A stretch of DNA of 64,000 bases from Patescibacteria group bacterium (GTDB taxonomy: Bacteria; Patescibacteriota; Minisyncoccia; Phycocordibacterales; Phycocordibacteraceae), in the NCBI GenBank assembly GCA_018971045.1, contig JAGWVF010000002.1, forward strand, positions 65,133 through 129,132, read 5' to 3'. The notes under the pieces are model-generated. The model saw only the letters and a list, made by a program, of their open reading frames with translations, did not search any database and was not told where the DNA came from. This document shows, piece after piece, positions 1-64,000 of this stretch. Every line of letters begins with the position of its first letter. Positions within the stretch are counted from its first letter, which is position 1. A program made the translations under genes and the position numbers.

Positions 1-30
1 AGTGGCGGCTGATCCACCACCTCTATTTTT

Positions 31-1296
31 ATGGCTAAAAAAACTATTACGAAAAAGAAAAAACCTTCTCGACCGCGTTCGAAGCATCCGGTGAAGAAAT
101 CCGCGAAAAAGCGGACGATGAAGCGTCTGTCCGCGAAAAAGAAAGCGGTGAAGAAGAGCCGCGCGCGCGCGAAGCCGAACAAGAAGCAAGTCGTTCGCGC
201 GGCGCTTCACGGCGCAAAAGCGAAGAGTGAATCGCAGAAAGCGCTTTCGGCCGACGCGCTTATTGAGCGAGGGAAAGAGCGCGGATATGTCACCTACAAT
301 GAGATTCTGAAGTCATTTCCGCACGTTGAGGAAGACGTCGGTTTCCTCGAATCCTTGTACGAGCGGTTTGCGGCTGCCGGAGTCGATGTGCTCGAGGGCG
401 GCATGCTTGAAGACGCCGCTGACGAATATCTCGCGACGCGCAATATCAAGGACCGCCACTCCACGAGTTATGATTCAATCCAGATCTATCTGCGCGAGAT
501 CGGGCAATTCCCGTTGCTTACCGCCGCCGAGGAGCGTGAACTCGCGAAGCGCATTGAAAAAGGCGACGCTGAAGCGCGCAACATTCTTGCCCGTTCCAAT
601 TTGCGTCTCGTGGTGTCGATCGCTAAAAAGTACGTGGGCCGTTCGCCCGATCTTACGCTCCTCGACCTCATTCAAGAAGGCAATCTGGGCCTCTTCCGCG
701 CGGTCGATAAATTCGACTGGAAGAAGGGCTATAAGTTCTCGACGTATGCCACATGGTGGATCCGCCAGGCGATCACGCGGGCGCTCGCCGACCAGAGCCG
801 GACAATCCGCATCCCCGTCCACATGGTCGAGACGATCGCCAAGTACAAGCAAGTCTCGCGCCGCCTCGCGCAGGTCTTGGGACGCGACCCGCAGGCTGAG
901 GAGATCGCGGTGGAAATGGGCGTCGAGCCGGAGAAGATTTATCAAATCGAGAAGATCAATCAGGACACGCTCTCGCTTGAGAATCCGGTCGGTTCGGATG
1001 ACGATGAGAAATCGACGCTCGGCGATTTCATTCCTGACGATAAGATCCCCTCGCCGGTGCAGGAATCGTCGGAGCGCATTCTTGAGGAACAGGTGCGCGC
1101 GATTCTGAACGATCTTTCGCCCAAGGAACGCAAGATCCTTGAGATGCGCCACGGCCTTATGGACGGCATTTACCACACGCTTGAAGAGGTTGGGCGCGAA
1201 TTCGGCGTCACCCGCGAGCGCATCCGCCAGATCGAAGCGAAGGCTCTCGAGAAAATACGAACCCACGACAAAGCGCGGCATTTGAAATCGTACTAG
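31..1296 (+). CDS. rpoD: RNA polymerase sigma factor RpoD (sigma-70) with Lys-rich N-terminal tail
   Basis: 421 aa. Sigma-70 regions 2, 3 and 4 are recognisable ([51 protein letters not shown]; region 4 [24 protein letters not shown]). The first ~60 aa are K/R-rich rather than a canonical region 1.1. Confidence 0.95.
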
Positions 1297-1310
1297 AGTA
1301 TACTCGCCTT

Positions 1311-2150
1311 ATGGCGAAAAAGCGGGTGGTGAAGAAGACAGCGAACGCACCCATTAAACACTGGAGCCATTCGAGTCTGATGGCGTTTTTGCGCAACCCG
1401 CTCGCCTGGTATACGCGATACGTCAAAGAGATTTATGATATGCCGACGACGCCTGCCGCGGTGGTGGGGAGCGCCGGGCACAAGGCGCTCGAGTATTTCT
1501 ATAGCGGAGTCCCGAAAGAGCTGGCGATACAGAAAGGTCTGGATCATATGCGCAATGTCGGCGATTTCGAAATAAACTTTGGGAAGGCGGTCTCAGCGCG
1601 GGCGAAGAGAGAGAGGCGAAAAGCGATGGAAGAGGAGTACCTTCGCGCGATTTCTTATTATCTCGCGCGACCACCTCGGCACACCGTGCTCGGCGTTGAG
1701 GTGGTCGGCGTTGTCAAAGTGAAGGGGCTTCCGATACCGATCAAGGCGATCTCGGATCTCGTCGTGGAATCACGCGTCGAGAAAGGCGCGGTCGATATCG
1801 TCGACCACAAGTTCGTAACGGCCTTTAGCAAGAGCGGCGCGGCGAAGTCGCTTTTTATCATCCAAGCGATTTTCAACTACTACACCGTGCGCGAGCTTTA
1901 CGGCAGGCCGGTACGGCGTTTTATCGTCTATGAGTGCAAAAAGACTAAGAATGGAGACGGCAAGGCGCAACTGCGGCGCTACGAGATCGATTTCACCAAA
2001 TGCGCCGAGAGCTTTGCTGTTTTCCATCGCCTGCTCCATGACGCGACCGCCGAGATTATGCGCGAGCGGCTCTACCTCCCGAATCCTTCTGATCTCTTCG
2101 AAGGCGAGCACTCATTTGAGCTGTATCGCCTCGATCTCCTCGATCGGTAA
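1311..2150 (+). CDS. PD-(D/E)XK nuclease superfamily protein (Cas4/RecB-nuclease-like, no Fe-S cysteines)
   Basis: 279 aa. Motif order D..VDHK followed by Q...Y (GAVDIVDHKF...IIQAIFNYY), typical of PDDEXK_1 / Cas4-like nucleases. Lies 15 nt after the rpoD stop. Confidence 0.6.
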   Translation: MAKKRVVKKTANAPIKHWSHSSLMAFLRNPLAWYTRYVKEIYDMPTTPAAVVGSAGHKALEYFYSGVPKELAIQKGLDHMRNVGDFEINFGKAVSARAKRERRKAMEEEYLRAISYYLARPPRHTVLGVEVVGVVKVKGLPIPIKAISDLVVESRVEKGAVDIVDHKFVTAFSKSGAAKSLFIIQAIFNYYTVRELYGRPVRRFIVYECKKTKNGDGKAQLRRYEIDFTKCAESFAVFHRLLHDATAEIMRERLYLPNPSDLFEGEHSFELYRLDLLDR

Positions 2151-2164
2151 GCGCTCTCGAAAGA

Positions 2165-2836
2165 TTATTGAAGCGATTGATCGACGAGCGTCTTGAGGTC
2201 GTCGTAGGAATAGGCGCCGTCGACGACGACGGGGAGTTTACCGCGCACGAGGATAAGCGAGTAGGGAACCCCGGTGGCCCCCATAGCGAGCGCGTTCTTC
2301 CGGTCGGCTTGAATACGCTCAAGGAGCGGCGCCGACGTCGATTCGCTCGCGTAGCAGGTGGCGAAGGTATCAGCCGGCACATTCGTCACGGCGGCGATCG
2401 TTCCGATCGCCGCCGGAGCGACGGGCTGCCTCGCATAGAGCGCGTCGGTAAATTTCCAAAACGCATCATTGCCGCCAACCTCTGCCGCGCACTCAGCGGC
2501 CTTAGCGAGCGCGAGCGCGTCCGGATGGATCTCGCTGAGAGGGAAGTGGCGGAAGACCCACGCGACTTCGCCGTTCGCTCCTTCGGTCGCTATGATCTGG
2601 TGCAGTGTCTCATTGAATCCCTTACAGTATTCGCAATCGAAGTCGGCGTATTCGACGATCATCACCTTCGCAGCCGGATTCCCGAGAATGTGATCGGATG
2701 CGCTCACGGGGCGCACGAGCGACGGATCGCCTGCGCGTACGGGCGCCGCAGGTTTGGCGAGCGAGAGGTATACCGCCGCGGCGAGGATGATTCCGCTCAC
2801 GACAATCGCGACGGGAATGACGAGTGCGGATTTCAT
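2165..2836 (-). CDS. DsbA-family thiol:disulfide oxidoreductase, membrane-anchored
   Basis: 223 aa. N-terminal TM helix, thioredoxin-fold CxxC motif (ADFDCEYCKGF). Confidence 0.8.
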   Translation of the reverse strand: MKSALVIPVAIVVSGIILAAAVYLSLAKPAAPVRAGDPSLVRPVSASDHILGNPAAKVMIVEYADFDCEYCKGFNETLHQIIATEGANGEVAWVFRHFPLSEIHPDALALAKAAECAAEVGGNDAFWKFTDALYARQPVAPAAIGTIAAVTNVPADTFATCYASESTSAPLLERIQADRKNALAMGATGVPYSLILVRGKLPVVVDGAYSYDDLKTLVDQSLQ

Positions 2837-3414
2837 AGCGGGAGCGCGTGGGTGAGCGAGGAGGTCGAAGAGGGCGCAAGAAGCCAGTCGGACGTGTCGA
2901 TTTTAATATCGCGGGTATCGCGCAATTCTTTATATTTCAAGATGCCGTGCGTAAGCGCATAGTCGTAGAGCGCGCGCGTAAGCCGCACGTCTTCAAGGCA
3001 ATATTCAGCCACCTTCGCTTTCTTGCCTTCGCGCCACCAGTCCTGCGCTTTCAGGCCGTCTCCCTTTTTTCCTTTTCCCAGGGTCGCCTCTGCAAGTGAT
3101 TGCAGACGGATCCGCCGGCCGAGCGCGCGCTGTACCTCGCGCAAAAGATCAAGCGATCGCAGAAAAGAAAGATCTCCCGGGTAATAGCGGTTCAAAAGCG
3201 GGATGTCGAAGGTGTCCGAGTTAAAGCCGATCAGCTGATCCGCGCGCTCGAGTATCGGCCAGAGCTTCGGCAGATCTTCTTTATAGTACGAGGAATATGA
3301 ATCAGTCTCGGAATCGTGAATGCCGACGACCGTAAGCTCCTGTTCGTTTACGTCAATGTGCCCGCGCACTGCCGAGTTCGAAATGGATTCGATGTCAAAC
3401 GTGATCGCGCGCAT
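2833..3414 (-). CDS. RNase H-fold 3'-5' exonuclease (DEDD-like)
   Basis: 193 aa. Starts MRAITFDIES (Exo I motif DxE); downstream FNSDTFDIPLL and a YCLEDV-containing segment resemble Exo II/III of DnaQ-like exonucleases. 4-nt overlap with the downstream dsbA-like gene. Confidence 0.6.
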   Translation of the reverse strand: MRAITFDIESISNSAVRGHIDVNEQELTVVGIHDSETDSYSSYYKEDLPKLWPILERADQLIGFNSDTFDIPLLNRYYPGDLSFLRSLDLLREVQRALGRRIRLQSLAEATLGKGKKGDGLKAQDWWREGKKAKVAEYCLEDVRLTRALYDYALTHGILKYKELRDTRDIKIDTSDWLLAPSSTSSLTHALPL

Positions 3415-3415
3415 A

Positions 3416-4651
3416 TCAGCCTCCGGAGCGCAGCCGCGCGGGAAGGAGAGAGGTCGGAAGCTCGGTCTCCTCGCCGCTCGCTAGAACTTTCATCCGCACC
3501 GTTTGATTGGCGACCTCGTTCGCGCCATACGCGATGAAGAGCGGTATGCCGCGCCGCACCGCATCCTTGATTTGATCGCCGAGCGAGCGTTCAGTCAGAT
3601 TGACGAACACGCGTCCGCCTTCCGCGCGGAGCGTTTCGGCGAATGCCTGCGCCGCGGGAATGTCGCTTGGAACGGGCGTACCGAGATAGAGATGCGGCGC
3701 GTTCGCGTTCGTCTGCGGCAGGAGACCGCGCGTTTCGAGGAAGTCGATAAGCGTTACGTCTCCCATTCCGAAACCGATCGCCGGCACCGGATCGCCGCCG
3801 TACACCGCCACAAGGCCGTCGTACCGGCCGCCGCCAAAGATCGCACGCGGATTCGCAGGGTTGGTATCGAACACTTCGAAAACGAGCCCGGTGTAGTAAT
3901 CGAAGCCTCGCGTGATGCCGGGATCGAAGACGGCATTTTTAACGCCGCGTTCCCTGAGTGTCGCGATGACCGACTCGATTGGTTCCGCCTCAATATGCGC
4001 GAGCGGGTCCGTGTGGGTAATGGTCTCGCGCGCCGCGGTAAACGCCTCGGGCGTCATCTTCGATCGTTTATCGAGCAAGCGGAGATAGGAACGGACATCT
4101 TCTTCCGTAAGCCCCGCTACCTTGCAGGCGGCGTTCAGAAGTTCGCGCGAATTGACGCGGATGACGAAATCGCTGTCCGTTGCGCCGAATGCCTTCAAGA
4201 GCTCGGACGCGATCGTCACGATTTCAATATCGGCTTCGCTCGATCCGATACCGACCAAATCGACGTTCAGTTGATAATGTTCGCGTAGCCTTCCTTTTTG
4301 CGGACGTTCATAGCGAAAGACATTCGGAAGCGAGAACCAGCGGAGAGGAAAAGTGAGTTCGCGCCGCTTCGCCGCGATCATGCGAGCGAGGGTCGGAGTC
4401 ATCTCGGGCCGGAGCGTTACTCTCCGATCTCCGCGGTCGATGAAAGTATACGTTTGCTCAGAGACGATCTCTTCGGAGGTCTTCGCCTCGTAGAGTTCGG
4501 CGCGTTCGAGCGGGGAGGCGTTGTACTCTTCGTATCCCCAGCGCGCGAGAGTATCACGGATCTGCGCGAAGAGCGCGATCATGCGCGCCCAGTCGCCGGG
4601 ATAAAAATCGCGCACGCCCTTGTACGGGTCAGTCGAAAAAGGTTCGGCCAT
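3416..4651 (-). CDS. hisS: histidine--tRNA ligase
   Basis: 411 aa. Class II aaRS motifs and HisRS-specific segments (RGFDYYTGLVFE, GGGRYDGL) plus a C-terminal anticodon-binding domain. Confidence 0.95.
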   Translation of the reverse strand: MAEPFSTDPYKGVRDFYPGDWARMIALFAQIRDTLARWGYEEYNASPLERAELYEAKTSEEIVSEQTYTFIDRGDRRVTLRPEMTPTLARMIAAKRRELTFPLRWFSLPNVFRYERPQKGRLREHYQLNVDLVGIGSSEADIEIVTIASELLKAFGATDSDFVIRVNSRELLNAACKVAGLTEEDVRSYLRLLDKRSKMTPEAFTAARETITHTDPLAHIEAEPIESVIATLRERGVKNAVFDPGITRGFDYYTGLVFEVFDTNPANPRAIFGGGRYDGLVAVYGGDPVPAIGFGMGDVTLIDFLETRGLLPQTNANAPHLYLGTPVPSDIPAAQAFAETLRAEGGRVFVNLTERSLGDQIKDAVRRGIPLFIAYGANEVANQTVRMKVLASGEETELPTSLLPARLRSGG

Positions 4652-4679
4652 AATATAATTTTATCACGAACGGTCGCGG

Positions 4680-5219
4680 CTAAACACCCGTTTCTTTTTC
4701 TTCCGGTATGTATTTGAGAATGAGATCGCGCATCATTTCCGGCTTTGAGATGCCAGACATAGTAAATTCCTCTTCCTCTCCGGCGGACTGCACCTTGATG
4801 GTTCCAATATTGATGATTGAGGAAAGAACGCCGCTCACATCTGACGTGACGTCTTGCACACGCGAAAGGAAGAGGCTCGATACCTCGCGCGAGAAGAAAC
4901 GGCGCTGTTTAATATGGATGATACGTTGATTCGTGAGAATCCATGCGTTGAGGAAATAACGGGTGAAGTTTCCCCACGCCACCGTCCAGATTATGAGGAG
5001 CCAGATCGTCAGAGCGTGGTGCGACTCCGATTGTCGATAATCGAGATACGATATGAAGTGTATATTCGCGGGTACCGGAGCAAACGAAAGTAATTGCGGC
5101 AACGCAAATGGGATTACCGCAAGGATCACATAAGGGAGCATCTCGCCAAGAAGGAGCAACCAATGCTTGCGGAGCAGGCGAACGACAAACTCACCCGGTT
5201 CGAGTTCGAAGCCGTTCAT
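4680..5219 (-). CDS. membrane protein with bacterial PH domain (bPH_2 / YdbS-like)
   Basis: 179 aa. Two N-terminal TM helices followed by a ~80-aa soluble domain resembling YdbS/YdbT bPH_2 proteins. Confidence 0.55.
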   Translation of the reverse strand: MNGFELEPGEFVVRLLRKHWLLLLGEMLPYVILAVIPFALPQLLSFAPVPANIHFISYLDYRQSESHHALTIWLLIIWTVAWGNFTRYFLNAWILTNQRIIHIKQRRFFSREVSSLFLSRVQDVTSDVSGVLSSIINIGTIKVQSAGEEEEFTMSGISKPEMMRDLILKYIPEEKETGV

Positions 5220-5467
5220 ATGAGCAAGTACAATCCAAGTGCGAGCGATATGCTGAGGTGGAGAATGATCGACACCGTCGTTGCAAAAAGATTATGCGCA
5301 TACTTGAGCCAATGATAGATCGCAACGAGCGTATATAGCGCCCAGAAGACGAAAACGGAGATAAATAACCACTGTTTAAGCTGATCGCCGGAGACAATGT
5401 TCAGCATATGCAGATTCTGCATCACCGCCACGGGAGGTGCGAACGGCTGTAGCGGCCGATCAATCAT
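5216..5467 (-). CDS. small hydrophobic membrane protein (hypothetical)
   Basis: 83 aa. Two predicted TM helices. 4-nt and 8-nt overlaps with the flanking same-strand genes suggest a coupled operon member. Confidence 0.45.
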   Translation of the reverse strand: MIDRPLQPFAPPVAVMQNLHMLNIVSGDQLKQWLFISVFVFWALYTLVAIYHWLKYAHNLFATTVSIILHLSISLALGLYLLI

Positions 5468-6242
5468 CGAGAAATGATACCACGATCACGCGCGGAACGC
5501 CGTACTGATCGGCGTGTATTTCTGCGGTCAGGCGCCGATCGGTAAACAACGAGCAGGCGGCCGCTGCGTGTTCGCTATCGCATTCGATCCATGCGGTACC
5601 TTCTCTCGTGAGGTGTTTTGGAAGCTCGGCGGCGATGCGGCGAATGACGGCAAGACCGTCAACCCCCGCCCGCAAAGCGATCTCGGGCTCATAGCGGGCG
5701 ACACTCGCGGGGAGCGTGCGCTCGGAGGGAATATAGGGAGGATTGGCGGCAATGAGGTCGAATGTCTCGCCGTCGAACGGCGCGAAGAGATCGCCGATGC
5801 CGATATGCGCGCGAGACGCATCCAAGGCATTCCCCGATATATTTTTTGAAATAGTTTTCTCGTGCCCGGGATCAATCTCGCCAAACGAGACATCGGCCGT
5901 CGGGAGGCGCTTAAGCGCGGCGCAGCCGATGGCGCCGGAGCCGGCGCAAAGATCTAAAAAGCGAAGGCCGCTCGAATTCTTATTAACGGCTTCTTTAAGA
6001 AGTTGGAAGGTCCACCACTCGGTCTCGGAACGGGGAATAAGCGGACGCGAGTCGAGATGTATCGTAAGGTCGAGGAACGGCTGATGCCCGATCACATAGG
6101 CGAGCGGCTCATCGGCGGCGAGCCGACCGCAATCTGATCTGAAACCATCCGTCGCTACTCCACCGTATTTTTCATCGAGTAGCCGCCGCTCGTCTTTGGT
6201 CATATGTAGAGAACGTAGCACAAAACAAAACAGCCCGCGCAA
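5460..6242 (-). CDS. prmC: release factor glutamine N5-methyltransferase PrmC/HemK
   Basis: 260 aa. SAM-binding motif DLCAGSGAIG and the catalytic NPPY motif (IAANPPYIP). Confidence 0.85.
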   Translation of the reverse strand: MRGLFCFVLRSLHMTKDERRLLDEKYGGVATDGFRSDCGRLAADEPLAYVIGHQPFLDLTIHLDSRPLIPRSETEWWTFQLLKEAVNKNSSGLRFLDLCAGSGAIGCAALKRLPTADVSFGEIDPGHEKTISKNISGNALDASRAHIGIGDLFAPFDGETFDLIAANPPYIPSERTLPASVARYEPEIALRAGVDGLAVIRRIAAELPKHLTREGTAWIECDSEHAAAACSLFTDRRLTAEIHADQYGVPRVIVVSFLDD

Positions 6243-6272
6243 AGCGCGGGCTGTTTTGCCATCAAACGATGA

Positions 6273-6608
6273 TTAGTAGCCTCCTCGGCCGTAGCCGTTC
6301 CCGCCGCCGAAGCCGCCTTCGCGGCGCGGAGGGCGATCACCCTGCGGGCGGGCAAACGAGACGGAGAGCGTACGCCCATCCATCTCCTTGCCATCCCAAC
6401 GGTCGATGGCCGCCTGAGCTTCCGCCTCGGTCGCCATCTCGACAAATCCGAAGCCGCGTGAGCGGCCCGTCATTCGATCGCTAATGATGCTCGCCGAGAC
6501 GACATTTCCGGCCTCGCTAAAGGCCTTTTTAAGATCGTCTTCCGTCGAACGATAGGGAATACCGCCTACGTAGAGCTTGTTTCCCTGAACTGCTGACTGA
6601 TTATCCAT
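6273..6608 (-). CDS. RRM-domain RNA-binding protein with Gly/Arg-rich tail
   Basis: The ORF is trimmed to the internal ATG (MDNQSAVQGNKLYVGGIPY). RNP2 LYVGGI and RNP1 RGFGFVEM motifs; C-terminal GGFGGGNGYGRGGY tail. Confidence 0.85.
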   Translation of the reverse strand: MDNQSAVQGNKLYVGGIPYRSTEDDLKKAFSEAGNVVSASIISDRMTGRSRGFGFVEMATEAEAQAAIDRWDGKEMDGRTLSVSFARPQGDRPPRREGGFGGGNGYGRGGY

Positions 6609-6768
6609 GTGTAGATCTAACCGGTTAATCTCGCTGAAACTGAACGCATGCGGCCGTCGCCGGCCAAGGCATTGCTCGAATACTCCGCGAGTAATTACAG
6701 TATGCCAGAAATGCGCGGAGTACGCAAGGCATTGTTGATAAGCGCCGCCGCATCGAAAAAGAGACACG

Positions 6769-6797
6769 TTGACTTCATTCGTCAGATTTGGTATATA
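6769..6797 (+). promoter_or_regulatory. sigma-70-like promoter (TTGACT - 17 nt - TATATA) upstream of the 6807 CDS
   Basis: TTGACT at 6769-6774, 17-nt spacer, TATATA at 6792-6797, ATG at 6807. No SD, so possibly a very short leader. Confidence 0.5.
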
Positions 6798-6806
6798 TTA
6801 GACCAC

Positions 6807-7886
6807 ATGAAGAGTGCGATAAAAACGAAGCGCAAGGAAGCCTCGAAAGCGGTCAAACCGGTCACGTTTTCTTTTGACAGTATCGCTCTCGTGAAGCGCC
6901 TGCTCGCCTCGGTTCCGCCGCGCGCTCGCGAGGTGCTCACGCGCCGATTCGGCCTCGGCGCCACGACGACTCGCGAGACCCTCGAAACGATCGGTGATCG
7001 CGCCGGCATTACGCGCGAGCGCGTTCGCCAGATCGAGGCCGCCGGACTTGATGCCGTACGCGCAAGCAAGGCGTTTAAGGAAGCGAAAGCGGCATTTGAA
7101 GAGCTCACCTCGTATGTCACGTCGCTCGGCACCCTCGTACCCGAGGAAGCGCTTTTAGCGGCGCTCGGCAAGGACGGGAAAAGCCGCAACCGTTTTCGCT
7201 TCTTTCTTATGCTCGACTCGTCTTTTTATCGCGAGCGCGAAACGAACGAATTCCTCGTACGCTGGCATGTTGATAAAGGAACCGCCAAGCTTATTCACGA
7301 TGCGCTCTCGCGCCTCTACACATCGCTCGCCGATGACGAAGTCATTCCCGAAGGAGAACTTCTGGATCGGTTCCTCGACGAGCTTAAAGAAGTCAATGAT
7401 GCCTACAAGAATGAAGAAGTCTTGAAGCGCTGGCTCTCCTTAAGTAAGCATATCGGCAGCAATCCGCTCTCGGAATGGGGTCGCACGTCCGCTCCCGGTA
7501 TCCGGATCAAGGGCATTCGCGATTACGCGTATCTTGCGGTGAAGCGCCACGGCGAACCGATGCATTTCTCGGATGTTGCAAAGACAATCGGCACGCTTTT
7601 TTCGAAGAAGGCGCATATCGCAACGACCCATAACGAGCTCATCAAGGACCCGCGTTTCGTGCTCGTCGGACGCGGACTCTATGCGCTCACCGAGTGGGGC
7701 TACAAGCCGGGCGTGGTGCGCGAAGTGATCCGCGAAGCGCTCAAACAGGAAGGTCCGATGAAAAAGGATGACATCATCAAGCACGTGAAGCGCGCTCGTT
7801 TCGTGAAGGACAACACGATCTTCGTGAATCTGAACGATTCGCGGTATTTCAAACGCCTTAAGGACGGCCGGTATATCTCCGTCTAA
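6807..7886 (+). CDS. DNA-binding protein with sigma-70 region-4-like HTH (hypothetical regulator)
   Basis: About 360 aa from the ATG at 6807 (the ORF track begins at 6648). The segment ETLETIGDRAGITRERVRQIEAAGL is a sigma region-4-type HTH. No sigma region 2 is present. Confidence 0.55.
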   Translation: MKSAIKTKRKEASKAVKPVTFSFDSIALVKRLLASVPPRAREVLTRRFGLGATTTRETLETIGDRAGITRERVRQIEAAGLDAVRASKAFKEAKAAFEELTSYVTSLGTLVPEEALLAALGKDGKSRNRFRFFLMLDSSFYRERETNEFLVRWHVDKGTAKLIHDALSRLYTSLADDEVIPEGELLDRFLDELKEVNDAYKNEEVLKRWLSLSKHIGSNPLSEWGRTSAPGIRIKGIRDYAYLAVKRHGEPMHFSDVAKTIGTLFSKKAHIATTHNELIKDPRFVLVGRGLYALTEWGYKPGVVREVIREALKQEGPMKKDDIIKHVKRARFVKDNTIFVNLNDSRYFKRLKDGRYISV

Positions 7887-7902
7887 TGGTTATTCGTATG
7901 CA

Positions 7903-7937
7903 CAGAAGCGGCGTCCGCGAGGCGCCGCTTCTGTTTG
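7903..7937 (+). terminator. intrinsic terminator
   Basis: Perfect 11-bp stem CAGAAGCGGCG / CGCCGCTTCTG with an 8-nt loop, followed by TTTGG. Confidence 0.6.
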
Positions 7938-7955
7938 GTATACTGATACGGTACA

Positions 7956-9317
7956 ATGTCGCTCCTCCATAGCGTTGAATCGGCACAGAAAAAAATAACC
8001 TCGAAAACCGGATTACGGTTCGAGCCATGGCCGCTCCTTCTTGTCGCTCTATCGGTTCTCCTCATGGCGTTTGTCTTTATGCCGAGCGTCGCAATGCTCT
8101 CGTTCTCGATGGCGCTCTTTCTCGCGCCGATATGGCTCCCCCTCTTGCTTGTCGGCGGCGCGATCGATCTCTGGTACATCTATAAACGCTCGGAATTCAT
8201 CGCGAGTAAACAATATGTTCTCCTTGAGATAAAGCCTCCGCGCAATCTCGCCAAAACGCCTCTCGCTATGGAGACATTCCTTTCGACGCTGCACCTGACC
8301 GGAGGCGAGTCGACCTGGTGGGCGCGTTTGAATGGAGGAACCCGCCCTTTCTGGTCGCTTGAGATCGCTTCGTTTGAAGGTCAGGTGCATTTCTTTATCT
8401 GGGGGCGCGCTGATTTCCGCAGGCTTATCGAATCGCAGCTGTATGCCCAGTATCCAGGCGTGCATATCGCCGAATCGCTTGACTACACTCGCCTCATCTC
8501 AGCAGCGCCCGAGGAATGGAGTCTGTGGGGGTGCGATTTTATGCATATGGCCGCCGATCCGCTGCCCATCAGGACGTACATTGAATACGGACTTGATAAA
8601 GTACAAAAAGAGCCGGAACAGACCGACCCGCTCGCCAATCTTATCGAGTTCATGGGCTCCATCGGAAAAGGGGAGTATCTCTGGCTCCAATTCATCGTGC
8701 GCGCTCATAAAGGAGAGAAGTATCATAAACACAATGAGAAAGGCGATCCCTTCACGTGGAAAGATTTGGCGAACGAGCTGGTTCAGGATATTCGGAAAGC
8801 GACTCGTGATCCTTATGTCGATCCGGCTACCGGCGAAGAACGGCCAGGATTTCCGAATCCTACCAAAGGTCAGGTAGAAAAAATCGCCGCGATCGAGCGC
8901 AACGTCTCAAAACTCGCGTTCGATGTCGGCGGACGCGGCGTGTATCTCTCTCGGCCGGAACATTTCCACAGCGCGACGATCCCTCAAATGATCTCTCTCT
9001 TTAAGCCGTTTAACTCGGAAGGGTGGAACGGGATCAAAGCATCGGCGTGGCTCATGCGTTTCGACGATTATCCGTGGGAAGTCGGCGTTTCGAAAAAGAA
9101 AGATCATTATCGCCGCGAGCTGGTTGACGCGTTCCGCCGCAGGCAGTTTTTCCATGACCCTTTTCATGAGGGAGGATTGCATGCGGATGACGCCATGGTT
9201 ATGAGCACCGAAGAGCTCGCGACCATCTTCCACATTCCCTCGCGCTCGGTCGAGACGCCAGGTCTCGGACGCGTGCAATCAGCGACCGGCGAAGCGCCGC
9301 CAGACCTGCCCGTCTAG
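7956..9317 (+). CDS. membrane protein: 2 N-terminal TM helices plus a domain paralogous to the N-terminal domain of the 49073-51847 ATPase
   Basis: 453 aa. TM helices LLLVALSVLLMAFVF and LFLAPIWLPLLLVGGAI. The soluble part aligns block by block with residues ~150-520 of the 924-aa ATPase (LLEIKPP~LYEIALPEP; FWSLEIASFEGQVHFFIWG~YYALELAVPAHSPELQFYAAIP; IESQLYAQYPGVHI~FEKQLLAVFPGARL; DPLANLIEF~DPLNALINAF; STEELATIFHIPSRSVETPGLGRV~SLRELTTIYHFPPSGMESSPHLRQ). Confidence 0.7.
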   Translation: MSLLHSVESAQKKITSKTGLRFEPWPLLLVALSVLLMAFVFMPSVAMLSFSMALFLAPIWLPLLLVGGAIDLWYIYKRSEFIASKQYVLLEIKPPRNLAKTPLAMETFLSTLHLTGGESTWWARLNGGTRPFWSLEIASFEGQVHFFIWGRADFRRLIESQLYAQYPGVHIAESLDYTRLISAAPEEWSLWGCDFMHMAADPLPIRTYIEYGLDKVQKEPEQTDPLANLIEFMGSIGKGEYLWLQFIVRAHKGEKYHKHNEKGDPFTWKDLANELVQDIRKATRDPYVDPATGEERPGFPNPTKGQVEKIAAIERNVSKLAFDVGGRGVYLSRPEHFHSATIPQMISLFKPFNSEGWNGIKASAWLMRFDDYPWEVGVSKKKDHYRRELVDAFRRRQFFHDPFHEGGLHADDAMVMSTEELATIFHIPSRSVETPGLGRVQSATGEAPPDLPV

Positions 9318-9321
9318 AGTC

Positions 9322-10293
9322 ATGCCGTTTCCAAGATTTCCTGCTCTCCAGAAGCGGTATCGGTGGCGCATGGCGGCATCAATCGCCGGAATGCTTCTGG
9401 TCAGCTACGCGCTCGTATTCGCTCCGCCGTCTTCCTTCCCGTCAGGGACAGTTCTTCTCGTTCAGCGCGGAGAAGGCGTTCCCGACATCGTGAAGAAATT
9501 TGCTGACGCGCATATCGTCGCCCACCCGTCGGTGCTACGCTTTATTCTGCGCGTCATGGACGCGGGGAATACGGTACAAGCCGGCGCTTACCGTTTCCCC
9601 CGCCCAGAGAGCGTGCTTTCGGTTGCGTATCGCTTGAGTCATGGTGAGTACGGCATTCCCTCCGTCCGCATCACGGTGACGGAAGGCGCAACGGTCCGCG
9701 AATTAGCCGATCAGGTCGCCGCCGCGTTTCCGGAAATATCGGCGGAGGACATGCGCGCGGCGGGCATGAAATACGAAGGATATCTCTTTCCGGACACCTA
9801 CACCTTTCCGCCGGGAACCGACGCGGACTCGGTGATTGCCGCCATGCGCGGCAATTTCGAGACGAAAATCGCTCCTTTGAAGGAGAGCATCGCGGCATCG
9901 GGACACTCGCTCTCTGCTGTTATCACGATGGCATCGCTTCTTGAGAAGGAGGCGCGCACCCTTGAGAGCAAGAAGATGGTCGCGGGCATCTTGTGGAATC
10001 GTCTCGCGCTCGGTATGCCGCTTCAGGTCGACGCAGTTTTCGGGTATATTTATAATCGGGAGACGTACTCGCCCTCGTACGCCGACCTCAAAGTAGATTC
10101 TCCCTATAACACCTACCTTCATAAAGGCCTCCCGCCCGGACCCATCAATAATCCGGGACTCGAGAGCATCGAAGCGGCGTTGAGTCCCACGAAAACTCCC
10201 TATCTCTACTACCTCACGGGGAATGATAATCAAATGCATTACGCCTCAACCTACGCCGGCCACCTTGCCAACCAGCGAAGCTATTTGCGATAG
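9322..10293 (+). CDS. mltG: endolytic murein transglycosylase MltG (YceG family)
   Basis: 323 aa. N-terminal TM anchor and the YceG signature region (GYLFPDTYTF, LLEKEA, GLPPGPINNPG). Confidence 0.9.
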   Translation: MPFPRFPALQKRYRWRMAASIAGMLLVSYALVFAPPSSFPSGTVLLVQRGEGVPDIVKKFADAHIVAHPSVLRFILRVMDAGNTVQAGAYRFPRPESVLSVAYRLSHGEYGIPSVRITVTEGATVRELADQVAAAFPEISAEDMRAAGMKYEGYLFPDTYTFPPGTDADSVIAAMRGNFETKIAPLKESIAASGHSLSAVITMASLLEKEARTLESKKMVAGILWNRLALGMPLQVDAVFGYIYNRETYSPSYADLKVDSPYNTYLHKGLPPGPINNPGLESIEAALSPTKTPYLYYLTGNDNQMHYASTYAGHLANQRSYLR

Positions 10294-10359
10294 TCTTAAG
10301 GGGCGGAATACGAATAAGACCATAGCTAAAGAATCGATTTTTTGCTAAATTTTATTCAT

Positions 10360-12210
10360 ATGGAAAAGCACCCCCTACATCTCAAAAACCCAGAACTTCA
10401 GACTTCTCCTGAGGTCAATCGAGCTGTTGTTCAAGAAGAACGCCACACTGGCGAAAAAATGCCGAACGATCCTGGCGAGCGTATCGAAGCCTACATGGAT
10501 CGGCTTGAGAACATTTTCTTAAATCCGGACGAACGGAAGCGAGAGCGCAATCTCGAAATGTTCCGGGACAAGATTTATGACGCGCTCATCATAAAAAAAG
10601 AAAATTTTCCTGACAGCTATTTCGAACTCCAAAAGCGCATTGCGCGAGAGCGCGGCCAAGCCGTGGAAGAAATTCCGGAAAACGTCCGCGAGCAGATGAT
10701 GGACGTAGCCATCGATGATCAGAGGGCCTCGCTCGACGCATGGATCAACTACCTCGCCTCCGATGACGCCGTATATCCGGCGTGGTTCAAATACTACGCC
10801 TGGAATCAGATCACCAAGCTCTCCCAGTTCGACAAGGAGCGGGGCGAGTTCAAGAAGCGTACCGCTTCGACGGTCGCACCCTTTCCCGATATCTATCGCG
10901 AGCCATTAGCGCAGATCGCCGATCTCTACGAACGCGTCAAAGACGACAATAAAGACTCGGAAGCCCGTCGCGAATTCGACAAGAAGTTCCCCGTGCTCTA
11001 TGCCGAGCTCATCCAGAAATCACTCGCGGCACAGATAGAGAACAAGGAGAACGTCTCCGGGCAATGGGTGAAGTATGAGCAAGGAGACAGCGAAGCGGCG
11101 GAGAAACTTTATCAATCGCTCGAGGGCAAGGGCACCGGCTGGTGCACGGCCGGACATTCTACGGCGCAGGCGCAAATTAATAGCGGAGACTTTTATGTCT
11201 ACTACACCAATGACTCAAACGGCGAGCCGACCCAACCTCGTCTTGCCATTCGTATGAATGGCGACAACCGAATCGGCGAAGTGAGAGGCATCCTCCCTCA
11301 TCAAGGCGTTGAGCCGATCATGCAGGAAGTGCTTGATACCAAACTTCAAGAATTCGGCGGCGAAGCGGACGCATACCGCAAGAAAAGCGCGGATATGAAA
11401 ATGCTCACTGCGCTTGATCAGAAGAAAGAACAGGATCAACCCTTTGATAAGGACGATCTTGTATTCCTCTACGAAATCAATTCATCCATTGAAGGCTTCG
11501 GCTACCAGACCGATCCGCGCATCGCCGAACTCCGTCAAGAACGAAACGTCGAGGAAGACATGCTCACGATCTTTGAATGCACGAAAGACGAGATCGCTTA
11601 CGTCCCAAGCCAGATCACGAAAGACACTAAAGCCTATGTCGGACAGCTTGAGCCGGGCATCTTCCAGAAACTGCCCGAAGGTCTTGAGCATATGTACACT
11701 TCTTTCCCTGAAAAGAAAATCCGTAGGGATAGCATCGAGGTCGGCGGCAAGTCCGCGGAACAGCTCATATCCGAACTAAAAGCGGCAGGCATCCAGATTA
11801 CAAACAATGCAATGAGAATGCTTCTGAACAAGAAAGCATTCATTCCGACAAAAGATCTCGAGGATATGACCCTTATTCGCCTCGCTGTCGACGACCTCCT
11901 CGACTTCGAGCAGGATCCGTCCACCGATCGAATATTCGAGCGAGCGCAAGAGCTCGGTCTGGAAATCTGCCCGCCGGATACCGGCCCGGCTTGGCGCCTT
12001 AAGTATCGCAACCAGCCTTCGGGAAGATTGTTCATCGGCATGAAGCCAATCACTTGCTCCGACGGCCGCTCGCTCGGCCGCTCGTTCGTGTTCGGCCTGA
12101 CCCGGACCGACGACGGCGGCTTGTGGCTGTCCAACGATTGGGCGGATCCCGACGGCGAGTGGTTTCCGTACGACACGTTCGCGTTCCGTCTCCGCAAGCC
12201 TGAAGCTTAA
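10360..12210 (+). CDS. large hypothetical protein (616 aa), locally lower GC
   Basis: Long ORF with no recognisable domain. Preceded by an AT-rich segment. An alternative TTG start lies at 10342. GC by eye is about 50% against the ~60% window average. Confidence 0.6.
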   Translation: MEKHPLHLKNPELQTSPEVNRAVVQEERHTGEKMPNDPGERIEAYMDRLENIFLNPDERKRERNLEMFRDKIYDALIIKKENFPDSYFELQKRIARERGQAVEEIPENVREQMMDVAIDDQRASLDAWINYLASDDAVYPAWFKYYAWNQITKLSQFDKERGEFKKRTASTVAPFPDIYREPLAQIADLYERVKDDNKDSEARREFDKKFPVLYAELIQKSLAAQIENKENVSGQWVKYEQGDSEAAEKLYQSLEGKGTGWCTAGHSTAQAQINSGDFYVYYTNDSNGEPTQPRLAIRMNGDNRIGEVRGILPHQGVEPIMQEVLDTKLQEFGGEADAYRKKSADMKMLTALDQKKEQDQPFDKDDLVFLYEINSSIEGFGYQTDPRIAELRQERNVEEDMLTIFECTKDEIAYVPSQITKDTKAYVGQLEPGIFQKLPEGLEHMYTSFPEKKIRRDSIEVGGKSAEQLISELKAAGIQITNNAMRMLLNKKAFIPTKDLEDMTLIRLAVDDLLDFEQDPSTDRIFERAQELGLEICPPDTGPAWRLKYRNQPSGRLFIGMKPITCSDGRSLGRSFVFGLTRTDDGGLWLSNDWADPDGEWFPYDTFAFRLRKPEA

Positions 12211-12272
12211 ACTCATTGTCTCTTTGTATTTTTCTGATTCTTTGGCTCTTGGATTCGGTGAAAGAAACGAAT

Positions 12273-13307
12273 ATGATCAGAATTTGGAATAAGTACGAAC
12301 AATTAAATACCCCTCTTAAAAGAAAGATATTTGTTGGGCTCTCGGGGGGTGTGGACTCGGCAGTGTCTGCCGCGCTTTTGAAACAAGCGGGAGCGCGCGT
12401 GACGGGCGTGTTTATCAAGGGGTGGTATCCCCCAGGGATACCGTGCGGGTGGGCGGCCGAGCGCCGCGACGCCATGCGGGTCGCGGCGCGGCTCTCGATC
12501 CCGTTTCTTACGCTTGACGCGAGCGAGGAATATAAAAAGGGCGTCATCGAGTATCTGCTTGACGAGTATCGCGCGGGGCGGACTCCGAATCCCGATGTGA
12601 TGTGCAATCGCGAAGTAAAGTTCGGCGCGTTTTATCGATTCATGAAGGCCGAGGGAGCCGATGCCATGGCGACCGGACACTACCGGAGCGGCGCAAAGGA
12701 TCAGAGTTATTTTTTATGGGCGGTGCCAAAGGAAATTCTTGAAACGGCGCTCTTTCCGGTCGGAGATCTGGAAAAAGAAAGGGTGCGCGCGCTCGCGGCT
12801 ACCTTCAACCTTCCGGTCGCCACGAAAAAAGACAGTCAGGGCGTCTGCTTTCTTGGGAATGTATCGGTTGACGAGTTCCTGCGGAGTGAATTCGGCACTA
12901 ATCCTGGCGTAGCCGTTGAGAGCTCGGGGCGGGTCGTCGGTGAGCACGATGGCGCACTTCTCTCTACCCTTGGCCAACGGGTGGCGCTCCGGAACGCCGT
13001 GGAGGAGGGGCCGTGGTTCGTGCTCTCGAAAGACATCAAGAAGAATGAATTGCGCGTCGAGAAGCGTAGCACGCAAAAGCGTATCAGTGCGCCGCGCGAA
13101 ATCCGATTTACTGACGCGAATTGGATCCAGGAGGCGGCACAAGCGACTGAAGCGCAGTACCGGTATCGCGGAGAGCACGTGCCCGGCCGCGTTTTTAATG
13201 ACCGCTTTATCGCCGCCGCGCCGCTCTCCGAGCCGCCCGCGCCAGGACAGTCGCTTGTGTTCTATGGCGCCAACGGACTCGCGGGCGGTGGTATCATTGC
13301 GGCATGA
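12273..13307 (+). CDS. mnmA: tRNA-specific 2-thiouridylase MnmA
   Basis: PP-loop motif VGLSGGVDSAV and the conserved catalytic Cys region. The start is taken at the internal ATG (MIRIWNKY); the ORF track begins at 12216. Confidence 0.9.
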   Translation: MIRIWNKYEQLNTPLKRKIFVGLSGGVDSAVSAALLKQAGARVTGVFIKGWYPPGIPCGWAAERRDAMRVAARLSIPFLTLDASEEYKKGVIEYLLDEYRAGRTPNPDVMCNREVKFGAFYRFMKAEGADAMATGHYRSGAKDQSYFLWAVPKEILETALFPVGDLEKERVRALAATFNLPVATKKDSQGVCFLGNVSVDEFLRSEFGTNPGVAVESSGRVVGEHDGALLSTLGQRVALRNAVEEGPWFVLSKDIKKNELRVEKRSTQKRISAPREIRFTDANWIQEAAQATEAQYRYRGEHVPGRVFNDRFIAAAPLSEPPAPGQSLVFYGANGLAGGGIIAA

Positions 13308-13714
13308 ATCAGAAACGCTTGTGGATCTCCGCGGCTATTATCGGCGTGTTTATTTTTATCGGATTCGTACTGTCCGTGCCGCATACCACGCGCGACGCGG
13401 TCCCGATCGAGAAACAAAACGCTGCCGCCGCGCCGACAGTCGCTCTGCGCGACACGTATAAGAAGGGCGTGCATCTGTTCGCTGGCTCGCTCTTAGTACC
13501 GACCGCCTGCACTACGGCGAGCACGACTGCCAGCCTCATCGGCGCGGCATCGAGCACCGAGAGCATCCTAATCGCGCTCTCGCTCTCAACCGACGCGCGC
13601 GTTTGTCTTCAGTTGCCGACGCAAGTTACTTTTTCGGCCGTGCTTGTCGCTCCAGACACGCTCCCGATTACGGTGACGGTAGACGGAGTCGTGGCGAGCA
13701 CGACCGCGCTATGA
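13304..13714 (+). CDS. small membrane-anchored protein (hypothetical)
   Basis: 136 aa. One N-terminal TM helix then an Ala/Thr/Ser-rich region. ATGA overlaps at both ends (with mnmA and with the 13711 gene). Confidence 0.5.
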   Translation: MNQKRLWISAAIIGVFIFIGFVLSVPHTTRDAVPIEKQNAAAAPTVALRDTYKKGVHLFAGSLLVPTACTTASTTASLIGAASSTESILIALSLSTDARVCLQLPTQVTFSAVLVAPDTLPITVTVDGVVASTTAL

Positions 13715-14550
13715 CGGAACACCCGATTATTATCAAGGCCGATGGAGCAACCGAGGTCTTCGATCCGACTCGTTTGATGATGTCGCTTGAGCAAGCGGGC
13801 GCCGGCGTGCACTCCGCCGAACGCATCGCGCGTTCGATCGCCGCGACGGTACACGCGGGCGCGTCCTCAAAGGACATTTATTCTCGCGCGTTTGCGATGT
13901 TGCGGAAAGAGGCGCGGCCGGTTGCGGCCCGTTACGCGCTTCGGCGAGCGCTCCTCGAGCTTGGACCGACGGGGCACCCGTTTGAAGATTTCGTCTCGCA
14001 TCTCTTTCGCAAAGAAGGCTGGCAGGTCGAGACGCGCAAGCTTATTCAGGGGAAGTGCGTTCAGCACGAAGTTGATTTTTACGCGGCGCATCCGGAACAG
14101 AACACCTATCTCGCGGCGGAGCTCAAATACCATAATGATCCGAGTTACAAAACCGATCTTAAGGTCGCTCTCTATGTCAAAAGCCGATTCGACGATATTT
14201 TCTCCTGTGATCCTGAAGCCCGATCTTGCCCTATCGATCGCGGCCTCCTCGTGACGAATACGAAGTTCACCTCGGAAGCGATCGCCTACGCGCAGTGCTC
14301 GGGCGTCGAGCTTCTTGGGTGGGGGTATCCTATCGACAACACTCTGTACATGCATATGAATCGTCTGAAGGTCTTTCCCATCACGGCGCTCACGACGTTC
14401 TCGCTCTCGGAGAAGCGATTACTCATAGAGAGCGGGGTGATTGCCGTGGACGAGGTCGCGCGCGACCGCAGTCTTCTCGACGTACTCCACCTCTCGAGTG
14501 AACGGGTTGGCGAAGTCCTCGCCGAAGCCGAGGGATTACTGGAGAGCTGA
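13711..14550 (+). CDS. ATP-cone domain + Mrr-like (PD-(D/E)XK) restriction-endonuclease-fold protein
   Basis: N-terminus IIIKADGATEVFDPTRLMMSLEQAG...AERIARSI resembles an ATP-cone (NrdR/RNR-type). Central region FEDFVSHLFRKEGWQVE...HEVDFYAAH...AAELKYH matches the Mrr_cat D...(E)xK core. Confidence 0.65.
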   Translation: MTEHPIIIKADGATEVFDPTRLMMSLEQAGAGVHSAERIARSIAATVHAGASSKDIYSRAFAMLRKEARPVAARYALRRALLELGPTGHPFEDFVSHLFRKEGWQVETRKLIQGKCVQHEVDFYAAHPEQNTYLAAELKYHNDPSYKTDLKVALYVKSRFDDIFSCDPEARSCPIDRGLLVTNTKFTSEAIAYAQCSGVELLGWGYPIDNTLYMHMNRLKVFPITALTTFSLSEKRLLIESGVIAVDEVARDRSLLDVLHLSSERVGEVLAEAEGLLES

Positions 14551-15810
14551 CCGGCGCGCGTATTTGAGTTCTTCGCGCGCGACGGCTGCATCGCTCCACG
14601 GGATGCGGGTGCCGTTCGGACCCATGATGTACGGGCCGGCGCCCTTACCGGTGATGATGACGGCGGAACCTTTGGGAGCGATAGAGAAGGCTTTGCGCAT
14701 GGCAAGGCGGCGATCTTCTATGTATTCATGCTGGTGCATGCGGATTCCACTCGCGACATCGTCGGCGATCGCCCTCGGAGATTCGTCATAAGGATCTTCG
14801 GTGGTGAGGATAATGTACTCACAGTGCTTGTCGGCAACCGCGCCCATCACAGCGCGCTTCGCGACATCGCGCCCGCCGCCGGTTCCGCCGAGGATTCCGA
14901 TGAGGTGATGATTCTTATAGACCGTATACGCGCGTTCGAGCGAGTCGGCCGTGTGCGCGTAGTCGATAATGACAGTGAAATTCTGCCCTTCCTCGATACG
15001 CTCCATCCTGCCTGGGACGAGCTTGAACTTTTCAAGCGCGGATTTGATACTCTCGGAAGCTATGCCGAGAGATTCGGCGAGCGTCGCGGCCGCGAGCGCG
15101 TTCATGATATTAAATTCGCCCGGCAAATTGAGATGGATATTCGCGCCGCGCCAGACCATATTTCCGCCTTCAGGCGAGGTGGTGAACGGTTCTGCGTCGC
15201 GGATGCTGTAAGTGCGCTTAATGCCAGCATGCACCGCAAGGAATTTCTCGGCCTCGGCGTCATCGCGGTTTACCACGATGGTGTGGCGGAGCGCAGCGCC
15301 TTTTTCAAGCTGGCGCGCGAGGCTGAGCTTCGCCGCGACGTAGTTCTCGTAGGATCCGTGCGATTCGATATGTTCGGGCGAAAGGTTGGTGAATATGAGC
15401 GCGTCAAGGTCGACAAAGACGTGGCGAAATTGCTTCGCCCCCTCCGAAGTCATCTCGATAACGGCGTGAGTGCATCCGGCATCGATCGCGCGGCGGAAGA
15501 ATCGCTGTAACAATGTCCGCCCGAGCATGCTGCGTTTCGTGAGATTCTGTTCGCTCTTTCCGGCGATTTTGAGGTGGTTGGTATTCGCGAGCGCTACGGT
15601 ATGGCCGGCCTCTTCGAGAATAGCCGCAAGGAGTTCAGTGGTAGTCGTCTTGCCTTTGGTGCCGGTTACGCCGATCACAAAGAGCCGTTTTGAAGGGAAG
15701 CCGAAGCGCATCGCGCCTATGCCCGCGAGGAGATAATGGTAGACCGGTTGGAGGAGCGAAAAAAGCCGTTTCGGAATGTATTTCTTCGCTATTTTAAGGA
15801 ATGTTTCCAT
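14536..15810 (-). CDS. murE: Mur ligase family protein, MurE-like (UDP-MurNAc-L-Ala-D-Glu:diamino acid ligase)
   Basis: 424 aa. P-loop GVTGTKGKTTT, Mur ligase central and C-terminal domains (DYAHT, HxxG region). Confidence 0.75.
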   Translation of the reverse strand: METFLKIAKKYIPKRLFSLLQPVYHYLLAGIGAMRFGFPSKRLFVIGVTGTKGKTTTTELLAAILEEAGHTVALANTNHLKIAGKSEQNLTKRSMLGRTLLQRFFRRAIDAGCTHAVIEMTSEGAKQFRHVFVDLDALIFTNLSPEHIESHGSYENYVAAKLSLARQLEKGAALRHTIVVNRDDAEAEKFLAVHAGIKRTYSIRDAEPFTTSPEGGNMVWRGANIHLNLPGEFNIMNALAAATLAESLGIASESIKSALEKFKLVPGRMERIEEGQNFTVIIDYAHTADSLERAYTVYKNHHLIGILGGTGGGRDVAKRAVMGAVADKHCEYIILTTEDPYDESPRAIADDVASGIRMHQHEYIEDRRLAMRKAFSIAPKGSAVIITGKGAGPYIMGPNGTRIPWSDAAVAREELKYARRSALQ

Positions 15811-15830
15811 GCGTGGTATAGTAGCTCAAT

Positions 15831-17690
15831 ATGTGTGGCATCGCCGGTATCATTCGCCCCGAGAAGAGGGGGCAAGAAGCGCTTGATCAGATGCTGGACC
15901 GTATTATACACCGCGGACCGGACGACAGCGGGACCTACGTCGACGCCTCTATCGCGCTTGGGATGCGGCGGCTGAGCATTATTGACGTCGCCGGCGGGAA
16001 ACAGCCGATCTCTTCCGAGGACGGCTCGCTCATCATCGTCTTTAACGGCGAGATTTACAATTTCAAAGAACTGCGTCGAGGGCTTGTAGCGCGGAATCAC
16101 CTATTCAAAACCGATTCCGATACTGAAGTCATTTTGCATCTTTATGAGGAATACGGACCTGCGGCGGTACGAAAACTGCGCGGTATGTTTACTTTTTTCA
16201 TTTACGATATGAAGAAAGGGAAGATCTTCGTAGCGCGCGACCCCTTCGGCATCAAGCCGCTCTATTACCTTGAAGAAAACGGCGCGAAGCGCGCGTTCGC
16301 ATCAGAAATAAAAAGCCTTCTCGCGTATCCCGGGTATCAAAAAGAGATCAATGAAGAAGCGATGTACCAATATCTTTCGTTCCAATACAATCCGCTTCGC
16401 GAGACGTTCTTCCGCGGAATCTATCGACTGCCGCCCGCAACGACGCTCCTTATCGATGCGTCGACCGGAGAAGCGGAAGAGCAGGTCTATTGGGATTACG
16501 AATTCCAGGAAGACGCGGAGATGGAAGAACATTCCGCGACCGAGAAGCTCGAGAGTCTTTTGAAAGATTCAGTCGAGCACCACCTGCTCAGCGATGTGCC
16601 ATTGGGCGCGTTTCTTTCCGGCGGCATCGACAGCGCGCTGATCGTGGGAGCCATTCGCGCGATCCATCCGACCGGTGAACTGAGGACATTTACCATCGGA
16701 TCGAAAGAAATCAATGAATTTAACGAGGCGCGCGAGCAGTCCGACGCTCTCCATACGACGCATACCGAGATCGTGCTCGATCCTGACGAATACTTCGCGC
16801 TGCTCCCGCGCATCGCGTGGCACTTTGACGAGCCGGTCGCCGATCCGGCCGCGATCGCGCTTTACTTCCTCGCGCGCGAGGCGCGGAAGCACGTGAAGGT
16901 GGTGCTCTCGGGCGAGGGCGCCGACGAGCTCTTCGGCGGCTACGGAATCTATCGCGAACCGTACTCCTTTGCGCGTTTTGAAAAGAGCGTGCCGAGGGCG
17001 CTGCGCTCGCTACTGCTTTTCTTCGCCCGCGTTCCCGTCCCCGTTCGCGGCATGAATTTTCTGCGCCGGTACCGAAAGCCGCTCGCGGATCGCTATATCG
17101 GCAATGCGTATATCTTCTCGGACGCTGAAGCTCGGAGAATCTGGCGCGGGAAGCCGCACGCGCGCATGAACCTCAAACCGCTGTATGAGAACGTGAAGAT
17201 GCTCTCGGAACCGACGCAGATGCAGTATATCGATATGCATACGTGGCTTCCGGGCGACATTCTCGCAAAAGCGGATAAGATGACGATGGCGCATTCGCTT
17301 GAATTGCGCGTGCCCTTTCTCGATATGAAAGTCGCGAACTTCGCGCGCATGATTCCGGACGCGCTGCGGTATAAGGACGGCACGGTGGGGAATGCGAAGT
17401 ATCTTTTGCGGAAGGCGGCGAAGGCATTCGTACCGCCTACGACCCAGAGACGCACCAAGCTCGGCTTTCCCATTCCGCTCGCCGAGTGGTTGCGGAATCG
17501 TTCCGACTGGCAGGAAAAATTACTCACGCATCCTTTCTTAAAAAAATATTTTGATATGGAGCTCGTGCAGGAGCTAGCTCGCGACCATATCTCGGGAGCG
17601 CGAAACAATGCCCGCAAGATCTTCATCTTCATGATGCTTGCGGCATGGTATGATGCCTACTTCACCGACGCGCTCACGCGTATTCAATAA
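15831..17690 (+). CDS. asnB: asparagine synthase (glutamine-hydrolysing) AsnB
   Basis: 619 aa. N-terminal MCGIAG Ntn-amidotransferase start and the PP-loop SGGIDS. Confidence 0.9.
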   Translation: MCGIAGIIRPEKRGQEALDQMLDRIIHRGPDDSGTYVDASIALGMRRLSIIDVAGGKQPISSEDGSLIIVFNGEIYNFKELRRGLVARNHLFKTDSDTEVILHLYEEYGPAAVRKLRGMFTFFIYDMKKGKIFVARDPFGIKPLYYLEENGAKRAFASEIKSLLAYPGYQKEINEEAMYQYLSFQYNPLRETFFRGIYRLPPATTLLIDASTGEAEEQVYWDYEFQEDAEMEEHSATEKLESLLKDSVEHHLLSDVPLGAFLSGGIDSALIVGAIRAIHPTGELRTFTIGSKEINEFNEAREQSDALHTTHTEIVLDPDEYFALLPRIAWHFDEPVADPAAIALYFLAREARKHVKVVLSGEGADELFGGYGIYREPYSFARFEKSVPRALRSLLLFFARVPVPVRGMNFLRRYRKPLADRYIGNAYIFSDAEARRIWRGKPHARMNLKPLYENVKMLSEPTQMQYIDMHTWLPGDILAKADKMTMAHSLELRVPFLDMKVANFARMIPDALRYKDGTVGNAKYLLRKAAKAFVPPTTQRRTKLGFPIPLAEWLRNRSDWQEKLLTHPFLKKYFDMELVQELARDHISGARNNARKIFIFMMLAAWYDAYFTDALTRIQ

Positions 17691-17698
17691 TAAATACT

Positions 17699-18490
17699 AT
17701 GGCGACAAAATCTCCGCGCACCGGCAGCATCTTCGATCCGCATTCTGCGGAGCCGTTTAAAGTAAGTCGATCAAAAATCGATCTTTTCACCGAATGTCCG
17801 CGTTGCGCCTATCTCGATATGCGTCTTGGCGTAAAACGCCCCTCGACGCCCTCCTTCACGCTTAATAACGCCGTCGACGAGCTCCTGAAACGGGAGTTTG
17901 ATATCCATCGGGCCGCCGGCAGTACGCATCCGCTTGTCGAGAAATACGGCCTCAATGCCGTTCCGCTTGCCGACGACCGGCTCGAAGAATGGCGCGACGC
18001 TCTGCGCCGGGGAATCGCGTATCTGCATGAACCGACCAATATTCTCGTGCGCGGCGGCATCGACGACGTATGGGTCAATCCGAAGGGCGACCTCATCGTC
18101 GTAGACTACAAGGCAACGAGTAAAAAAGTCGGCCCGAGTACCGAGGATGATCTGTATGACGCGTATAAGCGGCAGGTTGAGATTTACCAGTGGCTCTTCC
18201 GCAGGAACGGCTTTTCGGTCTCGCCGACGGCGTATTTCGTTTATGTGAACGGAAAATCCGATGCCAAAGCGTTCGACGCGAAGCTTGAGTTTGACGTCGA
18301 ACTGATCCCGTACGCCGGTAGCGACGCGTGGGTCGAGCCGGCGATCTATGACTTGAAGAAGATGCTTATGAGCGATGAGATCCCGCCGGTCGGCACCTCT
18401 TTCGGCGGCGGACCGTGCGAGCACTGCACGTATCGCGAGGCGGCGGGCAAGGAGCTTCAAGCGCTCCACGCTAAGAATAAGAAAGCGTAG
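17699..18490 (+). CDS. Cas4-like PD-(D/E)XK nuclease with 4-Cys Fe-S cluster signature
   Basis: 263 aa. One N-terminal Cys (ECPRCAYL) plus C-terminal GGGPCEHCTYR. Nuclease motifs GIDDV...VVDYKATSK...QVEIYQWL. Confidence 0.7.
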   Translation: MATKSPRTGSIFDPHSAEPFKVSRSKIDLFTECPRCAYLDMRLGVKRPSTPSFTLNNAVDELLKREFDIHRAAGSTHPLVEKYGLNAVPLADDRLEEWRDALRRGIAYLHEPTNILVRGGIDDVWVNPKGDLIVVDYKATSKKVGPSTEDDLYDAYKRQVEIYQWLFRRNGFSVSPTAYFVYVNGKSDAKAFDAKLEFDVELIPYAGSDAWVEPAIYDLKKMLMSDEIPPVGTSFGGGPCEHCTYREAAGKELQALHAKNKKA

Positions 18491-18493
18491 CGC

Positions 18494-18766
18494 ATGGCCC
18501 GCTCATTCGCCGATCGGGTGCGCGACGTGGTTCGTCAGATTCCGAGGGGCGAGACGCGAACGTATGGCGAGGTGGCCGCGGCGGCAGGACATCCCGGAGC
18601 GGCGCGCGCTGTGGGTACGATCATGAAAAACAATTATGATCCGAGCGTTCCGTGCCATCGCGTAGTGCGCCGCGACGGCGTGCTCGGGGACTATAATCGC
18701 GGCGGAAGCGCGGAGAAGGCGAGACTGCTCAATTCAGAAAGAAAGTTAGGACATCGGATGTCCTAA
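18494..18766 (+). CDS. methylated-DNA-protein-cysteine methyltransferase family protein (DNA-binding/active-site domain only)
   Basis: 90 aa. MGMT C-terminal domain with the active-site PCHRV motif. Confidence 0.8.
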   Translation: MARSFADRVRDVVRQIPRGETRTYGEVAAAAGHPGAARAVGTIMKNNYDPSVPCHRVVRRDGVLGDYNRGGSAEKARLLNSERKLGHRMS

Positions 18767-18770
18767 TAAT

Positions 18771-19439
18771 ATGGAAGTGAGAATTGAGGAGAGTTGGAAA
18801 GAGAAACTGCACGATGAATTCTCGAAGCAGTATTTTGTCGAACTCGCGGAGTTCGTAAAAAAGGAGTACCGCGAGAAAGCGGTGTATCCGGCGCCAAAAA
18901 ATATTTTCCGCGCGTTCGAACTTTGTCCGTTTGATACCGTGGACGTCGTCATCCTCGGACAAGATCCGTACCACGGCGAGCGGCAAGCCAACGGCCTCGC
19001 ATTCGCGGTTGATGAGGGGCGGCAGATCCCGCCGTCGCTCCTGAATATTTTTAAAGAAATAGCGCATGATTTCGGCAAGCCGCTTGAGCATACTGACGGC
19101 GATCTTGCCCGCTGGGCGAAGCAGGGAGTCCTGCTGTTGAACGCGACGCTGACCGTGCGCGCGCACGCCGCTGGATCGCATCAAGATCGCGGCTGGGAGT
19201 CATTTACCGATGCCGTCATCCGCTCGCTCTCCGAAGAGCGCGAACATCTCGTTTTTATGCTCTGGGGAAATTACGCGAAAGCGAAAGGCGCGCACCTTAA
19301 CCGTAAGAAGCACCTCGTACTCGAGGCTCCGCACCCCTCGCCGCTCTCGGCATCCTCAGGCTTTTTCGGTTGCGGCCATTTCAGCAAGGCGAATGACTAC
19401 CTCATTGCGAGCGGCAAGAGTCCGATAGACTGGCTCTAA
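18771..19439 (+). CDS. ung: uracil-DNA glycosylase (family 1)
   Basis: 222 aa. ILGQDPYH water-activating motif and the C-terminal HPSPLS motif. Confidence 0.9.
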   Translation: MEVRIEESWKEKLHDEFSKQYFVELAEFVKKEYREKAVYPAPKNIFRAFELCPFDTVDVVILGQDPYHGERQANGLAFAVDEGRQIPPSLLNIFKEIAHDFGKPLEHTDGDLARWAKQGVLLLNATLTVRAHAAGSHQDRGWESFTDAVIRSLSEEREHLVFMLWGNYAKAKGAHLNRKKHLVLEAPHPSPLSASSGFFGCGHFSKANDYLIASGKSPIDWL

Positions 19440-19459
19440 ACGACGCGTATACTACGCGT

Positions 19460-20032
19460 ATGAACCATACTCCGCAGATTAAGAGAGCGATACAATTTGC
19501 GGCCCGAAAGCATCACGGGCAGATGCGCCGAGAAGCGGATCCGTTGCCGTATATCACGCACCCTTTTTCAGTGGCGCTTCTTGTGGCCGAAGACGGCGCT
19601 CACGACGATGTCGTTACGGCCGCGCTTCTGCACGATACGATCGAGGATACCGGAACGACGCGCGAAGAGATCGCCGCCGTCTTTAACGACCGGGTCGCCG
19701 ACTTAGTCGTCGCGGTAAGCGAGATCAAGAAGCGCAACGGCAAATCGATCGCTTGGAAGGAGCGCAAGGTGGATTATTTTACGCGTTTGGAACATTCCAA
19801 TGACGACGCCATTTTGATTGCCGTCGCCGATAAGATAGACAATATCGAGAGCAAGCTTGAAGCGTATGCAAAAGAGGGCGACGCGCTTCTCGCCCGTTGG
19901 AGACAGTCGCCGAGCGAATATCTTTGGTATCACGAAGAGGCGCTCCGTATCGCTACCCGGCGTCTTCCTGATCACACGCTCACGAAGCGTCTCGCCGAGG
20001 CTCACGCCCGCGAACGCGAGGCGTTTGCGTAG
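19460..20032 (+). CDS. HD-domain phosphohydrolase (RelA/SpoT-like small alarmone hydrolase candidate)
   Basis: 190 aa. HD motif (HPFSVALLV...LLHDTIEDT) resembling the Rel/SpoT hydrolase domain. Confidence 0.65.
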   Translation: MNHTPQIKRAIQFAARKHHGQMRREADPLPYITHPFSVALLVAEDGAHDDVVTAALLHDTIEDTGTTREEIAAVFNDRVADLVVAVSEIKKRNGKSIAWKERKVDYFTRLEHSNDDAILIAVADKIDNIESKLEAYAKEGDALLARWRQSPSEYLWYHEEALRIATRRLPDHTLTKRLAEAHAREREAFA

Positions 20033-20033
20033 G

Positions 20034-22001
20034 TTACCAAATCTTCGCGCGATCTCGCGGCTCTCGATAGAGTTTGTCGCCTTTCTTCACGCCGAATGCC
20101 GCGTAAAACTCGGGAAGGTTTGAGGCCGGACCATTGATGCGGAATTGGCCGGGCGAATGCGGATCGGTCATCACCTGCGTCTTCTCCGATTCGGGACGGC
20201 GGTTCTCGCGCTCGAAGAGCGCGAAGCTTAAGAAGAATCGCTGTTCGGGAGTGAAGCCGTCGATATCTTTTCGTCCCGTTTTCTTTAATCGGTTTTGATA
20301 CGCGTCAAAGGCGATCGATGCGCCTCCGAGATCGGCGATATTCTCTCCGAGGGTAAGCTCGCCGTTCACCCGAAGTCCGTCGGCGACGGCATACTCGTTA
20401 AATTCGCGCACCAGCCGCTTCGTCCTTTCTTCAAATCGCCTGCGATCTTCCGGCGTCCACCATGTTTTCCGGTTTCCTTTGCCGTCGAACTTCGATCCCT
20501 GATCGTCGAAGCCGTGCGTGATCTCGTGGCCGATTACCGATCCGATCGATCCGTAGTTCACCGCATCGTCAGCCTCGATCGAGAAGAAGGGCGGCTGGAG
20601 GATCGCCGCGGGGAAGACGACATCGTTTAAACCGAAACTGCAGTACGCGTTCACCGTCTGCGGATACATGAACCACTCCTTACGATCCACCGGCTTTCGG
20701 AGCCGGCGCATCACGCGCGCGTGTTCCTGAAGCGAGGCGCGGAGCACGTTCCCGAAGTAGTCGTCAGGTCGGATAGAGAGTCCTCGATAGCTTTTCCATA
20801 TATCAGGATAGCCGAGCTTGCGATTCACCTGGCGCAATTTTTGAATCGCTTTTCTTTTTGTAGTGGAGCCCATCCAGTCGAGATTCTTGATTCGCGTCTC
20901 GTACGCTTCAAAGAGATCATCAACGACTTGATTAATATGTTTTTTAGCCTTCTGGGTGAAGTGCTGTTCGACATAGAGTTTCCCCAGCACTTCACCCAGG
21001 CTTCCGTTCACAACGCCAAGAACACGCCGCCAGACGGGCTTCATCGTCTTCACGCCCGAAAGAGCCGTGCCGTAGAAGGCGAAACTTTGCTTTTCAAGCT
21101 TCGTTCCGAGGTAGGGCGAAGCACCGCTCACAAGATGCCACAGGAGAAAGATCTTCCAATCCTCGATCGAGACGTTCGCGAGAAGGGCATTCATCGCTTT
21201 CATGAACTTTGGCTGCATTAAGACTACGTTTCGGGGAGTGCCGGCGCCGACGATCTTGAAGTAGCTCGGCCAATCCACATTCGGCGCGAGCTTGGCGAGC
21301 TTGGCGGTCGATAGCTTGTGGTACGTTTTGTCGACGTCGCGGAGCTCTTCTTTTGGCATCGAGGCTTTCGCGATCTCCGTTTCGATGCGGAGCACGATCT
21401 CGCGTTTCTTCTTTGCATCCGCTTTCGACTCGCCCGTAAGAGCGAACATCGTCTCCACGTGTTTCTCATATGCGTCTCGTACGCGTCTCGACTCCGCGTC
21501 ATCGTTAAGATAATAGTCTCGGTCGGGCATCCCGAGTCCGCTCTGATGGAGGTAGAGGATATATTTCTCGCTGTTTTTCATATCCTGATCGACGGCGAGG
21601 CCGAACGGGCCTCCGCCACCGATCTTTTCAAGATGGGCGAGCGCGGTTACCAGCGAACGCGCGTCCTTAATCTTCTCGATCTTCTGAAGCCACGGCTGAA
21701 GCGGAGTGATGCCCGCCTTGTTTCTTGATGCGAGATCGAGGCCGGAGCGATAGAAGTCGCGAACCATCTGCGCAGGCGTACCGGCTTTCGCGCTCTTCAG
21801 CTTCAACGCGTCCTCAACGATTTTCTTGAGTTGTTTTTCAGTCTCGTAGCGGAGGATGAGGAAGGATCCCCAGCGCGACTCGTGAGGAGGGATCGGATTC
21901 TTCGCGAGCCACCCGCCGTTTACGTGCCGGTAAAAATCATCTTGCGGCCGCACGCCGGTATCCCTGTCCCGGGCATCAAATCCCCAATTCTTTTTCTTCA
22001 T
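20034..22001 (-). CDS. pepO: M13-family zinc metallopeptidase (PepO/neprilysin-like)
   Basis: 655 aa. HEITHGFDD zinc-binding HExxH motif, downstream ENIADLGG, overall M13 length. Confidence 0.85.
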   Translation of the reverse strand: MKKKNWGFDARDRDTGVRPQDDFYRHVNGGWLAKNPIPPHESRWGSFLILRYETEKQLKKIVEDALKLKSAKAGTPAQMVRDFYRSGLDLASRNKAGITPLQPWLQKIEKIKDARSLVTALAHLEKIGGGGPFGLAVDQDMKNSEKYILYLHQSGLGMPDRDYYLNDDAESRRVRDAYEKHVETMFALTGESKADAKKKREIVLRIETEIAKASMPKEELRDVDKTYHKLSTAKLAKLAPNVDWPSYFKIVGAGTPRNVVLMQPKFMKAMNALLANVSIEDWKIFLLWHLVSGASPYLGTKLEKQSFAFYGTALSGVKTMKPVWRRVLGVVNGSLGEVLGKLYVEQHFTQKAKKHINQVVDDLFEAYETRIKNLDWMGSTTKRKAIQKLRQVNRKLGYPDIWKSYRGLSIRPDDYFGNVLRASLQEHARVMRRLRKPVDRKEWFMYPQTVNAYCSFGLNDVVFPAAILQPPFFSIEADDAVNYGSIGSVIGHEITHGFDDQGSKFDGKGNRKTWWTPEDRRRFEERTKRLVREFNEYAVADGLRVNGELTLGENIADLGGASIAFDAYQNRLKKTGRKDIDGFTPEQRFFLSFALFERENRRPESEKTQVMTDPHSPGQFRINGPASNLPEFYAAFGVKKGDKLYREPRDRAKIW

Positions 22002-22161
22002 AATTGCATCTTATATCGAAAGGGAAGATAAGGGAACTCGTGGAAGAAGTTCGGCTTTACATTTTTATAGATTTATTTTATAGTACATCTAGAAGCACGC
22101 CATCCGCGGCTTCACTCTCGCCGCACCGTCGGCTCCGTTCCTGTTCGAAAAGGAGTTTGAA

Positions 22162-22734
22162 ATGGCATTGAAATTGAAAATAGAAGCGCACATTGAGTTG
22201 CCAGAAATCGCCAGAAAGACGACTCTGGACTGTTTCGTCAACGCTCGCTTTCGTGATGAGATGCTTGATTGCGAGTTGCCGGTCGTACAGACGGCAACGG
22301 CGGCGGCCAAGATCATCGCCGTCAGTTTCAATGAAGAGTGGGATGATCGCGATGTAGCATACGCGCTTATCGGACTCGATCGAAAGACCGATCGGATATC
22401 CTGCCGGACGCTTGGAAATCTGCTGATCGCGCTCGACCATACGCTGACATTGCCGCAGGCTGAAGCGGTTCTGACAGGAGCCGCTTTCAAGATCAATGAC
22501 GCCCGGATCCGAGGCGAGCAGACGTATCATTGCTTTGTCGTAACGGGCGATCCGCAAAATCCGGTCGCCGTTTGCGCCGTTCGCGTGTGCTACGACTGGG
22601 AAGAGTGGATGGAAGATTGGAGCTACTCGGTCGATCTCCTCGCGCCATTTCTGGGCGATCAGGCGGGCTCCGAGACGTGCCACAATCAATTCTTCCTCGT
22701 TCCTAATTTTGTTCGGCGCTACGCCTACGCGTAG
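22162..22734 (+). CDS. hypothetical protein (orphan transcription unit)
   Basis: 190 aa. Strong SD AAAGGAG 6 nt before the ATG, AT-rich upstream region, own terminator downstream. No recognisable domain. Confidence 0.6.
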   Translation: MALKLKIEAHIELPEIARKTTLDCFVNARFRDEMLDCELPVVQTATAAAKIIAVSFNEEWDDRDVAYALIGLDRKTDRISCRTLGNLLIALDHTLTLPQAEAVLTGAAFKINDARIRGEQTYHCFVVTGDPQNPVAVCAVRVCYDWEEWMEDWSYSVDLLAPFLGDQAGSETCHNQFFLVPNFVRRYAYA

Positions 22735-22748
22735 CCGGTTTTGCGCTT

Positions 22749-22785
22749 CAGAAGCCCCGTAATTGGGGCTTCTGCTTTTATAATG
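22749..22785 (+). terminator. intrinsic terminator
   Basis: 10-bp stem CAGAAGCCCC / GGGGCTTCTG, 6-nt loop, then CTTTTAT. Confidence 0.65.
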
Positions 22786-22805
22786 TTTACGGTACTCTCT
22801 ACCGT

Positions 22806-24671
22806 ATGACGGTGAATGACGTACGGGCGAGATATATGCGTTTTTTCGAGAAGCGAGGACACGCCGCGATTCCGTCGGCCCCGATTATTCCCGAGAATGA
22901 TCCGACCACCCTCTTCACGAGTAGTGGAATGCAGCCCCTTGTGCCGTATCTCCTCGGCCAACCTCATCCGGAGGGTACGCGGCTCGTTGATTCCCAGCTC
23001 TCGTTTCGCGCCGAGGATATTGAAGAAATCGGAGACAATCGCCACACGACCTTCTTCGAAATGCTCGGGAACTGGTCCCTGGGCGATTATTTCAAAGCGG
23101 AGCAGCTGCCGTGGCTTTTCGAATTTTTGACTTCCGCGACCGACGGTCTGGGACTCGATCCGCATAAGCTATATGTGACCGTGTTTGACGGCGACGCTCG
23201 CGCGAAGATGGAGCTCGACGCCGAGACTGTCGAGATTTGGAAATCCATTTTCGCAAACGCCGGTATCACGGCCGATCTCGTGCGTCTCGGAACCGAGGAA
23301 GCAGGGTATCAGAAGGGGATGCAGGGAGGGAGGATCTTCTCTTATGGCGCCAGGAAGAATTGGTGGAGCCGCGCGGGGGTTCCGGATACGATGCCAGCCG
23401 GCGAGATCGGCGGACCCGATTCCGAAGTCTTTTATGATTTCGGCCTTCCGCACAATCCGAGTTTTGGAAAGGAGTGCCATCCGAACTGCGATTGCGGACG
23501 GTTCGTTGAAGTCGGGAATTCGGTCTTTATGCAATTCGTAAAAAGAGGAGACGGCAGTTTTGCGGAATTACCGAAGCGCAACGTCGATTTCGGCGGCGGG
23601 CTCGAGCGACTCACTGCCGCGACGCGCGGGAACCCCGACGTATTCCTCATCGATACGTTCGATGCGGCGCGCGCGGCGCTCGAGGAGCGGTCGGGGAAGC
23701 GTTATGCCGATGCGAAACGATCATTCCGCATCATCCTCGATCATATGCGCGCGGCGTCATTTTTTCTCGCTTCCGGCATCCGTCCCGGGAATACGGAACA
23801 AGGATATGTGCTTCGGCGTCTCATTCGCCGCTCGATCCGCGAAGCGGATAAGCTCGGGATCAAAGAGATGGCGCTTTCTCCAGTCGCAGAAGGCTTCGGG
23901 AATGCGTATGCCGCGCCGTATCCTTTCGTTCTTGCCGCTCGCGATCTGATTTACGGCGAGCTCGAGAAAGAAGAACGGCAATTTCGAGGAACACTCGCTC
24001 GCGGCCTGCACGAGCTCGATAAGATGGGGGACGCCATAGACGCTTTTATGCTTTTTACCACGTATGGCTTTCCGATCGAGCTTACCGCCGAGATCGCGGA
24101 GGAGCGAGGGCTCGCTTTTGACTTAGACGAAGTACAACGGCAAATGGAAGCGCATCAGGCGCTCTCGCGCGCGGGCGCCGCACAAAAGTTTGCCGGCGGA
24201 CTCGCGGATCGCGCCGAACAGACGATCCGCTACCATACCGCGCATCACCTCCTCTTGAGAGCGCTTCAGATAGTGCTCGGACCTTACGTTCATCAGCGGG
24301 GAAGCAATATTACGAACGAGCGCCTGCGCATCGACTTTTCCTATGGAAAGAAGATGACGCCGGAGCAGATACGGAACGTGGAGGAAATAGTGAATGAAAA
24401 AATATCCGAAGCGCTTCCCGTTATCCGGACCGACATGAAGAAAGAGGAGGCCGAGAGACTTGGCGCCGAGCACGAGTTTGGCGCCGTCTACCCTGATATC
24501 GTATCGGTGTATTCAGTCGGCCCGCTTGACGGCGCGTTCTCGATCGAATTTTGCGGCGGTCCGCACGTGGCGAATACGCGTGAGCTCGCCGAGGGCGGCA
24601 AACATTTCCACATTCTTAAGGAAGAAGCGTCGTCTTCCGGCGTTCGGAGGATTAAAGCAGTGTTAAAATAA
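22806..24671 (+). CDS. alaS: alanine--tRNA ligase (short form)
   Basis: 621 aa. AlaRS catalytic-core motifs (FTSSGM, FFEMLGNWS) plus editing-domain HxxxH (TAHHLL) and CGGPH motifs. About 250 aa shorter than typical bacterial AlaS. Confidence 0.85.
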   Translation: MTVNDVRARYMRFFEKRGHAAIPSAPIIPENDPTTLFTSSGMQPLVPYLLGQPHPEGTRLVDSQLSFRAEDIEEIGDNRHTTFFEMLGNWSLGDYFKAEQLPWLFEFLTSATDGLGLDPHKLYVTVFDGDARAKMELDAETVEIWKSIFANAGITADLVRLGTEEAGYQKGMQGGRIFSYGARKNWWSRAGVPDTMPAGEIGGPDSEVFYDFGLPHNPSFGKECHPNCDCGRFVEVGNSVFMQFVKRGDGSFAELPKRNVDFGGGLERLTAATRGNPDVFLIDTFDAARAALEERSGKRYADAKRSFRIILDHMRAASFFLASGIRPGNTEQGYVLRRLIRRSIREADKLGIKEMALSPVAEGFGNAYAAPYPFVLAARDLIYGELEKEERQFRGTLARGLHELDKMGDAIDAFMLFTTYGFPIELTAEIAEERGLAFDLDEVQRQMEAHQALSRAGAAQKFAGGLADRAEQTIRYHTAHHLLLRALQIVLGPYVHQRGSNITNERLRIDFSYGKKMTPEQIRNVEEIVNEKISEALPVIRTDMKKEEAERLGAEHEFGAVYPDIVSVYSVGPLDGAFSIEFCGGPHVANTRELAEGGKHFHILKEEASSSGVRRIKAVLK

Positions 24672-24675
24672 AGTA

Positions 24676-25725
24676 ATGAGCTTTATACGAAATGTATTCG
24701 TCCGTGCGAAGGATGCCGAATCGGTCGTTCTTATCGACATCGGAGCGCAAACAGTTTCCGGCGCGTATGCGCTTTTCGTCGAAGGCCAATCGCCCGTGAT
24801 TCTCTATGAGCGCAGCATGGCCGTTGAGTTCCACGAGGGAGAAGCGCAGGAACAGGCGGTATTGCGCGCTTTGAAGACGCTCGGCGAGACTATTCTGCGC
24901 GAAGGCGCGCCCGTACTTATTCGCGCCGTCGGAAAAGGAAATACCCGCGGGATCCTCGTCTCGATCGACGCGCCGTGGCAGCGAACTTCCGTGCGCACTG
25001 AATACATTGAGGAGAAGAAACCCTTTCTCTTTACGAAACATCTCGTATCCGCGCTCCTCGAAAAGACCAAGGTGAAGCCTCCCGGCAAGATGCTGGTTGA
25101 CGAGAGCGTGATCGGCACCGTCCTCAATGGTTACGAGACGAACAATCCCTACGGTAAGGAAGCGCATCGGGCTGAAATTATGATTCTCACTTCGCTCATT
25201 GATGAAGTGATCGCGAAGAATATCGTGACGACGCTGCGCAGTGTCTATCACACTCGACATGTTCTCCCGATCGCGGGAACATCGCTTCGATACCAGGCGG
25301 TGCGGAATATCTTTCCGCATGAACGGGACGCGCTCATTCTCGACGTTACGGGGCCTCTGACGTCGATCGCGCTCATCCGCAATGATTTGTTCGTATCAAT
25401 CATACAGATCACGGATCGTCTCGCGACGATTGAGGAGTGGGTCGCGCGAGTGGTGGCGGAACTGGTAGAAGTCGCGCGGCGCTATCCGCTCCCGCGGACA
25501 ATCTTCTTGCTCGCCCGCGAACCCGAGGTACTGGAGCTTCAGAAAGCGCTTGCCGCCGCGAGTCTCGGCGATCTTTGGCTTTCGGACAGTCCTCCAGCGA
25601 TCGTTCCGGTGCTCTCGAGCCAACTCACGAGCCTTGTTCGGCAGGCAACTACCGGCACCCCGGATCTTTTGACCCTGCTTATGGCGCTCTATTGGCGCTA
25701 TCGCGACCCTGTTCGGGAACGGTAA
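24676..25725 (+). CDS. hypothetical protein, possible actin-like ATPase fold (PilM/FtsA-like)
   Basis: 349 aa. VLIDIGAQTVSG and ALILDVTGPLTSIAL resemble the phosphate-1/phosphate-2 motifs of actin-fold proteins. Weak assignment. Confidence 0.35.
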   Translation: MSFIRNVFVRAKDAESVVLIDIGAQTVSGAYALFVEGQSPVILYERSMAVEFHEGEAQEQAVLRALKTLGETILREGAPVLIRAVGKGNTRGILVSIDAPWQRTSVRTEYIEEKKPFLFTKHLVSALLEKTKVKPPGKMLVDESVIGTVLNGYETNNPYGKEAHRAEIMILTSLIDEVIAKNIVTTLRSVYHTRHVLPIAGTSLRYQAVRNIFPHERDALILDVTGPLTSIALIRNDLFVSIIQITDRLATIEEWVARVVAELVEVARRYPLPRTIFLLAREPEVLELQKALAAASLGDLWLSDSPPAIVPVLSSQLTSLVRQATTGTPDLLTLLMALYWRYRDPVRER

Positions 25726-25746
25726 TGCACCATCGCTCGCGCACTA

Positions 25747-26994
25747 TTGTTCGATGAGCTGGTATACTGGAAATATATGCGCACTTTCAATGACATAACC
25801 CCGCCGTCTCGGCGTAAAGACTATGAATCCACAGGAGAAGCAAATACCCCCGATCGCGGCCCGTTACGCGTCGTCGGACGGCAGCCGAAGTTTCCGTTTG
25901 TCACGCTTCTTTCCGTTTTTCTCATTATCATCGGATCGGTTGGGGCCCTCTTCTATTTCTCGAGCGCAAGCATCAACGTAACCGCAAGCTCCGCTTCGGC
26001 GGCGATACAAGGATCGTTTACGGCGAGTCAAAGCGCCGGGGCGTTGCCGTATGAGATTATAACCGCTCAAAAGATAGCGACGCAGAGCGTAAAAGGGAGC
26101 GGAACGAAGGCCGTAACCTCAAGCGCGTCGGGAACTCTCACGATATATAACACCCAAACGAAAGCGCAGCATCTCGTGAGCAATACGCGCTTCGCGACCG
26201 CGGCGGGACTCATCTTCCGGATTCATACCGCCGTAACTGTTCCCGGGGGAAGTCCAGCGCGGCCGGGTTCTATCACCGCCAGGGTTTACGCCGATCAGCC
26301 GGGAAGTTCCTATAATATCGGAGCGGCTTCCTTTACTATTCCCGGCTTTGCCGGCACGCCGCAAGAAACCCAGGTGTACGCGCGCTCAACGAGCGCGATG
26401 AGTGGCGGCGCCTCCGGCAATGTGCCGGTCGTAGACCCGACGCTTGAGGCGCAGACGCGCGGCGCGCTCGTCAGAGCGCTCGCGCCTGACCTCGCGTCGA
26501 GTATTCAGAGCCAGATCCCCTCGGGCTACGCATTGCTCGATGGCGCGGCTACGACGACATACGAACATCTCGAATCGACGCCCTCCGATATTACCGGCAT
26601 GGTCGACGTAAAGGAGCAGGGGACGATCACGGCGATCGTCTTCCCGAACGCCGCACTCGCAAAGACCGTCGCGGCGTCAATTCCGAGCCTCGCCTCGCAG
26701 AATGCCGCGCTGACTCTCGCGCCTACGAGTACGCTCCACCTTACCGCGCCGAATCTGCCGGACACTACAGCCGCTTCATTTACCTTTACGCTCACCGGCA
26801 CCGCAGTGCTTGATTACGTCGTCGATCCTACGGCGATCGCCGCCGCAGTCGCGGGGAAAACACGTTCAGCCGCTGAAGTCGCTCTGACCAATTACCCCGA
26901 AGTCAAGCGCGCCATTATCATACTGCGGCCATTCTGGCGGCAAACATTCCCGCAGGATCCGGCATCTATTACGGTTAAGGTCGACAAGCCGTAA
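25747..26994 (+). CDS. membrane-anchored Ser/Thr/Ala-rich protein (hypothetical; possible PilN/O-like partner)
   Basis: 415 aa. Single TM helix (FPFVTLLSVFLIIIGSVGALFYF) then a low-complexity extracytoplasmic region. Confidence 0.4.
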   Translation: MFDELVYWKYMRTFNDITPPSRRKDYESTGEANTPDRGPLRVVGRQPKFPFVTLLSVFLIIIGSVGALFYFSSASINVTASSASAAIQGSFTASQSAGALPYEIITAQKIATQSVKGSGTKAVTSSASGTLTIYNTQTKAQHLVSNTRFATAAGLIFRIHTAVTVPGGSPARPGSITARVYADQPGSSYNIGAASFTIPGFAGTPQETQVYARSTSAMSGGASGNVPVVDPTLEAQTRGALVRALAPDLASSIQSQIPSGYALLDGAATTTYEHLESTPSDITGMVDVKEQGTITAIVFPNAALAKTVAASIPSLASQNAALTLAPTSTLHLTAPNLPDTTAASFTFTLTGTAVLDYVVDPTAIAAAVAGKTRSAAEVALTNYPEVKRAIIILRPFWRQTFPQDPASITVKVDKP

Positions 26995-26996
26995 CG

Positions 26997-27086
26997 TCAG
27001 CGTCCGGCAGTGAGAGCCGGGAGGAGCGTCCCGATCATCCCAAGAGCGAGGAGGATGACGATGATGATTGCCAGAGCGCGTTTCAT
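26997..27086 (-). CDS. candidate 29-aa single-TM micro-protein
   Basis: The reverse strand encodes MKRALAIIIVILLALGMIGTLLPALTAGR. Below the ORF-track cut-off; no SD. Confidence 0.2.
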   Translation of the reverse strand: MKRALAIIIVILLALGMIGTLLPALTAGR

Positions 27087-27154
27087 TCGCTCAACGATAC
27101 CAGAGGGCTCTCAGACAGCCAAGCCGTTCGGGGCGGGTGCAGGTGTGGATAAGC

Positions 27155-27183
27155 TTGTAATTTATCAAAATATATTGTATTAT
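27155..27183 (+). promoter_or_regulatory. sigma-70-like promoter TTGTAA - 17 nt - TATTAT
   Basis: Located in an AT-rich island. The downstream leader begins with a perfect 10-bp hairpin (27196-27219) before the SD AAAGGAG and a GTG start at 27265. Confidence 0.5.
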
Positions 27184-27264
27184 GGAGAAGTCGTAAACCA
27201 ACCGCGTTAGCGGTTGGTTCGACATAAACAGTCTTTCCGTAACAATCGCAAAAGGAGTTAAGAA

Positions 27265-27684
27265 GTGAAAAAGAATCACGGACCCGATCTTGACGACAAA
27301 CCTGAACCTCTCGAGAAAGAGGTAAATGAACCACAACTGCGTCTCACTGTCGTTACGACAGGGTGGTTTCGCGAAGGACTGCTCTGCGAAGCGGAACCTC
27401 TCTGTACAAAAGGAAAGAAGGAATGCAAAGAGTGTCCCCTCGGGCCGGGCGTAGCACATCCGGGCGTTTTCGAGGGAAAAGACGAGGCGATAGCCGCATT
27501 CGAGCGACTTTTTATTGATGAACTCGAACGCGTGATCCACGCGTGGGCGACGCATCCGCCGGTGAAGCCGTATGTTCCCCGACCCGCCCGGGCCGAGGTC
27601 TACGAGCTGGCGAGTCTCGCACGCGGCAATCATGTTCGCGCCGAGATTCGCTCGGTCTACGAGGGGTCGAGGTTACTTCACTAG
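27265..27684 (+). CDS. small Cys-rich protein (hypothetical; C-x5-C...C-x2-C cluster)
   Basis: 139 aa from a GTG start 7 nt after AAAGGAG. Cys cluster CEAEPLCTKGKKECKECPLGPG. Confidence 0.5.
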   Translation: MKKNHGPDLDDKPEPLEKEVNEPQLRLTVVTTGWFREGLLCEAEPLCTKGKKECKECPLGPGVAHPGVFEGKDEAIAAFERLFIDELERVIHAWATHPPVKPYVPRPARAEVYELASLARGNHVRAEIRSVYEGSRLLH

Positions 27685-27729
27685 AGTAGACTCTCCTCGC
27701 TTGAAGGCGCCCCAAGGCGCCTTCTCCAT

Positions 27730-29394
27730 TTACGGCATCGTCTCTGCCATATCGCGTTTGATATCCTCGAAAGTTCCTCCGACTTTTTTACCCGGATTCA
27801 GAATTTCCTGCGGATCGAATATTGTCTTCGTCTTCTTGAAGAGCGCGATCATCTCGTCGCCAAAGAGCATCGGGAGATACGGCGTGCGGATAATGCCGTC
27901 GTTATGTTCGCCGGTAGTGGTACCGCCCTCCTTGATGACGAGCTCGTACACCTTCGGGGCGAGATCGAGGATCACTTGGCGGTTATCTTCTTTCGTAAGG
28001 TCCATGAGCGGAATGATGTGGAAATTGCCGTTGCCGATATGGCCCGCGATCGTGTAGATAAAGTGCTTAGAATATTCGGCGAGAAGCGCGTTCAGCTTCG
28101 GCAAGAATTCCGGATAGCTCTCCGGCGGGACGACGAAGTCGTCGATAAAGGGCGCGGTGTGCAGTCCGCGGACGTTCTTGCGCAAGAGATTGAAGCTCTC
28201 GCGGCGAATAATCCAATACTTCTCCGATTCTTTTTCATTCTTTTCGATCTTCATCTCCAAATGCATGTCGGCTAAAGTCTCTTTCGCCGCCTGCGCTTTC
28301 ATATCGGCTTCTTCGATCGTGTCTTCGGCAAATTCGGCCATGAGGATCATTTTCGGAACGCCGCCCGTCGCTACCAGCGCCGCTTCGGGGATGAGGTCGA
28401 TGCCGAGTTTTGCGGCGCGCACGAACCCCATTTGCGCGAGCATTTGGGGCATGAACTTTACGGCAAGGGTGAAGGTGTTGTCGTCATAGGATTCAAACGA
28501 CTCAGGATGCTGAGGGAGAACCCGCTTCACGATCTCGGGTAACGGCGCGATGTCGTAGAGGAAAACGACCAGCATCGCGCGGTGTTCCTTCGGCTTGACC
28601 AGCGCGAGCTTCGCACTGGTCCAGAGCGCGAGCGTGCCTTGCGAGCCGCAGATAAGCTTCGCGAGATTGAAGGTGCCGTTCTTCGGATCTTTGATATCCC
28701 AGAGGCCGTAGCCGGCGGAATTTTTTGACACTTTCGGCCGCTTCGCTTCGATAAGAGCGGCGTTCTTCTCGAGGAGCGCGTCCATCTCGCGGTAGATTTC
28801 GCCCTCAAGGTTCTGAAGTTTTTTCTTCTCTTCAAGCTCGGCGGCGGTGAGCGGCTTGAAGCGGGCTGATGAGCCGTCAGAAAGGACGACATCCATCTCT
28901 TCGATATAGCGCTCGGTCTTACCGTATTCGAGGGTGCGTTCGCCGCCCGAGTTGTTGGAGACGATGCCGCCCATGGCGGCGATCTCGCGGCTCGCCGGAT
29001 AGGAGGGAAGGACGAGCCCTTTCTCGAGCGTCGCCTTCTCAAAGTCGCGGTAATAGACGCCCGGCTCAGTCGTCGCCCAACCGTCTCCGACTTCGCCCAT
29101 ATGGTTCATATGCTTGGTGAACGATACAACGACTCCGGTAGTCAAAGGGCCGCCCGACATATCGGTTCCGGCGGATCGAGCAGTAAGCGATACGGACTCG
29201 CCCTCCGCCTTCCTGCGGGCAATCTCCTTCACGATCGCGCTTACGTCGTTTGCATCCTTAGGAAAGACCACGAGTTCGGGCATCCGTTCGAAAAGCGACG
29301 TGTCGCGGCTGTTCGCCTTCAGGGTTTCCGCATCATCCGCCACCTCGCCCCGTATCGTCTCCGCAATCGACTTCTTCAATTCTTCAGTATTCAT
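27730..29394 (-). CDS. FAD-linked oxidase (GlcD / D-lactate dehydrogenase family)
   Basis: 554 aa. FAD-binding PCMH domain (GAGTDMSGG-type motif SAGTDMSGGPL) and a C-terminal FAD-oxidase_C domain. Confidence 0.8.
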   Translation of the reverse strand: MNTEELKKSIAETIRGEVADDAETLKANSRDTSLFERMPELVVFPKDANDVSAIVKEIARRKAEGESVSLTARSAGTDMSGGPLTTGVVVSFTKHMNHMGEVGDGWATTEPGVYYRDFEKATLEKGLVLPSYPASREIAAMGGIVSNNSGGERTLEYGKTERYIEEMDVVLSDGSSARFKPLTAAELEEKKKLQNLEGEIYREMDALLEKNAALIEAKRPKVSKNSAGYGLWDIKDPKNGTFNLAKLICGSQGTLALWTSAKLALVKPKEHRAMLVVFLYDIAPLPEIVKRVLPQHPESFESYDDNTFTLAVKFMPQMLAQMGFVRAAKLGIDLIPEAALVATGGVPKMILMAEFAEDTIEEADMKAQAAKETLADMHLEMKIEKNEKESEKYWIIRRESFNLLRKNVRGLHTAPFIDDFVVPPESYPEFLPKLNALLAEYSKHFIYTIAGHIGNGNFHIIPLMDLTKEDNRQVILDLAPKVYELVIKEGGTTTGEHNDGIIRTPYLPMLFGDEMIALFKKTKTIFDPQEILNPGKKVGGTFEDIKRDMAETMP

Positions 29395-29490
29395 ATCTGA
29401 ATAGTATACCCGCAGTACGGCGTTTTTGTCCCATGTTCAACCGCTATGCTGATGGGGAAAGTACTCTCCAGCCGGTTCATTATAATTGGG

Positions 29491-29519
29491 TTGACAAATA
29501 TGTATAGCCGTGTATACTG
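29491..29519 (+). promoter_or_regulatory. consensus sigma-70 promoter TTGACA - 17 nt - TATACT
   Basis: Exact -35 consensus at 29491-29496 and near-consensus -10 at 29514-29519. No protein ORF follows on this strand. Confidence 0.65.
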
Positions 29520-29525
29520 AATATG

Positions 29526-29790
29526 CTTGTTCGGTTCGGGTCATACCCCGTTCGCCTCTCTCGAGCAGAGGTAGAAGTCATAACCCCAGCAAGCGCCGTA
29601 TCGGCGAGAGCTGCAACCGCCGGTACGTACCTCGGGTGTTCCTCGAGCGCAGCCGCCACTACCTAGCCGTGGACGATACTGTAGCGGAAGGGTGAGAGCG
29701 ATGGGATGCTAGGCGCCCGGGGATTGGTCCCCAAAACAAATCGCTCTCACCCGCAGGGCCCCGTTTCGACGGCGGCCCTTTTTTATTTCT
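29526..29790 (+). ncRNA. candidate structured ncRNA (~265 nt) of unidentified family
   Basis: Bounded by the consensus promoter and an intrinsic terminator (GGGCCCCG..CGGCGGCCC + T6 at 29756-29788). Contains a perfect 13-bp helix GGGTGAGAGCGAT/ATCGCTCTCACCC and several shorter helices. No coding potential on this strand. Confidence 0.5.
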
Positions 29791-30664
29791 CCATTTTATA
29801 GTGGTTGCGAGTTGTCGATTTTTCCAACTCGGAACGAGTCAGTTTTCGGATCCAAGCCTTTTGACGGCGGGCGTATTGCCAGAGCTTCGCGGAGAGGGTC
29901 GGGAACAGCGACGCTTCATCGCGCTCGCCGCGCAGATACTCGCCCACGATTTTGTATTCAAGGCCAAATTCATTCAGACGCTCGTCTCCCGTTCGTTCAC
30001 GAACCCGGCGAACTTCGTCAATGAGGCCGTGCGCAAGCGCGCTCGCGAGGCGCGCGTCAATCCGAGCGCGCAGCTCTTCGCGGGGCGGATCGAGGATAAT
30101 CCACTCGGCATTATAGGGCGGCATAATCCGCGTTCGTTCCGGAACCGATCCTCTATCCGCAATGATCTCGAGCGCGCGGATAATCCGGCGGCGGTTCTGC
30201 GGATCGAGATCGGCGGCGCGGCGCCCGTCTAAGGAGACGATGCGAGCGTACAATTCTTCAGTCGGCACGTCTTTAAGGCTTTCGCGAAAGGCGGGATCCG
30301 TCTTGACGCCCGGCAGTCCCGACAGAAGCGCGTCAAAATAGAAGTGAGTTCCGCCGGCGAGGATCGGCCGTTTCCCGCGAGCCGCGATCTCGATGATGAG
30401 ATTCGCCGCATCGGCGGCGAAGTCGCCCGCTGAGTAAGTCTCTTCCGGATCGCGGATATCGATCAGATGGTGGGGGATGCCGAGCATCTCTTCGGGAGAA
30501 ATCTTCTCGGTCCCGATATCGAGCCCGCGATACACTTGGCGCGAGTCGACCGATATGATTTCTCCCCCGCGCTCGAGAGCCTCGCGTATCGCGCGCGCCG
30601 ATTTACCCGAGGCCGTTGGCCCCGCGATGCAGATAATATGCGGAGGTTGTGCCTTGCCGGACAT
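29783..30664 (-). CDS. miaA: tRNA dimethylallyltransferase MiaA
   Basis: P-loop IAGPTASGKS at the trimmed start (MSGKAQPPHIICIAGPTASGKS). Conserved DSRQVYRGLDIGT motif. Confidence 0.9.
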   Translation of the reverse strand: MSGKAQPPHIICIAGPTASGKSARAIREALERGGEIISVDSRQVYRGLDIGTEKISPEEMLGIPHHLIDIRDPEETYSAGDFAADAANLIIEIAARGKRPILAGGTHFYFDALLSGLPGVKTDPAFRESLKDVPTEELYARIVSLDGRRAADLDPQNRRRIIRALEIIADRGSVPERTRIMPPYNAEWIILDPPREELRARIDARLASALAHGLIDEVRRVRERTGDERLNEFGLEYKIVGEYLRGERDEASLFPTLSAKLWQYARRQKAWIRKLTRSELEKSTTRNHYKMEK

Positions 30665-30716
30665 GCGAGTAAGATGATAAGCGAACCTTACACCGTATCC
30701 AATAACCCTGCCATCT

Positions 30717-31376
30717 ATGAAAGAAACCAAGAGCAATTATTGCGAGAACTGCGGCGAATTCCACGACGCGGTGCGCGACTACCTCTCGCAAGTGAAGGTC
30801 GGCGAGACGGTGCCCGATTTCGAATTCGAAGCATTCCATCAAGGAGAGATTAAGCTCATGAGCCTTTCGAAGTTGCGCGGAAAATGGACCGTCCTCGTCT
30901 TCTATCCGGCCGACTTCACCTTCGTCTGCCCGACCGAGCTCGAGGAGCTCGCGAAGCTGTATCCCAAATTCCAGGCGCAGAACGCGGAGATTATTTCGAT
31001 TTCTTCCGATACCGTATTCACCCACAAAGCATGGCACGAAGTTTCGCCGGGGATTAAAGAGATTAAATATCCCATGGCGGCCGATCCCTCGAGCAAGCTC
31101 GCGTATGCCTTCGGCGTACTCGTTGAAGGCGGAGAAGCGGCGTTCACTCCCGATGAGGGATTGGCTTTACGGGGAACGTTTATTATCGATCCGAACGGTA
31201 TACTTCGTTCGATGGAGATAACCGATAACTCAATCGGCAGGAAGGGCGCGGAAACATTACGGAAGCTCCAGGCGGCGCAGTACGTAGAAACGCACAAAGG
31301 CAAGGTCTGTCCGGCCTCGTGGGAGCCGGGAGAAGATCCGCTCGAACCGGGTCTCGATCTCGTCGGAAAGCTGTAA
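30717..31376 (+). CDS. 2-Cys peroxiredoxin (AhpC/Prx1 family) with short Cys-containing N-terminal extension
   Basis: Peroxidatic-Cys motif FTFVCPTE and a resolving Cys in GKVCPASW. N-terminal CENCGEFH extension. Confidence 0.85.
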   Translation: MKETKSNYCENCGEFHDAVRDYLSQVKVGETVPDFEFEAFHQGEIKLMSLSKLRGKWTVLVFYPADFTFVCPTELEELAKLYPKFQAQNAEIISISSDTVFTHKAWHEVSPGIKEIKYPMAADPSSKLAYAFGVLVEGGEAAFTPDEGLALRGTFIIDPNGILRSMEITDNSIGRKGAETLRKLQAAQYVETHKGKVCPASWEPGEDPLEPGLDLVGKL

Positions 31377-31420
31377 ATAGAGAAATCAACGGTGCGCTAC
31401 GAGAAAGCACATCATACGTG

Positions 31421-31502
31421 TGCTGGAGGTGGGAATCGAACCCACAACCCTTGCGGGACGGGATTTTGAGGCCCGCGCGTATACCTATTCCGCCACTCCA
31501 GC
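31421..31502 (-). tRNA. tRNA-Leu (anticodon CAA), type II with long variable arm
   Basis: Reverse complement GCTGGAGTGGCGGAATAGGTATACGCGCGGGCCTCAAAATCCCGTCCCGCAAGGGTTGTGGGTTCGATTCCCACCTCCAGCA. Anticodon loop CUCAAAA; T-arm GTGGGTTCGATTCCCAC; variable arm CCCGCAAGGG. Confidence 0.85.
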
Positions 31503-31540
31503 GTGGTACTCGTAGCGTACCATATGCTAAAATCATTACC

Positions 31541-32524
31541 ATGAAAGATGACGCGGCGTACGTACCGACAAAATACGATTCGATTTTCTGGATCGACATC
31601 GATCGAATTATTCCGAACCCCTATCAGCCGCGCAAGGACTTCACCGAAGCGGGAATCGCCTCGCTTGCCGAGAGCATCCGGCAGTACGGCGTGCTCCAGC
31701 CGCTCGTCGTCAGCCGTTCGGAGGTCGAGAAGCCAGAGGGCGGTCTCGAGAGCGTCTACGAGCTCGTGGCGGGCGAGCGGCGTCTCCGCGCGAGTAAGCT
31801 CGCCGGACTAAAGCAGGTGCCGGTCGTGATTCGACACGGAGAGAATAACCTCACCAAGCTCGAACTCGCGATTATCGAGAACCTTCAGCGCGAAGATCTG
31901 AACGCGATCGATCGCGCCAAAGCGCTCGCGAGACTCATCGAGGAATTCGGCATTTCCCACGCCGAGACCGCGGCGAAGATCGGCAAGAGCCGCGAATACG
32001 TTTCAAACAGCCTGCGGCTTCTCTCGTTGCCGCAACATATGCAGGATGCCGTCGTCGCGCGCGAGATCAATGAGGGTCACGCCCGCCCGCTCCTCTCGCT
32101 CATCGAACGCCCCGAGGAGCAAGAGGCGCTTTTCAAGGAGATCATTCTCAAGAAACTGCCGGTGCGCCACGCGGAGCGGATCGCGCGCTCGATCGCTCAG
32201 GAGCGCGTACATAAAAAGAACCGCAAGTCGCCCGAGATGGTGGAAATCGAGAAATCATTGACCGAGACGCTTGGCACGCGCGTGATTATCGAACAGAACG
32301 CCGAGGGCGGCCGCCTTCTGATCGACTTCTTTTCTCCCGACGACCTCCAACTGCTCATCGATGCGCTGGCTTCTCGAGAAGCCGGAGTAACGACCCCTCC
32401 ATCCGCGCCGGAGATGCCGGTTTTCCCCAACACCACGCCGGTATCCGACGATTTCATCATCGCTCCGCCCGCGCCTGAAGAGGTTGACGATGAGCTCTAC
32501 TCGGTTACGAACTTCACGGTCTAG
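31541..32524 (+). CDS. parB: ParB/Spo0J-family partition protein (ParB N-terminal domain + HTH)
   Basis: ParB-box motif (VAGERRLRASKLAGLKQVPVV) and HTH (HAETAAKIGKSREYVSNSLRLL). The start is trimmed to the ATG at 31541; the longer ORF reads through the tRNA gene. Confidence 0.8.
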   Translation: MKDDAAYVPTKYDSIFWIDIDRIIPNPYQPRKDFTEAGIASLAESIRQYGVLQPLVVSRSEVEKPEGGLESVYELVAGERRLRASKLAGLKQVPVVIRHGENNLTKLELAIIENLQREDLNAIDRAKALARLIEEFGISHAETAAKIGKSREYVSNSLRLLSLPQHMQDAVVAREINEGHARPLLSLIERPEEQEALFKEIILKKLPVRHAERIARSIAQERVHKKNRKSPEMVEIEKSLTETLGTRVIIEQNAEGGRLLIDFFSPDDLQLLIDALASREAGVTTPPSAPEMPVFPNTTPVSDDFIIAPPAPEEVDDELYSVTNFTV

Positions 32525-34125
32525 TTTTTATTTTTAAGAGATTTTGAAACGAAGCGCGTGCGGCGCTTGCGGGGGGACTTATTGATCTCGGTCATGCCGA
32601 GCGCCGCCCGGATGTGCCGGCGCGCGAGCGAGGTGCGCACGAGAGTCAGCCATTTTGGCGAAGGATGAGCCGAGTCTTTCCGAATAATCTCGACGACATC
32701 GCCGTTTCCGAGCTCCGTATCGAAGGAGACGAGCTTGCCGTTGACCTTTGCGCCTTGCAGGTGATCGCCCAGGTCTGAATGAATCGCATAGGCGAAGTCG
32801 ATCGGAGTCGAGGCGGCGGGAAGGTCGATGACGTCGCCTTGCGGCGTGAAGACGAAAACGCGGTGGGAGAAGAAGTCTTCCTTGAGCCCCTCGACGAATT
32901 CTTCAGAGCCGGCGATGTCAGTGTGGGCATCGGCGAGTTCGGCGAGCCAAAGCGGCACTTTCACGACGGGCCGTTCACCGCCCTCTTTTTTGGTCACGCG
33001 CATCAGAGAGGGGATAAGCGAGCGGATCCACGAGAATGAGAGCGCCGAGAAGCGGGTTTTCTGCTCCTGTTTATCGAGTTTCTCGATATCCTTGCCGAGT
33101 TGTTTGTAGGACATATGCGACGCGATGCCGAAGGCCGCGCGCTTATGCATCTCTTCGGTGCGGATTTGGATCTCGACAATGCCCGCTTTCGGAGTGACAA
33201 CCGTGGTATGAAGCGACTGATAGCCGTTCGGTTTCGGGAAGGCGATATAATCTTTGAATTCTCCCGGGAGAGGCTTATAGAGCGCGTGCACGAGTCCGAG
33301 AGTCGTGTAGCAGTCTTCGATCGACGGTACGACGAGCCTGAGCGCGGCGATGTCGTGGATCAGATTGATATCATCGTGCTTGCGCTTCAACTTCTGATGC
33401 AGGCTCCAGAGGCCCTTCATTCGGATATCCGTGCGGAAGGCGGTCAATCCTTTTTTCGCGAGTTCGGCTTTTAGTTCTTTCTGCACCTTCTTAAGACCCT
33501 CTTCAGTTTCCTGCGTCTTCAGTTTGCGCACCTCCGCGGTGTGCAGAGCGGCATCCGGATCGATAAAGGGGAAGGCGAGATCCTCGAGGTCCCGCTTCAT
33601 CATTCCCATCCCGAGGCGGTCGGCAATGGGCGCATAGATCTCGATCGTCTCGAGCGCGATGCGGCGGCGCTTGTGTTCCGGCACATGCTCGAGCGTTTGC
33701 ATATTGTGATATCGATCCGCAAGCTTGACGATGAGCACGCGGATATCGCTCGCGGTCGCGACGAGCAGCCGGCGCAAGCTCTCCGCGTGGCGTTCGGCGC
33801 CGCGATACTTATGCGTTCCGAGCTTCGTCACGCCGTCGACGATAAAAAGGAGCTCCTTTCCGAATTCTTTTTCCATATCTTCACGCGAGACGCGCCCGTC
33901 TTCGACGGCGTCGTGGAGGAGTCCGGCGGCGATGGTAACCGTATCCATTCCGTATTCAGCGAGAATCTTAGCCGCCGCCGCCGGGTGGATGAAGTACGGC
34001 TCGCCCGAGTAGCGGGTCTGCCCCTCATGAGCCTTTTTCGAGTACTCATAAGCCCTCTCGATGTAGGCGGCGTCTTCTTTCGAGTGGTTCTCCATGAGAG
34101 CCACGATCTCCCTCGCTGTGGTCAT
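32521..34125 (-). CDS. rel: RelA/SpoT-family (p)ppGpp synthetase/hydrolase (HD + synthetase + TGS domains)
   Basis: 534 aa. HD hydrolase motif (HPAAAAKIL...LHDAVED), synthetase domain (DIAALRLVV, GYQSLHTTV), C-terminal TGS-like GDVVEI. Confidence 0.85.
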   Translation of the reverse strand: MTTAREIVALMENHSKEDAAYIERAYEYSKKAHEGQTRYSGEPYFIHPAAAAKILAEYGMDTVTIAAGLLHDAVEDGRVSREDMEKEFGKELLFIVDGVTKLGTHKYRGAERHAESLRRLLVATASDIRVLIVKLADRYHNMQTLEHVPEHKRRRIALETIEIYAPIADRLGMGMMKRDLEDLAFPFIDPDAALHTAEVRKLKTQETEEGLKKVQKELKAELAKKGLTAFRTDIRMKGLWSLHQKLKRKHDDINLIHDIAALRLVVPSIEDCYTTLGLVHALYKPLPGEFKDYIAFPKPNGYQSLHTTVVTPKAGIVEIQIRTEEMHKRAAFGIASHMSYKQLGKDIEKLDKQEQKTRFSALSFSWIRSLIPSLMRVTKKEGGERPVVKVPLWLAELADAHTDIAGSEEFVEGLKEDFFSHRVFVFTPQGDVIDLPAASTPIDFAYAIHSDLGDHLQGAKVNGKLVSFDTELGNGDVVEIIRKDSAHPSPKWLTLVRTSLARRHIRAALGMTEINKSPRKRRTRFVSKSLKNKN

Positions 34126-34191
34126 AGAGAAACACTATATACCACAAACACTCTTTTGTGTTTCGGCAGAAACGGGACGGCCTCCGCGCAT

Positions 34192-36603
34192 TTATTTCAA
34201 ATACTCTGCCGCTTCGGCGGGGGTGAGAGCGTCTGGTTTGGTGTCAGTGGGGAGGTAGATGCGGCGAAGACCTTTCTTTAAGAAGAGGCCCTGCTTTGAT
34301 TTATAGAGCACGAGCTCTTTACCGGTGCGGGGATGTTTGCCGATTTCTCTCACGATCTCAACTCCTCTCGGCGGCTTCTTCGGCGTCGCGAGAAGCGCGA
34401 GCGCGGTATCGAGCGTAACCGTGTAGGGGTCGCCAACGTTTGGTTTGAGCGATCGAAATTCCCCGTCGCTGCCGACGTAGGGGCCGAAGCGTCCGGTCGA
34501 CGCGAAGACGGGCTTACCCGTTCCCGGATGCATCCCGAGTTCGCGGGGGAGCGAGAGATACTTGACCGCGTCGGCGAGCGTGATCGACGAGAGGTCGGTG
34601 CCTTTAGGAATACTTGCGCGCTTGGCCGCCGTCTTGGGCCGCCCTCTTCCTTTTTTTGCTGCTTTTTTCTTTTTTGATTTCTTAATTTCGATGCCAGCAG
34701 GTTCTTCCTCAATCTTTACCTCTTCCTCTGGAAGCGCCATCTCCACATACGGCCCAAACCGTCCCGTCTTAATATAAATCGGCGCGCCCGTATCGGGGTG
34801 TGTCCCGATCGGTTCATCGCCTTTTAATTCTTCTCCCGTCTCGGTGCGCGCGCCAAGACAATCGGGATAGCGTTTACAGCTCATAAACACCCCGCCGCGC
34901 CCAAGCTTCAGTTCCATCGGAGAGCCGCAGATCGGGCAGGGGAACTTCTCGCGGTCAACATCGCCTAATGAGGTCGCCTTCGGTAACTTCTCTTTTGCCT
35001 TCACCGCCTTCTCGAATGGTCCGTAAAAAGTAGAAAGCGTCTCGGTATAGCCGCGCTCGCCGCGCGCGATCTCGTCAAGCTCGTTCTCCATTTCGGCGGT
35101 AAAGGTATCACTCACATATTCTGGGAAGTTTTCTTCGAGCCATCCGGAAACGACCATGCCGGTCGCGGTCGGCTTCAGAGCGCGGCCGAGTTTATCGACG
35201 TAACCGCGATCCTGAATCGTTTTCATAATCGCGGCATACGTCGAGGGGCGTCCGATGCCTCGCTTCTCGAGCTCCTTGATAAGGCCGGCTTCGGTATAGC
35301 GATTCGGAGGCTCGGTCTGTTTCTCATCGGCGGCGAGCGAGAGGAGCGAGAGCGGATCACCGATCGCCAGCTTCGGCAATTCATTATCTTCACCGCGCGC
35401 TCTCGTATCGAGCGCAAGCCATCCCGGGAAGATCGTGCGGGAGCCGGTGGCGGCGAAAGGCGGTATCGGCGCGTCCGCGCGGGCAGTGAGACTCGTGCGC
35501 ATAATACGCGCGGGTGCCATCTGCGACGCAAGCGCGCGTGTGCGGATCAATTCATACAGGTGCGTTTCGTCTGGCGTCGCGCCTGCCCGCTCCTTTCCGG
35601 GATCCGTGGGGCGGATCGCTTCGTGCGCTTCTTGCGCATTCTTACTCGTCGTTTTGTACGCGCGAACCTGGAGATACTCTTTGCCAAACAGGTTCTCGAT
35701 AAGTCCGGCCATCTTCGCGACGGCCTCTTTACTTAAATTGACCGAGTCGGTGCGCATGTAAGTAATGTACCCGGCCTCATAGAGCTTCTGCGCGGCGCGC
35801 ATCGTGCGCGAGGGCGCGAAGCCGAGCCGAGTCGAGGCCGTCTGCTGCAGCGTGGAGGTAGTAAAGGGTGGGCGCGGAGAGCGTTCCTCCGCTTTCTCGA
35901 TGATGTCCGCAACGCTCCACGAAGCACTGCGGCCAGCCCGCACGATGCGTTCCGATTCTTCCTTCGAACCTGGTTGTTCGACGCAGACAGCCGCGACAGT
36001 TCCGGCGCTCGACTGAAACAGCGCCGTTAAGACGAAATAGGTAACCGGATTGAAAGAGGCGATCTCGCGTTCGCGTTCGGCGAGGATCCGGAGCGCCGGC
36101 GACTGCACGCGTCCGGCCGAGAGACCGTAGCGGACTTTCTTCCAGATAAGGCCTGAGAGGTCGTAGCCAACGATGCGATCGAGGACTCTCCGGGCTTCCT
36201 GGGCGCGGCGGAGATTTTCATCGATAGTGCGCGGATGTTTGAGCGCCTCTTTAATCGCGTCCTCGGTAATTTCGTGGAAGACGACTCTCTTCGGCCTCTT
36301 CAATCCGGCGACTTCCTTGATGTGCCAGGCGATCGCTTCGCCCTCGCGATCAGGGTCAGTCGCGAGAAAAACCTCGTCGGCTTTTTTCGCGGCGCGCTCG
36401 ATTTTCTCGATCACCTCGCGTTTCTCGGCGGGAATGACGTAATGCGGGATAAAGCCGCCCTCGATATCGACGGCGTCTTTGTTCGTCTTCGGCAAGTCGC
36501 GTACATGCCCTACCGATGCGAGTACGGTATACTCCGCCCCGAGATAGTGGCCGATGGTGCGCGCCTTGGTGGGGGATTCCACGATAAGCAGTCGTTTCTC
36601 CAT
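34192..36603 (-). CDS. topA: DNA topoisomerase I with C-terminal Zn-ribbons and Lys-rich tail
   Basis: Toprim start LLIVESPTKA, active-site Tyr region (GYITYMRTDS), multiple C4 zinc ribbons, KKSKKKKAAKKGRGRPK tail. Start trimmed to MEKRLLIV. Confidence 0.95.
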   Translation of the reverse strand: MEKRLLIVESPTKARTIGHYLGAEYTVLASVGHVRDLPKTNKDAVDIEGGFIPHYVIPAEKREVIEKIERAAKKADEVFLATDPDREGEAIAWHIKEVAGLKRPKRVVFHEITEDAIKEALKHPRTIDENLRRAQEARRVLDRIVGYDLSGLIWKKVRYGLSAGRVQSPALRILAEREREIASFNPVTYFVLTALFQSSAGTVAAVCVEQPGSKEESERIVRAGRSASWSVADIIEKAEERSPRPPFTTSTLQQTASTRLGFAPSRTMRAAQKLYEAGYITYMRTDSVNLSKEAVAKMAGLIENLFGKEYLQVRAYKTTSKNAQEAHEAIRPTDPGKERAGATPDETHLYELIRTRALASQMAPARIMRTSLTARADAPIPPFAATGSRTIFPGWLALDTRARGEDNELPKLAIGDPLSLLSLAADEKQTEPPNRYTEAGLIKELEKRGIGRPSTYAAIMKTIQDRGYVDKLGRALKPTATGMVVSGWLEENFPEYVSDTFTAEMENELDEIARGERGYTETLSTFYGPFEKAVKAKEKLPKATSLGDVDREKFPCPICGSPMELKLGRGGVFMSCKRYPDCLGARTETGEELKGDEPIGTHPDTGAPIYIKTGRFGPYVEMALPEEEVKIEEEPAGIEIKKSKKKKAAKKGRGRPKTAAKRASIPKGTDLSSITLADAVKYLSLPRELGMHPGTGKPVFASTGRFGPYVGSDGEFRSLKPNVGDPYTVTLDTALALLATPKKPPRGVEIVREIGKHPRTGKELVLYKSKQGLFLKKGLRRIYLPTDTKPDALTPAEAAEYLK

Positions 36604-36661
36604 CTGTTCACAAATAACCCGCGCACCCATTCTCGGTCAAGCCCATCGAGTAGGGTAACGG

Positions 36662-37432
36662 CTATACGTTGGCCAAAACTGGGTGATGATCCGATCCATA
36701 GAGATCGGGAATGACTTCGGCGTGGTCGAGCGTGAAGTGGCGCGACACGAGAATGTGGTCAAGCTGGGAACGCGAGAGGGGGTGGGTGATGGCGCCCGGA
36801 AGGGTGTTCACGAGCTCGTGTTCCATAAAGCGCTGTTCGATGCGGGTGCGCTCTCTGCGGTAGAGGAGCGCGTCGCTCGTACTGCCGCCCATGATCCAGT
36901 TAAGAGGCGTGATGTGGGGGGACTCGAGGATATTGAAATCGCCGCAGACGATCGTCGGGCGCGCCGGATCGCGTTCGACCATCGCCGCCTCAAACTCGCC
37001 GAAGCGGATGTTCGGATTGGCGAGGATCAGGTGGAGATTAAACACGCGCATCAAACCGGAGGGAAGGGCGAGGTCGACGAACAGCGCGCTTCGGTTATGG
37101 AGCCGGTTGAAAAAGCGCGAGGGCGCGAGGCGAATGAACCATTTTGTCCGGTTCGGGAGAAGCGGCCAATAATCGGCGAATGAAATATCTCCCTGCGTCT
37201 CGATCGGATGCTTCGACAGCACCACCAGGAAGTGTTCTTCGCGGATCCGGTTCACGAGCATTTCCCGATCGCGCGCGTATGCAAGTGAGCCGGGAAGGGT
37301 TTGCAAGCGTTTCAAGAAGTGCTTCGGGACTTCCTGAAGGCAAAAGATATCGAAATCGCTTCGGGCGATAAACTCGAATGCGCGATCAGGTTCTCTATTG
37401 CGGAAGAGCATGTTCCATGAATAAATGTTCAT
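36662..37432 (-). CDS. endonuclease/exonuclease/phosphatase (EEP) family protein
   Basis: Trimmed to the internal ATG (MNIYSWNM). EEP motifs FDIFCLQEV, CGDFN and C-terminal SDHHPV. Confidence 0.75.
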   Translation of the reverse strand: MNIYSWNMLFRNREPDRAFEFIARSDFDIFCLQEVPKHFLKRLQTLPGSLAYARDREMLVNRIREEHFLVVLSKHPIETQGDISFADYWPLLPNRTKWFIRLAPSRFFNRLHNRSALFVDLALPSGLMRVFNLHLILANPNIRFGEFEAAMVERDPARPTIVCGDFNILESPHITPLNWIMGGSTSDALLYRRERTRIEQRFMEHELVNTLPGAITHPLSRSQLDHILVSRHFTLDHAEVIPDLYGSDHHPVLANV

Positions 37433-37439
37433 ACGAATA

Positions 37440-38297
37440 TTATACGCGCCGCCAGGCGCCGAATTCCTCTTTGGCGAGGCCGCGGAGTTCAAGAGCGGCG
37501 AGCGCGGTGAGCGCCTCTCCGGCGCCGTGAGGCGCGGCGCGGAGGATCTCGTCGCGCGTTTTCGGCTCATCGAGCAGCCGCCAGATTTCGCGTTCGGCAT
37601 CCTCGAGATCCTGCGGCGCCTCGCCCGATACGATCGGGCCGCGCGGCGCGATCCCGAGCGCCTCAAGAATGTGGATCGGGTCGGAGACGAGCGCCGCGCC
37701 GAGCCGGATGAAGAGGTGGCTCGCGAAGCCGTGCGAGTCTCCCATGCGGTGCGGAACGCACAGGAGATCGCGGTTATACTCGCCCGCGAGCCGGGCGGTG
37801 ATAAGCGTTCCCGACTTTGGTCCAGCCTCGATCACGAGCACCGCGTCCGCGAGCCCGACCATCAGCCGATTGCGCTCGGGGAAGTAGTGCACCCGCGACG
37901 CGCGGTCAGGCGCATATTCTGAAAGCATCCCGCCGCCTTTTTCGAGAATTTCCAAAGCAAAGCGGCGATTGCTGCGCGGGTAGAGGACGGTATCATCGAG
38001 GCCCGATCCGGGAAGCGCGAGAGTATGAATGCCCGCCGCGAGCGCCGCTTCGTGCGCGCACGTATCAATGCCGAGCGCGAGCCCGCTTACGATCGAGATT
38101 GGGTAGCCGGCGAGTCCGGAAATCAGCTTTCGGCACGCCTCTTCGCCGTAGCGCGTCATCGCGCGCGATCCGACGACGGTCAAGAATTTCGTTCCTGCGG
38201 GCGGGAGACTTCCGCGAATCCAGAGCCGTTTCGGGAGCTGGGGGATCTCGGCGAGTTGTACAGGCCACTCTTCCCGTGCGAGTTCACGGATGTCCAT
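37440..38297 (-). CDS. dprA: DNA processing protein DprA (Smf)
   Basis: 285 aa. Rossmann-like DprA core (VVGSRAMTRYGEE..., GIDTCAHEAAL) and a C-terminal winged-helix-like region. Confidence 0.85.
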   Translation of the reverse strand: MDIRELAREEWPVQLAEIPQLPKRLWIRGSLPPAGTKFLTVVGSRAMTRYGEEACRKLISGLAGYPISIVSGLALGIDTCAHEAALAAGIHTLALPGSGLDDTVLYPRSNRRFALEILEKGGGMLSEYAPDRASRVHYFPERNRLMVGLADAVLVIEAGPKSGTLITARLAGEYNRDLLCVPHRMGDSHGFASHLFIRLGAALVSDPIHILEALGIAPRGPIVSGEAPQDLEDAEREIWRLLDEPKTRDEILRAAPHGAGEALTALAALELRGLAKEEFGAWRRV

Positions 38298-38321
38298 TCA
38301 CCTAGTATACTAGAAAGCATC

Positions 38322-39593
38322 ATGCTCGATATTAAATTTATCCGAGAAAATCTCGACGTCGTCAAAGCCGGCGCGGCGAAGAAGCATATCGCGGTCGATC
38401 TCGAGAGATTAATCGCGGTTGATGAAGAGCGCAAGCGGCTACGCCAAGAGCTTGATGCTAAGAAGGCCGAACAGAATCGCCGCAGTAATGAAATCCAGAT
38501 CGCGAAGGATCTGGAGCGCGAGAAACTCATCGAACAGATGCAGCACTTGAAGGCGGGAATGGCTGAGAGCGAAGACCGGCTCAAGGAGGTCATGGTCGAG
38601 TGGCAGACGCTGATGCTCACTATTCCGAATGTTCCCGACATGTCCGTTCCAGACGGCGAGAGCGACGAGCAGAATCTCGAGGCGCGCACGTGGGGAGAGA
38701 AACCGGCCTTCTCCTTTACGCCGAAGCCTCACCACGAACTAATGACGGCTCTCGGCCTTGCCGACTTTGAGCGGGGCGCCAAGGTCGCGGGCTTTCGCGG
38801 ATATTTCTTGCGGGGCGACGGCGCGCGGCTCCTCATGGCGCTTCGGCGTTTCGTAGAAGATCGATTCATGAATCGCGAGGGCTTCGAGCCGATGTTCGCA
38901 CCCTCGCTTGTACGCCGCGAAGCCTTCATCGGTACCGGCTATCTGCCGCAGGGCGAAGAGGATCTCTACAAGACGCAGAACGGCGAGTATCTCGCCGGCA
39001 CCGCCGAGGTGGCGACAATGGGCTACTTTATGAATGAAGTGATCGATCAGTCCATGCTCCCTTTGAAGTTTTTCGCGTATTCTCCTTGCTTCCGCCGCGA
39101 AGCGGGCAGCCACGGAAAGGATGAAAAAGGAGTCTTTCGAGTGCATGAATTCGAGAAATATGAACAGGTCGTTCTCTGCGAAGCCGATCATGCGACCTCG
39201 GTTCAGCTCCACGAGGAGATCACGGCGAATTCAGAGAAGCTTCTTCAGGAACTCGGCCTCCACTACCGCGTCGTGGTAAATTGCGGCGGCGATCTCGGCC
39301 TCGGCCAGGTCAAGAAGTATGATCTTGAAGCGTGGATGCCGTCCGAGAATCGTTATCGAGAGACGCACTCGGCGTCCTACTTCCATGATTTTCAAACGCG
39401 GCGGCTCAATATCCGGTATCGCGACAGCGGGGGGATATTGCGCTATGCGCATTCTCTGAATAACACGGCGCTCGCGATACCGCGCATTCTCACGCAGATC
39501 GTCGAGAACTACCAAAAGGCCGACGGCACGGTCAAGGTGCCCCCGGTCCTCGTGCCGCATGTGGGGAAGGACACTCTCGGCGTCGCGCGGTAA
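38322..39593 (+). CDS. serS: serine--tRNA ligase
   Basis: N-terminal coiled-coil tRNA-binding arm. Class II motifs (FRREAGSHGKD, RVHEFEKYEQ, GLGQ). Start trimmed to MLDIKFIRENLD. Confidence 0.95.
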   Translation: MLDIKFIRENLDVVKAGAAKKHIAVDLERLIAVDEERKRLRQELDAKKAEQNRRSNEIQIAKDLEREKLIEQMQHLKAGMAESEDRLKEVMVEWQTLMLTIPNVPDMSVPDGESDEQNLEARTWGEKPAFSFTPKPHHELMTALGLADFERGAKVAGFRGYFLRGDGARLLMALRRFVEDRFMNREGFEPMFAPSLVRREAFIGTGYLPQGEEDLYKTQNGEYLAGTAEVATMGYFMNEVIDQSMLPLKFFAYSPCFRREAGSHGKDEKGVFRVHEFEKYEQVVLCEADHATSVQLHEEITANSEKLLQELGLHYRVVVNCGGDLGLGQVKKYDLEAWMPSENRYRETHSASYFHDFQTRRLNIRYRDSGGILRYAHSLNNTALAIPRILTQIVENYQKADGTVKVPPVLVPHVGKDTLGVAR

Positions 39594-40413
39594 TCGCCGC
39601 TTTACGGAGCGACGGCGCTCGCGCCGCCGCCGCGTCCTCATCGTCTCCGGAAGTTTGTTTTTGCTTTCTCTCGCCGCCGCCGTGTATATGCTTAATCAGA
39701 ATTTCGCGCGCATAGCGAGAGTGCAGGTGTATGGATCGGATCAGTCGCTCGCCGCGATCGCGAGACAAGCGATGGAAGGGACCTATTTCGGCATCATCCC
39801 GCGCGATTCGACTCTGTTTTATCCGGGCGACCGGATCCGATCGATGATTACCGCGGCATATCCGGATATCGCCGCGGTGTCTTTGTTCCACGACGGACCT
39901 ACCCAGCTTTCGATCAGGGTGAGCAACCGCATTCCGATAGCGCGGTGGTGCGGCGCGCCGCCGCCGAATGGCTTTACCGCGTCGTCGACTCTCGCCGACG
40001 CGGCGAACTGCGGCTTTTTCGACGCGAGCGGAGTGCTCTATGCGACAACAACGAGCGACGAGCCGATTAATACCTTTCGCGTGTATGGATCGGATACGAG
40101 TACAGCCGGCGCGTCCGCGCTCGGCACGACGCTCCCCGACGCGCGCCGGTTTCCCGCGGCGTTTGACTTCGCGCGACAGCTCGGCTCATTCGGATCTCCG
40201 GTTACGATAGTCGTTTTCCGAAATGGCGAAGCAGATGACTATCTCGCGAGCGGAACGCGCGTGACGTATGTGCTCGATGATGAACAGAACGCGTTTGCGG
40301 CGCTTGCTTCGGCGCGCGCAAATTTCGATCTTACGAACGGCTCGGTTGAGTATGTCGACCTGCGGTTCGATGGAAAAGTGTATGTGAAGCCGAAAAATGC
40401 TACGGTTCCGTAA
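39559..40413 (+). CDS. ftsQ: FtsQ/DivIB-like cell-division protein (TM + POTRA-like domain)
   Basis: Arg-rich cytoplasmic N-terminus, TM helix VLIVSGSLFLLSLAAAVYML, periplasmic domain with FtsQ-like topology. The 5' end overlaps the serS 3' end by 35 nt, so the true start is uncertain. Confidence 0.55.
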   Translation: MWGRTLSASRGNRRFTERRRSRRRRVLIVSGSLFLLSLAAAVYMLNQNFARIARVQVYGSDQSLAAIARQAMEGTYFGIIPRDSTLFYPGDRIRSMITAAYPDIAAVSLFHDGPTQLSIRVSNRIPIARWCGAPPPNGFTASSTLADAANCGFFDASGVLYATTTSDEPINTFRVYGSDTSTAGASALGTTLPDARRFPAAFDFARQLGSFGSPVTIVVFRNGEADDYLASGTRVTYVLDDEQNAFAALASARANFDLTNGSVEYVDLRFDGKVYVKPKNATVP

Positions 40414-41417
40414 TGTCATTCTGGAATAATCTTCCCAAGCCTTTTTTCGTCATGGCGCCGCTCAAGGACGTTACGGACGCGGCCTTTCGCGCGCTTGTCG
40501 CGGCGCGGGGCGCCCCCGACGTGTCTTGGACCGAATTTGTCTCAGCTGACGGGCTCTACCACACCCGTATGAAGCGGCGCGTGCCCGATGCCGAGAATCC
40601 TCTGATGCGCGATCTCGCATTTACCGAAACCGAGCGGCCGATCGTCGCGCAGATCTTCTCGAGCGAGCCGGCGATGATAGCGTACGCGGCTCGTCTCGCG
40701 GCCGAGCTCGGCTTCGACGGAGTCGATCTCAATATGGGCTGTCCGGATCGTTCGGTCGAGAAGCAGGGAAGCGGGGCCGCGCTTATCAAGACGCCCGAGA
40801 TCGCGCGCGGAATTATTCGCGCCGCAAAGGCGGCGAGCGATCTCCCTGTCTCGGTGAAGACGCGCATCGGGTACCATAAAGAAACGCTCGAAGCATGGCT
40901 CCCGGCGATCCTTGAAGAAGATCCGACGGCGGTAACGATTCATTTGCGCACGCGTAAAGAGATGTCAAAGGTTCCCGCGCATTGGGATCTGATGGCGCGC
41001 GCGGTCGAGATCCGCAATCGCGTGAATCCGGGCGTGCTCCTTATCGGCAACGGCGATCTAGCGGATCTCGATGATGCGCGCGGCAAGATCGCTGTCTCCG
41101 GTTGCGACGGCGCGATGCTCGGCCGCGCGATGTTCGGGAATCCGTGGTTATTTGAGGATATCGAACGATTTCGCAATCCCCTCGCGAATAGCGGATGTGC
41201 GAAATCCGCCCATTCCGCGCGAGAGAAGCTCGACGCGCTCATCGAACTCGCGCACCGCTTCGAGAAACTCTCGCCACCGAAATCGTTTTCCATTCTGAAA
41301 AAGCACATCAAGGCCTTTGCGGCGGGCTTCGACGCCGCCGCCGAATTGCGGGCGAGGCTCATGCTAACCGGCTCCGCCGCCGAATTGGAGCGCGCTATTC
41401 GCGATAATCCGCTATAA
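40413..41417 (+). CDS. dus: tRNA-dihydrouridine synthase
   Basis: 334 aa. TIM-barrel Dus motifs (MAPLKDVTD, GVDLNMGCP, catalytic Cys in MGCPD). Confidence 0.85.
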   Translation: MSFWNNLPKPFFVMAPLKDVTDAAFRALVAARGAPDVSWTEFVSADGLYHTRMKRRVPDAENPLMRDLAFTETERPIVAQIFSSEPAMIAYAARLAAELGFDGVDLNMGCPDRSVEKQGSGAALIKTPEIARGIIRAAKAASDLPVSVKTRIGYHKETLEAWLPAILEEDPTAVTIHLRTRKEMSKVPAHWDLMARAVEIRNRVNPGVLLIGNGDLADLDDARGKIAVSGCDGAMLGRAMFGNPWLFEDIERFRNPLANSGCAKSAHSAREKLDALIELAHRFEKLSPPKSFSILKKHIKAFAAGFDAAAELRARLMLTGSAAELERAIRDNPL

Positions 41418-41425
41418 TCGCTCTC

Positions 41426-42457
41426 ATGGCTCACCAGTCGCTCTATCGGATGTATCGCCCGTCAACTTTTGCCGACGTTGTCGGTCAAGAGCAGGTGACG
41501 AAGCCGCTCGAAGAAGCGGTGAAGGCAAAGAAGATCGGCCACGCGTATCTCTTCGCCGGCAGCCGCGGACTCGGGAAGACCTCGGTGGCCCGCATCTTCG
41601 CGAAGGAGGCCGGTTGTACCGAACACGATCTCTACGAGATCGACGCCGCGAGCAATAATAGCGTCGAGGATATTCGCGCGCTCACCGAGGGCGTCTATAC
41701 GCTCCCGTTCCAATCGCCTTACAAAGTGTATATTCTCGATGAGGTGCATATGCTCTCGAGAGGCGCATGGAACGCCTTTCTCAAAACGCTTGAAGAGCCG
41801 CCCGCGCACGCGATATTTATCCTCGCGACGACCGAGCTCGAGAAGGTGCCCGAGACGGTGCAGTCGCGCTGTCAGGTATTCGAATTTAAGAAACCGACGC
41901 GCGCCGTTCTCGCGGAAATGACGGCGGCCGTCGCGAAGAAAGAGGGTTACGCGCTCGCGCCGGACGCCGCCGAGCTTATCGCGCATCTCGCCGAGGGTTC
42001 GTATCGGGACGCGCTGTCGATTTTGCAAAAAGTATGCGCGAGCGCCGAGGAGAAGTCGCTCTCGCGCAGTGCGGTTGAGGCTGCGACCGGCGCGCCGCGC
42101 CGCGAGCAGGTACACGCGCTTCTTACCGCGCTCGCAAAGGGCGAGCGCGGCGGCGCGCTCGCGGCGATCGAGCGCGCCGCGAAGGAGCAGGTGGATATGC
42201 GCCTCTTTCTCGAGCTTACGCTCGAGGCTTTGCGCGCGGCGCTTCTCATTCGCTTCGCGCCCGATCTGCACGATGCGCTCCGGACCGAGCTCGGGACGGA
42301 TGAATTCTCCTCTCTCCAGCGTATCGGGAGCGGTGGTTCCGGCATATCGCACGCCACCCTGCTCGCGTTTTTAAATGCCGCGGATCGCATCCGCTACGCG
42401 CCTATCCCGTCATTACCGCTTGAGCTCGCGGTTCTCGAGCTTCTTGGCGGCGCATGA
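41426..42457 (+). CDS. dnaX: DNA polymerase III subunit gamma/tau (short form)
   Basis: AAA+ clamp-loader motifs (GSRGLGKTS Walker A, ILDEVHML Walker B, SRC motif TVQSRCQ). Confidence 0.9.
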   Translation: MAHQSLYRMYRPSTFADVVGQEQVTKPLEEAVKAKKIGHAYLFAGSRGLGKTSVARIFAKEAGCTEHDLYEIDAASNNSVEDIRALTEGVYTLPFQSPYKVYILDEVHMLSRGAWNAFLKTLEEPPAHAIFILATTELEKVPETVQSRCQVFEFKKPTRAVLAEMTAAVAKKEGYALAPDAAELIAHLAEGSYRDALSILQKVCASAEEKSLSRSAVEAATGAPRREQVHALLTALAKGERGGALAAIERAAKEQVDMRLFLELTLEALRAALLIRFAPDLHDALRTELGTDEFSSLQRIGSGGSGISHATLLAFLNAADRIRYAPIPSLPLELAVLELLGGA

Positions 42458-43161
42458 GTGATGATGCGGCGGGTTGGGCGATACTTGCTATCGTTCTCGC
42501 GGCCGCGGCCGGCGGCGTTTACTACGAGTACCAGCGTACTCGCCCCTGCGCCGTACCCATCCCGTACGCGATCGGAGCGGTCGACAGCCGCTTCGATATC
42601 TCAAATGCGACCTTGATCGCGGACGCGAAGAGCGCGGCGGCAATCTGGAACAAGGCGGAAGGGAAGACTCTGTTTACCTACGATCCGCAAGCGAAGCTCA
42701 CGATTAACTTAGTGTATGATTCGCGCGAGGCGGCGGCGAAACTCGGCAACGATATTGCCGTACAGCAAGCCGATCTCGATGCCGAGCGCGCCGCGCTCGA
42801 CGAGCTCAAGGCACAGTGTCCTGTCGATCGATCGATGTGCGATGAATTGCCGGCGCGAGTCGCGAGCTATAACGCGCATGTCGCGGCGTATAATGCCGAG
42901 GTGGCGCAGTACAATCAAACTGCCGGACACACGTTCCAAGAAGGCCAGTATCTCCGCGATGCGTCGGGAGAGCGGATCAATGTATTTGAATTTACCGGCG
43001 CTCTCCAGCTCAAGCGCGTGCTCGCGCACGAGTTCGGCCACGCGCTCGGGCTCGAGCATAATAAGAATCCCGAATCGATCATGTATGCCGAAAACGAGGG
43101 CGGCAATCTGGCGCCCTCCGCCGCCGACCTCGCGGAACTTCGCGCCCTCTGCGGGACTTAA
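42454..43161 (+). CDS. membrane-anchored matrixin-like zinc metalloprotease (HExxHxxGxxH)
   Basis: N-terminal TM helix; HEFGHALGLEH zinc-binding motif followed by a Met-turn candidate (SIMY). Confidence 0.7.
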   Translation: MSDDAAGWAILAIVLAAAAGGVYYEYQRTRPCAVPIPYAIGAVDSRFDISNATLIADAKSAAAIWNKAEGKTLFTYDPQAKLTINLVYDSREAAAKLGNDIAVQQADLDAERAALDELKAQCPVDRSMCDELPARVASYNAHVAAYNAEVAQYNQTAGHTFQEGQYLRDASGERINVFEFTGALQLKRVLAHEFGHALGLEHNKNPESIMYAENEGGNLAPSAADLAELRALCGT

Positions 43162-43194
43162 AACGATCACTGAATAATGCTAGAGTGCATCCAT

Positions 43195-43265
43195 TGCCCG
43201 ATCGTCTAATGGTAGGACACCGCCCTTTGGAGGCGGGTATTGGGGTTCGAGTCCCTGTCGGGCAG
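43195..43265 (+). tRNA. tRNA-Gln (anticodon TTG)
   Basis: TGCCCGATCGTCTAATGGTAGGACACCGCCCTTTGGAGGCGGGTATTGGGGTTCGAGTCCCTGTCGGGCAG. U1-A72 pair typical of tRNA-Gln; anticodon loop CUUUGGA; CCA not encoded. Confidence 0.85.
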
Positions 43266-43483
43266 CAAAAAGTGCGCAGCAACTTTTTACTGCCCGAAGC
43301 GAGTCGCGGGACGACTCGCGTCAGGGACGAGAAGACCTTGTGAGCAGATTTTGCGATTTCCTGAAGCAAAATCTCCACAAGGTGTACTGAAGCTGTAAGC
43401 TTCGAGAAATGTAATCATGGCCCCTGTCGGGGGACTTAACGACCTGAGGGTTCTAATACGAGGAAACAAATCCGTGATTTTTG

Positions 43484-43492
43484 TGGTATAAT
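43484..43492 (+). promoter_or_regulatory. extended -10 element TGgTATAAT
   Basis: TGGTATAAT at 43484-43492, about 160 nt upstream of the methyltransferase ATG. It heads a long structured leader that contains a 25-codon ORF at 43499-43576. Confidence 0.4.
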
Positions 43493-43651
43493 ATCTCATA
43501 TGCAGCATCGTATGCAGGTATCGACGGAGCCATTCGAGAAGATTGTTCGCAGAGAGAAGGTAACAGTTTTATTCTGATGAAGACGAGGTGAAGTACGGAG
43601 TGGTGGGTATTCGTATCGAGGTCAATTAAATCTTAATTTCAAAACCAGCCC

Positions 43652-44434
43652 ATGACACCAAAGCAACCGATCAGAGGAGCGAAGAGGGCGGCCGAATCGT
43701 GGAGCGAAGTCGCGGAGTGGTATGACTCCCTGCTTGAAGGAGATCAAGACACGTATCAATCGAAGGTCATTTTGCCGAATCTGTTGCGCGTGCTCGCGCT
43801 CGCGAAAGGCGAGCGGGTGATCGATATCGCGTGCGGACAGGGGTTCTTCACCCGCGCGTGCAGGGACGCGGGAGCGGCGCCGATGGGCGCTGATATTTCA
43901 GAAGAGCTTATCGCGTTCGCGCGCGAGAGGTCGGCCGATATTCCGTATCACGCCGCGCCGGCGCACGAGCTTTCATTCGCCAAAGACGCGAGTTACGAAA
44001 CGGCGCTCATGGTCTTGGCGATCCAGAATATTGAAAAGATAGACGCCGCTTTTGCCGAGGCGAAGCGCGTTCTGACTCCGAGCGGGCGCGTGGTGATGGT
44101 GCTTAATCATCCGGCCTTCCGCGTGCCGAAGCATTCGAGCTGGGGATATGAGGAGCAGTCGCGCATCCAGTACCGCCGCGTGGATCGCTACCTCTCGGGT
44201 GAGAAGATATCGATCGATATGCATCCCGGGCAGAAGCACGGCGCAAAGACCGTCTCGTATCACCGCTCGCTCCAGGACATCGTGAAGTCGCTTTCAAAGA
44301 GCGGTTTCGCGATCACGCGGCTTGAGGAGTGGATCTCGCATCGAGCGAGCGGCCGCGGTCCGCGCAAGAAGGCGGAGGACACTGCGCGGAAGGAGATACC
44401 ACTTTTTATGCTCATCGAAGCGCGCGGACGGTAA
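43652..44434 (+). CDS. class I SAM-dependent methyltransferase
   Basis: 260 aa. Motif I VIDIACGQGFF; Rossmann-fold MTase layout. Confidence 0.75.
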   Translation: MTPKQPIRGAKRAAESWSEVAEWYDSLLEGDQDTYQSKVILPNLLRVLALAKGERVIDIACGQGFFTRACRDAGAAPMGADISEELIAFARERSADIPYHAAPAHELSFAKDASYETALMVLAIQNIEKIDAAFAEAKRVLTPSGRVVMVLNHPAFRVPKHSSWGYEEQSRIQYRRVDRYLSGEKISIDMHPGQKHGAKTVSYHRSLQDIVKSLSKSGFAITRLEEWISHRASGRGPRKKAEDTARKEIPLFMLIEARGR

Positions 44435-44480
44435 TTGCCGCGTCGCGTTTCGAGGATAATTCGGGTAAAATACGACCGTC

Positions 44481-45620
44481 ATGCGAATGAATCAGCGAGT
44501 CGTCTCTGTCGGCGCGGGAGCGTCCGCTCTTATTCTTTTCGGCGGCTTCTGGCTCGCCGGCCTTTTCTCGACCGAGTACCGCTCGGCGAACGCTGACGCG
44601 GAGCGCGTCATCCCATTGCCGGTTCTCAATAAAGAAGAATATAACAAGCGGATGCTTGCGCTCGCTCATTTCGTACTGCCGACCGTTGCGCCCGCGGCGA
44701 CGTCATCAAGAGCGACTTCCTCCCCGGCGTCCGCCGCGGCGAGTTCAACGCTCATTCTGCCGATCTCGACCGCGACGACCACAGTCTCGGTTCCCGGCCG
44801 CTTATGGCCGGTTCCGACCGTCTATCCCCGTGTCGGCGCGCTCTTACCCTTCAATCGCATCGTCGCATACTATGGGAATTTCTATTCAAAAGGCATGGGT
44901 GTGCTCGGCGAATACCCGACGGATACGTTGCTCGGTATGCTCGCGAGTACGACGGCGGTATGGGCCGCGGCGGATCCGTCGACGCCCGTGGTGCCCGCCA
45001 TCCAATATATCGCCGTGGTCGCGCAGGCGCGTTCGGGGAAGGAGGGGAATTATATTCTCCGGATGCCGGACACGGAGATCGATCACGCGCTCGATCTCGC
45101 GAACCAAGTACACGGCATCCTGATCCTGGATGTGCAGGTAGGGAAGAGCACCGTGGAGCACGAGATCCCGCTTCTCGAGAAGTACCTCCTGATGCCAAAT
45201 GTGCATCTCGCGATCGACCCCGAATTCTCGATGAAGTTTAATGATGCGCCCGGAGAAGTAATCGGCACCTTTGACGCGAAGGATATTAACTATGCCGCGT
45301 CGTATCTCGCGGGTCTTGTCGAGCAGTATCACTTGCCGCCGAAGATTCTCGTGGTGCATCGCTTTACTGAGGATATGGTGACCCACTACAAACAGATCAC
45401 GCCGCTTCCCGAGGTGCAGATCGTGATGGATATGGACGGTTGGGGCTCGCAGGCCAAGAAGAAAGGCACGTATAATCACGTGATCGCTCCCGAGCCGGTA
45501 CAGTTCACCGGGATCAAACTCTTTTATAAAAACGATCTGAAGCCGCCCTCGACCGGCATGCTCACGACGGCTGAGATTCTCGGCCTTATCCCCGCGCCGA
45601 TCTATATTCAATATCAGTAA
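44481..45620 (+). CDS. membrane-anchored hypothetical protein (possible TIM-barrel glycoside-hydrolase-like, DUF4015-like)
   Basis: 379 aa. N-terminal TM helix and a Ser/Ala/Thr-rich linker. The C-terminal region has alternating beta/alpha-like segments. No firm motif. Confidence 0.35.
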   Translation: MRMNQRVVSVGAGASALILFGGFWLAGLFSTEYRSANADAERVIPLPVLNKEEYNKRMLALAHFVLPTVAPAATSSRATSSPASAAASSTLILPISTATTTVSVPGRLWPVPTVYPRVGALLPFNRIVAYYGNFYSKGMGVLGEYPTDTLLGMLASTTAVWAAADPSTPVVPAIQYIAVVAQARSGKEGNYILRMPDTEIDHALDLANQVHGILILDVQVGKSTVEHEIPLLEKYLLMPNVHLAIDPEFSMKFNDAPGEVIGTFDAKDINYAASYLAGLVEQYHLPPKILVVHRFTEDMVTHYKQITPLPEVQIVMDMDGWGSQAKKKGTYNHVIAPEPVQFTGIKLFYKNDLKPPSTGMLTTAEILGLIPAPIYIQYQ

Positions 45621-45622
45621 AA

Positions 45623-46414
45623 GTGCCGAAAGCTATTGCGCCTCTCGAGGGTGTGATATCATTCCGCCATATGGAAACACATAACACCGGGAATAATTAT
45701 TTTTTGCCTATCGCCGTCGTGATCGGCTGTCTCTTTATCGCCGGAGCGGTCTACTGGAACGGGGCGCACCCGTCCGCGGCGCCCGCGGGCGGCACTCAGC
45801 CGGGCGGTACGGCGCCGATAGCAGTCGACATTAAGAACGTGAAGATGGACGGCGATCCCTATATCGGATCGCCTACGGCGCCGGTAACCATCGCGTTCTG
45901 GAGCGATTTCCAATGCCCCTTTTGTAAAGAGTTTGAAGTCGGCGGGGTGAAAGAGCTTGAATCGCGCGGAACGACGTCGTCTTTGCCGGACATCATCAAG
46001 AATTATGTGAACACGGGCAAAGTAAAGATTGTGTTTATGGACATGGCATTCCTCGGCAATGATTCGATCACGGCGGCCGAGTACGGCCGGTCGGTGTGGA
46101 AGCTCTATCCACAGCAGTACTTCGCCTGGCGCACGGCGATGTACACCGCGCAGGGGACCGAGAATACCGGCTGGGCTACCGCCGATAAAATCGAGAAGAT
46201 CACGGCGACTGTTTCCGGACTCGACGTATCGGCGATCTCGGCGGACGTAAAAGCGAATGCTTCGGCGTATCAGGCGATGATGGACGCCGATAAGGCCGAG
46301 GCGGGGAAAGTAGGAATCAGCGCGACGCCGTCATTCGTGATCGGTAAGCAGGTGATCGCGGGGGCGTATCCGTACAGCACTTTCCAGTCCGCGATCGACG
46401 CGCTCTTGAAGTAA
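45623..46414 (+). CDS. DsbA-family thiol:disulfide oxidoreductase (second copy), membrane-anchored
   Basis: 263 aa. TM helix then thioredoxin-fold CPFC motif (FWSDFQCPFCKEF). Confidence 0.8.
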   Translation: MPKAIAPLEGVISFRHMETHNTGNNYFLPIAVVIGCLFIAGAVYWNGAHPSAAPAGGTQPGGTAPIAVDIKNVKMDGDPYIGSPTAPVTIAFWSDFQCPFCKEFEVGGVKELESRGTTSSLPDIIKNYVNTGKVKIVFMDMAFLGNDSITAAEYGRSVWKLYPQQYFAWRTAMYTAQGTENTGWATADKIEKITATVSGLDVSAISADVKANASAYQAMMDADKAEAGKVGISATPSFVIGKQVIAGAYPYSTFQSAIDALLK

Positions 46415-46428
46415 CCACGGGAGACAGA

Positions 46429-46461
46429 CAGCGTGCGGCCGGGCTTTCCGGCCGCACGCTG
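46429..46461 (+). repeat. GC-rich perfect 14-bp inverted repeat (hairpin)
   Basis: CAGCGTGCGGCCGG gcttt CCGGCCGCACGCTG. Lies between the dsbA-like stop and the ZIP-transporter start. No U-tract. Confidence 0.55.
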
Positions 46462-46476
46462 GTGTATGATGGCGTT

Positions 46477-47190
46477 ATGACCGTCCTCATAATCGCGTTC
46501 GCCGCCTCGGCGGCAACCTTTATCGGAGGGAGTTTCGCCCTGCGCTTCCGCGACAAACTCCACCTCATTCTCGGTTTTTCGGCTGGCGCAGTCGCGGGCG
46601 TTGCGCTCTTTGATCTTTTGCCCGAGGCGATTTCGCTCGGCTCACAGTATCATTCCGCTGAGACGGTGGCGCTCGGCATCGCCGCCGGCCTTTTCGGGTA
46701 CCTGATTCTTGATCGGCTTATTCTGCTCCACTCGCATGAAGAAGATGAAGCGGCGAGTACGCCTCGCGGATTTCTCGGAGCGCTCACGCTCTCCACGCAC
46801 AGCTTTCTCGACGGTATCGCGATCGGCGTCGGGTTCCAGGCGACCACGGCGATCGGGATTATCGTAGCCGCCGCGGTGCTGACGCATGATTTCTCCGATG
46901 GCATCAACACGGTCAATCTGGTGTTGCGCAATGGCGGGACATGGAAGGCGGCTCTGCGCTGGCTCGCGGTTGACGCCGCGGCGCCGTTTCTCGGCGCCGC
47001 GGCGACGCTTTTCTTTCATATTTCCGAATCGGCGATCGGGCTCGTGCTTGCCGTTTTCGTCGGTTCTTTCCTCTATCTCGCGGCGAGCGATCTTATTCCC
47101 GAGAGCCACCATCGCCATCCTCGCGCGCTCACGACCGTCATGACGCTCTTTGGCGCACTGGTGATTTATATCGTGGTTCACGTGGTATAA
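46477..47190 (+). CDS. ZIP-family divalent metal transporter (ZupT-like)
   Basis: Multi-TM protein with His-rich loop HSHEEDE and ZIP signature HSFLDGIAIG. The start is taken at the in-frame ATG; a GTG at 46462 abuts the hairpin. Confidence 0.8.
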   Translation: MTVLIIAFAASAATFIGGSFALRFRDKLHLILGFSAGAVAGVALFDLLPEAISLGSQYHSAETVALGIAAGLFGYLILDRLILLHSHEEDEAASTPRGFLGALTLSTHSFLDGIAIGVGFQATTAIGIIVAAAVLTHDFSDGINTVNLVLRNGGTWKAALRWLAVDAAAPFLGAAATLFFHISESAIGLVLAVFVGSFLYLAASDLIPESHHRHPRALTTVMTLFGALVIYIVVHVV

Positions 47191-47200
47191 TACGAAGCGT

Positions 47201-47536
47201 ATGAAACTATTTTTCCACTGGTTCGTCGCGGCGTTGACTATCCTCATCGCCGCATACATTGTTCCGAACGTGTCGGTAACGCTCGCGGGAGCGGCGATAG
47301 CGGCGGTAGTTCTCGGGGCGCTCAACCTTTTCATTCGCCCGATCCTTATGATATTGACGCTGCCTATTACGATTGTAACGCTCGGCCTCTTCTCGATCGT
47401 GATTAACGCGGTGCTCGTTATGCTCGCGTCGCTCGTAGTTCCCGGCTTTTTCGTCGGCGGATTCGGGACGGCGCTCCTCTTTGCGTTCACGCTTTCGGTG
47501 ATCAACTGGGTATTCCATCGGTGGGCGACATTTTAA
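47201..47536 (+). CDS. 4-TM phage-holin-family / DUF360-like membrane protein
   Basis: 111 aa. Four TM helices with the small-holin IV (YvlD-like) pattern. Confidence 0.5.
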   Translation: MKLFFHWFVAALTILIAAYIVPNVSVTLAGAAIAAVVLGALNLFIRPILMILTLPITIVTLGLFSIVINAVLVMLASLVVPGFFVGGFGTALLFAFTLSVINWVFHRWATF

Positions 47537-47537
47537 T

Positions 47538-47741
47538 ATGATCGATCCTGAACTTGCCGCGAAGCTTGACGAGATCGGCGCGAAGGCCGACCGAGCGTAC
47601 CAGGCCGCCGAGAAGGTGCGGAAGTACCTCTTTTGGGCCGGCGTCATCAGTATCGCGCTCTTCGTCATTCCCGCCGTCGGCCTCGCCTTCGTCATTCCGA
47701 AATTCATCGCCGCCTATTCGACCACGCTCGGGGGAATCTGA
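47538..47741 (+). CDS. small membrane protein (hypothetical)
   Basis: 67 aa. Amphipathic N-terminus plus one TM helix. 1-nt spacing from the upstream gene. Confidence 0.4.
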   Translation: MIDPELAAKLDEIGAKADRAYQAAEKVRKYLFWAGVISIALFVIPAVGLAFVIPKFIAAYSTTLGGI

Positions 47742-48359
47742 CTAAATCGCGCGTTTCCCGCGGATGATGTTGAAGAGAATCGGAAAGAAAGAAACAATGA
47801 TAATTACGAGAGAAAGGGGGAGAACGTAATGCTCACTGTTCGGAAGAAGCGAACCCAAGGTGTAGCCGAGGAGTACCATCCCGGCTCCCCAGAGACAGCC
47901 GCCGATAATATTAAAGAAGAGGAATTTCTTATATGTCATCGAACCGATGCCGGCGAGTATGGGAGCAATCGTGCGTACGATGGGGACGAAACGCGCGAGA
48001 ATAACCGCCCGCCCGCCGTAGTTCTCGTAGAACCGTTCGGTTCGTCTCAGATACTCGCGCTTAAAGAAGAAAGAGTCTTTTCTGGAGAAGAAATTTACCC
48101 CGACATTGGCGCCGAACCAGTAGCCGACTGAGTCGCCTATAATAGCGGCTGCGGCGACAAAGAGGGTAAGAGGAAGGATAGCGAGCGTCCCGTTCGAGGA
48201 GAGAAGTCCGGCCGCGAAGAGGAGCGAATCGCCGGGAAGGAAGATGCCGAAGAGCAATCCGCTCTCCGCGAAGATAAGGAACGCGATGCCGACGTAACCG
48301 CCGGTTCGGATCATCGCGATCGGATCAAGATTCACGCAAGCGGAAAGAAAATTCAACAC
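47742..48359 (-). CDS. DedA-family membrane protein
   Basis: 205 aa. DedA/SNARE-associated signature (FAESGLLFGIFLPGDSLLF). Confidence 0.8.
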   Translation of the reverse strand: MLNFLSACVNLDPIAMIRTGGYVGIAFLIFAESGLLFGIFLPGDSLLFAAGLLSSNGTLAILPLTLFVAAAAIIGDSVGYWFGANVGVNFFSRKDSFFFKREYLRRTERFYENYGGRAVILARFVPIVRTIAPILAGIGSMTYKKFLFFNIIGGCLWGAGMVLLGYTLGSLLPNSEHYVLPLSLVIIIVSFFPILFNIIRGKRAI

Positions 48360-48427
48360 CCCCGTATTTTATCAGATAGAAAACAAGACGGGCGCCAGAG
48401 TTATCCGGCGCCCGCGAGAATGATTGT

Positions 48428-48949
48428 CTATCTGGGGACGAGCTTCAAAAACAAATCGGCAAACGCCTGCTCGGAGCGGAACACGGTTTCGGCGCGTTCT
48501 GCCTGCCGGATATCGCGATCGCGCCTCTCTTCGAGCGATCGTTCGAAATGCTTTTTCCAGAACCCGGGCGTATCGTCGCCGCCAAGCCGCTGCTTCGGGA
48601 AATCATGTTCGGATTCGCGGCAGTGATGCCCGGCCCAGAGTAGCTTCACGGCAAGCTTTCCGTCCTCGTCCGCCACTGGGAACCCCCGCTCGTCGACGAT
48701 AGCCGTCGGAGAGGTGATTTGGACCCAAAGACATCCTGGTGCTGGCGTGGCAACGTGACTCAAGACGCGAGAATAGCGGATTGCGTATAATCCTTTGAGG
48801 GCATTCGCAACCCAGCCGCTGTTTGGAGGCGCTTGCGACGCGTTGTCGACGAACCGCAGCGTATTCTCGATGAGAATGATTCTGTTCGTCGGCCGCCCGG
48901 GACTCCTTCCGCGAGGCAAGTAGCGATGATCGTCATACCATAGGATCAT
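48428..48949 (-). CDS. hypothetical protein (173 aa)
   Basis: Start trimmed to the ATG that lies 6 nt after GGAG (MILWYDDHRYLP). No recognisable domain. Transcribed divergently from the ATPase gene. Confidence 0.5.
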   Translation of the reverse strand: MILWYDDHRYLPRGRSPGRPTNRIILIENTLRFVDNASQAPPNSGWVANALKGLYAIRYSRVLSHVATPAPGCLWVQITSPTAIVDERGFPVADEDGKLAVKLLWAGHHCRESEHDFPKQRLGGDDTPGFWKKHFERSLEERRDRDIRQAERAETVFRSEQAFADLFLKLVPR

Positions 48950-49072
48950 AATGCACTCCAATGTACACGCGCGGATCCCCCACGCAAGGATGCTTATCAA
49001 GGGCAATAAGCCTGATATGAAATTATCATGTCGATGTGATTAGTCAAAAATTAATATCGTATACTGTGGAGT

Positions 49073-51847
49073 ATGGAATCTTCGCCGAAGCTCTCGACGC
49101 CTGAAGAAGAACTCTCGTATTTGCGCGAACAGGTGCTCCGCAAGGAGCGCGAGATAGCCCTTCAAACGGGGATCGAGAACACTAGCCCGGAACGCGAGCG
49201 GATCATCAGGGAACAGGTGCGCGCGCACCAAACGGCGCCTGCCGAAGCGTTCTCGCCCGAATATCATCTGAATGAAGCGACCCAAGCGGCGGCGGCGGAC
49301 GCGATTCTCGCCGAACTTGAACTTGGAAGTGGCGAGGAAGCGATCAAGAGCCTACAGAAAATCCTCGAGGAAAAGGGAATCAGGAACGCTCTCGCCGTCG
49401 CCGAGAAGATGCGCGATCCTCACGCAACCGACGACTTCCATCGCTATTTGGTGCGTTATGTCGCCGCCGGCCTGCCGATGCATGAAGGAGACGAGAAGGC
49501 GCCGCGCTTCCGGTCGCTTCATATGACGCTCTACGAGATCGCGCTTCCCGAGCCGAAGGCGGTCGAGCAGGGAGGACGGCAGAAGACTCTCAAAGAACTT
49601 ATTTCGGGCATGGAGCAGTTGTATGCCGGCCTCCTCTCGATCGAGGACGCTCTGCCGGGCGAACCGACGTACTATGCGCTCGAGCTCGCGGTGCCGGCAC
49701 ACAGTCCCGAATTGCAATTTTACGCCGCCATCCCGAATACGAAGAAGAATCTTTTTGAAAAACAGCTCCTCGCCGTCTTTCCCGGTGCGCGTCTGGTGCC
49801 TCAGCCGTACGATTACAACGTATTCGTTTCGAACGGTACGACGCTCGCCTCGGTCGCCGCGCTCGCAGAAAATCCGGCGCTCCCGTTGAAGGATTACGCT
49901 GATTTCGACCACGATCCTTTGAACGCGCTTATCAATGCTTTCGCTAAAATCGAGAACACCGGCGAGGGCGCCGCGCTCCAGATCATCATCGAGCCGCGCG
50001 CCGATCGGCACATGAAGCATTATCAAAAGATCCTGCAGGCGCTTCGCAAAGGCGAGAGACATGATGTGGCGTTCAAGACGCCCGAGACGATCATTGGTGA
50101 AATCGGGCGCGATTTCTCCCGCATCCTATTCTCGAATAAACCGAAGGACGTACAGAAGGCTAAAGAGGCCGAGACGCGCCAGATCGAAGCGAATAAGACC
50201 GCTATCGAGCAAGTCGAGAAGAAGATCGCGATGCCGATCGTCGGAGCCACGATCCGAGTCGTCGCGTCCTCGCACGACGCGCATACGGCGGCGCGGATCC
50301 TCGACGAGATCGAGTCGACCTTTCATCAGTTCGGAAATACGCAAGGGAATCATATCGAGTTCGCGCGCGCTACGGATCGAAGTGCGCAAGCGGTATTTGA
50401 CGCATTTTCCTTCCGTCTTCCGTCATCCGACGCGCTCCCGCTCTCCCTGCGCGAACTGACGACGATCTACCATTTTCCTCCATCGGGAATGGAGTCATCG
50501 CCGCATCTCCGGCAGGAGCGCTTCACGCACGCGCCGGCGCCGATCTCTCTGCCGCAGACAGGCGTACTGCTTGGCATTAATAATTATCGAGGGAAAGAGA
50601 CGCGTGTCTGCCTCGATCCTGAAGATCGCCTCCGTCATCTCTACGTCATCGGCCAAACCGGCACCGGGAAGACCGGACTCTTGAAGTCGATGATTCAACA
50701 AGACATTATGCGCGGGGAGGGATGCTGTTTTATTGATCCGCACGGCACCGACATTCTCGACATCCTCGCGATGGTGCCGCCTGCGCGTTACAAGGACGTT
50801 ATCTATTTCGACCCCGCCGATCTCTCGAGGCCGTTTGCGCTCAACTTCCTCGAGTATGACCTCTCGCGTCCGGAGCAGAAGACCTTCATCGTCAACGAAC
50901 TCCTCATGATCTTTCGCCGTCTCTACGGCGACGTTCCCGAGAGCATGGGGCCGGCGTTCGAGCAATACTTCCGCAACGCGACGCAACTCGTGATGGAGGA
51001 CCCGGCGAGCGGTTCCACCATCCTCGATATCGCGCGCGTTCTCTCAAATAGTGAATTTCGGCGGATGAAGCTCGCGAAAAGTATGAACCCGATCGTCAAC
51101 CAATTCTGGAACGAGATCGCGACTAAAGCTGGTGGCGAAGCATCGCTTGAAAATGTGGTGCCCCATATCACCAACAAGTTCGATGATTTCACCGCAAACG
51201 ACTTCATCCGGCCGATCGTCGGACAACAGCACTCCTCTTTTAATTTCCGCGAGGTGATGGATTCGAAGAAGATCCTACTCGTTAATCTCTCGAAGGGCCG
51301 CTTGGGCGAGAAGAACGCCAATCTTCTCGGACTCATCATCGTCGGTAAGCTCTTTATGGCGGCGCTTTCGCGCGCCGACTCGCCTCGCGCTCATTTTCCG
51401 CCTTTTTATCTCTATATTGACGAATTCCACAATGTAACGACCGATTCGATCCCCGGCATCCTCTCGGAAGCGCGCAAATATAAGCTTGCGCTCTCCGTGG
51501 CACATCAGTTCCTTAATCAGGTCGAGGAAGCGACGCGCCAAGCCGTGTTCGGCAACGTCGGCAATATGGCGATATTCCGCATCGGCGAAGAAGACGCGGA
51601 ATTTTTCGAAAAGCAGTTCGCGCCCGTCTTTACCGCGCTTGATTTCGTGAATATCGAGAATCGCAATGCGTACGTGAAGATTCTCGCGAAAGGCGTCCCG
51701 CAAAAGCCGTTTGATATGCGAACGCCGGATACGCCCGCCGGAAATCCCGAGCAGATCGACGATCTTATTCAACTCTCATCGCTCACTTACGGCCGCGATC
51801 GTGCTACAGTGGAGACTATGATCCGCGAACGGTATCTTACGCACTGA
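49073..51847 (+). CDS. P-loop NTPase of the TraD/TrwB/VirD4 coupling-protein or HerA/FtsK-like clade, with large N-terminal domain of unknown function
   Basis: 924 aa. Walker A GQTGTGKTG, Walker B YLYIDEFHN, sensor-like SVAHQ. A ~400-aa N-terminal non-ATPase domain is paralogous to the 7956-9317 protein. No TM helices. Confidence 0.75.
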   Translation: MESSPKLSTPEEELSYLREQVLRKEREIALQTGIENTSPERERIIREQVRAHQTAPAEAFSPEYHLNEATQAAAADAILAELELGSGEEAIKSLQKILEEKGIRNALAVAEKMRDPHATDDFHRYLVRYVAAGLPMHEGDEKAPRFRSLHMTLYEIALPEPKAVEQGGRQKTLKELISGMEQLYAGLLSIEDALPGEPTYYALELAVPAHSPELQFYAAIPNTKKNLFEKQLLAVFPGARLVPQPYDYNVFVSNGTTLASVAALAENPALPLKDYADFDHDPLNALINAFAKIENTGEGAALQIIIEPRADRHMKHYQKILQALRKGERHDVAFKTPETIIGEIGRDFSRILFSNKPKDVQKAKEAETRQIEANKTAIEQVEKKIAMPIVGATIRVVASSHDAHTAARILDEIESTFHQFGNTQGNHIEFARATDRSAQAVFDAFSFRLPSSDALPLSLRELTTIYHFPPSGMESSPHLRQERFTHAPAPISLPQTGVLLGINNYRGKETRVCLDPEDRLRHLYVIGQTGTGKTGLLKSMIQQDIMRGEGCCFIDPHGTDILDILAMVPPARYKDVIYFDPADLSRPFALNFLEYDLSRPEQKTFIVNELLMIFRRLYGDVPESMGPAFEQYFRNATQLVMEDPASGSTILDIARVLSNSEFRRMKLAKSMNPIVNQFWNEIATKAGGEASLENVVPHITNKFDDFTANDFIRPIVGQQHSSFNFREVMDSKKILLVNLSKGRLGEKNANLLGLIIVGKLFMAALSRADSPRAHFPPFYLYIDEFHNVTTDSIPGILSEARKYKLALSVAHQFLNQVEEATRQAVFGNVGNMAIFRIGEEDAEFFEKQFAPVFTALDFVNIENRNAYVKILAKGVPQKPFDMRTPDTPAGNPEQIDDLIQLSSLTYGRDRATVETMIRERYLTH

Positions 51848-51850
51848 CGT

Positions 51851-53611
51851 ATGGCATCTCCCGAACAACTTGGACGCCGGACAAATGGTCCGGAAAAAAT
51901 CGAAACCACGTTACCCGCATCACCGTCCGATGATCTGACAGGGACAGATCGCGACGATTTTATTGCGGCGCTTAAAAAATTACGATCGCGCGCCCTCGAA
52001 GACGGAGATTACCAGAAAATGTTTGCAATTGAAAACAGGCTCTGGGGAAAGGGTGGAATTGATGAAAAAGCGCTTTTGGGGAAGGAAGGGATTGACGAAG
52101 GAAGCGCCACGAGCCAGCCGCACGAGGAAGTCAAAAAAGATCCAGGTGAATTTCCAGCTTCAGTGGAAGCCGACGTGGATCCTTTTGCGGAAGATGAAGA
52201 TATGAGCGGGACGCCCGACGGGACGAGAGAATGGAGTGCGCGATGGAGAGGGAAACTGCGCAGTATCGTCGAGGGTTCAAAGGAACTGGTCGGCGGGTTG
52301 AGCGAGCGCGGCGCGCGCCTCTCCGAATATCTGAAGAATCGTTCAGTTGAAATAGACGCGAAAGCGGAAATGAGTAAATTGGAAAGAGGCTTTCGATGGA
52401 TGGGCGAGCGGTACGACAAGCTGGGATGGAAGTCGAAGGTCGCGATCGGCGCGAGTCTTGGCATCGGGGCAGGCGCCGCCTCCGCCATTTCTCTTCCCGT
52501 AGCGCTTGCGCTGACCGGAGGCATCGCGGCACAGCGGGTGTTTGGATTGGCAAGCGCGTTCACGAAGCTCGAGAAGCGGTATCAAGACAAGGAATCCGGC
52601 GGGTTTTTCGCGAAGAAAGAGAGGGCGATGGGGAAGGCGATGGTTCACGCGGCCTTCATGACGGGTGTGATGCTCGCCGTGGCCGAGGGGGCGAAAGAGG
52701 TTACCGAATACGCGAGAGAGCATCAGTTGACCGAGAGATTGCTGGAGTGGCTGAGGCATTCTCACTCCCTCGATCACTCCGCGCCGCCAACAGCGGCGCA
52801 TCCCGCGCCCGTTCTCGAAATGAATGCGCCCGCGAGCGGCAACCTCATGCCCGAGGTGTCGGTCGAGGCTTCTTCGAGAGGCTACGAAGGAATGACCAGG
52901 CACTTGTGGGAGCGATTGCAGGAACAGCATCTCGACCCGAGCAAGTTTCCTGAAGGGAGCGATATCCGCAGGCTTTTGGAGGCCGACGCGCATTCGATCG
53001 GAAAGGTCGCGCATCAGATCGCGAGCGATCCGTCGCACGGCTTCTTCAAGCCTGACGGTACGAGCGTCGTCGTCCCCGAGTCGGCGCATATGACCATCGG
53101 CGCTGACGGGCAACTGCATATGAGTGATTCGGCCCTTCCCGGAGGCTTTGTGCACGCGCCCGAGAACGCGGCCGTAACCGAAGGGTCTCAGCATCATTAT
53201 GAATGGGAGAATGAGCCGGTGAGAACGACCGTTGAACCAGTCCCAAGCGATACTCCCGCGTACGACGTTCCGCAAAATACGACGCCGGAGTCCGCTCCGT
53301 TCCAGACGCCCGACTCGCTTATCGAAACGCCTACACCCGACGCGCATATTTATAGCGGCTTAGACGGAGGCCGGCCGATCGCATTCGGCGGGACGCCAGA
53401 GAAGCTTCACGCGGCGATCACGGAGTATCTGAAGCAAAATCCGGGGAAGGGCATTGTCGGCAACGATGATGCGGGAGCGCATCGCGTTCTTTGGCATCTG
53501 GTTGACGACAAACTCACTTCGAGCGCCCCCTTGCGGGAAAAAATCTTCGGCCTCTTTTCGAGAACGCTCCCGCCGTTCGGCCCCGATGATTTCAGAAATA
53601 TTATCACCTAG
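51851..53611 (+). CDS. hypothetical membrane protein (586 aa), translationally coupled to the ATPase
   Basis: Starts 3 nt after the ATPase stop. Acidic N-terminal region, two central TM helices (AIGASLGIGAGAASAISLPVALALTGGIAA and AMVHAAFMTGVMLAVAEGA), His/Pro-rich C-terminal half. Confidence 0.6.
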   Translation: MASPEQLGRRTNGPEKIETTLPASPSDDLTGTDRDDFIAALKKLRSRALEDGDYQKMFAIENRLWGKGGIDEKALLGKEGIDEGSATSQPHEEVKKDPGEFPASVEADVDPFAEDEDMSGTPDGTREWSARWRGKLRSIVEGSKELVGGLSERGARLSEYLKNRSVEIDAKAEMSKLERGFRWMGERYDKLGWKSKVAIGASLGIGAGAASAISLPVALALTGGIAAQRVFGLASAFTKLEKRYQDKESGGFFAKKERAMGKAMVHAAFMTGVMLAVAEGAKEVTEYAREHQLTERLLEWLRHSHSLDHSAPPTAAHPAPVLEMNAPASGNLMPEVSVEASSRGYEGMTRHLWERLQEQHLDPSKFPEGSDIRRLLEADAHSIGKVAHQIASDPSHGFFKPDGTSVVVPESAHMTIGADGQLHMSDSALPGGFVHAPENAAVTEGSQHHYEWENEPVRTTVEPVPSDTPAYDVPQNTTPESAPFQTPDSLIETPTPDAHIYSGLDGGRPIAFGGTPEKLHAAITEYLKQNPGKGIVGNDDAGAHRVLWHLVDDKLTSSAPLREKIFGLFSRTLPPFGPDDFRNIIT

Positions 53612-53629
53612 TATGCTATCCTCTTCCTT

Positions 53630-53926
53630 ATGCACGACGAATTGACGGCCCTTATCGCCAAAGACCTCGGTATTGAATCACTGCCTCTTGATGATCAGAA
53701 GAATCTTATCGCGCAGTTCGGCGAAGTGGCGCTTAAGGCGGCGACACTCGCGGTAACGGAGAAGCTCTCGGCCGACAAGCAGGCGGAATTCATGAAGCTT
53801 GCCGAAGTCGGCGATGCGAAGGAGCTCAAAACGTTCCTCGATCGCGAAGTTCCCGATCACGAAGATATCGCTCAAGCCGCGGTCGCCGAGGAACTTAAGA
53901 AGTTTAAAGAATTTCAGACGCCGTAG
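53630..53926 (+). CDS. small acidic protein (hypothetical, 98 aa)
   Basis: No recognisable domain. Co-directional with the ATPase cluster. Confidence 0.45.
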   Translation: MHDELTALIAKDLGIESLPLDDQKNLIAQFGEVALKAATLAVTEKLSADKQAEFMKLAEVGDAKELKTFLDREVPDHEDIAQAAVAEELKKFKEFQTP

Positions 53927-53952
53927 TATACTGCCTACGTAACATTAAAATT

Positions 53953-54501
53953 ATGAAACCGACTCAAACTGGAATCGTTACCGCACTCGCGCTCACGGTC
54001 ATCGTTGTCTTTTTCGCCTTCCCGGGCCTGTCGCCGTTTAATCAGCCTCAGACTCAATCGCAAACCGCTGCGGCTGATCAGGCGCAAGATTTATCCACCA
54101 ATCCGCAGGCACAACCTGCGGCTACCACATCCGTTACCATGCCTACCGATACCCCCAAGATTACTCAGCTCATGATGAAGGATGAAGTCGTCGGAACCGG
54201 CAGTGCCGCCGCCGCGGGTGACACCGTTACCGTAAATTATGTCGGCGCGCTTACGAACGGCACGGTTTTCGACGCGTCCGCGAAGCATGGCTCGGACGGA
54301 TTCACCTTTACGCTCGGCGCCGGACAGGTGATCAAGGGTTGGGATCAGGGCATCGTTGGAATGAAAGTCGGCGGGAAGCGCATGCTCGCCATTCCCTCGG
54401 CGCTCGCGTACGGCAGTCAGGCAGTGGGCAATGTGATTCCGGCCAATTCCGATCTCATATTCGAGGTGGAACTTTTGAAGGTGGTCAAAGGGGCAAAATA
54501 A
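53953..54501 (+). CDS. FKBP-type peptidyl-prolyl cis-trans isomerase, membrane-anchored
   Basis: TM helix then FKBP domain (VTVNYVGALTNGTVFDAS...GAGQVIKGWDQGIVGMKVGGKRMLAIPSALAYG). Confidence 0.85.
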   Translation: MKPTQTGIVTALALTVIVVFFAFPGLSPFNQPQTQSQTAAADQAQDLSTNPQAQPAATTSVTMPTDTPKITQLMMKDEVVGTGSAAAAGDTVTVNYVGALTNGTVFDASAKHGSDGFTFTLGAGQVIKGWDQGIVGMKVGGKRMLAIPSALAYGSQAVGNVIPANSDLIFEVELLKVVKGAK

Positions 54502-54525
54502 ACAGCTATCTGCTAGGGTGAGGGG

Positions 54526-55740
54526 ATGAGCGCCCTGACATTTAAGATCGAAGCCCGCGCCGCTCAGCACGGCCGCGCGGGGGTACTCACGACGCCGCAC
54601 GGCAGTATCCGCACGCCCGCCTTTGTTCCGGTCGGTACCAAAGCAAACGTGAAGGGTATTCTACCGAGCCAAATGCTTGCGCTCGGCGCTCAGGCGGTGC
54701 TCGCGAATACGTATCATCTCTATCTCCAGCCGGGCGAGACGATCGTGAAGAGAGCGGGAGGTCTCGGCGAGTTTATGCGATGGCCGGGGCCGACGATGAC
54801 CGATTCGGGCGGATTTCAGGTGTTCTCGCTCGGCGCCGCCTTCGGAAAAACGATTTCAAAATTTACCGCCGGCGAGACTCCGGAAGAGGAGGCCGTCGCC
54901 ATCTATGATGAGAGCGTCGCCAGCCAGCACGGCCAACTTGCGGTTATCGACGACGAGGGCGTTACCTTTACCTCGCACCTCGACGGATCGCTCCATCGAT
55001 TCACTCCGGAGCGCTCGGTTGAGATCCAGCATGCGCTCGGCGCCGACCTCTTCTTCGCGTTTGATGAGTGCACCTCGCCGGTCGAGCCGTATGCCTATCA
55101 GCGCGAGGCGATGGACCGGACGCATCGCTGGGCCGCGCGTTCGCTTACGGCGCATCGGCAGGATCTCGACGCGAACAAGAAACAGGCGATATTCGGCATC
55201 GTGCAGGGCGGCCGATATGAAGATTTGCGCCGCGAGTCCGCTCGGGAGATCGCCTCGCTCGGCTTTGACGGCATCGGCATCGGCGGATCGTTTTCAAAGG
55301 AGGACATGCGCGGAGCGCTTCAAGCGGCCGTGGAAGAATTGCCCGTTGAGCTTCCGCGCCACTTCCTCGGCATCGGCGAACCGGGCGACCTTCTCGAGGG
55401 CATCATGCAGGGAATGGATCTTTTCGATTGCGTCGCGTCGACGCGGATCGGCCGGCACGGATCCGTTTACACGCGCCGCGGCATCATCCACCTGAAGAGC
55501 GAGAGATATCGCGATGATTTCTCGCCGATCGATCCGAGTTATGCGGCGCCGGGAACCGAGGGATTCACGCGCGCGTACGTGGCGCATCTGATCCGATCGA
55601 AAGAAATGCTCGGCTCGCAGATCTGTTCGATGCACAACATCGGCTTCATTCTTGCGCTTGTCGACGGCGCTCGCCAGGCTCTTCTTGAGGGGCGGTTCGA
55701 CGCGTACCGTTCGGACTTCATTCGCGACTACTATGGATAA
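54526..55740 (+). CDS. tgt: queuine tRNA-ribosyltransferase
   Basis: 404 aa. TGT motifs (TPAFVPVGT, DSGGFQV) and a C-terminal Zn site (C..C..C..H pattern near CSMHN). Confidence 0.9.
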   Translation: MSALTFKIEARAAQHGRAGVLTTPHGSIRTPAFVPVGTKANVKGILPSQMLALGAQAVLANTYHLYLQPGETIVKRAGGLGEFMRWPGPTMTDSGGFQVFSLGAAFGKTISKFTAGETPEEEAVAIYDESVASQHGQLAVIDDEGVTFTSHLDGSLHRFTPERSVEIQHALGADLFFAFDECTSPVEPYAYQREAMDRTHRWAARSLTAHRQDLDANKKQAIFGIVQGGRYEDLRRESAREIASLGFDGIGIGGSFSKEDMRGALQAAVEELPVELPRHFLGIGEPGDLLEGIMQGMDLFDCVASTRIGRHGSVYTRRGIIHLKSERYRDDFSPIDPSYAAPGTEGFTRAYVAHLIRSKEMLGSQICSMHNIGFILALVDGARQALLEGRFDAYRSDFIRDYYG

Positions 55741-57805
55741 TTTCAAACTCCATCTTCCTTTTAATCCGGCGGGAGATCAGCCGGCGGCGATAGCCGCGCT
55801 TCTACGTGGCCTCGATGAAGGCATGCGCGATCAGATCCTCTTTGGAGCGACGGGAACGGGAAAGACCTTCACTATCGCCAATGTGATCGCCCGCCACGGA
55901 AAGCCGACGCTGGTCCTCGCGCACAATAAAACGCTCGCGGCGCAACTCGCGCAGGAGTACCGCGAATTCTTCCCTGAGAATGCCGTGCATTACTTCGTCT
56001 CCTATTACGATTACTATCAGCCGGAAGCGTATATCGCGCATTCGGATACGTATATCGAGAAGGAAGCGATGATCAACGCCGAGATCGACCGGCTCCGCCA
56101 CGCGGCGACGCAGGCGCTCCTCACGCGGAGCGACGTCATTATCGTCGCTTCCGTCTCGGCGATCTACGGCCTCGGCTCGCCGGAGGAATATGAGAGCGTG
56201 CATGTCAAAATCCAAACGCAGGAAGCCGTGGCAGGCGGACGGGGAGGGCTTATTCGAAAATTGATCGGCATCTATTTTGAACGCACGAACGCCGATCTGA
56301 ATCCGGGGCAATTGCGCGCGATCGGCAATTCGCTCGAATTTATGCCCGTCAACGAGCGCGTGCTGTACCGCATCGGCTTTGAGGGAGATATCGTCGCCTC
56401 GATCGATCAGCTCGACCCGGTCTCGCGCGCGCAGATGGCGGAGCCGACGTCCGTGTTCGTCTTTCCGGCAAAGCACTTCGTGACGAGCGAGAAGGAGCGC
56501 GATCGCGCCATCGAGGATATCAAGCTCGAACTCGAAGAGCAGCTGGCCAAATTCAAGCGCGAGGAGAAGCCGCTTGAAGCCGAGCGGCTGAAGCGCCGCA
56601 CGCTCCACGACCTCGCGCTCATCCGCGAACTCGGCTACACGAGCGGGATCGAGAATTACTCGCGCCATTTTGACGGGCGGAAGCCGGGGGAGCCGCCGCA
56701 TACCCTGCTCTCCTATTTCCCTCACGCCAAGGATGGATCGGCGGAATTTCTTACCGTGATCGACGAATCGCACGTGACGGTGCCGCAGATCGGAGGGATG
56801 TACGCGGGCGACAAGTCGCGCAAGGATGTTCTCGTCGAATACGGTTTTCGCCTCCCTTCGGCGCGCGACAACCGGCCGCTCACGTTTGAAGAGTTCGAGG
56901 CGCGCGTGGGGCAGATCATCTACACGAGCGCGACGCCGGGATCTTATGAAAAGAGCCGTGCCAAGCAGGTGGTGGAACAGGTGATTCGTCCGACCGGCCT
57001 CGTCGATCCCGAGCTATCGGTCCGACCCGTCATTGAAGGCGCGTCGAGCGGAGCGCCCGGCTATCCGGGACAAATCGCTGATTTCATTGCCGAAGCGGAG
57101 ACGGTCATCAAGCGAGGCGGCCGCGCGCTCGCGACTACGCTGACCAAGCAGATGGCCGAGGATCTCGCCGATTTTCTCAAAAAGAAGGGAATCAAGGCCG
57201 AGTATCTCCACTCCGACGTGAAGACCATTGATCGTATTGATATCCTGAGCACGTTCCGTCAAGGAGGTTTCGATATTCTAGTCGGGGTTAATCTCTTGCG
57301 CGAAGGGCTTGATCTGCCCGAGGTGGAGCTGGTCGGCATTCTCGACGCCGATAAGGAAGGATTTTTGCGCAGCGAGACGTCGCTCATCCAGACTATCGGC
57401 CGCGCGGCGCGGAACGTGCTGGGACGCGTTATCCTGTACGCGGACGTGATGACTGGATCTCTCGAACGCGCGATCAGCGAGACGAACCGCCGCCGCGCCA
57501 TTCAGATCGCCTATAATCAGAAGCACGGCATCACTCCGCAGACGATTAAAAAGGAGATTCACGATATCGCCGCTTCGATGCGCACCGAGCATCAGCGAAC
57601 CGTTCATGAACTTCTTGCTCTCGACACGCTTGCGTACAAGGACAATCCGAAGGAGTTCATCGCGCGCAAACGAGAAGAGATGGCGGAGGCGGTCGAGCGG
57701 CTCGACTTTGAGACGGCGGCGCTTCTCCGCGACGAAATCTACAGATTCGAAGGCACGACTCCCAAGGCGCGTAAACCCCGCGTTCGTAAACCGCTCAGTG
57801 GATAA
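55733..57805 (+). CDS. uvrB: excinuclease ABC subunit B
   Basis: Start trimmed to MDNFKLH, overlapping the tgt stop (ATGGATAA). Helicase motifs GATGTGKTF and DESH; C-terminal UvrB-UvrC interaction helix. Confidence 0.95.
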   Translation: MDNFKLHLPFNPAGDQPAAIAALLRGLDEGMRDQILFGATGTGKTFTIANVIARHGKPTLVLAHNKTLAAQLAQEYREFFPENAVHYFVSYYDYYQPEAYIAHSDTYIEKEAMINAEIDRLRHAATQALLTRSDVIIVASVSAIYGLGSPEEYESVHVKIQTQEAVAGGRGGLIRKLIGIYFERTNADLNPGQLRAIGNSLEFMPVNERVLYRIGFEGDIVASIDQLDPVSRAQMAEPTSVFVFPAKHFVTSEKERDRAIEDIKLELEEQLAKFKREEKPLEAERLKRRTLHDLALIRELGYTSGIENYSRHFDGRKPGEPPHTLLSYFPHAKDGSAEFLTVIDESHVTVPQIGGMYAGDKSRKDVLVEYGFRLPSARDNRPLTFEEFEARVGQIIYTSATPGSYEKSRAKQVVEQVIRPTGLVDPELSVRPVIEGASSGAPGYPGQIADFIAEAETVIKRGGRALATTLTKQMAEDLADFLKKKGIKAEYLHSDVKTIDRIDILSTFRQGGFDILVGVNLLREGLDLPEVELVGILDADKEGFLRSETSLIQTIGRAARNVLGRVILYADVMTGSLERAISETNRRRAIQIAYNQKHGITPQTIKKEIHDIAASMRTEHQRTVHELLALDTLAYKDNPKEFIARKREEMAEAVERLDFETAALLRDEIYRFEGTTPKARKPRVRKPLSG

Positions 57806-57866
57806 GTCCCGCAAGGCCTTGCCGCATGTTCTATACTCCTAAGGGAGCATCAAAAGAACGATTTCC

Positions 57867-58502
57867 ATGCCTTATTATCCAGACGACGATAAATCCCTCT
57901 ACATTAGTCCCACCGTTGGCATTTCGATCAGCCTTATTCTCTTGGTTGTTGGCGGCGGTCTTGGCGCTCTCACGTCTTGGTACCTCTCAAAGCCGGCGAT
58001 TGCGCCCGAGTGCAGTACTGCCGAGCTCAATCAGAAATATCAGAGCGGATTTGAAGCCGCGAAGCAATTGGTCGAGAACAGCAGCATCGGCGGCGCCTTT
58101 CGCCCTGCTACCGACGTGCGTACGCTCACCGGCACGGTTACCTCGGTGAGCGCTGATCGCTTCACCCTGAACAGTCCGTCCGTAAATCCCTTTGATGACC
58201 AATCAATGAATATTCGAACCGTCTTCTTTTCCGGAACAACGACGATTGTCGCGCTTATTCCTAAAGATCCCGTTGCGTATCAAAAAGAGATGGACGTCTT
58301 CGTCAGGTCAGCTCGTTTGGGCACGTCAACGCCGTTAAACGCGCCGTCTTCGACAACCGAGATCGCTAAGAAAACAGCGGATATCAAAGTCGGCGATGCG
58401 ATTACCGTTATTGCCGCCGAGAATATCAGATCCCTTAAGGAGTTTCCTGCGGATAAAATCGAGATCTTAATTCCTTCATCTCTTCATGCACCACTTCCAT
58501 AG
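57867..58502 (+). CDS. membrane-anchored hypothetical protein
   Basis: 211 aa. N-terminal TM helix and an extracytoplasmic Ser/Thr-rich domain. Confidence 0.5.
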   Translation: MPYYPDDDKSLYISPTVGISISLILLVVGGGLGALTSWYLSKPAIAPECSTAELNQKYQSGFEAAKQLVENSSIGGAFRPATDVRTLTGTVTSVSADRFTLNSPSVNPFDDQSMNIRTVFFSGTTTIVALIPKDPVAYQKEMDVFVRSARLGTSTPLNAPSSTTEIAKKTADIKVGDAITVIAAENIRSLKEFPADKIEILIPSSLHAPLP

Positions 58503-59961
58503 ATTCAATTCAGCGATAGCTGGCATAGGGTTGGCTTCCGTACTCTTTTTTACGGGCGGCGCGGTTGCGTATGCGAGCGGCGGAAATACGGCCTTTACGT
58601 GCCCGACCGGAACCTATATGACCGGCCTTTATTTTCCCAATCTGGCCGAAAGTAATTATCAAGATTTTTCCGGCGTTACGGCAACTTGCGTACCGGCGAC
58701 CATGGGCGCGCCCTTTTTCCCTACGGGAGGAGGAGGCGCGGGAGTTACCTGCTACCAGAGCCCGGGCCAATTCGGGGTCGAGTCCAGCGTCACTTTCCCG
58801 ATAGTGGGCGGAGTACCGACAGCCCTCGGAGTGCAGGGTACGTGCGCGGCCATCGTGACCAACTCCGCTTCCGTACCGGCTGTCTATTCAGAAGATCCTA
58901 CGTCATGGAGCCGGCTTGACTGCCCGCCGAACTCTTTTCTCAATTACTTCTATTTCCCGAACGCATGGAGCCCAACTCAGCCCGGCTTATACTTAAGTGG
59001 CGGATGCCAGGCTCTCCCTCCGACGGCAAGTCTCAGCGCTGCTCCAACCACAGTGAATTCAGGCGGCGCCACGCACTTAAATTGGGGCTCCGTTGGAGCG
59101 TCGAACTGCACGGCTGGCGGTCCGTGGAGCAATGCAAGCTCGCCTCTTTCAGGAAGCGGATGGGGTAACTCTCTGTTTGCCGACGCTATTTACACGTTCC
59201 AGTGCTCGGCATTCGGCGGCTTCCTGCAGTCGCTTCTCCAGTCAGTCACCGTGAGGGTGAATACCTGCAATTTGCCGTGGGGAGGAACGATAGCCGACGG
59301 ACAATCCGTTACCGCGTATCAAAGCGCATCGTCGGCGACCTGCCCCTCTGAGACGCGCGTTTGTCAGGGATCAACGCTGAGCGGAACGTATCAGTCGCAA
59401 AACTGCACATCGACGTCAAGCAACACGATCGTCGCCACTCTTACCGCAACGCCGAGTCAAGTCAAATTCGGGAAGTCGTCTGTTCTTACTTGGACGTCTC
59501 AGAATGCGACCGAATGTGACGCCGTCGGCGGATTTACGACCGGCGGCATGCCGAATAACGCCACGGGCGTCTCCGTCGGCCCGATCACTTCGGTTCAAAA
59601 TTATCAGATATTCTGTTTCTACCGGACGGCGGCGGGAGATATTACGAATCAAGCATATTCGAATATAGCGACGGTTACCGTTCCGACGCCGATCTCCATC
59701 AATGCTTCTCAGACTCGCGTGCCGCCGGGGAGTCAGGTAACTATCTCGTGGACCTCCACGCTGCCGGCGAATTCCTACAACTGCCAGCTCTTGGGGCCGA
59801 ATGTTCCCGCGCTCGGCAACTTAACCTTCCCCGGAAGCCAGAAAGTCGTGATTAATTCCCAATCGGTCTACACTATTTCCTGCACCGATCCGTTAGGCGG
59901 AACCCCGCCGCCGGCGGTCTCGGTGCGAGTGAACATTACCGGATCTTCTCGAGAGTTCTAG
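58486..59961 (+). CDS. secreted/surface Cys-, Thr-, Gly-rich protein with internal repeats (Ig-like modules)
   Basis: 491 aa. Signal/TM segment. Duplicated N-terminal modules ([14 protein letters not shown]... / [14 protein letters not shown]...) and repeated ...TWTS... beta-rich modules with paired Cys. Confidence 0.55.
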
Positions 59962-60021
59962 AGACTCGTCTCGTGTGGTACACTGAACGCGAACCTGCCC
60001 CGCCACGGGCAGGGAATTCGC

Positions 60022-62700
60022 ATGCCGAAACAAACCAAGAAAAAAGAAATCCCTCGAGATCCTGTCCGGGATAAGCAACATAAGCACGGAAGCGACTGGC
60101 TTTCCGTGAGAGGCGCCCGCACGCATAATCTGAAGAATATCTCGGTGGATATGCCGCGCGGCGCGATGACGGTGATCACCGGACTTTCCGGTTCGGGGAA
60201 GAGCTCGCTCGCCTTCGATACGATCTTCGCGGAAGGACAGCGGCGGTATGTCGAATCCCTCTCAGCCTACGCGCGCCAGTTCTTAAATCAAATGGCGAAG
60301 CCGGACGTCGACGAGATCAGCGGCCTCTCGCCGGCTATTTCAATCGACCAGAAAAGCCGCTCCAATAATCCGAGATCCACCGTCGCGACCGTTACCGAGA
60401 TTTACGATTATTTGCGCGTGCTCTATGCGCGCGCCGGACAGCCCTACTGCATCCATCACGATGTCCCGATCTCGCGCCTTTCAAAGGAGGAGATGATCAA
60501 GATGGTCTTTTCGCGCGTCGAGAAGAAGCGCAAAGGCGCGGCCGCAGGATCCGCGGAAAAGGTGATGGGCGTCGCCGTTGATAGAAGCGCGGTTACCGTC
60601 TACGCGCCCGTCGTGGTGGGGCGCAAGGGAGAATACTATCAACTGCTCTACGATCTGCTCGGGAAGGGCTACGAGCGCGCCGTCATTGACGGGAAGCCGT
60701 TCTCATTGCGCGAGAAGATTGAACTCGATCGAAATAAACAGCACTCAATCGACGCGGTCGTTGACTCCATCTACGTCTCCGAGTTTGCACGCTCGGCCGA
60801 GAGCGCGCGCGAGCGCCTCTCCGAGGCTCTGGAGCTCGCGCTTAAAGAAACCGGAGGGCTCGTGAAGATAGCCCATGCCGACGGTTCGGTCGAAACTCTC
60901 TCGTCGAGGTTTATTTGTCCGGAAGACGGCGCGTCTTTCCCCGAGGTGGAACCTCGCCTCTTCTCTTTTAATTCTCCGTACGGAGCGTGCCCGGAGTGCC
61001 ACGGCCTCGGCACCGAATCGCTCTTCTCCGACGCGCCGTGTCCGGTCTGCGGGGGGAAACGCCTGCGTCCGGAGGCCTTGCGCGTCTATTTGAAGAGCAA
61101 GAAGGACGCGACGCTCGGTAAAAACATCGTGGATTTCACCGGCATGTCGATTCGCGAGGCAAAGGAATTCGTCGATTCGATCGCGCTGTCCGAGATGAAG
61201 CGCGAGATCGCCTCGCCGATACTTAAGGAGATCGACAGCCGGCTCGCGTTCATGCTGAATGTCGGCCTCGATTACTTGACCCTGAATCGTTCGGCCGCGA
61301 CGCTCTCTGGCGGCGAGGCTCAGCGCATCCGCCTCGCGTCCCAGCTCGGGAGCGGGCTCACGGGCGCGCTCTACGTCCTTGACGAACCGACGATCGGACT
61401 CCATCAGCGCGACAACGACCGCCTCATCAAGACCTTATTGGTGCTCAAAGAGCTCGGCAATACGATCATCGTCGTCGAACACGATGAAGACACCATCTAC
61501 GCCGCCGATTATCTGGTAGATATCGGTCCGAGCGCGGGAATTCACGGCGGCACGGTCGTAGCCGCCGGATGGCTTGATGACCTGCTTACGGCGAAGAAAA
61601 ACGAGAGCGGTTCGGTAACGCTCGCGTATCTGCGCGAAGAGAAGGAGATCGCCATTCCTGAAGAGCGCCGCACGAGCGAGAAGGGGTGGATCAAGGTGCG
61701 CGGCGCGACGCTCCATAATATAAAAAATCAAAATATTGACGTGCCGCTCGGCAGGCTCGTAGGCATCACGGGCGTGTCGGGGAGCGGGAAGTCGACCTTT
61801 CTGTACGACATCCTGCACCGGAATATCGCGGCGCGCTTCATGCGCCGCGAAGCCGCGCTCGCGCACGCGAGCGCTCTGACCGGCACCGAGTATGTCGGCC
61901 GTGCGGTGCTTATCGATCAGTCGCCGATCGGCCGCACGCCGCGCTCGAATCCGGCCACCTATACGGGCGCGTTCACTCACATTCGCGATCTCTTCGCGGC
62001 GACCGCTGAAGCGCGAGCGCGCGGCTGGAAGCCGGGCCGATTCTCATTCAATGTCCCCGGCGGGCGCTGTGAAGCCTGTCAAGGGAACGGCTCCATCGCG
62101 GTCGAGATGCACTTCCTCCCGACGGTTTACGTAACCTGCGATATCTGCGGCGGCAAGCGCTTTATGAAAGAGACGCTCGAGATCACCTATCGGGGGAAGA
62201 ATATCCACGAAGTGCTCATGATGACGATCGAAGAGGCCGAACGATTTTTTGAAGATATTCCGGCCATTTCCGATCGTCTGCGGAGCTTAAACGCGACGGG
62301 GCTTGAATATCTCACGCTCGGCCAGAGCGCGACGACGCTCTCGGGCGGCGAGGCTCAGCGGGTGAAGATCGCGAGCGAGATGTACCGTCCGATGACGATG
62401 AAGACGATCTACCTTCTCGACGAACCGACAGTCGGCCTCCATTACGAGGACGTGCGCAAGCTCATCGAGATTCTCCAGGAACTCGTGCGCCGCGGCAATA
62501 CGGTCGTCGTGATCGAGCATAATCTCGACGTGATCAAAAGCGCCGATTATCTTATCGACTTCGGTCCCGAGGGAGGTCTTGACGGCGGCAAGGTTGTCGC
62601 GAAGGGCACGCCTGAAGAAGTGGCAAAGACCTCGGGATCGCACACGGGCGCCTATCTCGCGAAGACATTCTCGCGCCATGCAAAGAAGCGAACTCGATAG
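60022..62700 (+). CDS. uvrA: excinuclease ABC subunit A
   Basis: 892 aa. Two ABC ATPase modules ([14 protein letters not shown]; [13 protein letters not shown]) and zinc-finger Cys pairs. Confidence 0.95.
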
Positions 62701-63937
62701 ATTCAATCTCCCGGACGTGCCGGGAGTGTACCTCTTCAAGAAGGGCAGGCGCGTGATCTATATCGGCAAGGCGACATCGCTCCGCGATCGGGTGCGCTCC
62801 TACTTCGACGACGATCTCATCGCCGCGCGCGGCCCGCGCATCGTCGACATGGTCACGCAGGCGACCGCTCTTACGTATCAGAGCACCGCCACGGTTCTGG
62901 AGGCGCTGGTGCTTGAAGCCGCGCTCATAAAAAAATACCAGCCGAGAGCGAATGCGATCGGAAAAGACGATAAGAGCTTTTTATACGCCGTCATTACCCG
63001 GGAGCCGATCCCGCGCGTGCTCACCGTGCGGAAGAAGGACATCGATTTTGAAAAGAAGAGCGCGCCTCTCCCTCTGATGACGGAACTCGAATCGATCTAC
63101 GGGCCGTTCACGTCGGGGTCGCAGTTGCGAGAAGCGCTTCGGCTCATTCGCCGCATCTTCCCGTTCTTCGATACTCAAAAGCCCGTCGGTTCAAGAAGCA
63201 AGCATCAAGCGGCAAAGATAGAATTTAATGCGCAGATTGAGCAATACCCGCGCGACGTTACGGAATATCGCCGGACGATCCGGCACGTGAAGCTCTTACT
63301 GAGCGGCCGAGGGAAGGAACTGCGCGCGTCGCTTGCGCGCGAGATGAGGCGGGCGGCCCGCGACGAGCGTTTTGAAGAGGCGATGGAGGCCCGCCGTGCG
63401 CTCTTCGCGCTCGATCACCTGCAGGACGTCTCTCTCATTAAAGACGAACATCGGCGCGCCGATGGAGAGCCTCACGCCGAAGAAGGCAAGGGTATGCGAA
63501 TTGAAGCGTACGACACCGCGCACCTCGCGGGAACCAGCGCGATCGGGGTGATGACGGTCGTCGAGGGCGGCGAGCCAGTCAAAAGGGAATACCGGACCTT
63601 CCGCATCCGGGGCGTGAAAAAGAATGACGACGTCGGTTCGCTGAAAGAAATCCTTTCGCGCCGGCTCGATCATCCCGAATGGCCCTTCCCGGGCGTAATC
63701 GTGATCGACGGCGGCGCCGCGCAGAAGAGGGCGGCCGAGACGGTTTTGAAAGAGCGCGGATTCGCGATCCCGGTGGTCGGGGTCGTGAAGGATGAACGGC
63801 ATCGCCCCCGCGAGGTGATCGGCGCGCGGCGCGCGGGCGTCCTCGAGGCGGACGCCGTGCTCGCGAACGCGGAGGCGCACCGCTTCTCGCTCGCGCGCCA
63901 CCGCATCGCGCGCGCGCAAGCTCTGCATTTGAAATGA
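62678..63937 (+). CDS. uvrC: excinuclease ABC subunit C (short form lacking C-terminal HhH domain)
   Basis: Trimmed to MQRSELD; overlaps the uvrA end by 23 nt. GIY-YIG N-terminus (GVYLFKKGRRVIYIGKA) and RNase-H-like endonuclease region (IEAYDTAHLAGTSAIGVMTV). Stops after about 419 aa. Confidence 0.85.
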   Translation: MQRSELDRFNLPDVPGVYLFKKGRRVIYIGKATSLRDRVRSYFDDDLIAARGPRIVDMVTQATALTYQSTATVLEALVLEAALIKKYQPRANAIGKDDKSFLYAVITREPIPRVLTVRKKDIDFEKKSAPLPLMTELESIYGPFTSGSQLREALRLIRRIFPFFDTQKPVGSRSKHQAAKIEFNAQIEQYPRDVTEYRRTIRHVKLLLSGRGKELRASLAREMRRAARDERFEEAMEARRALFALDHLQDVSLIKDEHRRADGEPHAEEGKGMRIEAYDTAHLAGTSAIGVMTVVEGGEPVKREYRTFRIRGVKKNDDVGSLKEILSRRLDHPEWPFPGVIVIDGGAAQKRAAETVLKERGFAIPVVGVVKDERHRPREVIGARRAGVLEADAVLANAEAHRFSLARHRIARAQALHLK

Positions 63938-64000
63938 TATACTGGATTGATGCAAACTATCGTCGGAGTTCTGCGAGGCGGGACGGGCCGGGAACACGAC

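Follow-up and report, generated by a model that had tools for sequence, protein, structure and literature searches.

Organization of the locus

Within the window, i.e. the whole 64,000-nucleotide stretch of DNA that was analysed, three co-directional plus-strand ORFs at 49073-53926 encode a 924-aa ATPase, a 586-aa membrane protein and a 98-aa acidic protein. Direct reading of the ORFs and their junctions places the ATPase gene at 49073-51847, followed 3 nt behind its stop codon by the gene of the membrane protein (51851-53611) and, after an 18-nt gap, by that of the acidic protein (53630-53926), all on the + strand. The three genes, the 3-nt coupling gap and the tight succession described in the initial annotation prove to be real: NCBI holds a protein identical to the product of the 924-aa ORF, named 'DUF87 domain-containing protein [Patescibacteria group bacterium]', hundreds of homologues with 75-80% identity to it occur across Kaiserbacteria (a candidate phylum-level group), and the arrangement recurs in related genomes. 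The organism that carries the module is a Kaiserbacteria-like member of the Patescibacteria (CPR).

A possible promoter and RBS of the module (49040..49072, + strand) were read directly as an AT-rich leader with the -10-like element TATACT and a GGAG 2-3 nt before the ATG. The evidence for this promoter is weak, since a consensus scan did not score the TATACT element; in the promoter and terminator scan, sites were no more numerous than in shuffled sequence. The GC content is uniform, the module having the same value as its flanks, and its neighbours among the window ORFs scanned are housekeeping genes. The scan of these ORFs, which included all the largest ones and the flanking genes, detected no T4SS or relaxase gene, and more precisely no VirB4, relaxase, pilin, substrate or channel component, which agrees with the earlier observation that other conjugation or secretion genes are missing nearby. 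Linkage to VirB3-, VirB6- or VirB8-like genes was likewise not found in the window or in the 79 related loci analysed, where the neighbours are housekeeping genes.

Domain architecture of the 924-aa protein

The C-terminal half of the 924-aa protein is a coupling-protein-class ATPase domain (residues 495-924; 50555..51847, + strand), as had been proposed from its P-loop. Its sequence matches are to the TraD/VirD4/TrwB families, and its best matches in both sequence and structure are type IV coupling proteins. DUF87 is the sole curated family of which the 924-aa protein reaches the cutoff; it stays just below that of TrwB_AAD_bind (20.4 versus 20.5) and below those of TraG-D_C (20.5 versus 22) and the NCBIfam TraD and VirD4 models (33-45 bits versus cutoffs of 250-650). 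In the precomputed annotation, many homologues are assigned to PF10412, PF02534 and PF12696, and a PDB search with the single sequence gave a match confined to the P-loop region of TrwB. Walker A occupies residues 527-534 (DNA 50651-50674, +) within GQTGTGKTG (residues 527-535), and Walker B, YLYIDEFHN, residues 779-787 (DNA 51407-51433, +). R801, the equivalent of the arginine finger, sits in a SEARKY motif, and in the AF2 model an all-helical insert of ~115 residues (602-716) lies between the two Walker motifs. Residues G527, G530, K533, D783, E784, E799, R801, K802, Q812 and Q816 show no variation across 52 diverse homologues with 29-48% identity or across 129 closer ones. The motifs are thus not degenerate on alignment and, judged by these residues, the ATPase is catalytically intact.

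The first ~500 residues, initially regarded as a novel domain, turned out to be a small partner protein fused to a VirB4-like docking domain. The N-terminal extension (residues 1-131; 49073..49465, + strand), delineated by HMM and AF2 model, is all-helical in the latter with a pLDDT of 60-83, and it is homologous to a soluble protein of ~135 aa that is encoded by a separate gene directly upstream of a TM-anchored form of the ATPase in other Patescibacteria. An HMM built from 18 of these stand-alone proteins matches residues 11-127 of the 924-aa protein (E 5.3e-9) and also the N-termini of 39 homologues of the fused type; the result rests on this non-iterated HMM, the iterated version having drifted into the whole ATPase. 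Among the 28 TM-type loci with enough upstream DNA, 19 carry the ~135-aa partner gene upstream. No Pfam family matched the extension, and neither the local Pfam nor the NCBIfam search gave anything above cutoff for it.

Residues ~147-494 (49511..50554, + strand) form an alpha/beta DUF8128 domain that adopts the VirB4 N-terminal fold and contains a charged helical insertion at ~330-385. The 924-aa protein thus has a VirB4-type N-terminal domain, listed as Pfam PF26449/DUF8128 in the precomputed annotation of the identical protein and of every close homologue; this family was absent from the local Pfam results for the 924-aa protein. A tblastn search of plasmids with the N-domain alone found no match.

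Hydropathy revealed no hydrophobic segment outside the ATPase core, so the ATPase is indeed TM-less, as had been noticed at first. This does not hold as a trait of the family, since an N-terminal TM segment occurs in 45 of the 52 diverse homologues. The missing anchor is a lineage-specific state, i.e. the anchor was lost in this lineage. One recognised class of coupling proteins lacks TM segments and is paired with a membrane protein (PMC7431656).

Candidate partner proteins and the second DUF8128 protein

The 586-aa protein consists of a variable acidic N-terminal region, hydrophobic Gly/Ala-rich segments at residues 197-235 and 259-281 (DNA 52439-52693) that would make 2 or 3 TM passes, a conserved middle domain of ~110 aa, Pro-rich linkers and a conserved C-terminal domain of ~90 aa. 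It had no Pfam match, nor anything above cutoff in the local Pfam and NCBIfam searches, and 21 homologues of 518-999 aa were found at 29-45% identity, one of which forms a pair with an ATPase of consecutive locus tag; for at least seven of them the longest contig matches that of an ATPase homologue in length. A large protein with central TM segments lies directly downstream of the ATPase in L003, L006, L008, L040, L044, L078 and L079. The HMM of the 586-aa family recognises only the partners in L003 and L008; those in L006 and L078 are tied to the family by BLAST through L008 only, and those in L040, L044 and L079 have no homology to it detectable by HMM or BLAST. In other Paceibacteria with the fused type, ndk takes the downstream position in place of this family. 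The 586-aa protein is thus a fast-evolving neighbour confined to Kaiserbacteria-like genomes.

The 98-aa protein has a pI of 4.6 and matches Pfam DUF5663 over its full length (model positions 4-82 of 84) with 23.0 bits, just under the cutoff of 23.7; its homologues from other loci score 18.7-20 bits against the same model, and the precomputed annotation lists PF18908 for it. NCBIfam yielded no match above cutoff for the 98-aa protein. With an HMM, DUF5663-like homologues were detected no farther than ~3.5 kb from the ATPase gene in the window and at 12 of the 79 analysed loci, downstream of the ATPase in Kaiserbacteria-like loci and upstream of it in most TM-type loci. Linkage of the DUF5663-like protein with the ATPase occurs in both deep family branches.

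Elsewhere in the window, ORF 7956 (7956..9317, + strand), characterised by BLASTP, HMM and TM prediction, encodes a 453-aa TM-DUF8128 protein with N-terminal TM helices (residues 18-76) followed by a complete DUF8128 domain. Its end coincides with the domain boundary beyond which the ATPase would follow. The initial view of this protein as a paralogue of the 924-aa protein applies to the N-domain (BLASTP E 1e-9; E 1e-40 over model positions 14-342 of 348 with a DUF8128 HMM built here from the N-domain) and fails for the protein as a whole, which has no ATPase domain; the suggested ATPase hexamer including it finds no support for the same reason. Its domain resembles N-domains of the TM type more closely than those of the fused type, and local Pfam and NCBIfam searches gave nothing above cutoff. 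ORFs 10342-12210 and 58486-59961, considered as a split ATPase for ORF 7956, were rejected for want of a P-loop. An MltG/YceG gene is separated from ORF 7956 by a gap of 4 nt. The ORF 7956 product is a possible membrane anchor in trans.

Family distribution and genomic context

The family comprises 20,147 clusters. Its position among housekeeping genes is conserved across classes, and other Paceibacteria show the synteny secY-adk-map-[gene]-ndk, again a housekeeping setting. On B. subtilis plasmids, a DUF8128-ATPase gene is immediately followed by a 'replication-relaxation' gene, TcpE, a VirB4-like ATPase and genes for conjugal transfer; with the VirB4-like protein of that plasmid the 924-aa protein shares no sequence similarity. 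The place of the Bacillus homologue beside a relaxase is that of a coupling protein, which points to the ancestral role. On a haloarchaeal plasmid, a stand-alone DUF8128 gene overlaps the start of an ATPase gene, its product matching the N-domain HMM with E 6e-37. Matches from PHROGs and a phage tblastn search, phrog_5156 (function unknown) and gp156 of Bacillus phage G, point to no function.

The module had been presented as undescribed. A literature search returned nothing on DUF8128, DUF5663, or DUF87 in combination with the Candidate Phyla Radiation. The family is nevertheless catalogued, both as Pfam DUF8128 and under NCBI names that include 'type IV secretory system conjugative DNA transfer family protein', and it appears to be counted in a published survey. 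In the available text of that survey (Quinonero-Coronel et al. 2025, PMC12102498), 2,918 of 3,035 Patescibacteria genomes carry VirD4-type coupling-protein homologues, 5,713 altogether or about two per genome, against VirB4 in 2,417 genomes (80%); only 148 of the homologues lie near virB4, and exaptation is suggested. It further reports that the coupling-protein homologue of Ca. Southlakia epibionticum, possibly a DUF8128 member, is not essential for epibiotic growth (PMC12102498). As far as the available text shows, the family of the window is probably the same population as these orphan VirD4-type homologues (PMC12102498). The orphan coupling-protein ATPase family is probably nearly universal in Patescibacteria.

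Discussion

We consider it probable that the ATPase of this locus is an 'orphan' type IV coupling protein (VirD4/TraD/TrwB), encoded on the chromosome without a relaxase, which was exapted from conjugation and is tethered to the membrane in trans. The 924-aa protein would form an ATPase ring on the cytoplasmic side of the membrane, where the translationally coupled 586-aa membrane protein may tether it in trans, by analogy with TraJ/TraI of pIP501; the TM-DUF8128 product of ORF 7956 possibly does so as well. The 98-aa acidic protein is a candidate adaptor or regulator, in analogy to CagZ, IcmS/IcmW and TraM, which serve as such for other coupling proteins. ATP hydrolysis would then recruit a macromolecular substrate, protein or DNA, and drive it across or to the membrane, the ATPase having presumably passed from conjugation to a core cellular role. 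The functions put forward initially, namely uptake or export of DNA or transfer to a host cell, are speculative. Counting against this explanation are the restriction of the 586-aa adjacency to Kaiserbacteria-like genomes, the fast divergence of this neighbour and the presence of the DUF5663-like gene at only 12 of 79 loci besides the window. Further points against it are the curated cutoffs, none of which except that of DUF87 is attained, the VirB4-like N-domain, the lack of a substrate, relaxase or channel component among the window ORFs scanned, and the reported dispensability of the Southlakia coupling-protein homologue for epibiotic growth (PMC12102498).

Possible, though rather doubtful, is that the 924-aa protein is the working coupling protein of a VirB4-type secretion system whose genes lie elsewhere in the patescibacterial genome, bringing effectors or DNA to a channel to which it is genetically unlinked; this overlaps with the orphan reading that we prefer. 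Its fold and sequence are of the coupling-protein class, the Bacillus plasmid homologues stand in conjugation operons, and in the available text of the survey such genes often lie away from virB4 while 80% of Patescibacteria genomes have VirB4 (PMC12102498). The same text provides counterarguments: homologues occur in 2,918 genomes versus 2,417 with VirB4, just 148 are near virB4, and the Southlakia homologue is not essential whereas the secretion-system genes are (PMC12102498). Moreover, the ATPase has conserved partners of its own, the N-extension and the DUF5663-like protein, neither of which is a known component of secretion systems. That it acts instead of a substrate receptor as a divergent VirB4-type assembly ATPase of a cryptic minimal secretion or uptake machine, with the TM-bearing relatives as the equivalent of a VirB3-VirB4 fusion, we regard as unlikely. 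Given the VirB4-like N-domain, such an assembly role would be possible on fold alone. Compared with VirB4/TrwK of R388, the 924-aa protein has no significant similarity to VirB4 families (TIGR00929, E 0.062 and 11.5 bits versus a cutoff of 643; AAA_10, E 0.23), its gene is not linked to VirB3, VirB6 or VirB8, and the VirB4 of Patescibacteria constitutes a separate clade in another genomic context.

A HerA/FtsK-like housekeeping DNA translocase for segregation, repair or DNA uptake, having no role in secretion, is very unlikely: coupling proteins score clearly higher than HerA and FtsK, and the N-domain is VirB4-like. Neither the N-terminal HAS-barrel of HerA nor its NurA-type or effector partner was found for the 924-aa protein, with no NurA-like nuclease adjoining, and the motor-domain sequence family, polytopic N-terminus and gamma domain of FtsK/SpoIIIE are absent from it; the linkage to uvr was not seen in other lineages. 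Hardly credible is, lastly, an anti-phage defence ATPase (MADS mad8-like, DndH-like or of the HerA-effector type) or a decayed integrated conjugative element. The sole PADLOC match was mad8 on the ATPase core, neither the 586-aa nor the 98-aa protein matching anything, and the core-genome context led to the rejection of a defence role. Among the window ORFs scanned nearby there is no methylase, nuclease, Sir2, integrase or relaxase, the GC content equals that of the flanks, and the housekeeping position conserved across classes, the 75-80% identity and the invariant catalytic residues likewise argue against both.

Patescibacteria are host-dependent, and the ways in which material passes between them and their hosts are largely unknown. 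Tentatively, and with more doubt than confidence, DUF8128 ATPases might be an ancient intermediate combining a VirB4 N-domain with a VirD4 motor, which in Patescibacteria would have become an autonomous, VirB4-independent core machine moving DNA or protein between epibiont and host. Such a machine would comprise the ATPase and N-extension protein, an adaptor of the DUF5663-like kind and a surface-exposed membrane protein specific to the lineage. New in the present analysis are the VirB4-like docking domain, the small partner that is either separate or fused, the linked acidic protein and the fast-evolving membrane partner in one lineage. This parts list constitutes a concrete, testable candidate for a core translocation module and may connect the VirB4 and VirD4 families structurally. 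With an N-terminal half made of a VirB4-like docking domain and a fused partner, the machine is a variant of a known one and not of a new kind.

Comparison with known systems

The 924-aa protein has the same ATPase fold as TrwB of R388, VirD4/Cagbeta, DotL/IcmO and TraD, and shares with coupling proteins the Walker A and B motifs, the GRK-type arginine and the conserved Q. The helical insert between its Walker motifs in the AF2 model may correspond to the all-alpha domain of TrwB. It differs from them by the ~350-aa VirB4-like DUF8128 domain preceding the ATPase, and we know of no DUF8128-like domain in TrwB, VirD4 or DotL. Further differences are the absence of the N-terminal TM domain of coupling proteins, the partner set (N-extension protein and DUF5663-like protein) and the chromosomal location of the gene without relaxase or channel genes among the scanned window ORFs, an association with a relaxase being found for the Bacillus plasmid homologues. 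EccE of mycobacterial type VII secretion is structurally similar to a weaker degree, with no sequence similarity seen and no other type VII components.

TraJ of pIP501 is a TM-less coupling-protein-class ATPase that is proposed to form a VirD4-type complex with the separately encoded membrane protein TraI (PMC7431656). This arrangement resembles the one proposed here for the 924-aa and 586-aa proteins, although pIP501, unlike the locus in the window, is a conjugative plasmid and has its own relaxase and full transfer operon. No sequence relationship between the TraJ/TraI partners and the 924-aa/586-aa pair is known.

The homologues of the Patescibacteria survey were counted with CONJScan profiles; the available text of that source does not describe their domain architecture, a VirB4-like N-domain, the N-extension or the DUF5663-like and membrane partners (PMC12102498). 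According to the same text, they number about two per genome, are chromosomal and rarely near virB4, lack a relaxase and are suggested to stem from exaptation (PMC12102498). The ATPase of the window probably belongs to this population.

Results

Reading the ORFs from the sequence placed all three genes exactly where the initial annotation had put them, on the same strand (+): the 924-aa ATPase protein at 49073-51847, a 586-aa membrane protein at 51851-53611 after a 3-nt gap and a 98-aa acidic protein at 53630-53926 after a gap of 18 nt. These are real genes; an identical 924-aa protein is already deposited as 'DUF87 domain-containing protein [Patescibacteria group bacterium]' and hundreds of homologues with 75-80% identity come from Candidatus Kaiserbacteria/Paceibacterota. 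The scanned window ORFs, all the largest included, have housekeeping functions (tRNA synthetases, topoisomerase I, RelA/SpoT, a MurC-like ligase, TGT, UvrABC) and no VirB4, relaxase or pilin gene was found among them, in agreement with the earlier claim that no conjugation or secretion genes lie nearby. GC content is level throughout the region. Just 3' of the module, past FKBP and TGT genes, uvrB, uvrA and uvrC cluster within 55652-63937 (+), a linkage that was not observed in the other lineages examined. A 211-aa protein with an N-terminal transmembrane (TM) segment (57867-58502) precedes a 491-aa Cys/Ser/Thr/Gly-rich protein (58486-59961, +) that contains internal repeats and, at its N-terminus, a hydrophobic segment. 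It has no Pfam match and resembles proteins that are secreted or exposed at the surface.

The 924-aa protein carries the motifs GQTGTGKTG (residues 527-535) and YLYIDEFHN (779-787). In Pfam it matched DUF87 over the cutoff, with TrwB_AAD_bind and TraG-D_C marginally under theirs, and the NCBIfam TraD and VirD4-like (CD1115) models gave E-values of 1e-8 to 1e-12, compared to 0.06 for VirB4 and ~0.09 for FtsK. A profile of 52 diverse homologues matched the PDB sequences of TrwB (3e-7) and DotL (3e-6), the alignment spanning the Walker A region and the Walker B/GRK/Q region. The comparison list for the ATPase half was headed by DotL/IcmO (18.4) and Cagbeta (VirD4; 17.3), followed by TrwK (VirB4; 15.8), the DndH C-domain and the VirB4 C-terminal domain (both 15.6), TrwB (15.1), HerA (13.2), TcpA (9.5) and FtsK (8.6). 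Across both homologue alignments (52 diverse and 129 closer sequences), no variation was seen at G527, G530, K533, D783, E784, E799, R801, K802, Q812 or Q816, and the motifs are therefore not degenerate when properly aligned. The C-terminal half is an intact coupling-protein-class ATPase.

Precomputed annotation assigns PF26449/DUF8128 (residues ~147-494) to the 924-aa protein and all its relatives, a match not returned by the local Pfam search. Modelled alone, residues 140-500 reached a pLDDT of 85.8 and a pTM of 0.82, and Foldseek with the N-domain model independently ranked 14 TrwK/VirB4 chains first (E 4.8e-6 to 4e-3), so DUF8128 has a VirB4-N-terminal-domain-like fold. In the R388 structure it is through this domain that VirB4 docks to VirB3 and VirB8 at the membrane, which serves here as an analogy only. 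A complete DUF8128 (HMM E 1e-40), more similar to the domain of TM-type relatives than to that of the 924-aa protein, is also present behind strong TM helices (residues 18-76) in the 453-aa product of the ORF at 7956-9317 (+), which ends exactly at the boundary where an ATPase would start. MltG/YceG (9322-10293) follows after 4 nt. Directly 5' of the TM-DUF8128 gene lies one for a 412-aa protein with Sigma70 region 4 and HARE-HTH domains (6648-7886, +), and a 622-aa protein (10342-12210, +), in which neither a Pfam match nor a P-loop was found, is encoded between MltG and a tRNA 2-thiouridylase (MnmA-like) gene.

Searching 1.84 billion cluster representatives yielded a family of 20,147 clusters, of which 5,056 had E <= 1e-30. 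Its more distant members are mostly ~790-850 aa long and 33-42% identical; they have a strong TM segment at the N-terminus, and their alignment to the query begins only at about residue 147. From species-representative genomes, apparently all Patescibacteria, 80 loci were fetched; the 79 that were analysable contained 39 TM-less ATPase genes with an N-extension (residues 1-131 in the 924-aa protein), 32 TM-anchored ones and 8 truncated ones. A gene for a ~135-aa soluble protein lies 1-180 nt 5' of the TM-type ATPase in 19 of the 28 loci with sufficient upstream DNA. An HMM of these proteins, for which no Pfam model was found, matches residues 11-127 of the 924-aa protein with E 5.3e-9 and also recognises the other fused-type proteins at their N-termini. 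The Kaiserbacteria/Paceibacteria form is therefore a fusion of the ~135-aa partner to a DUF8128-ATPase whose TM anchor was lost. In MAG UBA3531 (L055:1641-4340), a 136-aa N-extension gene and a 760-aa TM-less DUF8128-ATPase ORF are 6 nt apart, representing either a split-to-fused intermediate or a sequencing break.

The 586-aa protein, with hydrophobic stretches at 197-235 and 259-281 (Kyte-Doolittle), has just 21 detectable homologues (518-999 aa, 29-45% identity). For at least 7 of these the longest contig is equally long as that of an ATPase homologue, and one pair has consecutive locus tags (DIV48_02530, DIV48_02535). A large central-TM protein directly 3' of the ATPase occurs in seven fetched loci (L003, L006, L008, L040, L044, L078, L079), with demonstrable homology only for some. 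The family is conserved in its juxtamembrane/TM region and in two domains, one of ~110 aa in the middle and one of ~90 aa at the C-terminus; Pro-rich linkers separate these blocks. One homologue (P0140) has a DnaJ J-domain at its N-terminus (E 3.6e-17), which points to a cytoplasmic location of this end. The 98-aa protein (pI 4.6) appears DUF5663-like (23.0 bits, cutoff 23.7). Apart from the window itself, 12 of the fetched loci encode homologues close to the ATPase, located after the membrane protein in Kaiserbacteria-like loci and 5' of the N-extension gene in most TM-type loci. This linkage across a deep family split (ATPase identity ~40%) best supports a functional tie to the ATPase. In other fused-type Paceibacteria the Pfam-confirmed gene order is secY-adk-map-[ATPase]-ndk, a housekeeping context and not an island. 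Many MAG record titles among the fetched loci look unreliable, since this Paceibacteria-type gene and its synteny occur under 'uncultured Candidatus Saccharibacteria', 'Bdellovibrionales' and 'Gammaproteobacteria' (L005, L053, L063 and others).

Outside Patescibacteria, small Bacillus plasmids encode a DUF8128-ATPase homologue (query residues 207-883, E 7e-26) directly 5' of a 'replication-relaxation family protein', TcpE, a VirB4-like ATPase and conjugal-transfer genes. It occupies the coupling-protein slot, and the 924-aa protein has no sequence similarity to the plasmid's VirB4-like protein. On the Halomontanus rarus plasmid NZ_CP119798.1 (L085:6566-10811), the gene for a stand-alone soluble 391-aa DUF8128 protein (N-domain HMM E 6e-37) shares 11 nt with the start of the gene for a 'TraM recognition domain' ATPase of 1,026 aa, so both modules can work as separate chains. 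Just upstream lies the gene for another ATPase of this kind (1,109 aa, TM-bearing). The jumbo Bacillus phage G encodes a further homologue with both DUF8128 and ATPase parts (gp156; JN638751.1, 91048-93063), which aligns to query residues 216-871 at 23% identity (E 7e-27). The PHROG family spanning almost the entire protein, phrog_5156, is without assigned function.

Discussion

The 924-aa protein is a member of the coupling-protein ATPase family that combines a VirB4-like N-domain with partners of its own; it is widespread in Patescibacteria and functionally uncharacterised. Close homologues bear the NCBI names 'type IV secretory system conjugative DNA transfer family protein' and 'TraM recognition domain-containing protein', which makes it likely that the gene belongs to the coupling-protein homologues surveyed in 3,035 Patescibacteria genomes by Quinonero-Coronel et al. 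2025 (PMC12102498). That survey gives VirB4 in 2,417 of the 3,035 genomes, 5,713 VirD4-type homologues in 2,918 genomes, only 148 of them near virB4, and relaxases in only 103 genomes; its authors describe the Southlakia homologue as not essential and state that exaptation 'cannot be ruled out' (PMC12102498). DUF8128 and DUF5663 were not mentioned in the literature searched.

A VirB4-like assembly ATPase, a HerA/FtsK-like DNA translocase, a defence ATPase or a mobile-element remnant would each offer another explanation, the first sharing the fold predicted for the N-domain; all four are less likely because of the sequence and structure rankings and the genomic context. The analysis demonstrates which domains make up the protein, that its catalytic site is intact, its history of fusion and TM loss, its linkage to neighbouring genes and the place of plasmid relatives in the coupling-protein slot. 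We propose that the coupling-protein-family ATPase would form a ring at the inner face of the membrane, docked via N-extension and DUF8128 to the co-translated 586-aa protein and perhaps also to the product of ORF 7956, which could be a membrane anchor in trans. The acidic 98-aa protein would be an adaptor or regulator, and the ATPase would supply the energy to recruit or translocate a substrate, either protein or DNA. It may serve a VirB4 system encoded elsewhere or act autonomously.

Of the initial interpretation, the ATPase class stands, with motifs intact and invariant and the best sequence matches in the TraD/VirD4/TrwB family, as do the missing TM anchor (no membrane segment in a Kyte-Doolittle scan) and the existence of a module, the ATPase being linked to membrane and acidic partners in related loci. 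The 'novel N-domain' does not, since DUF8128 is in precomputed annotation and has a VirB4-N-terminal-like fold and the first ~130 residues are a fused partner. Nor is the system 'undescribed', DUF8128 being catalogued, coupling-protein names being in use at NCBI and thousands of VirD4-type homologues being counted in the survey (PMC12102498), and the supposed ATPase paralogue at 7956 is an ATPase-less protein of TM helices and DUF8128.

The architecture of this latter protein parallels EccE of type VII secretion systems. For the ATPase and its membrane partner, TM-less coupling proteins paired with a membrane protein are a recognised class, exemplified by TraJ/TraI of pIP501 (PMC7431656).
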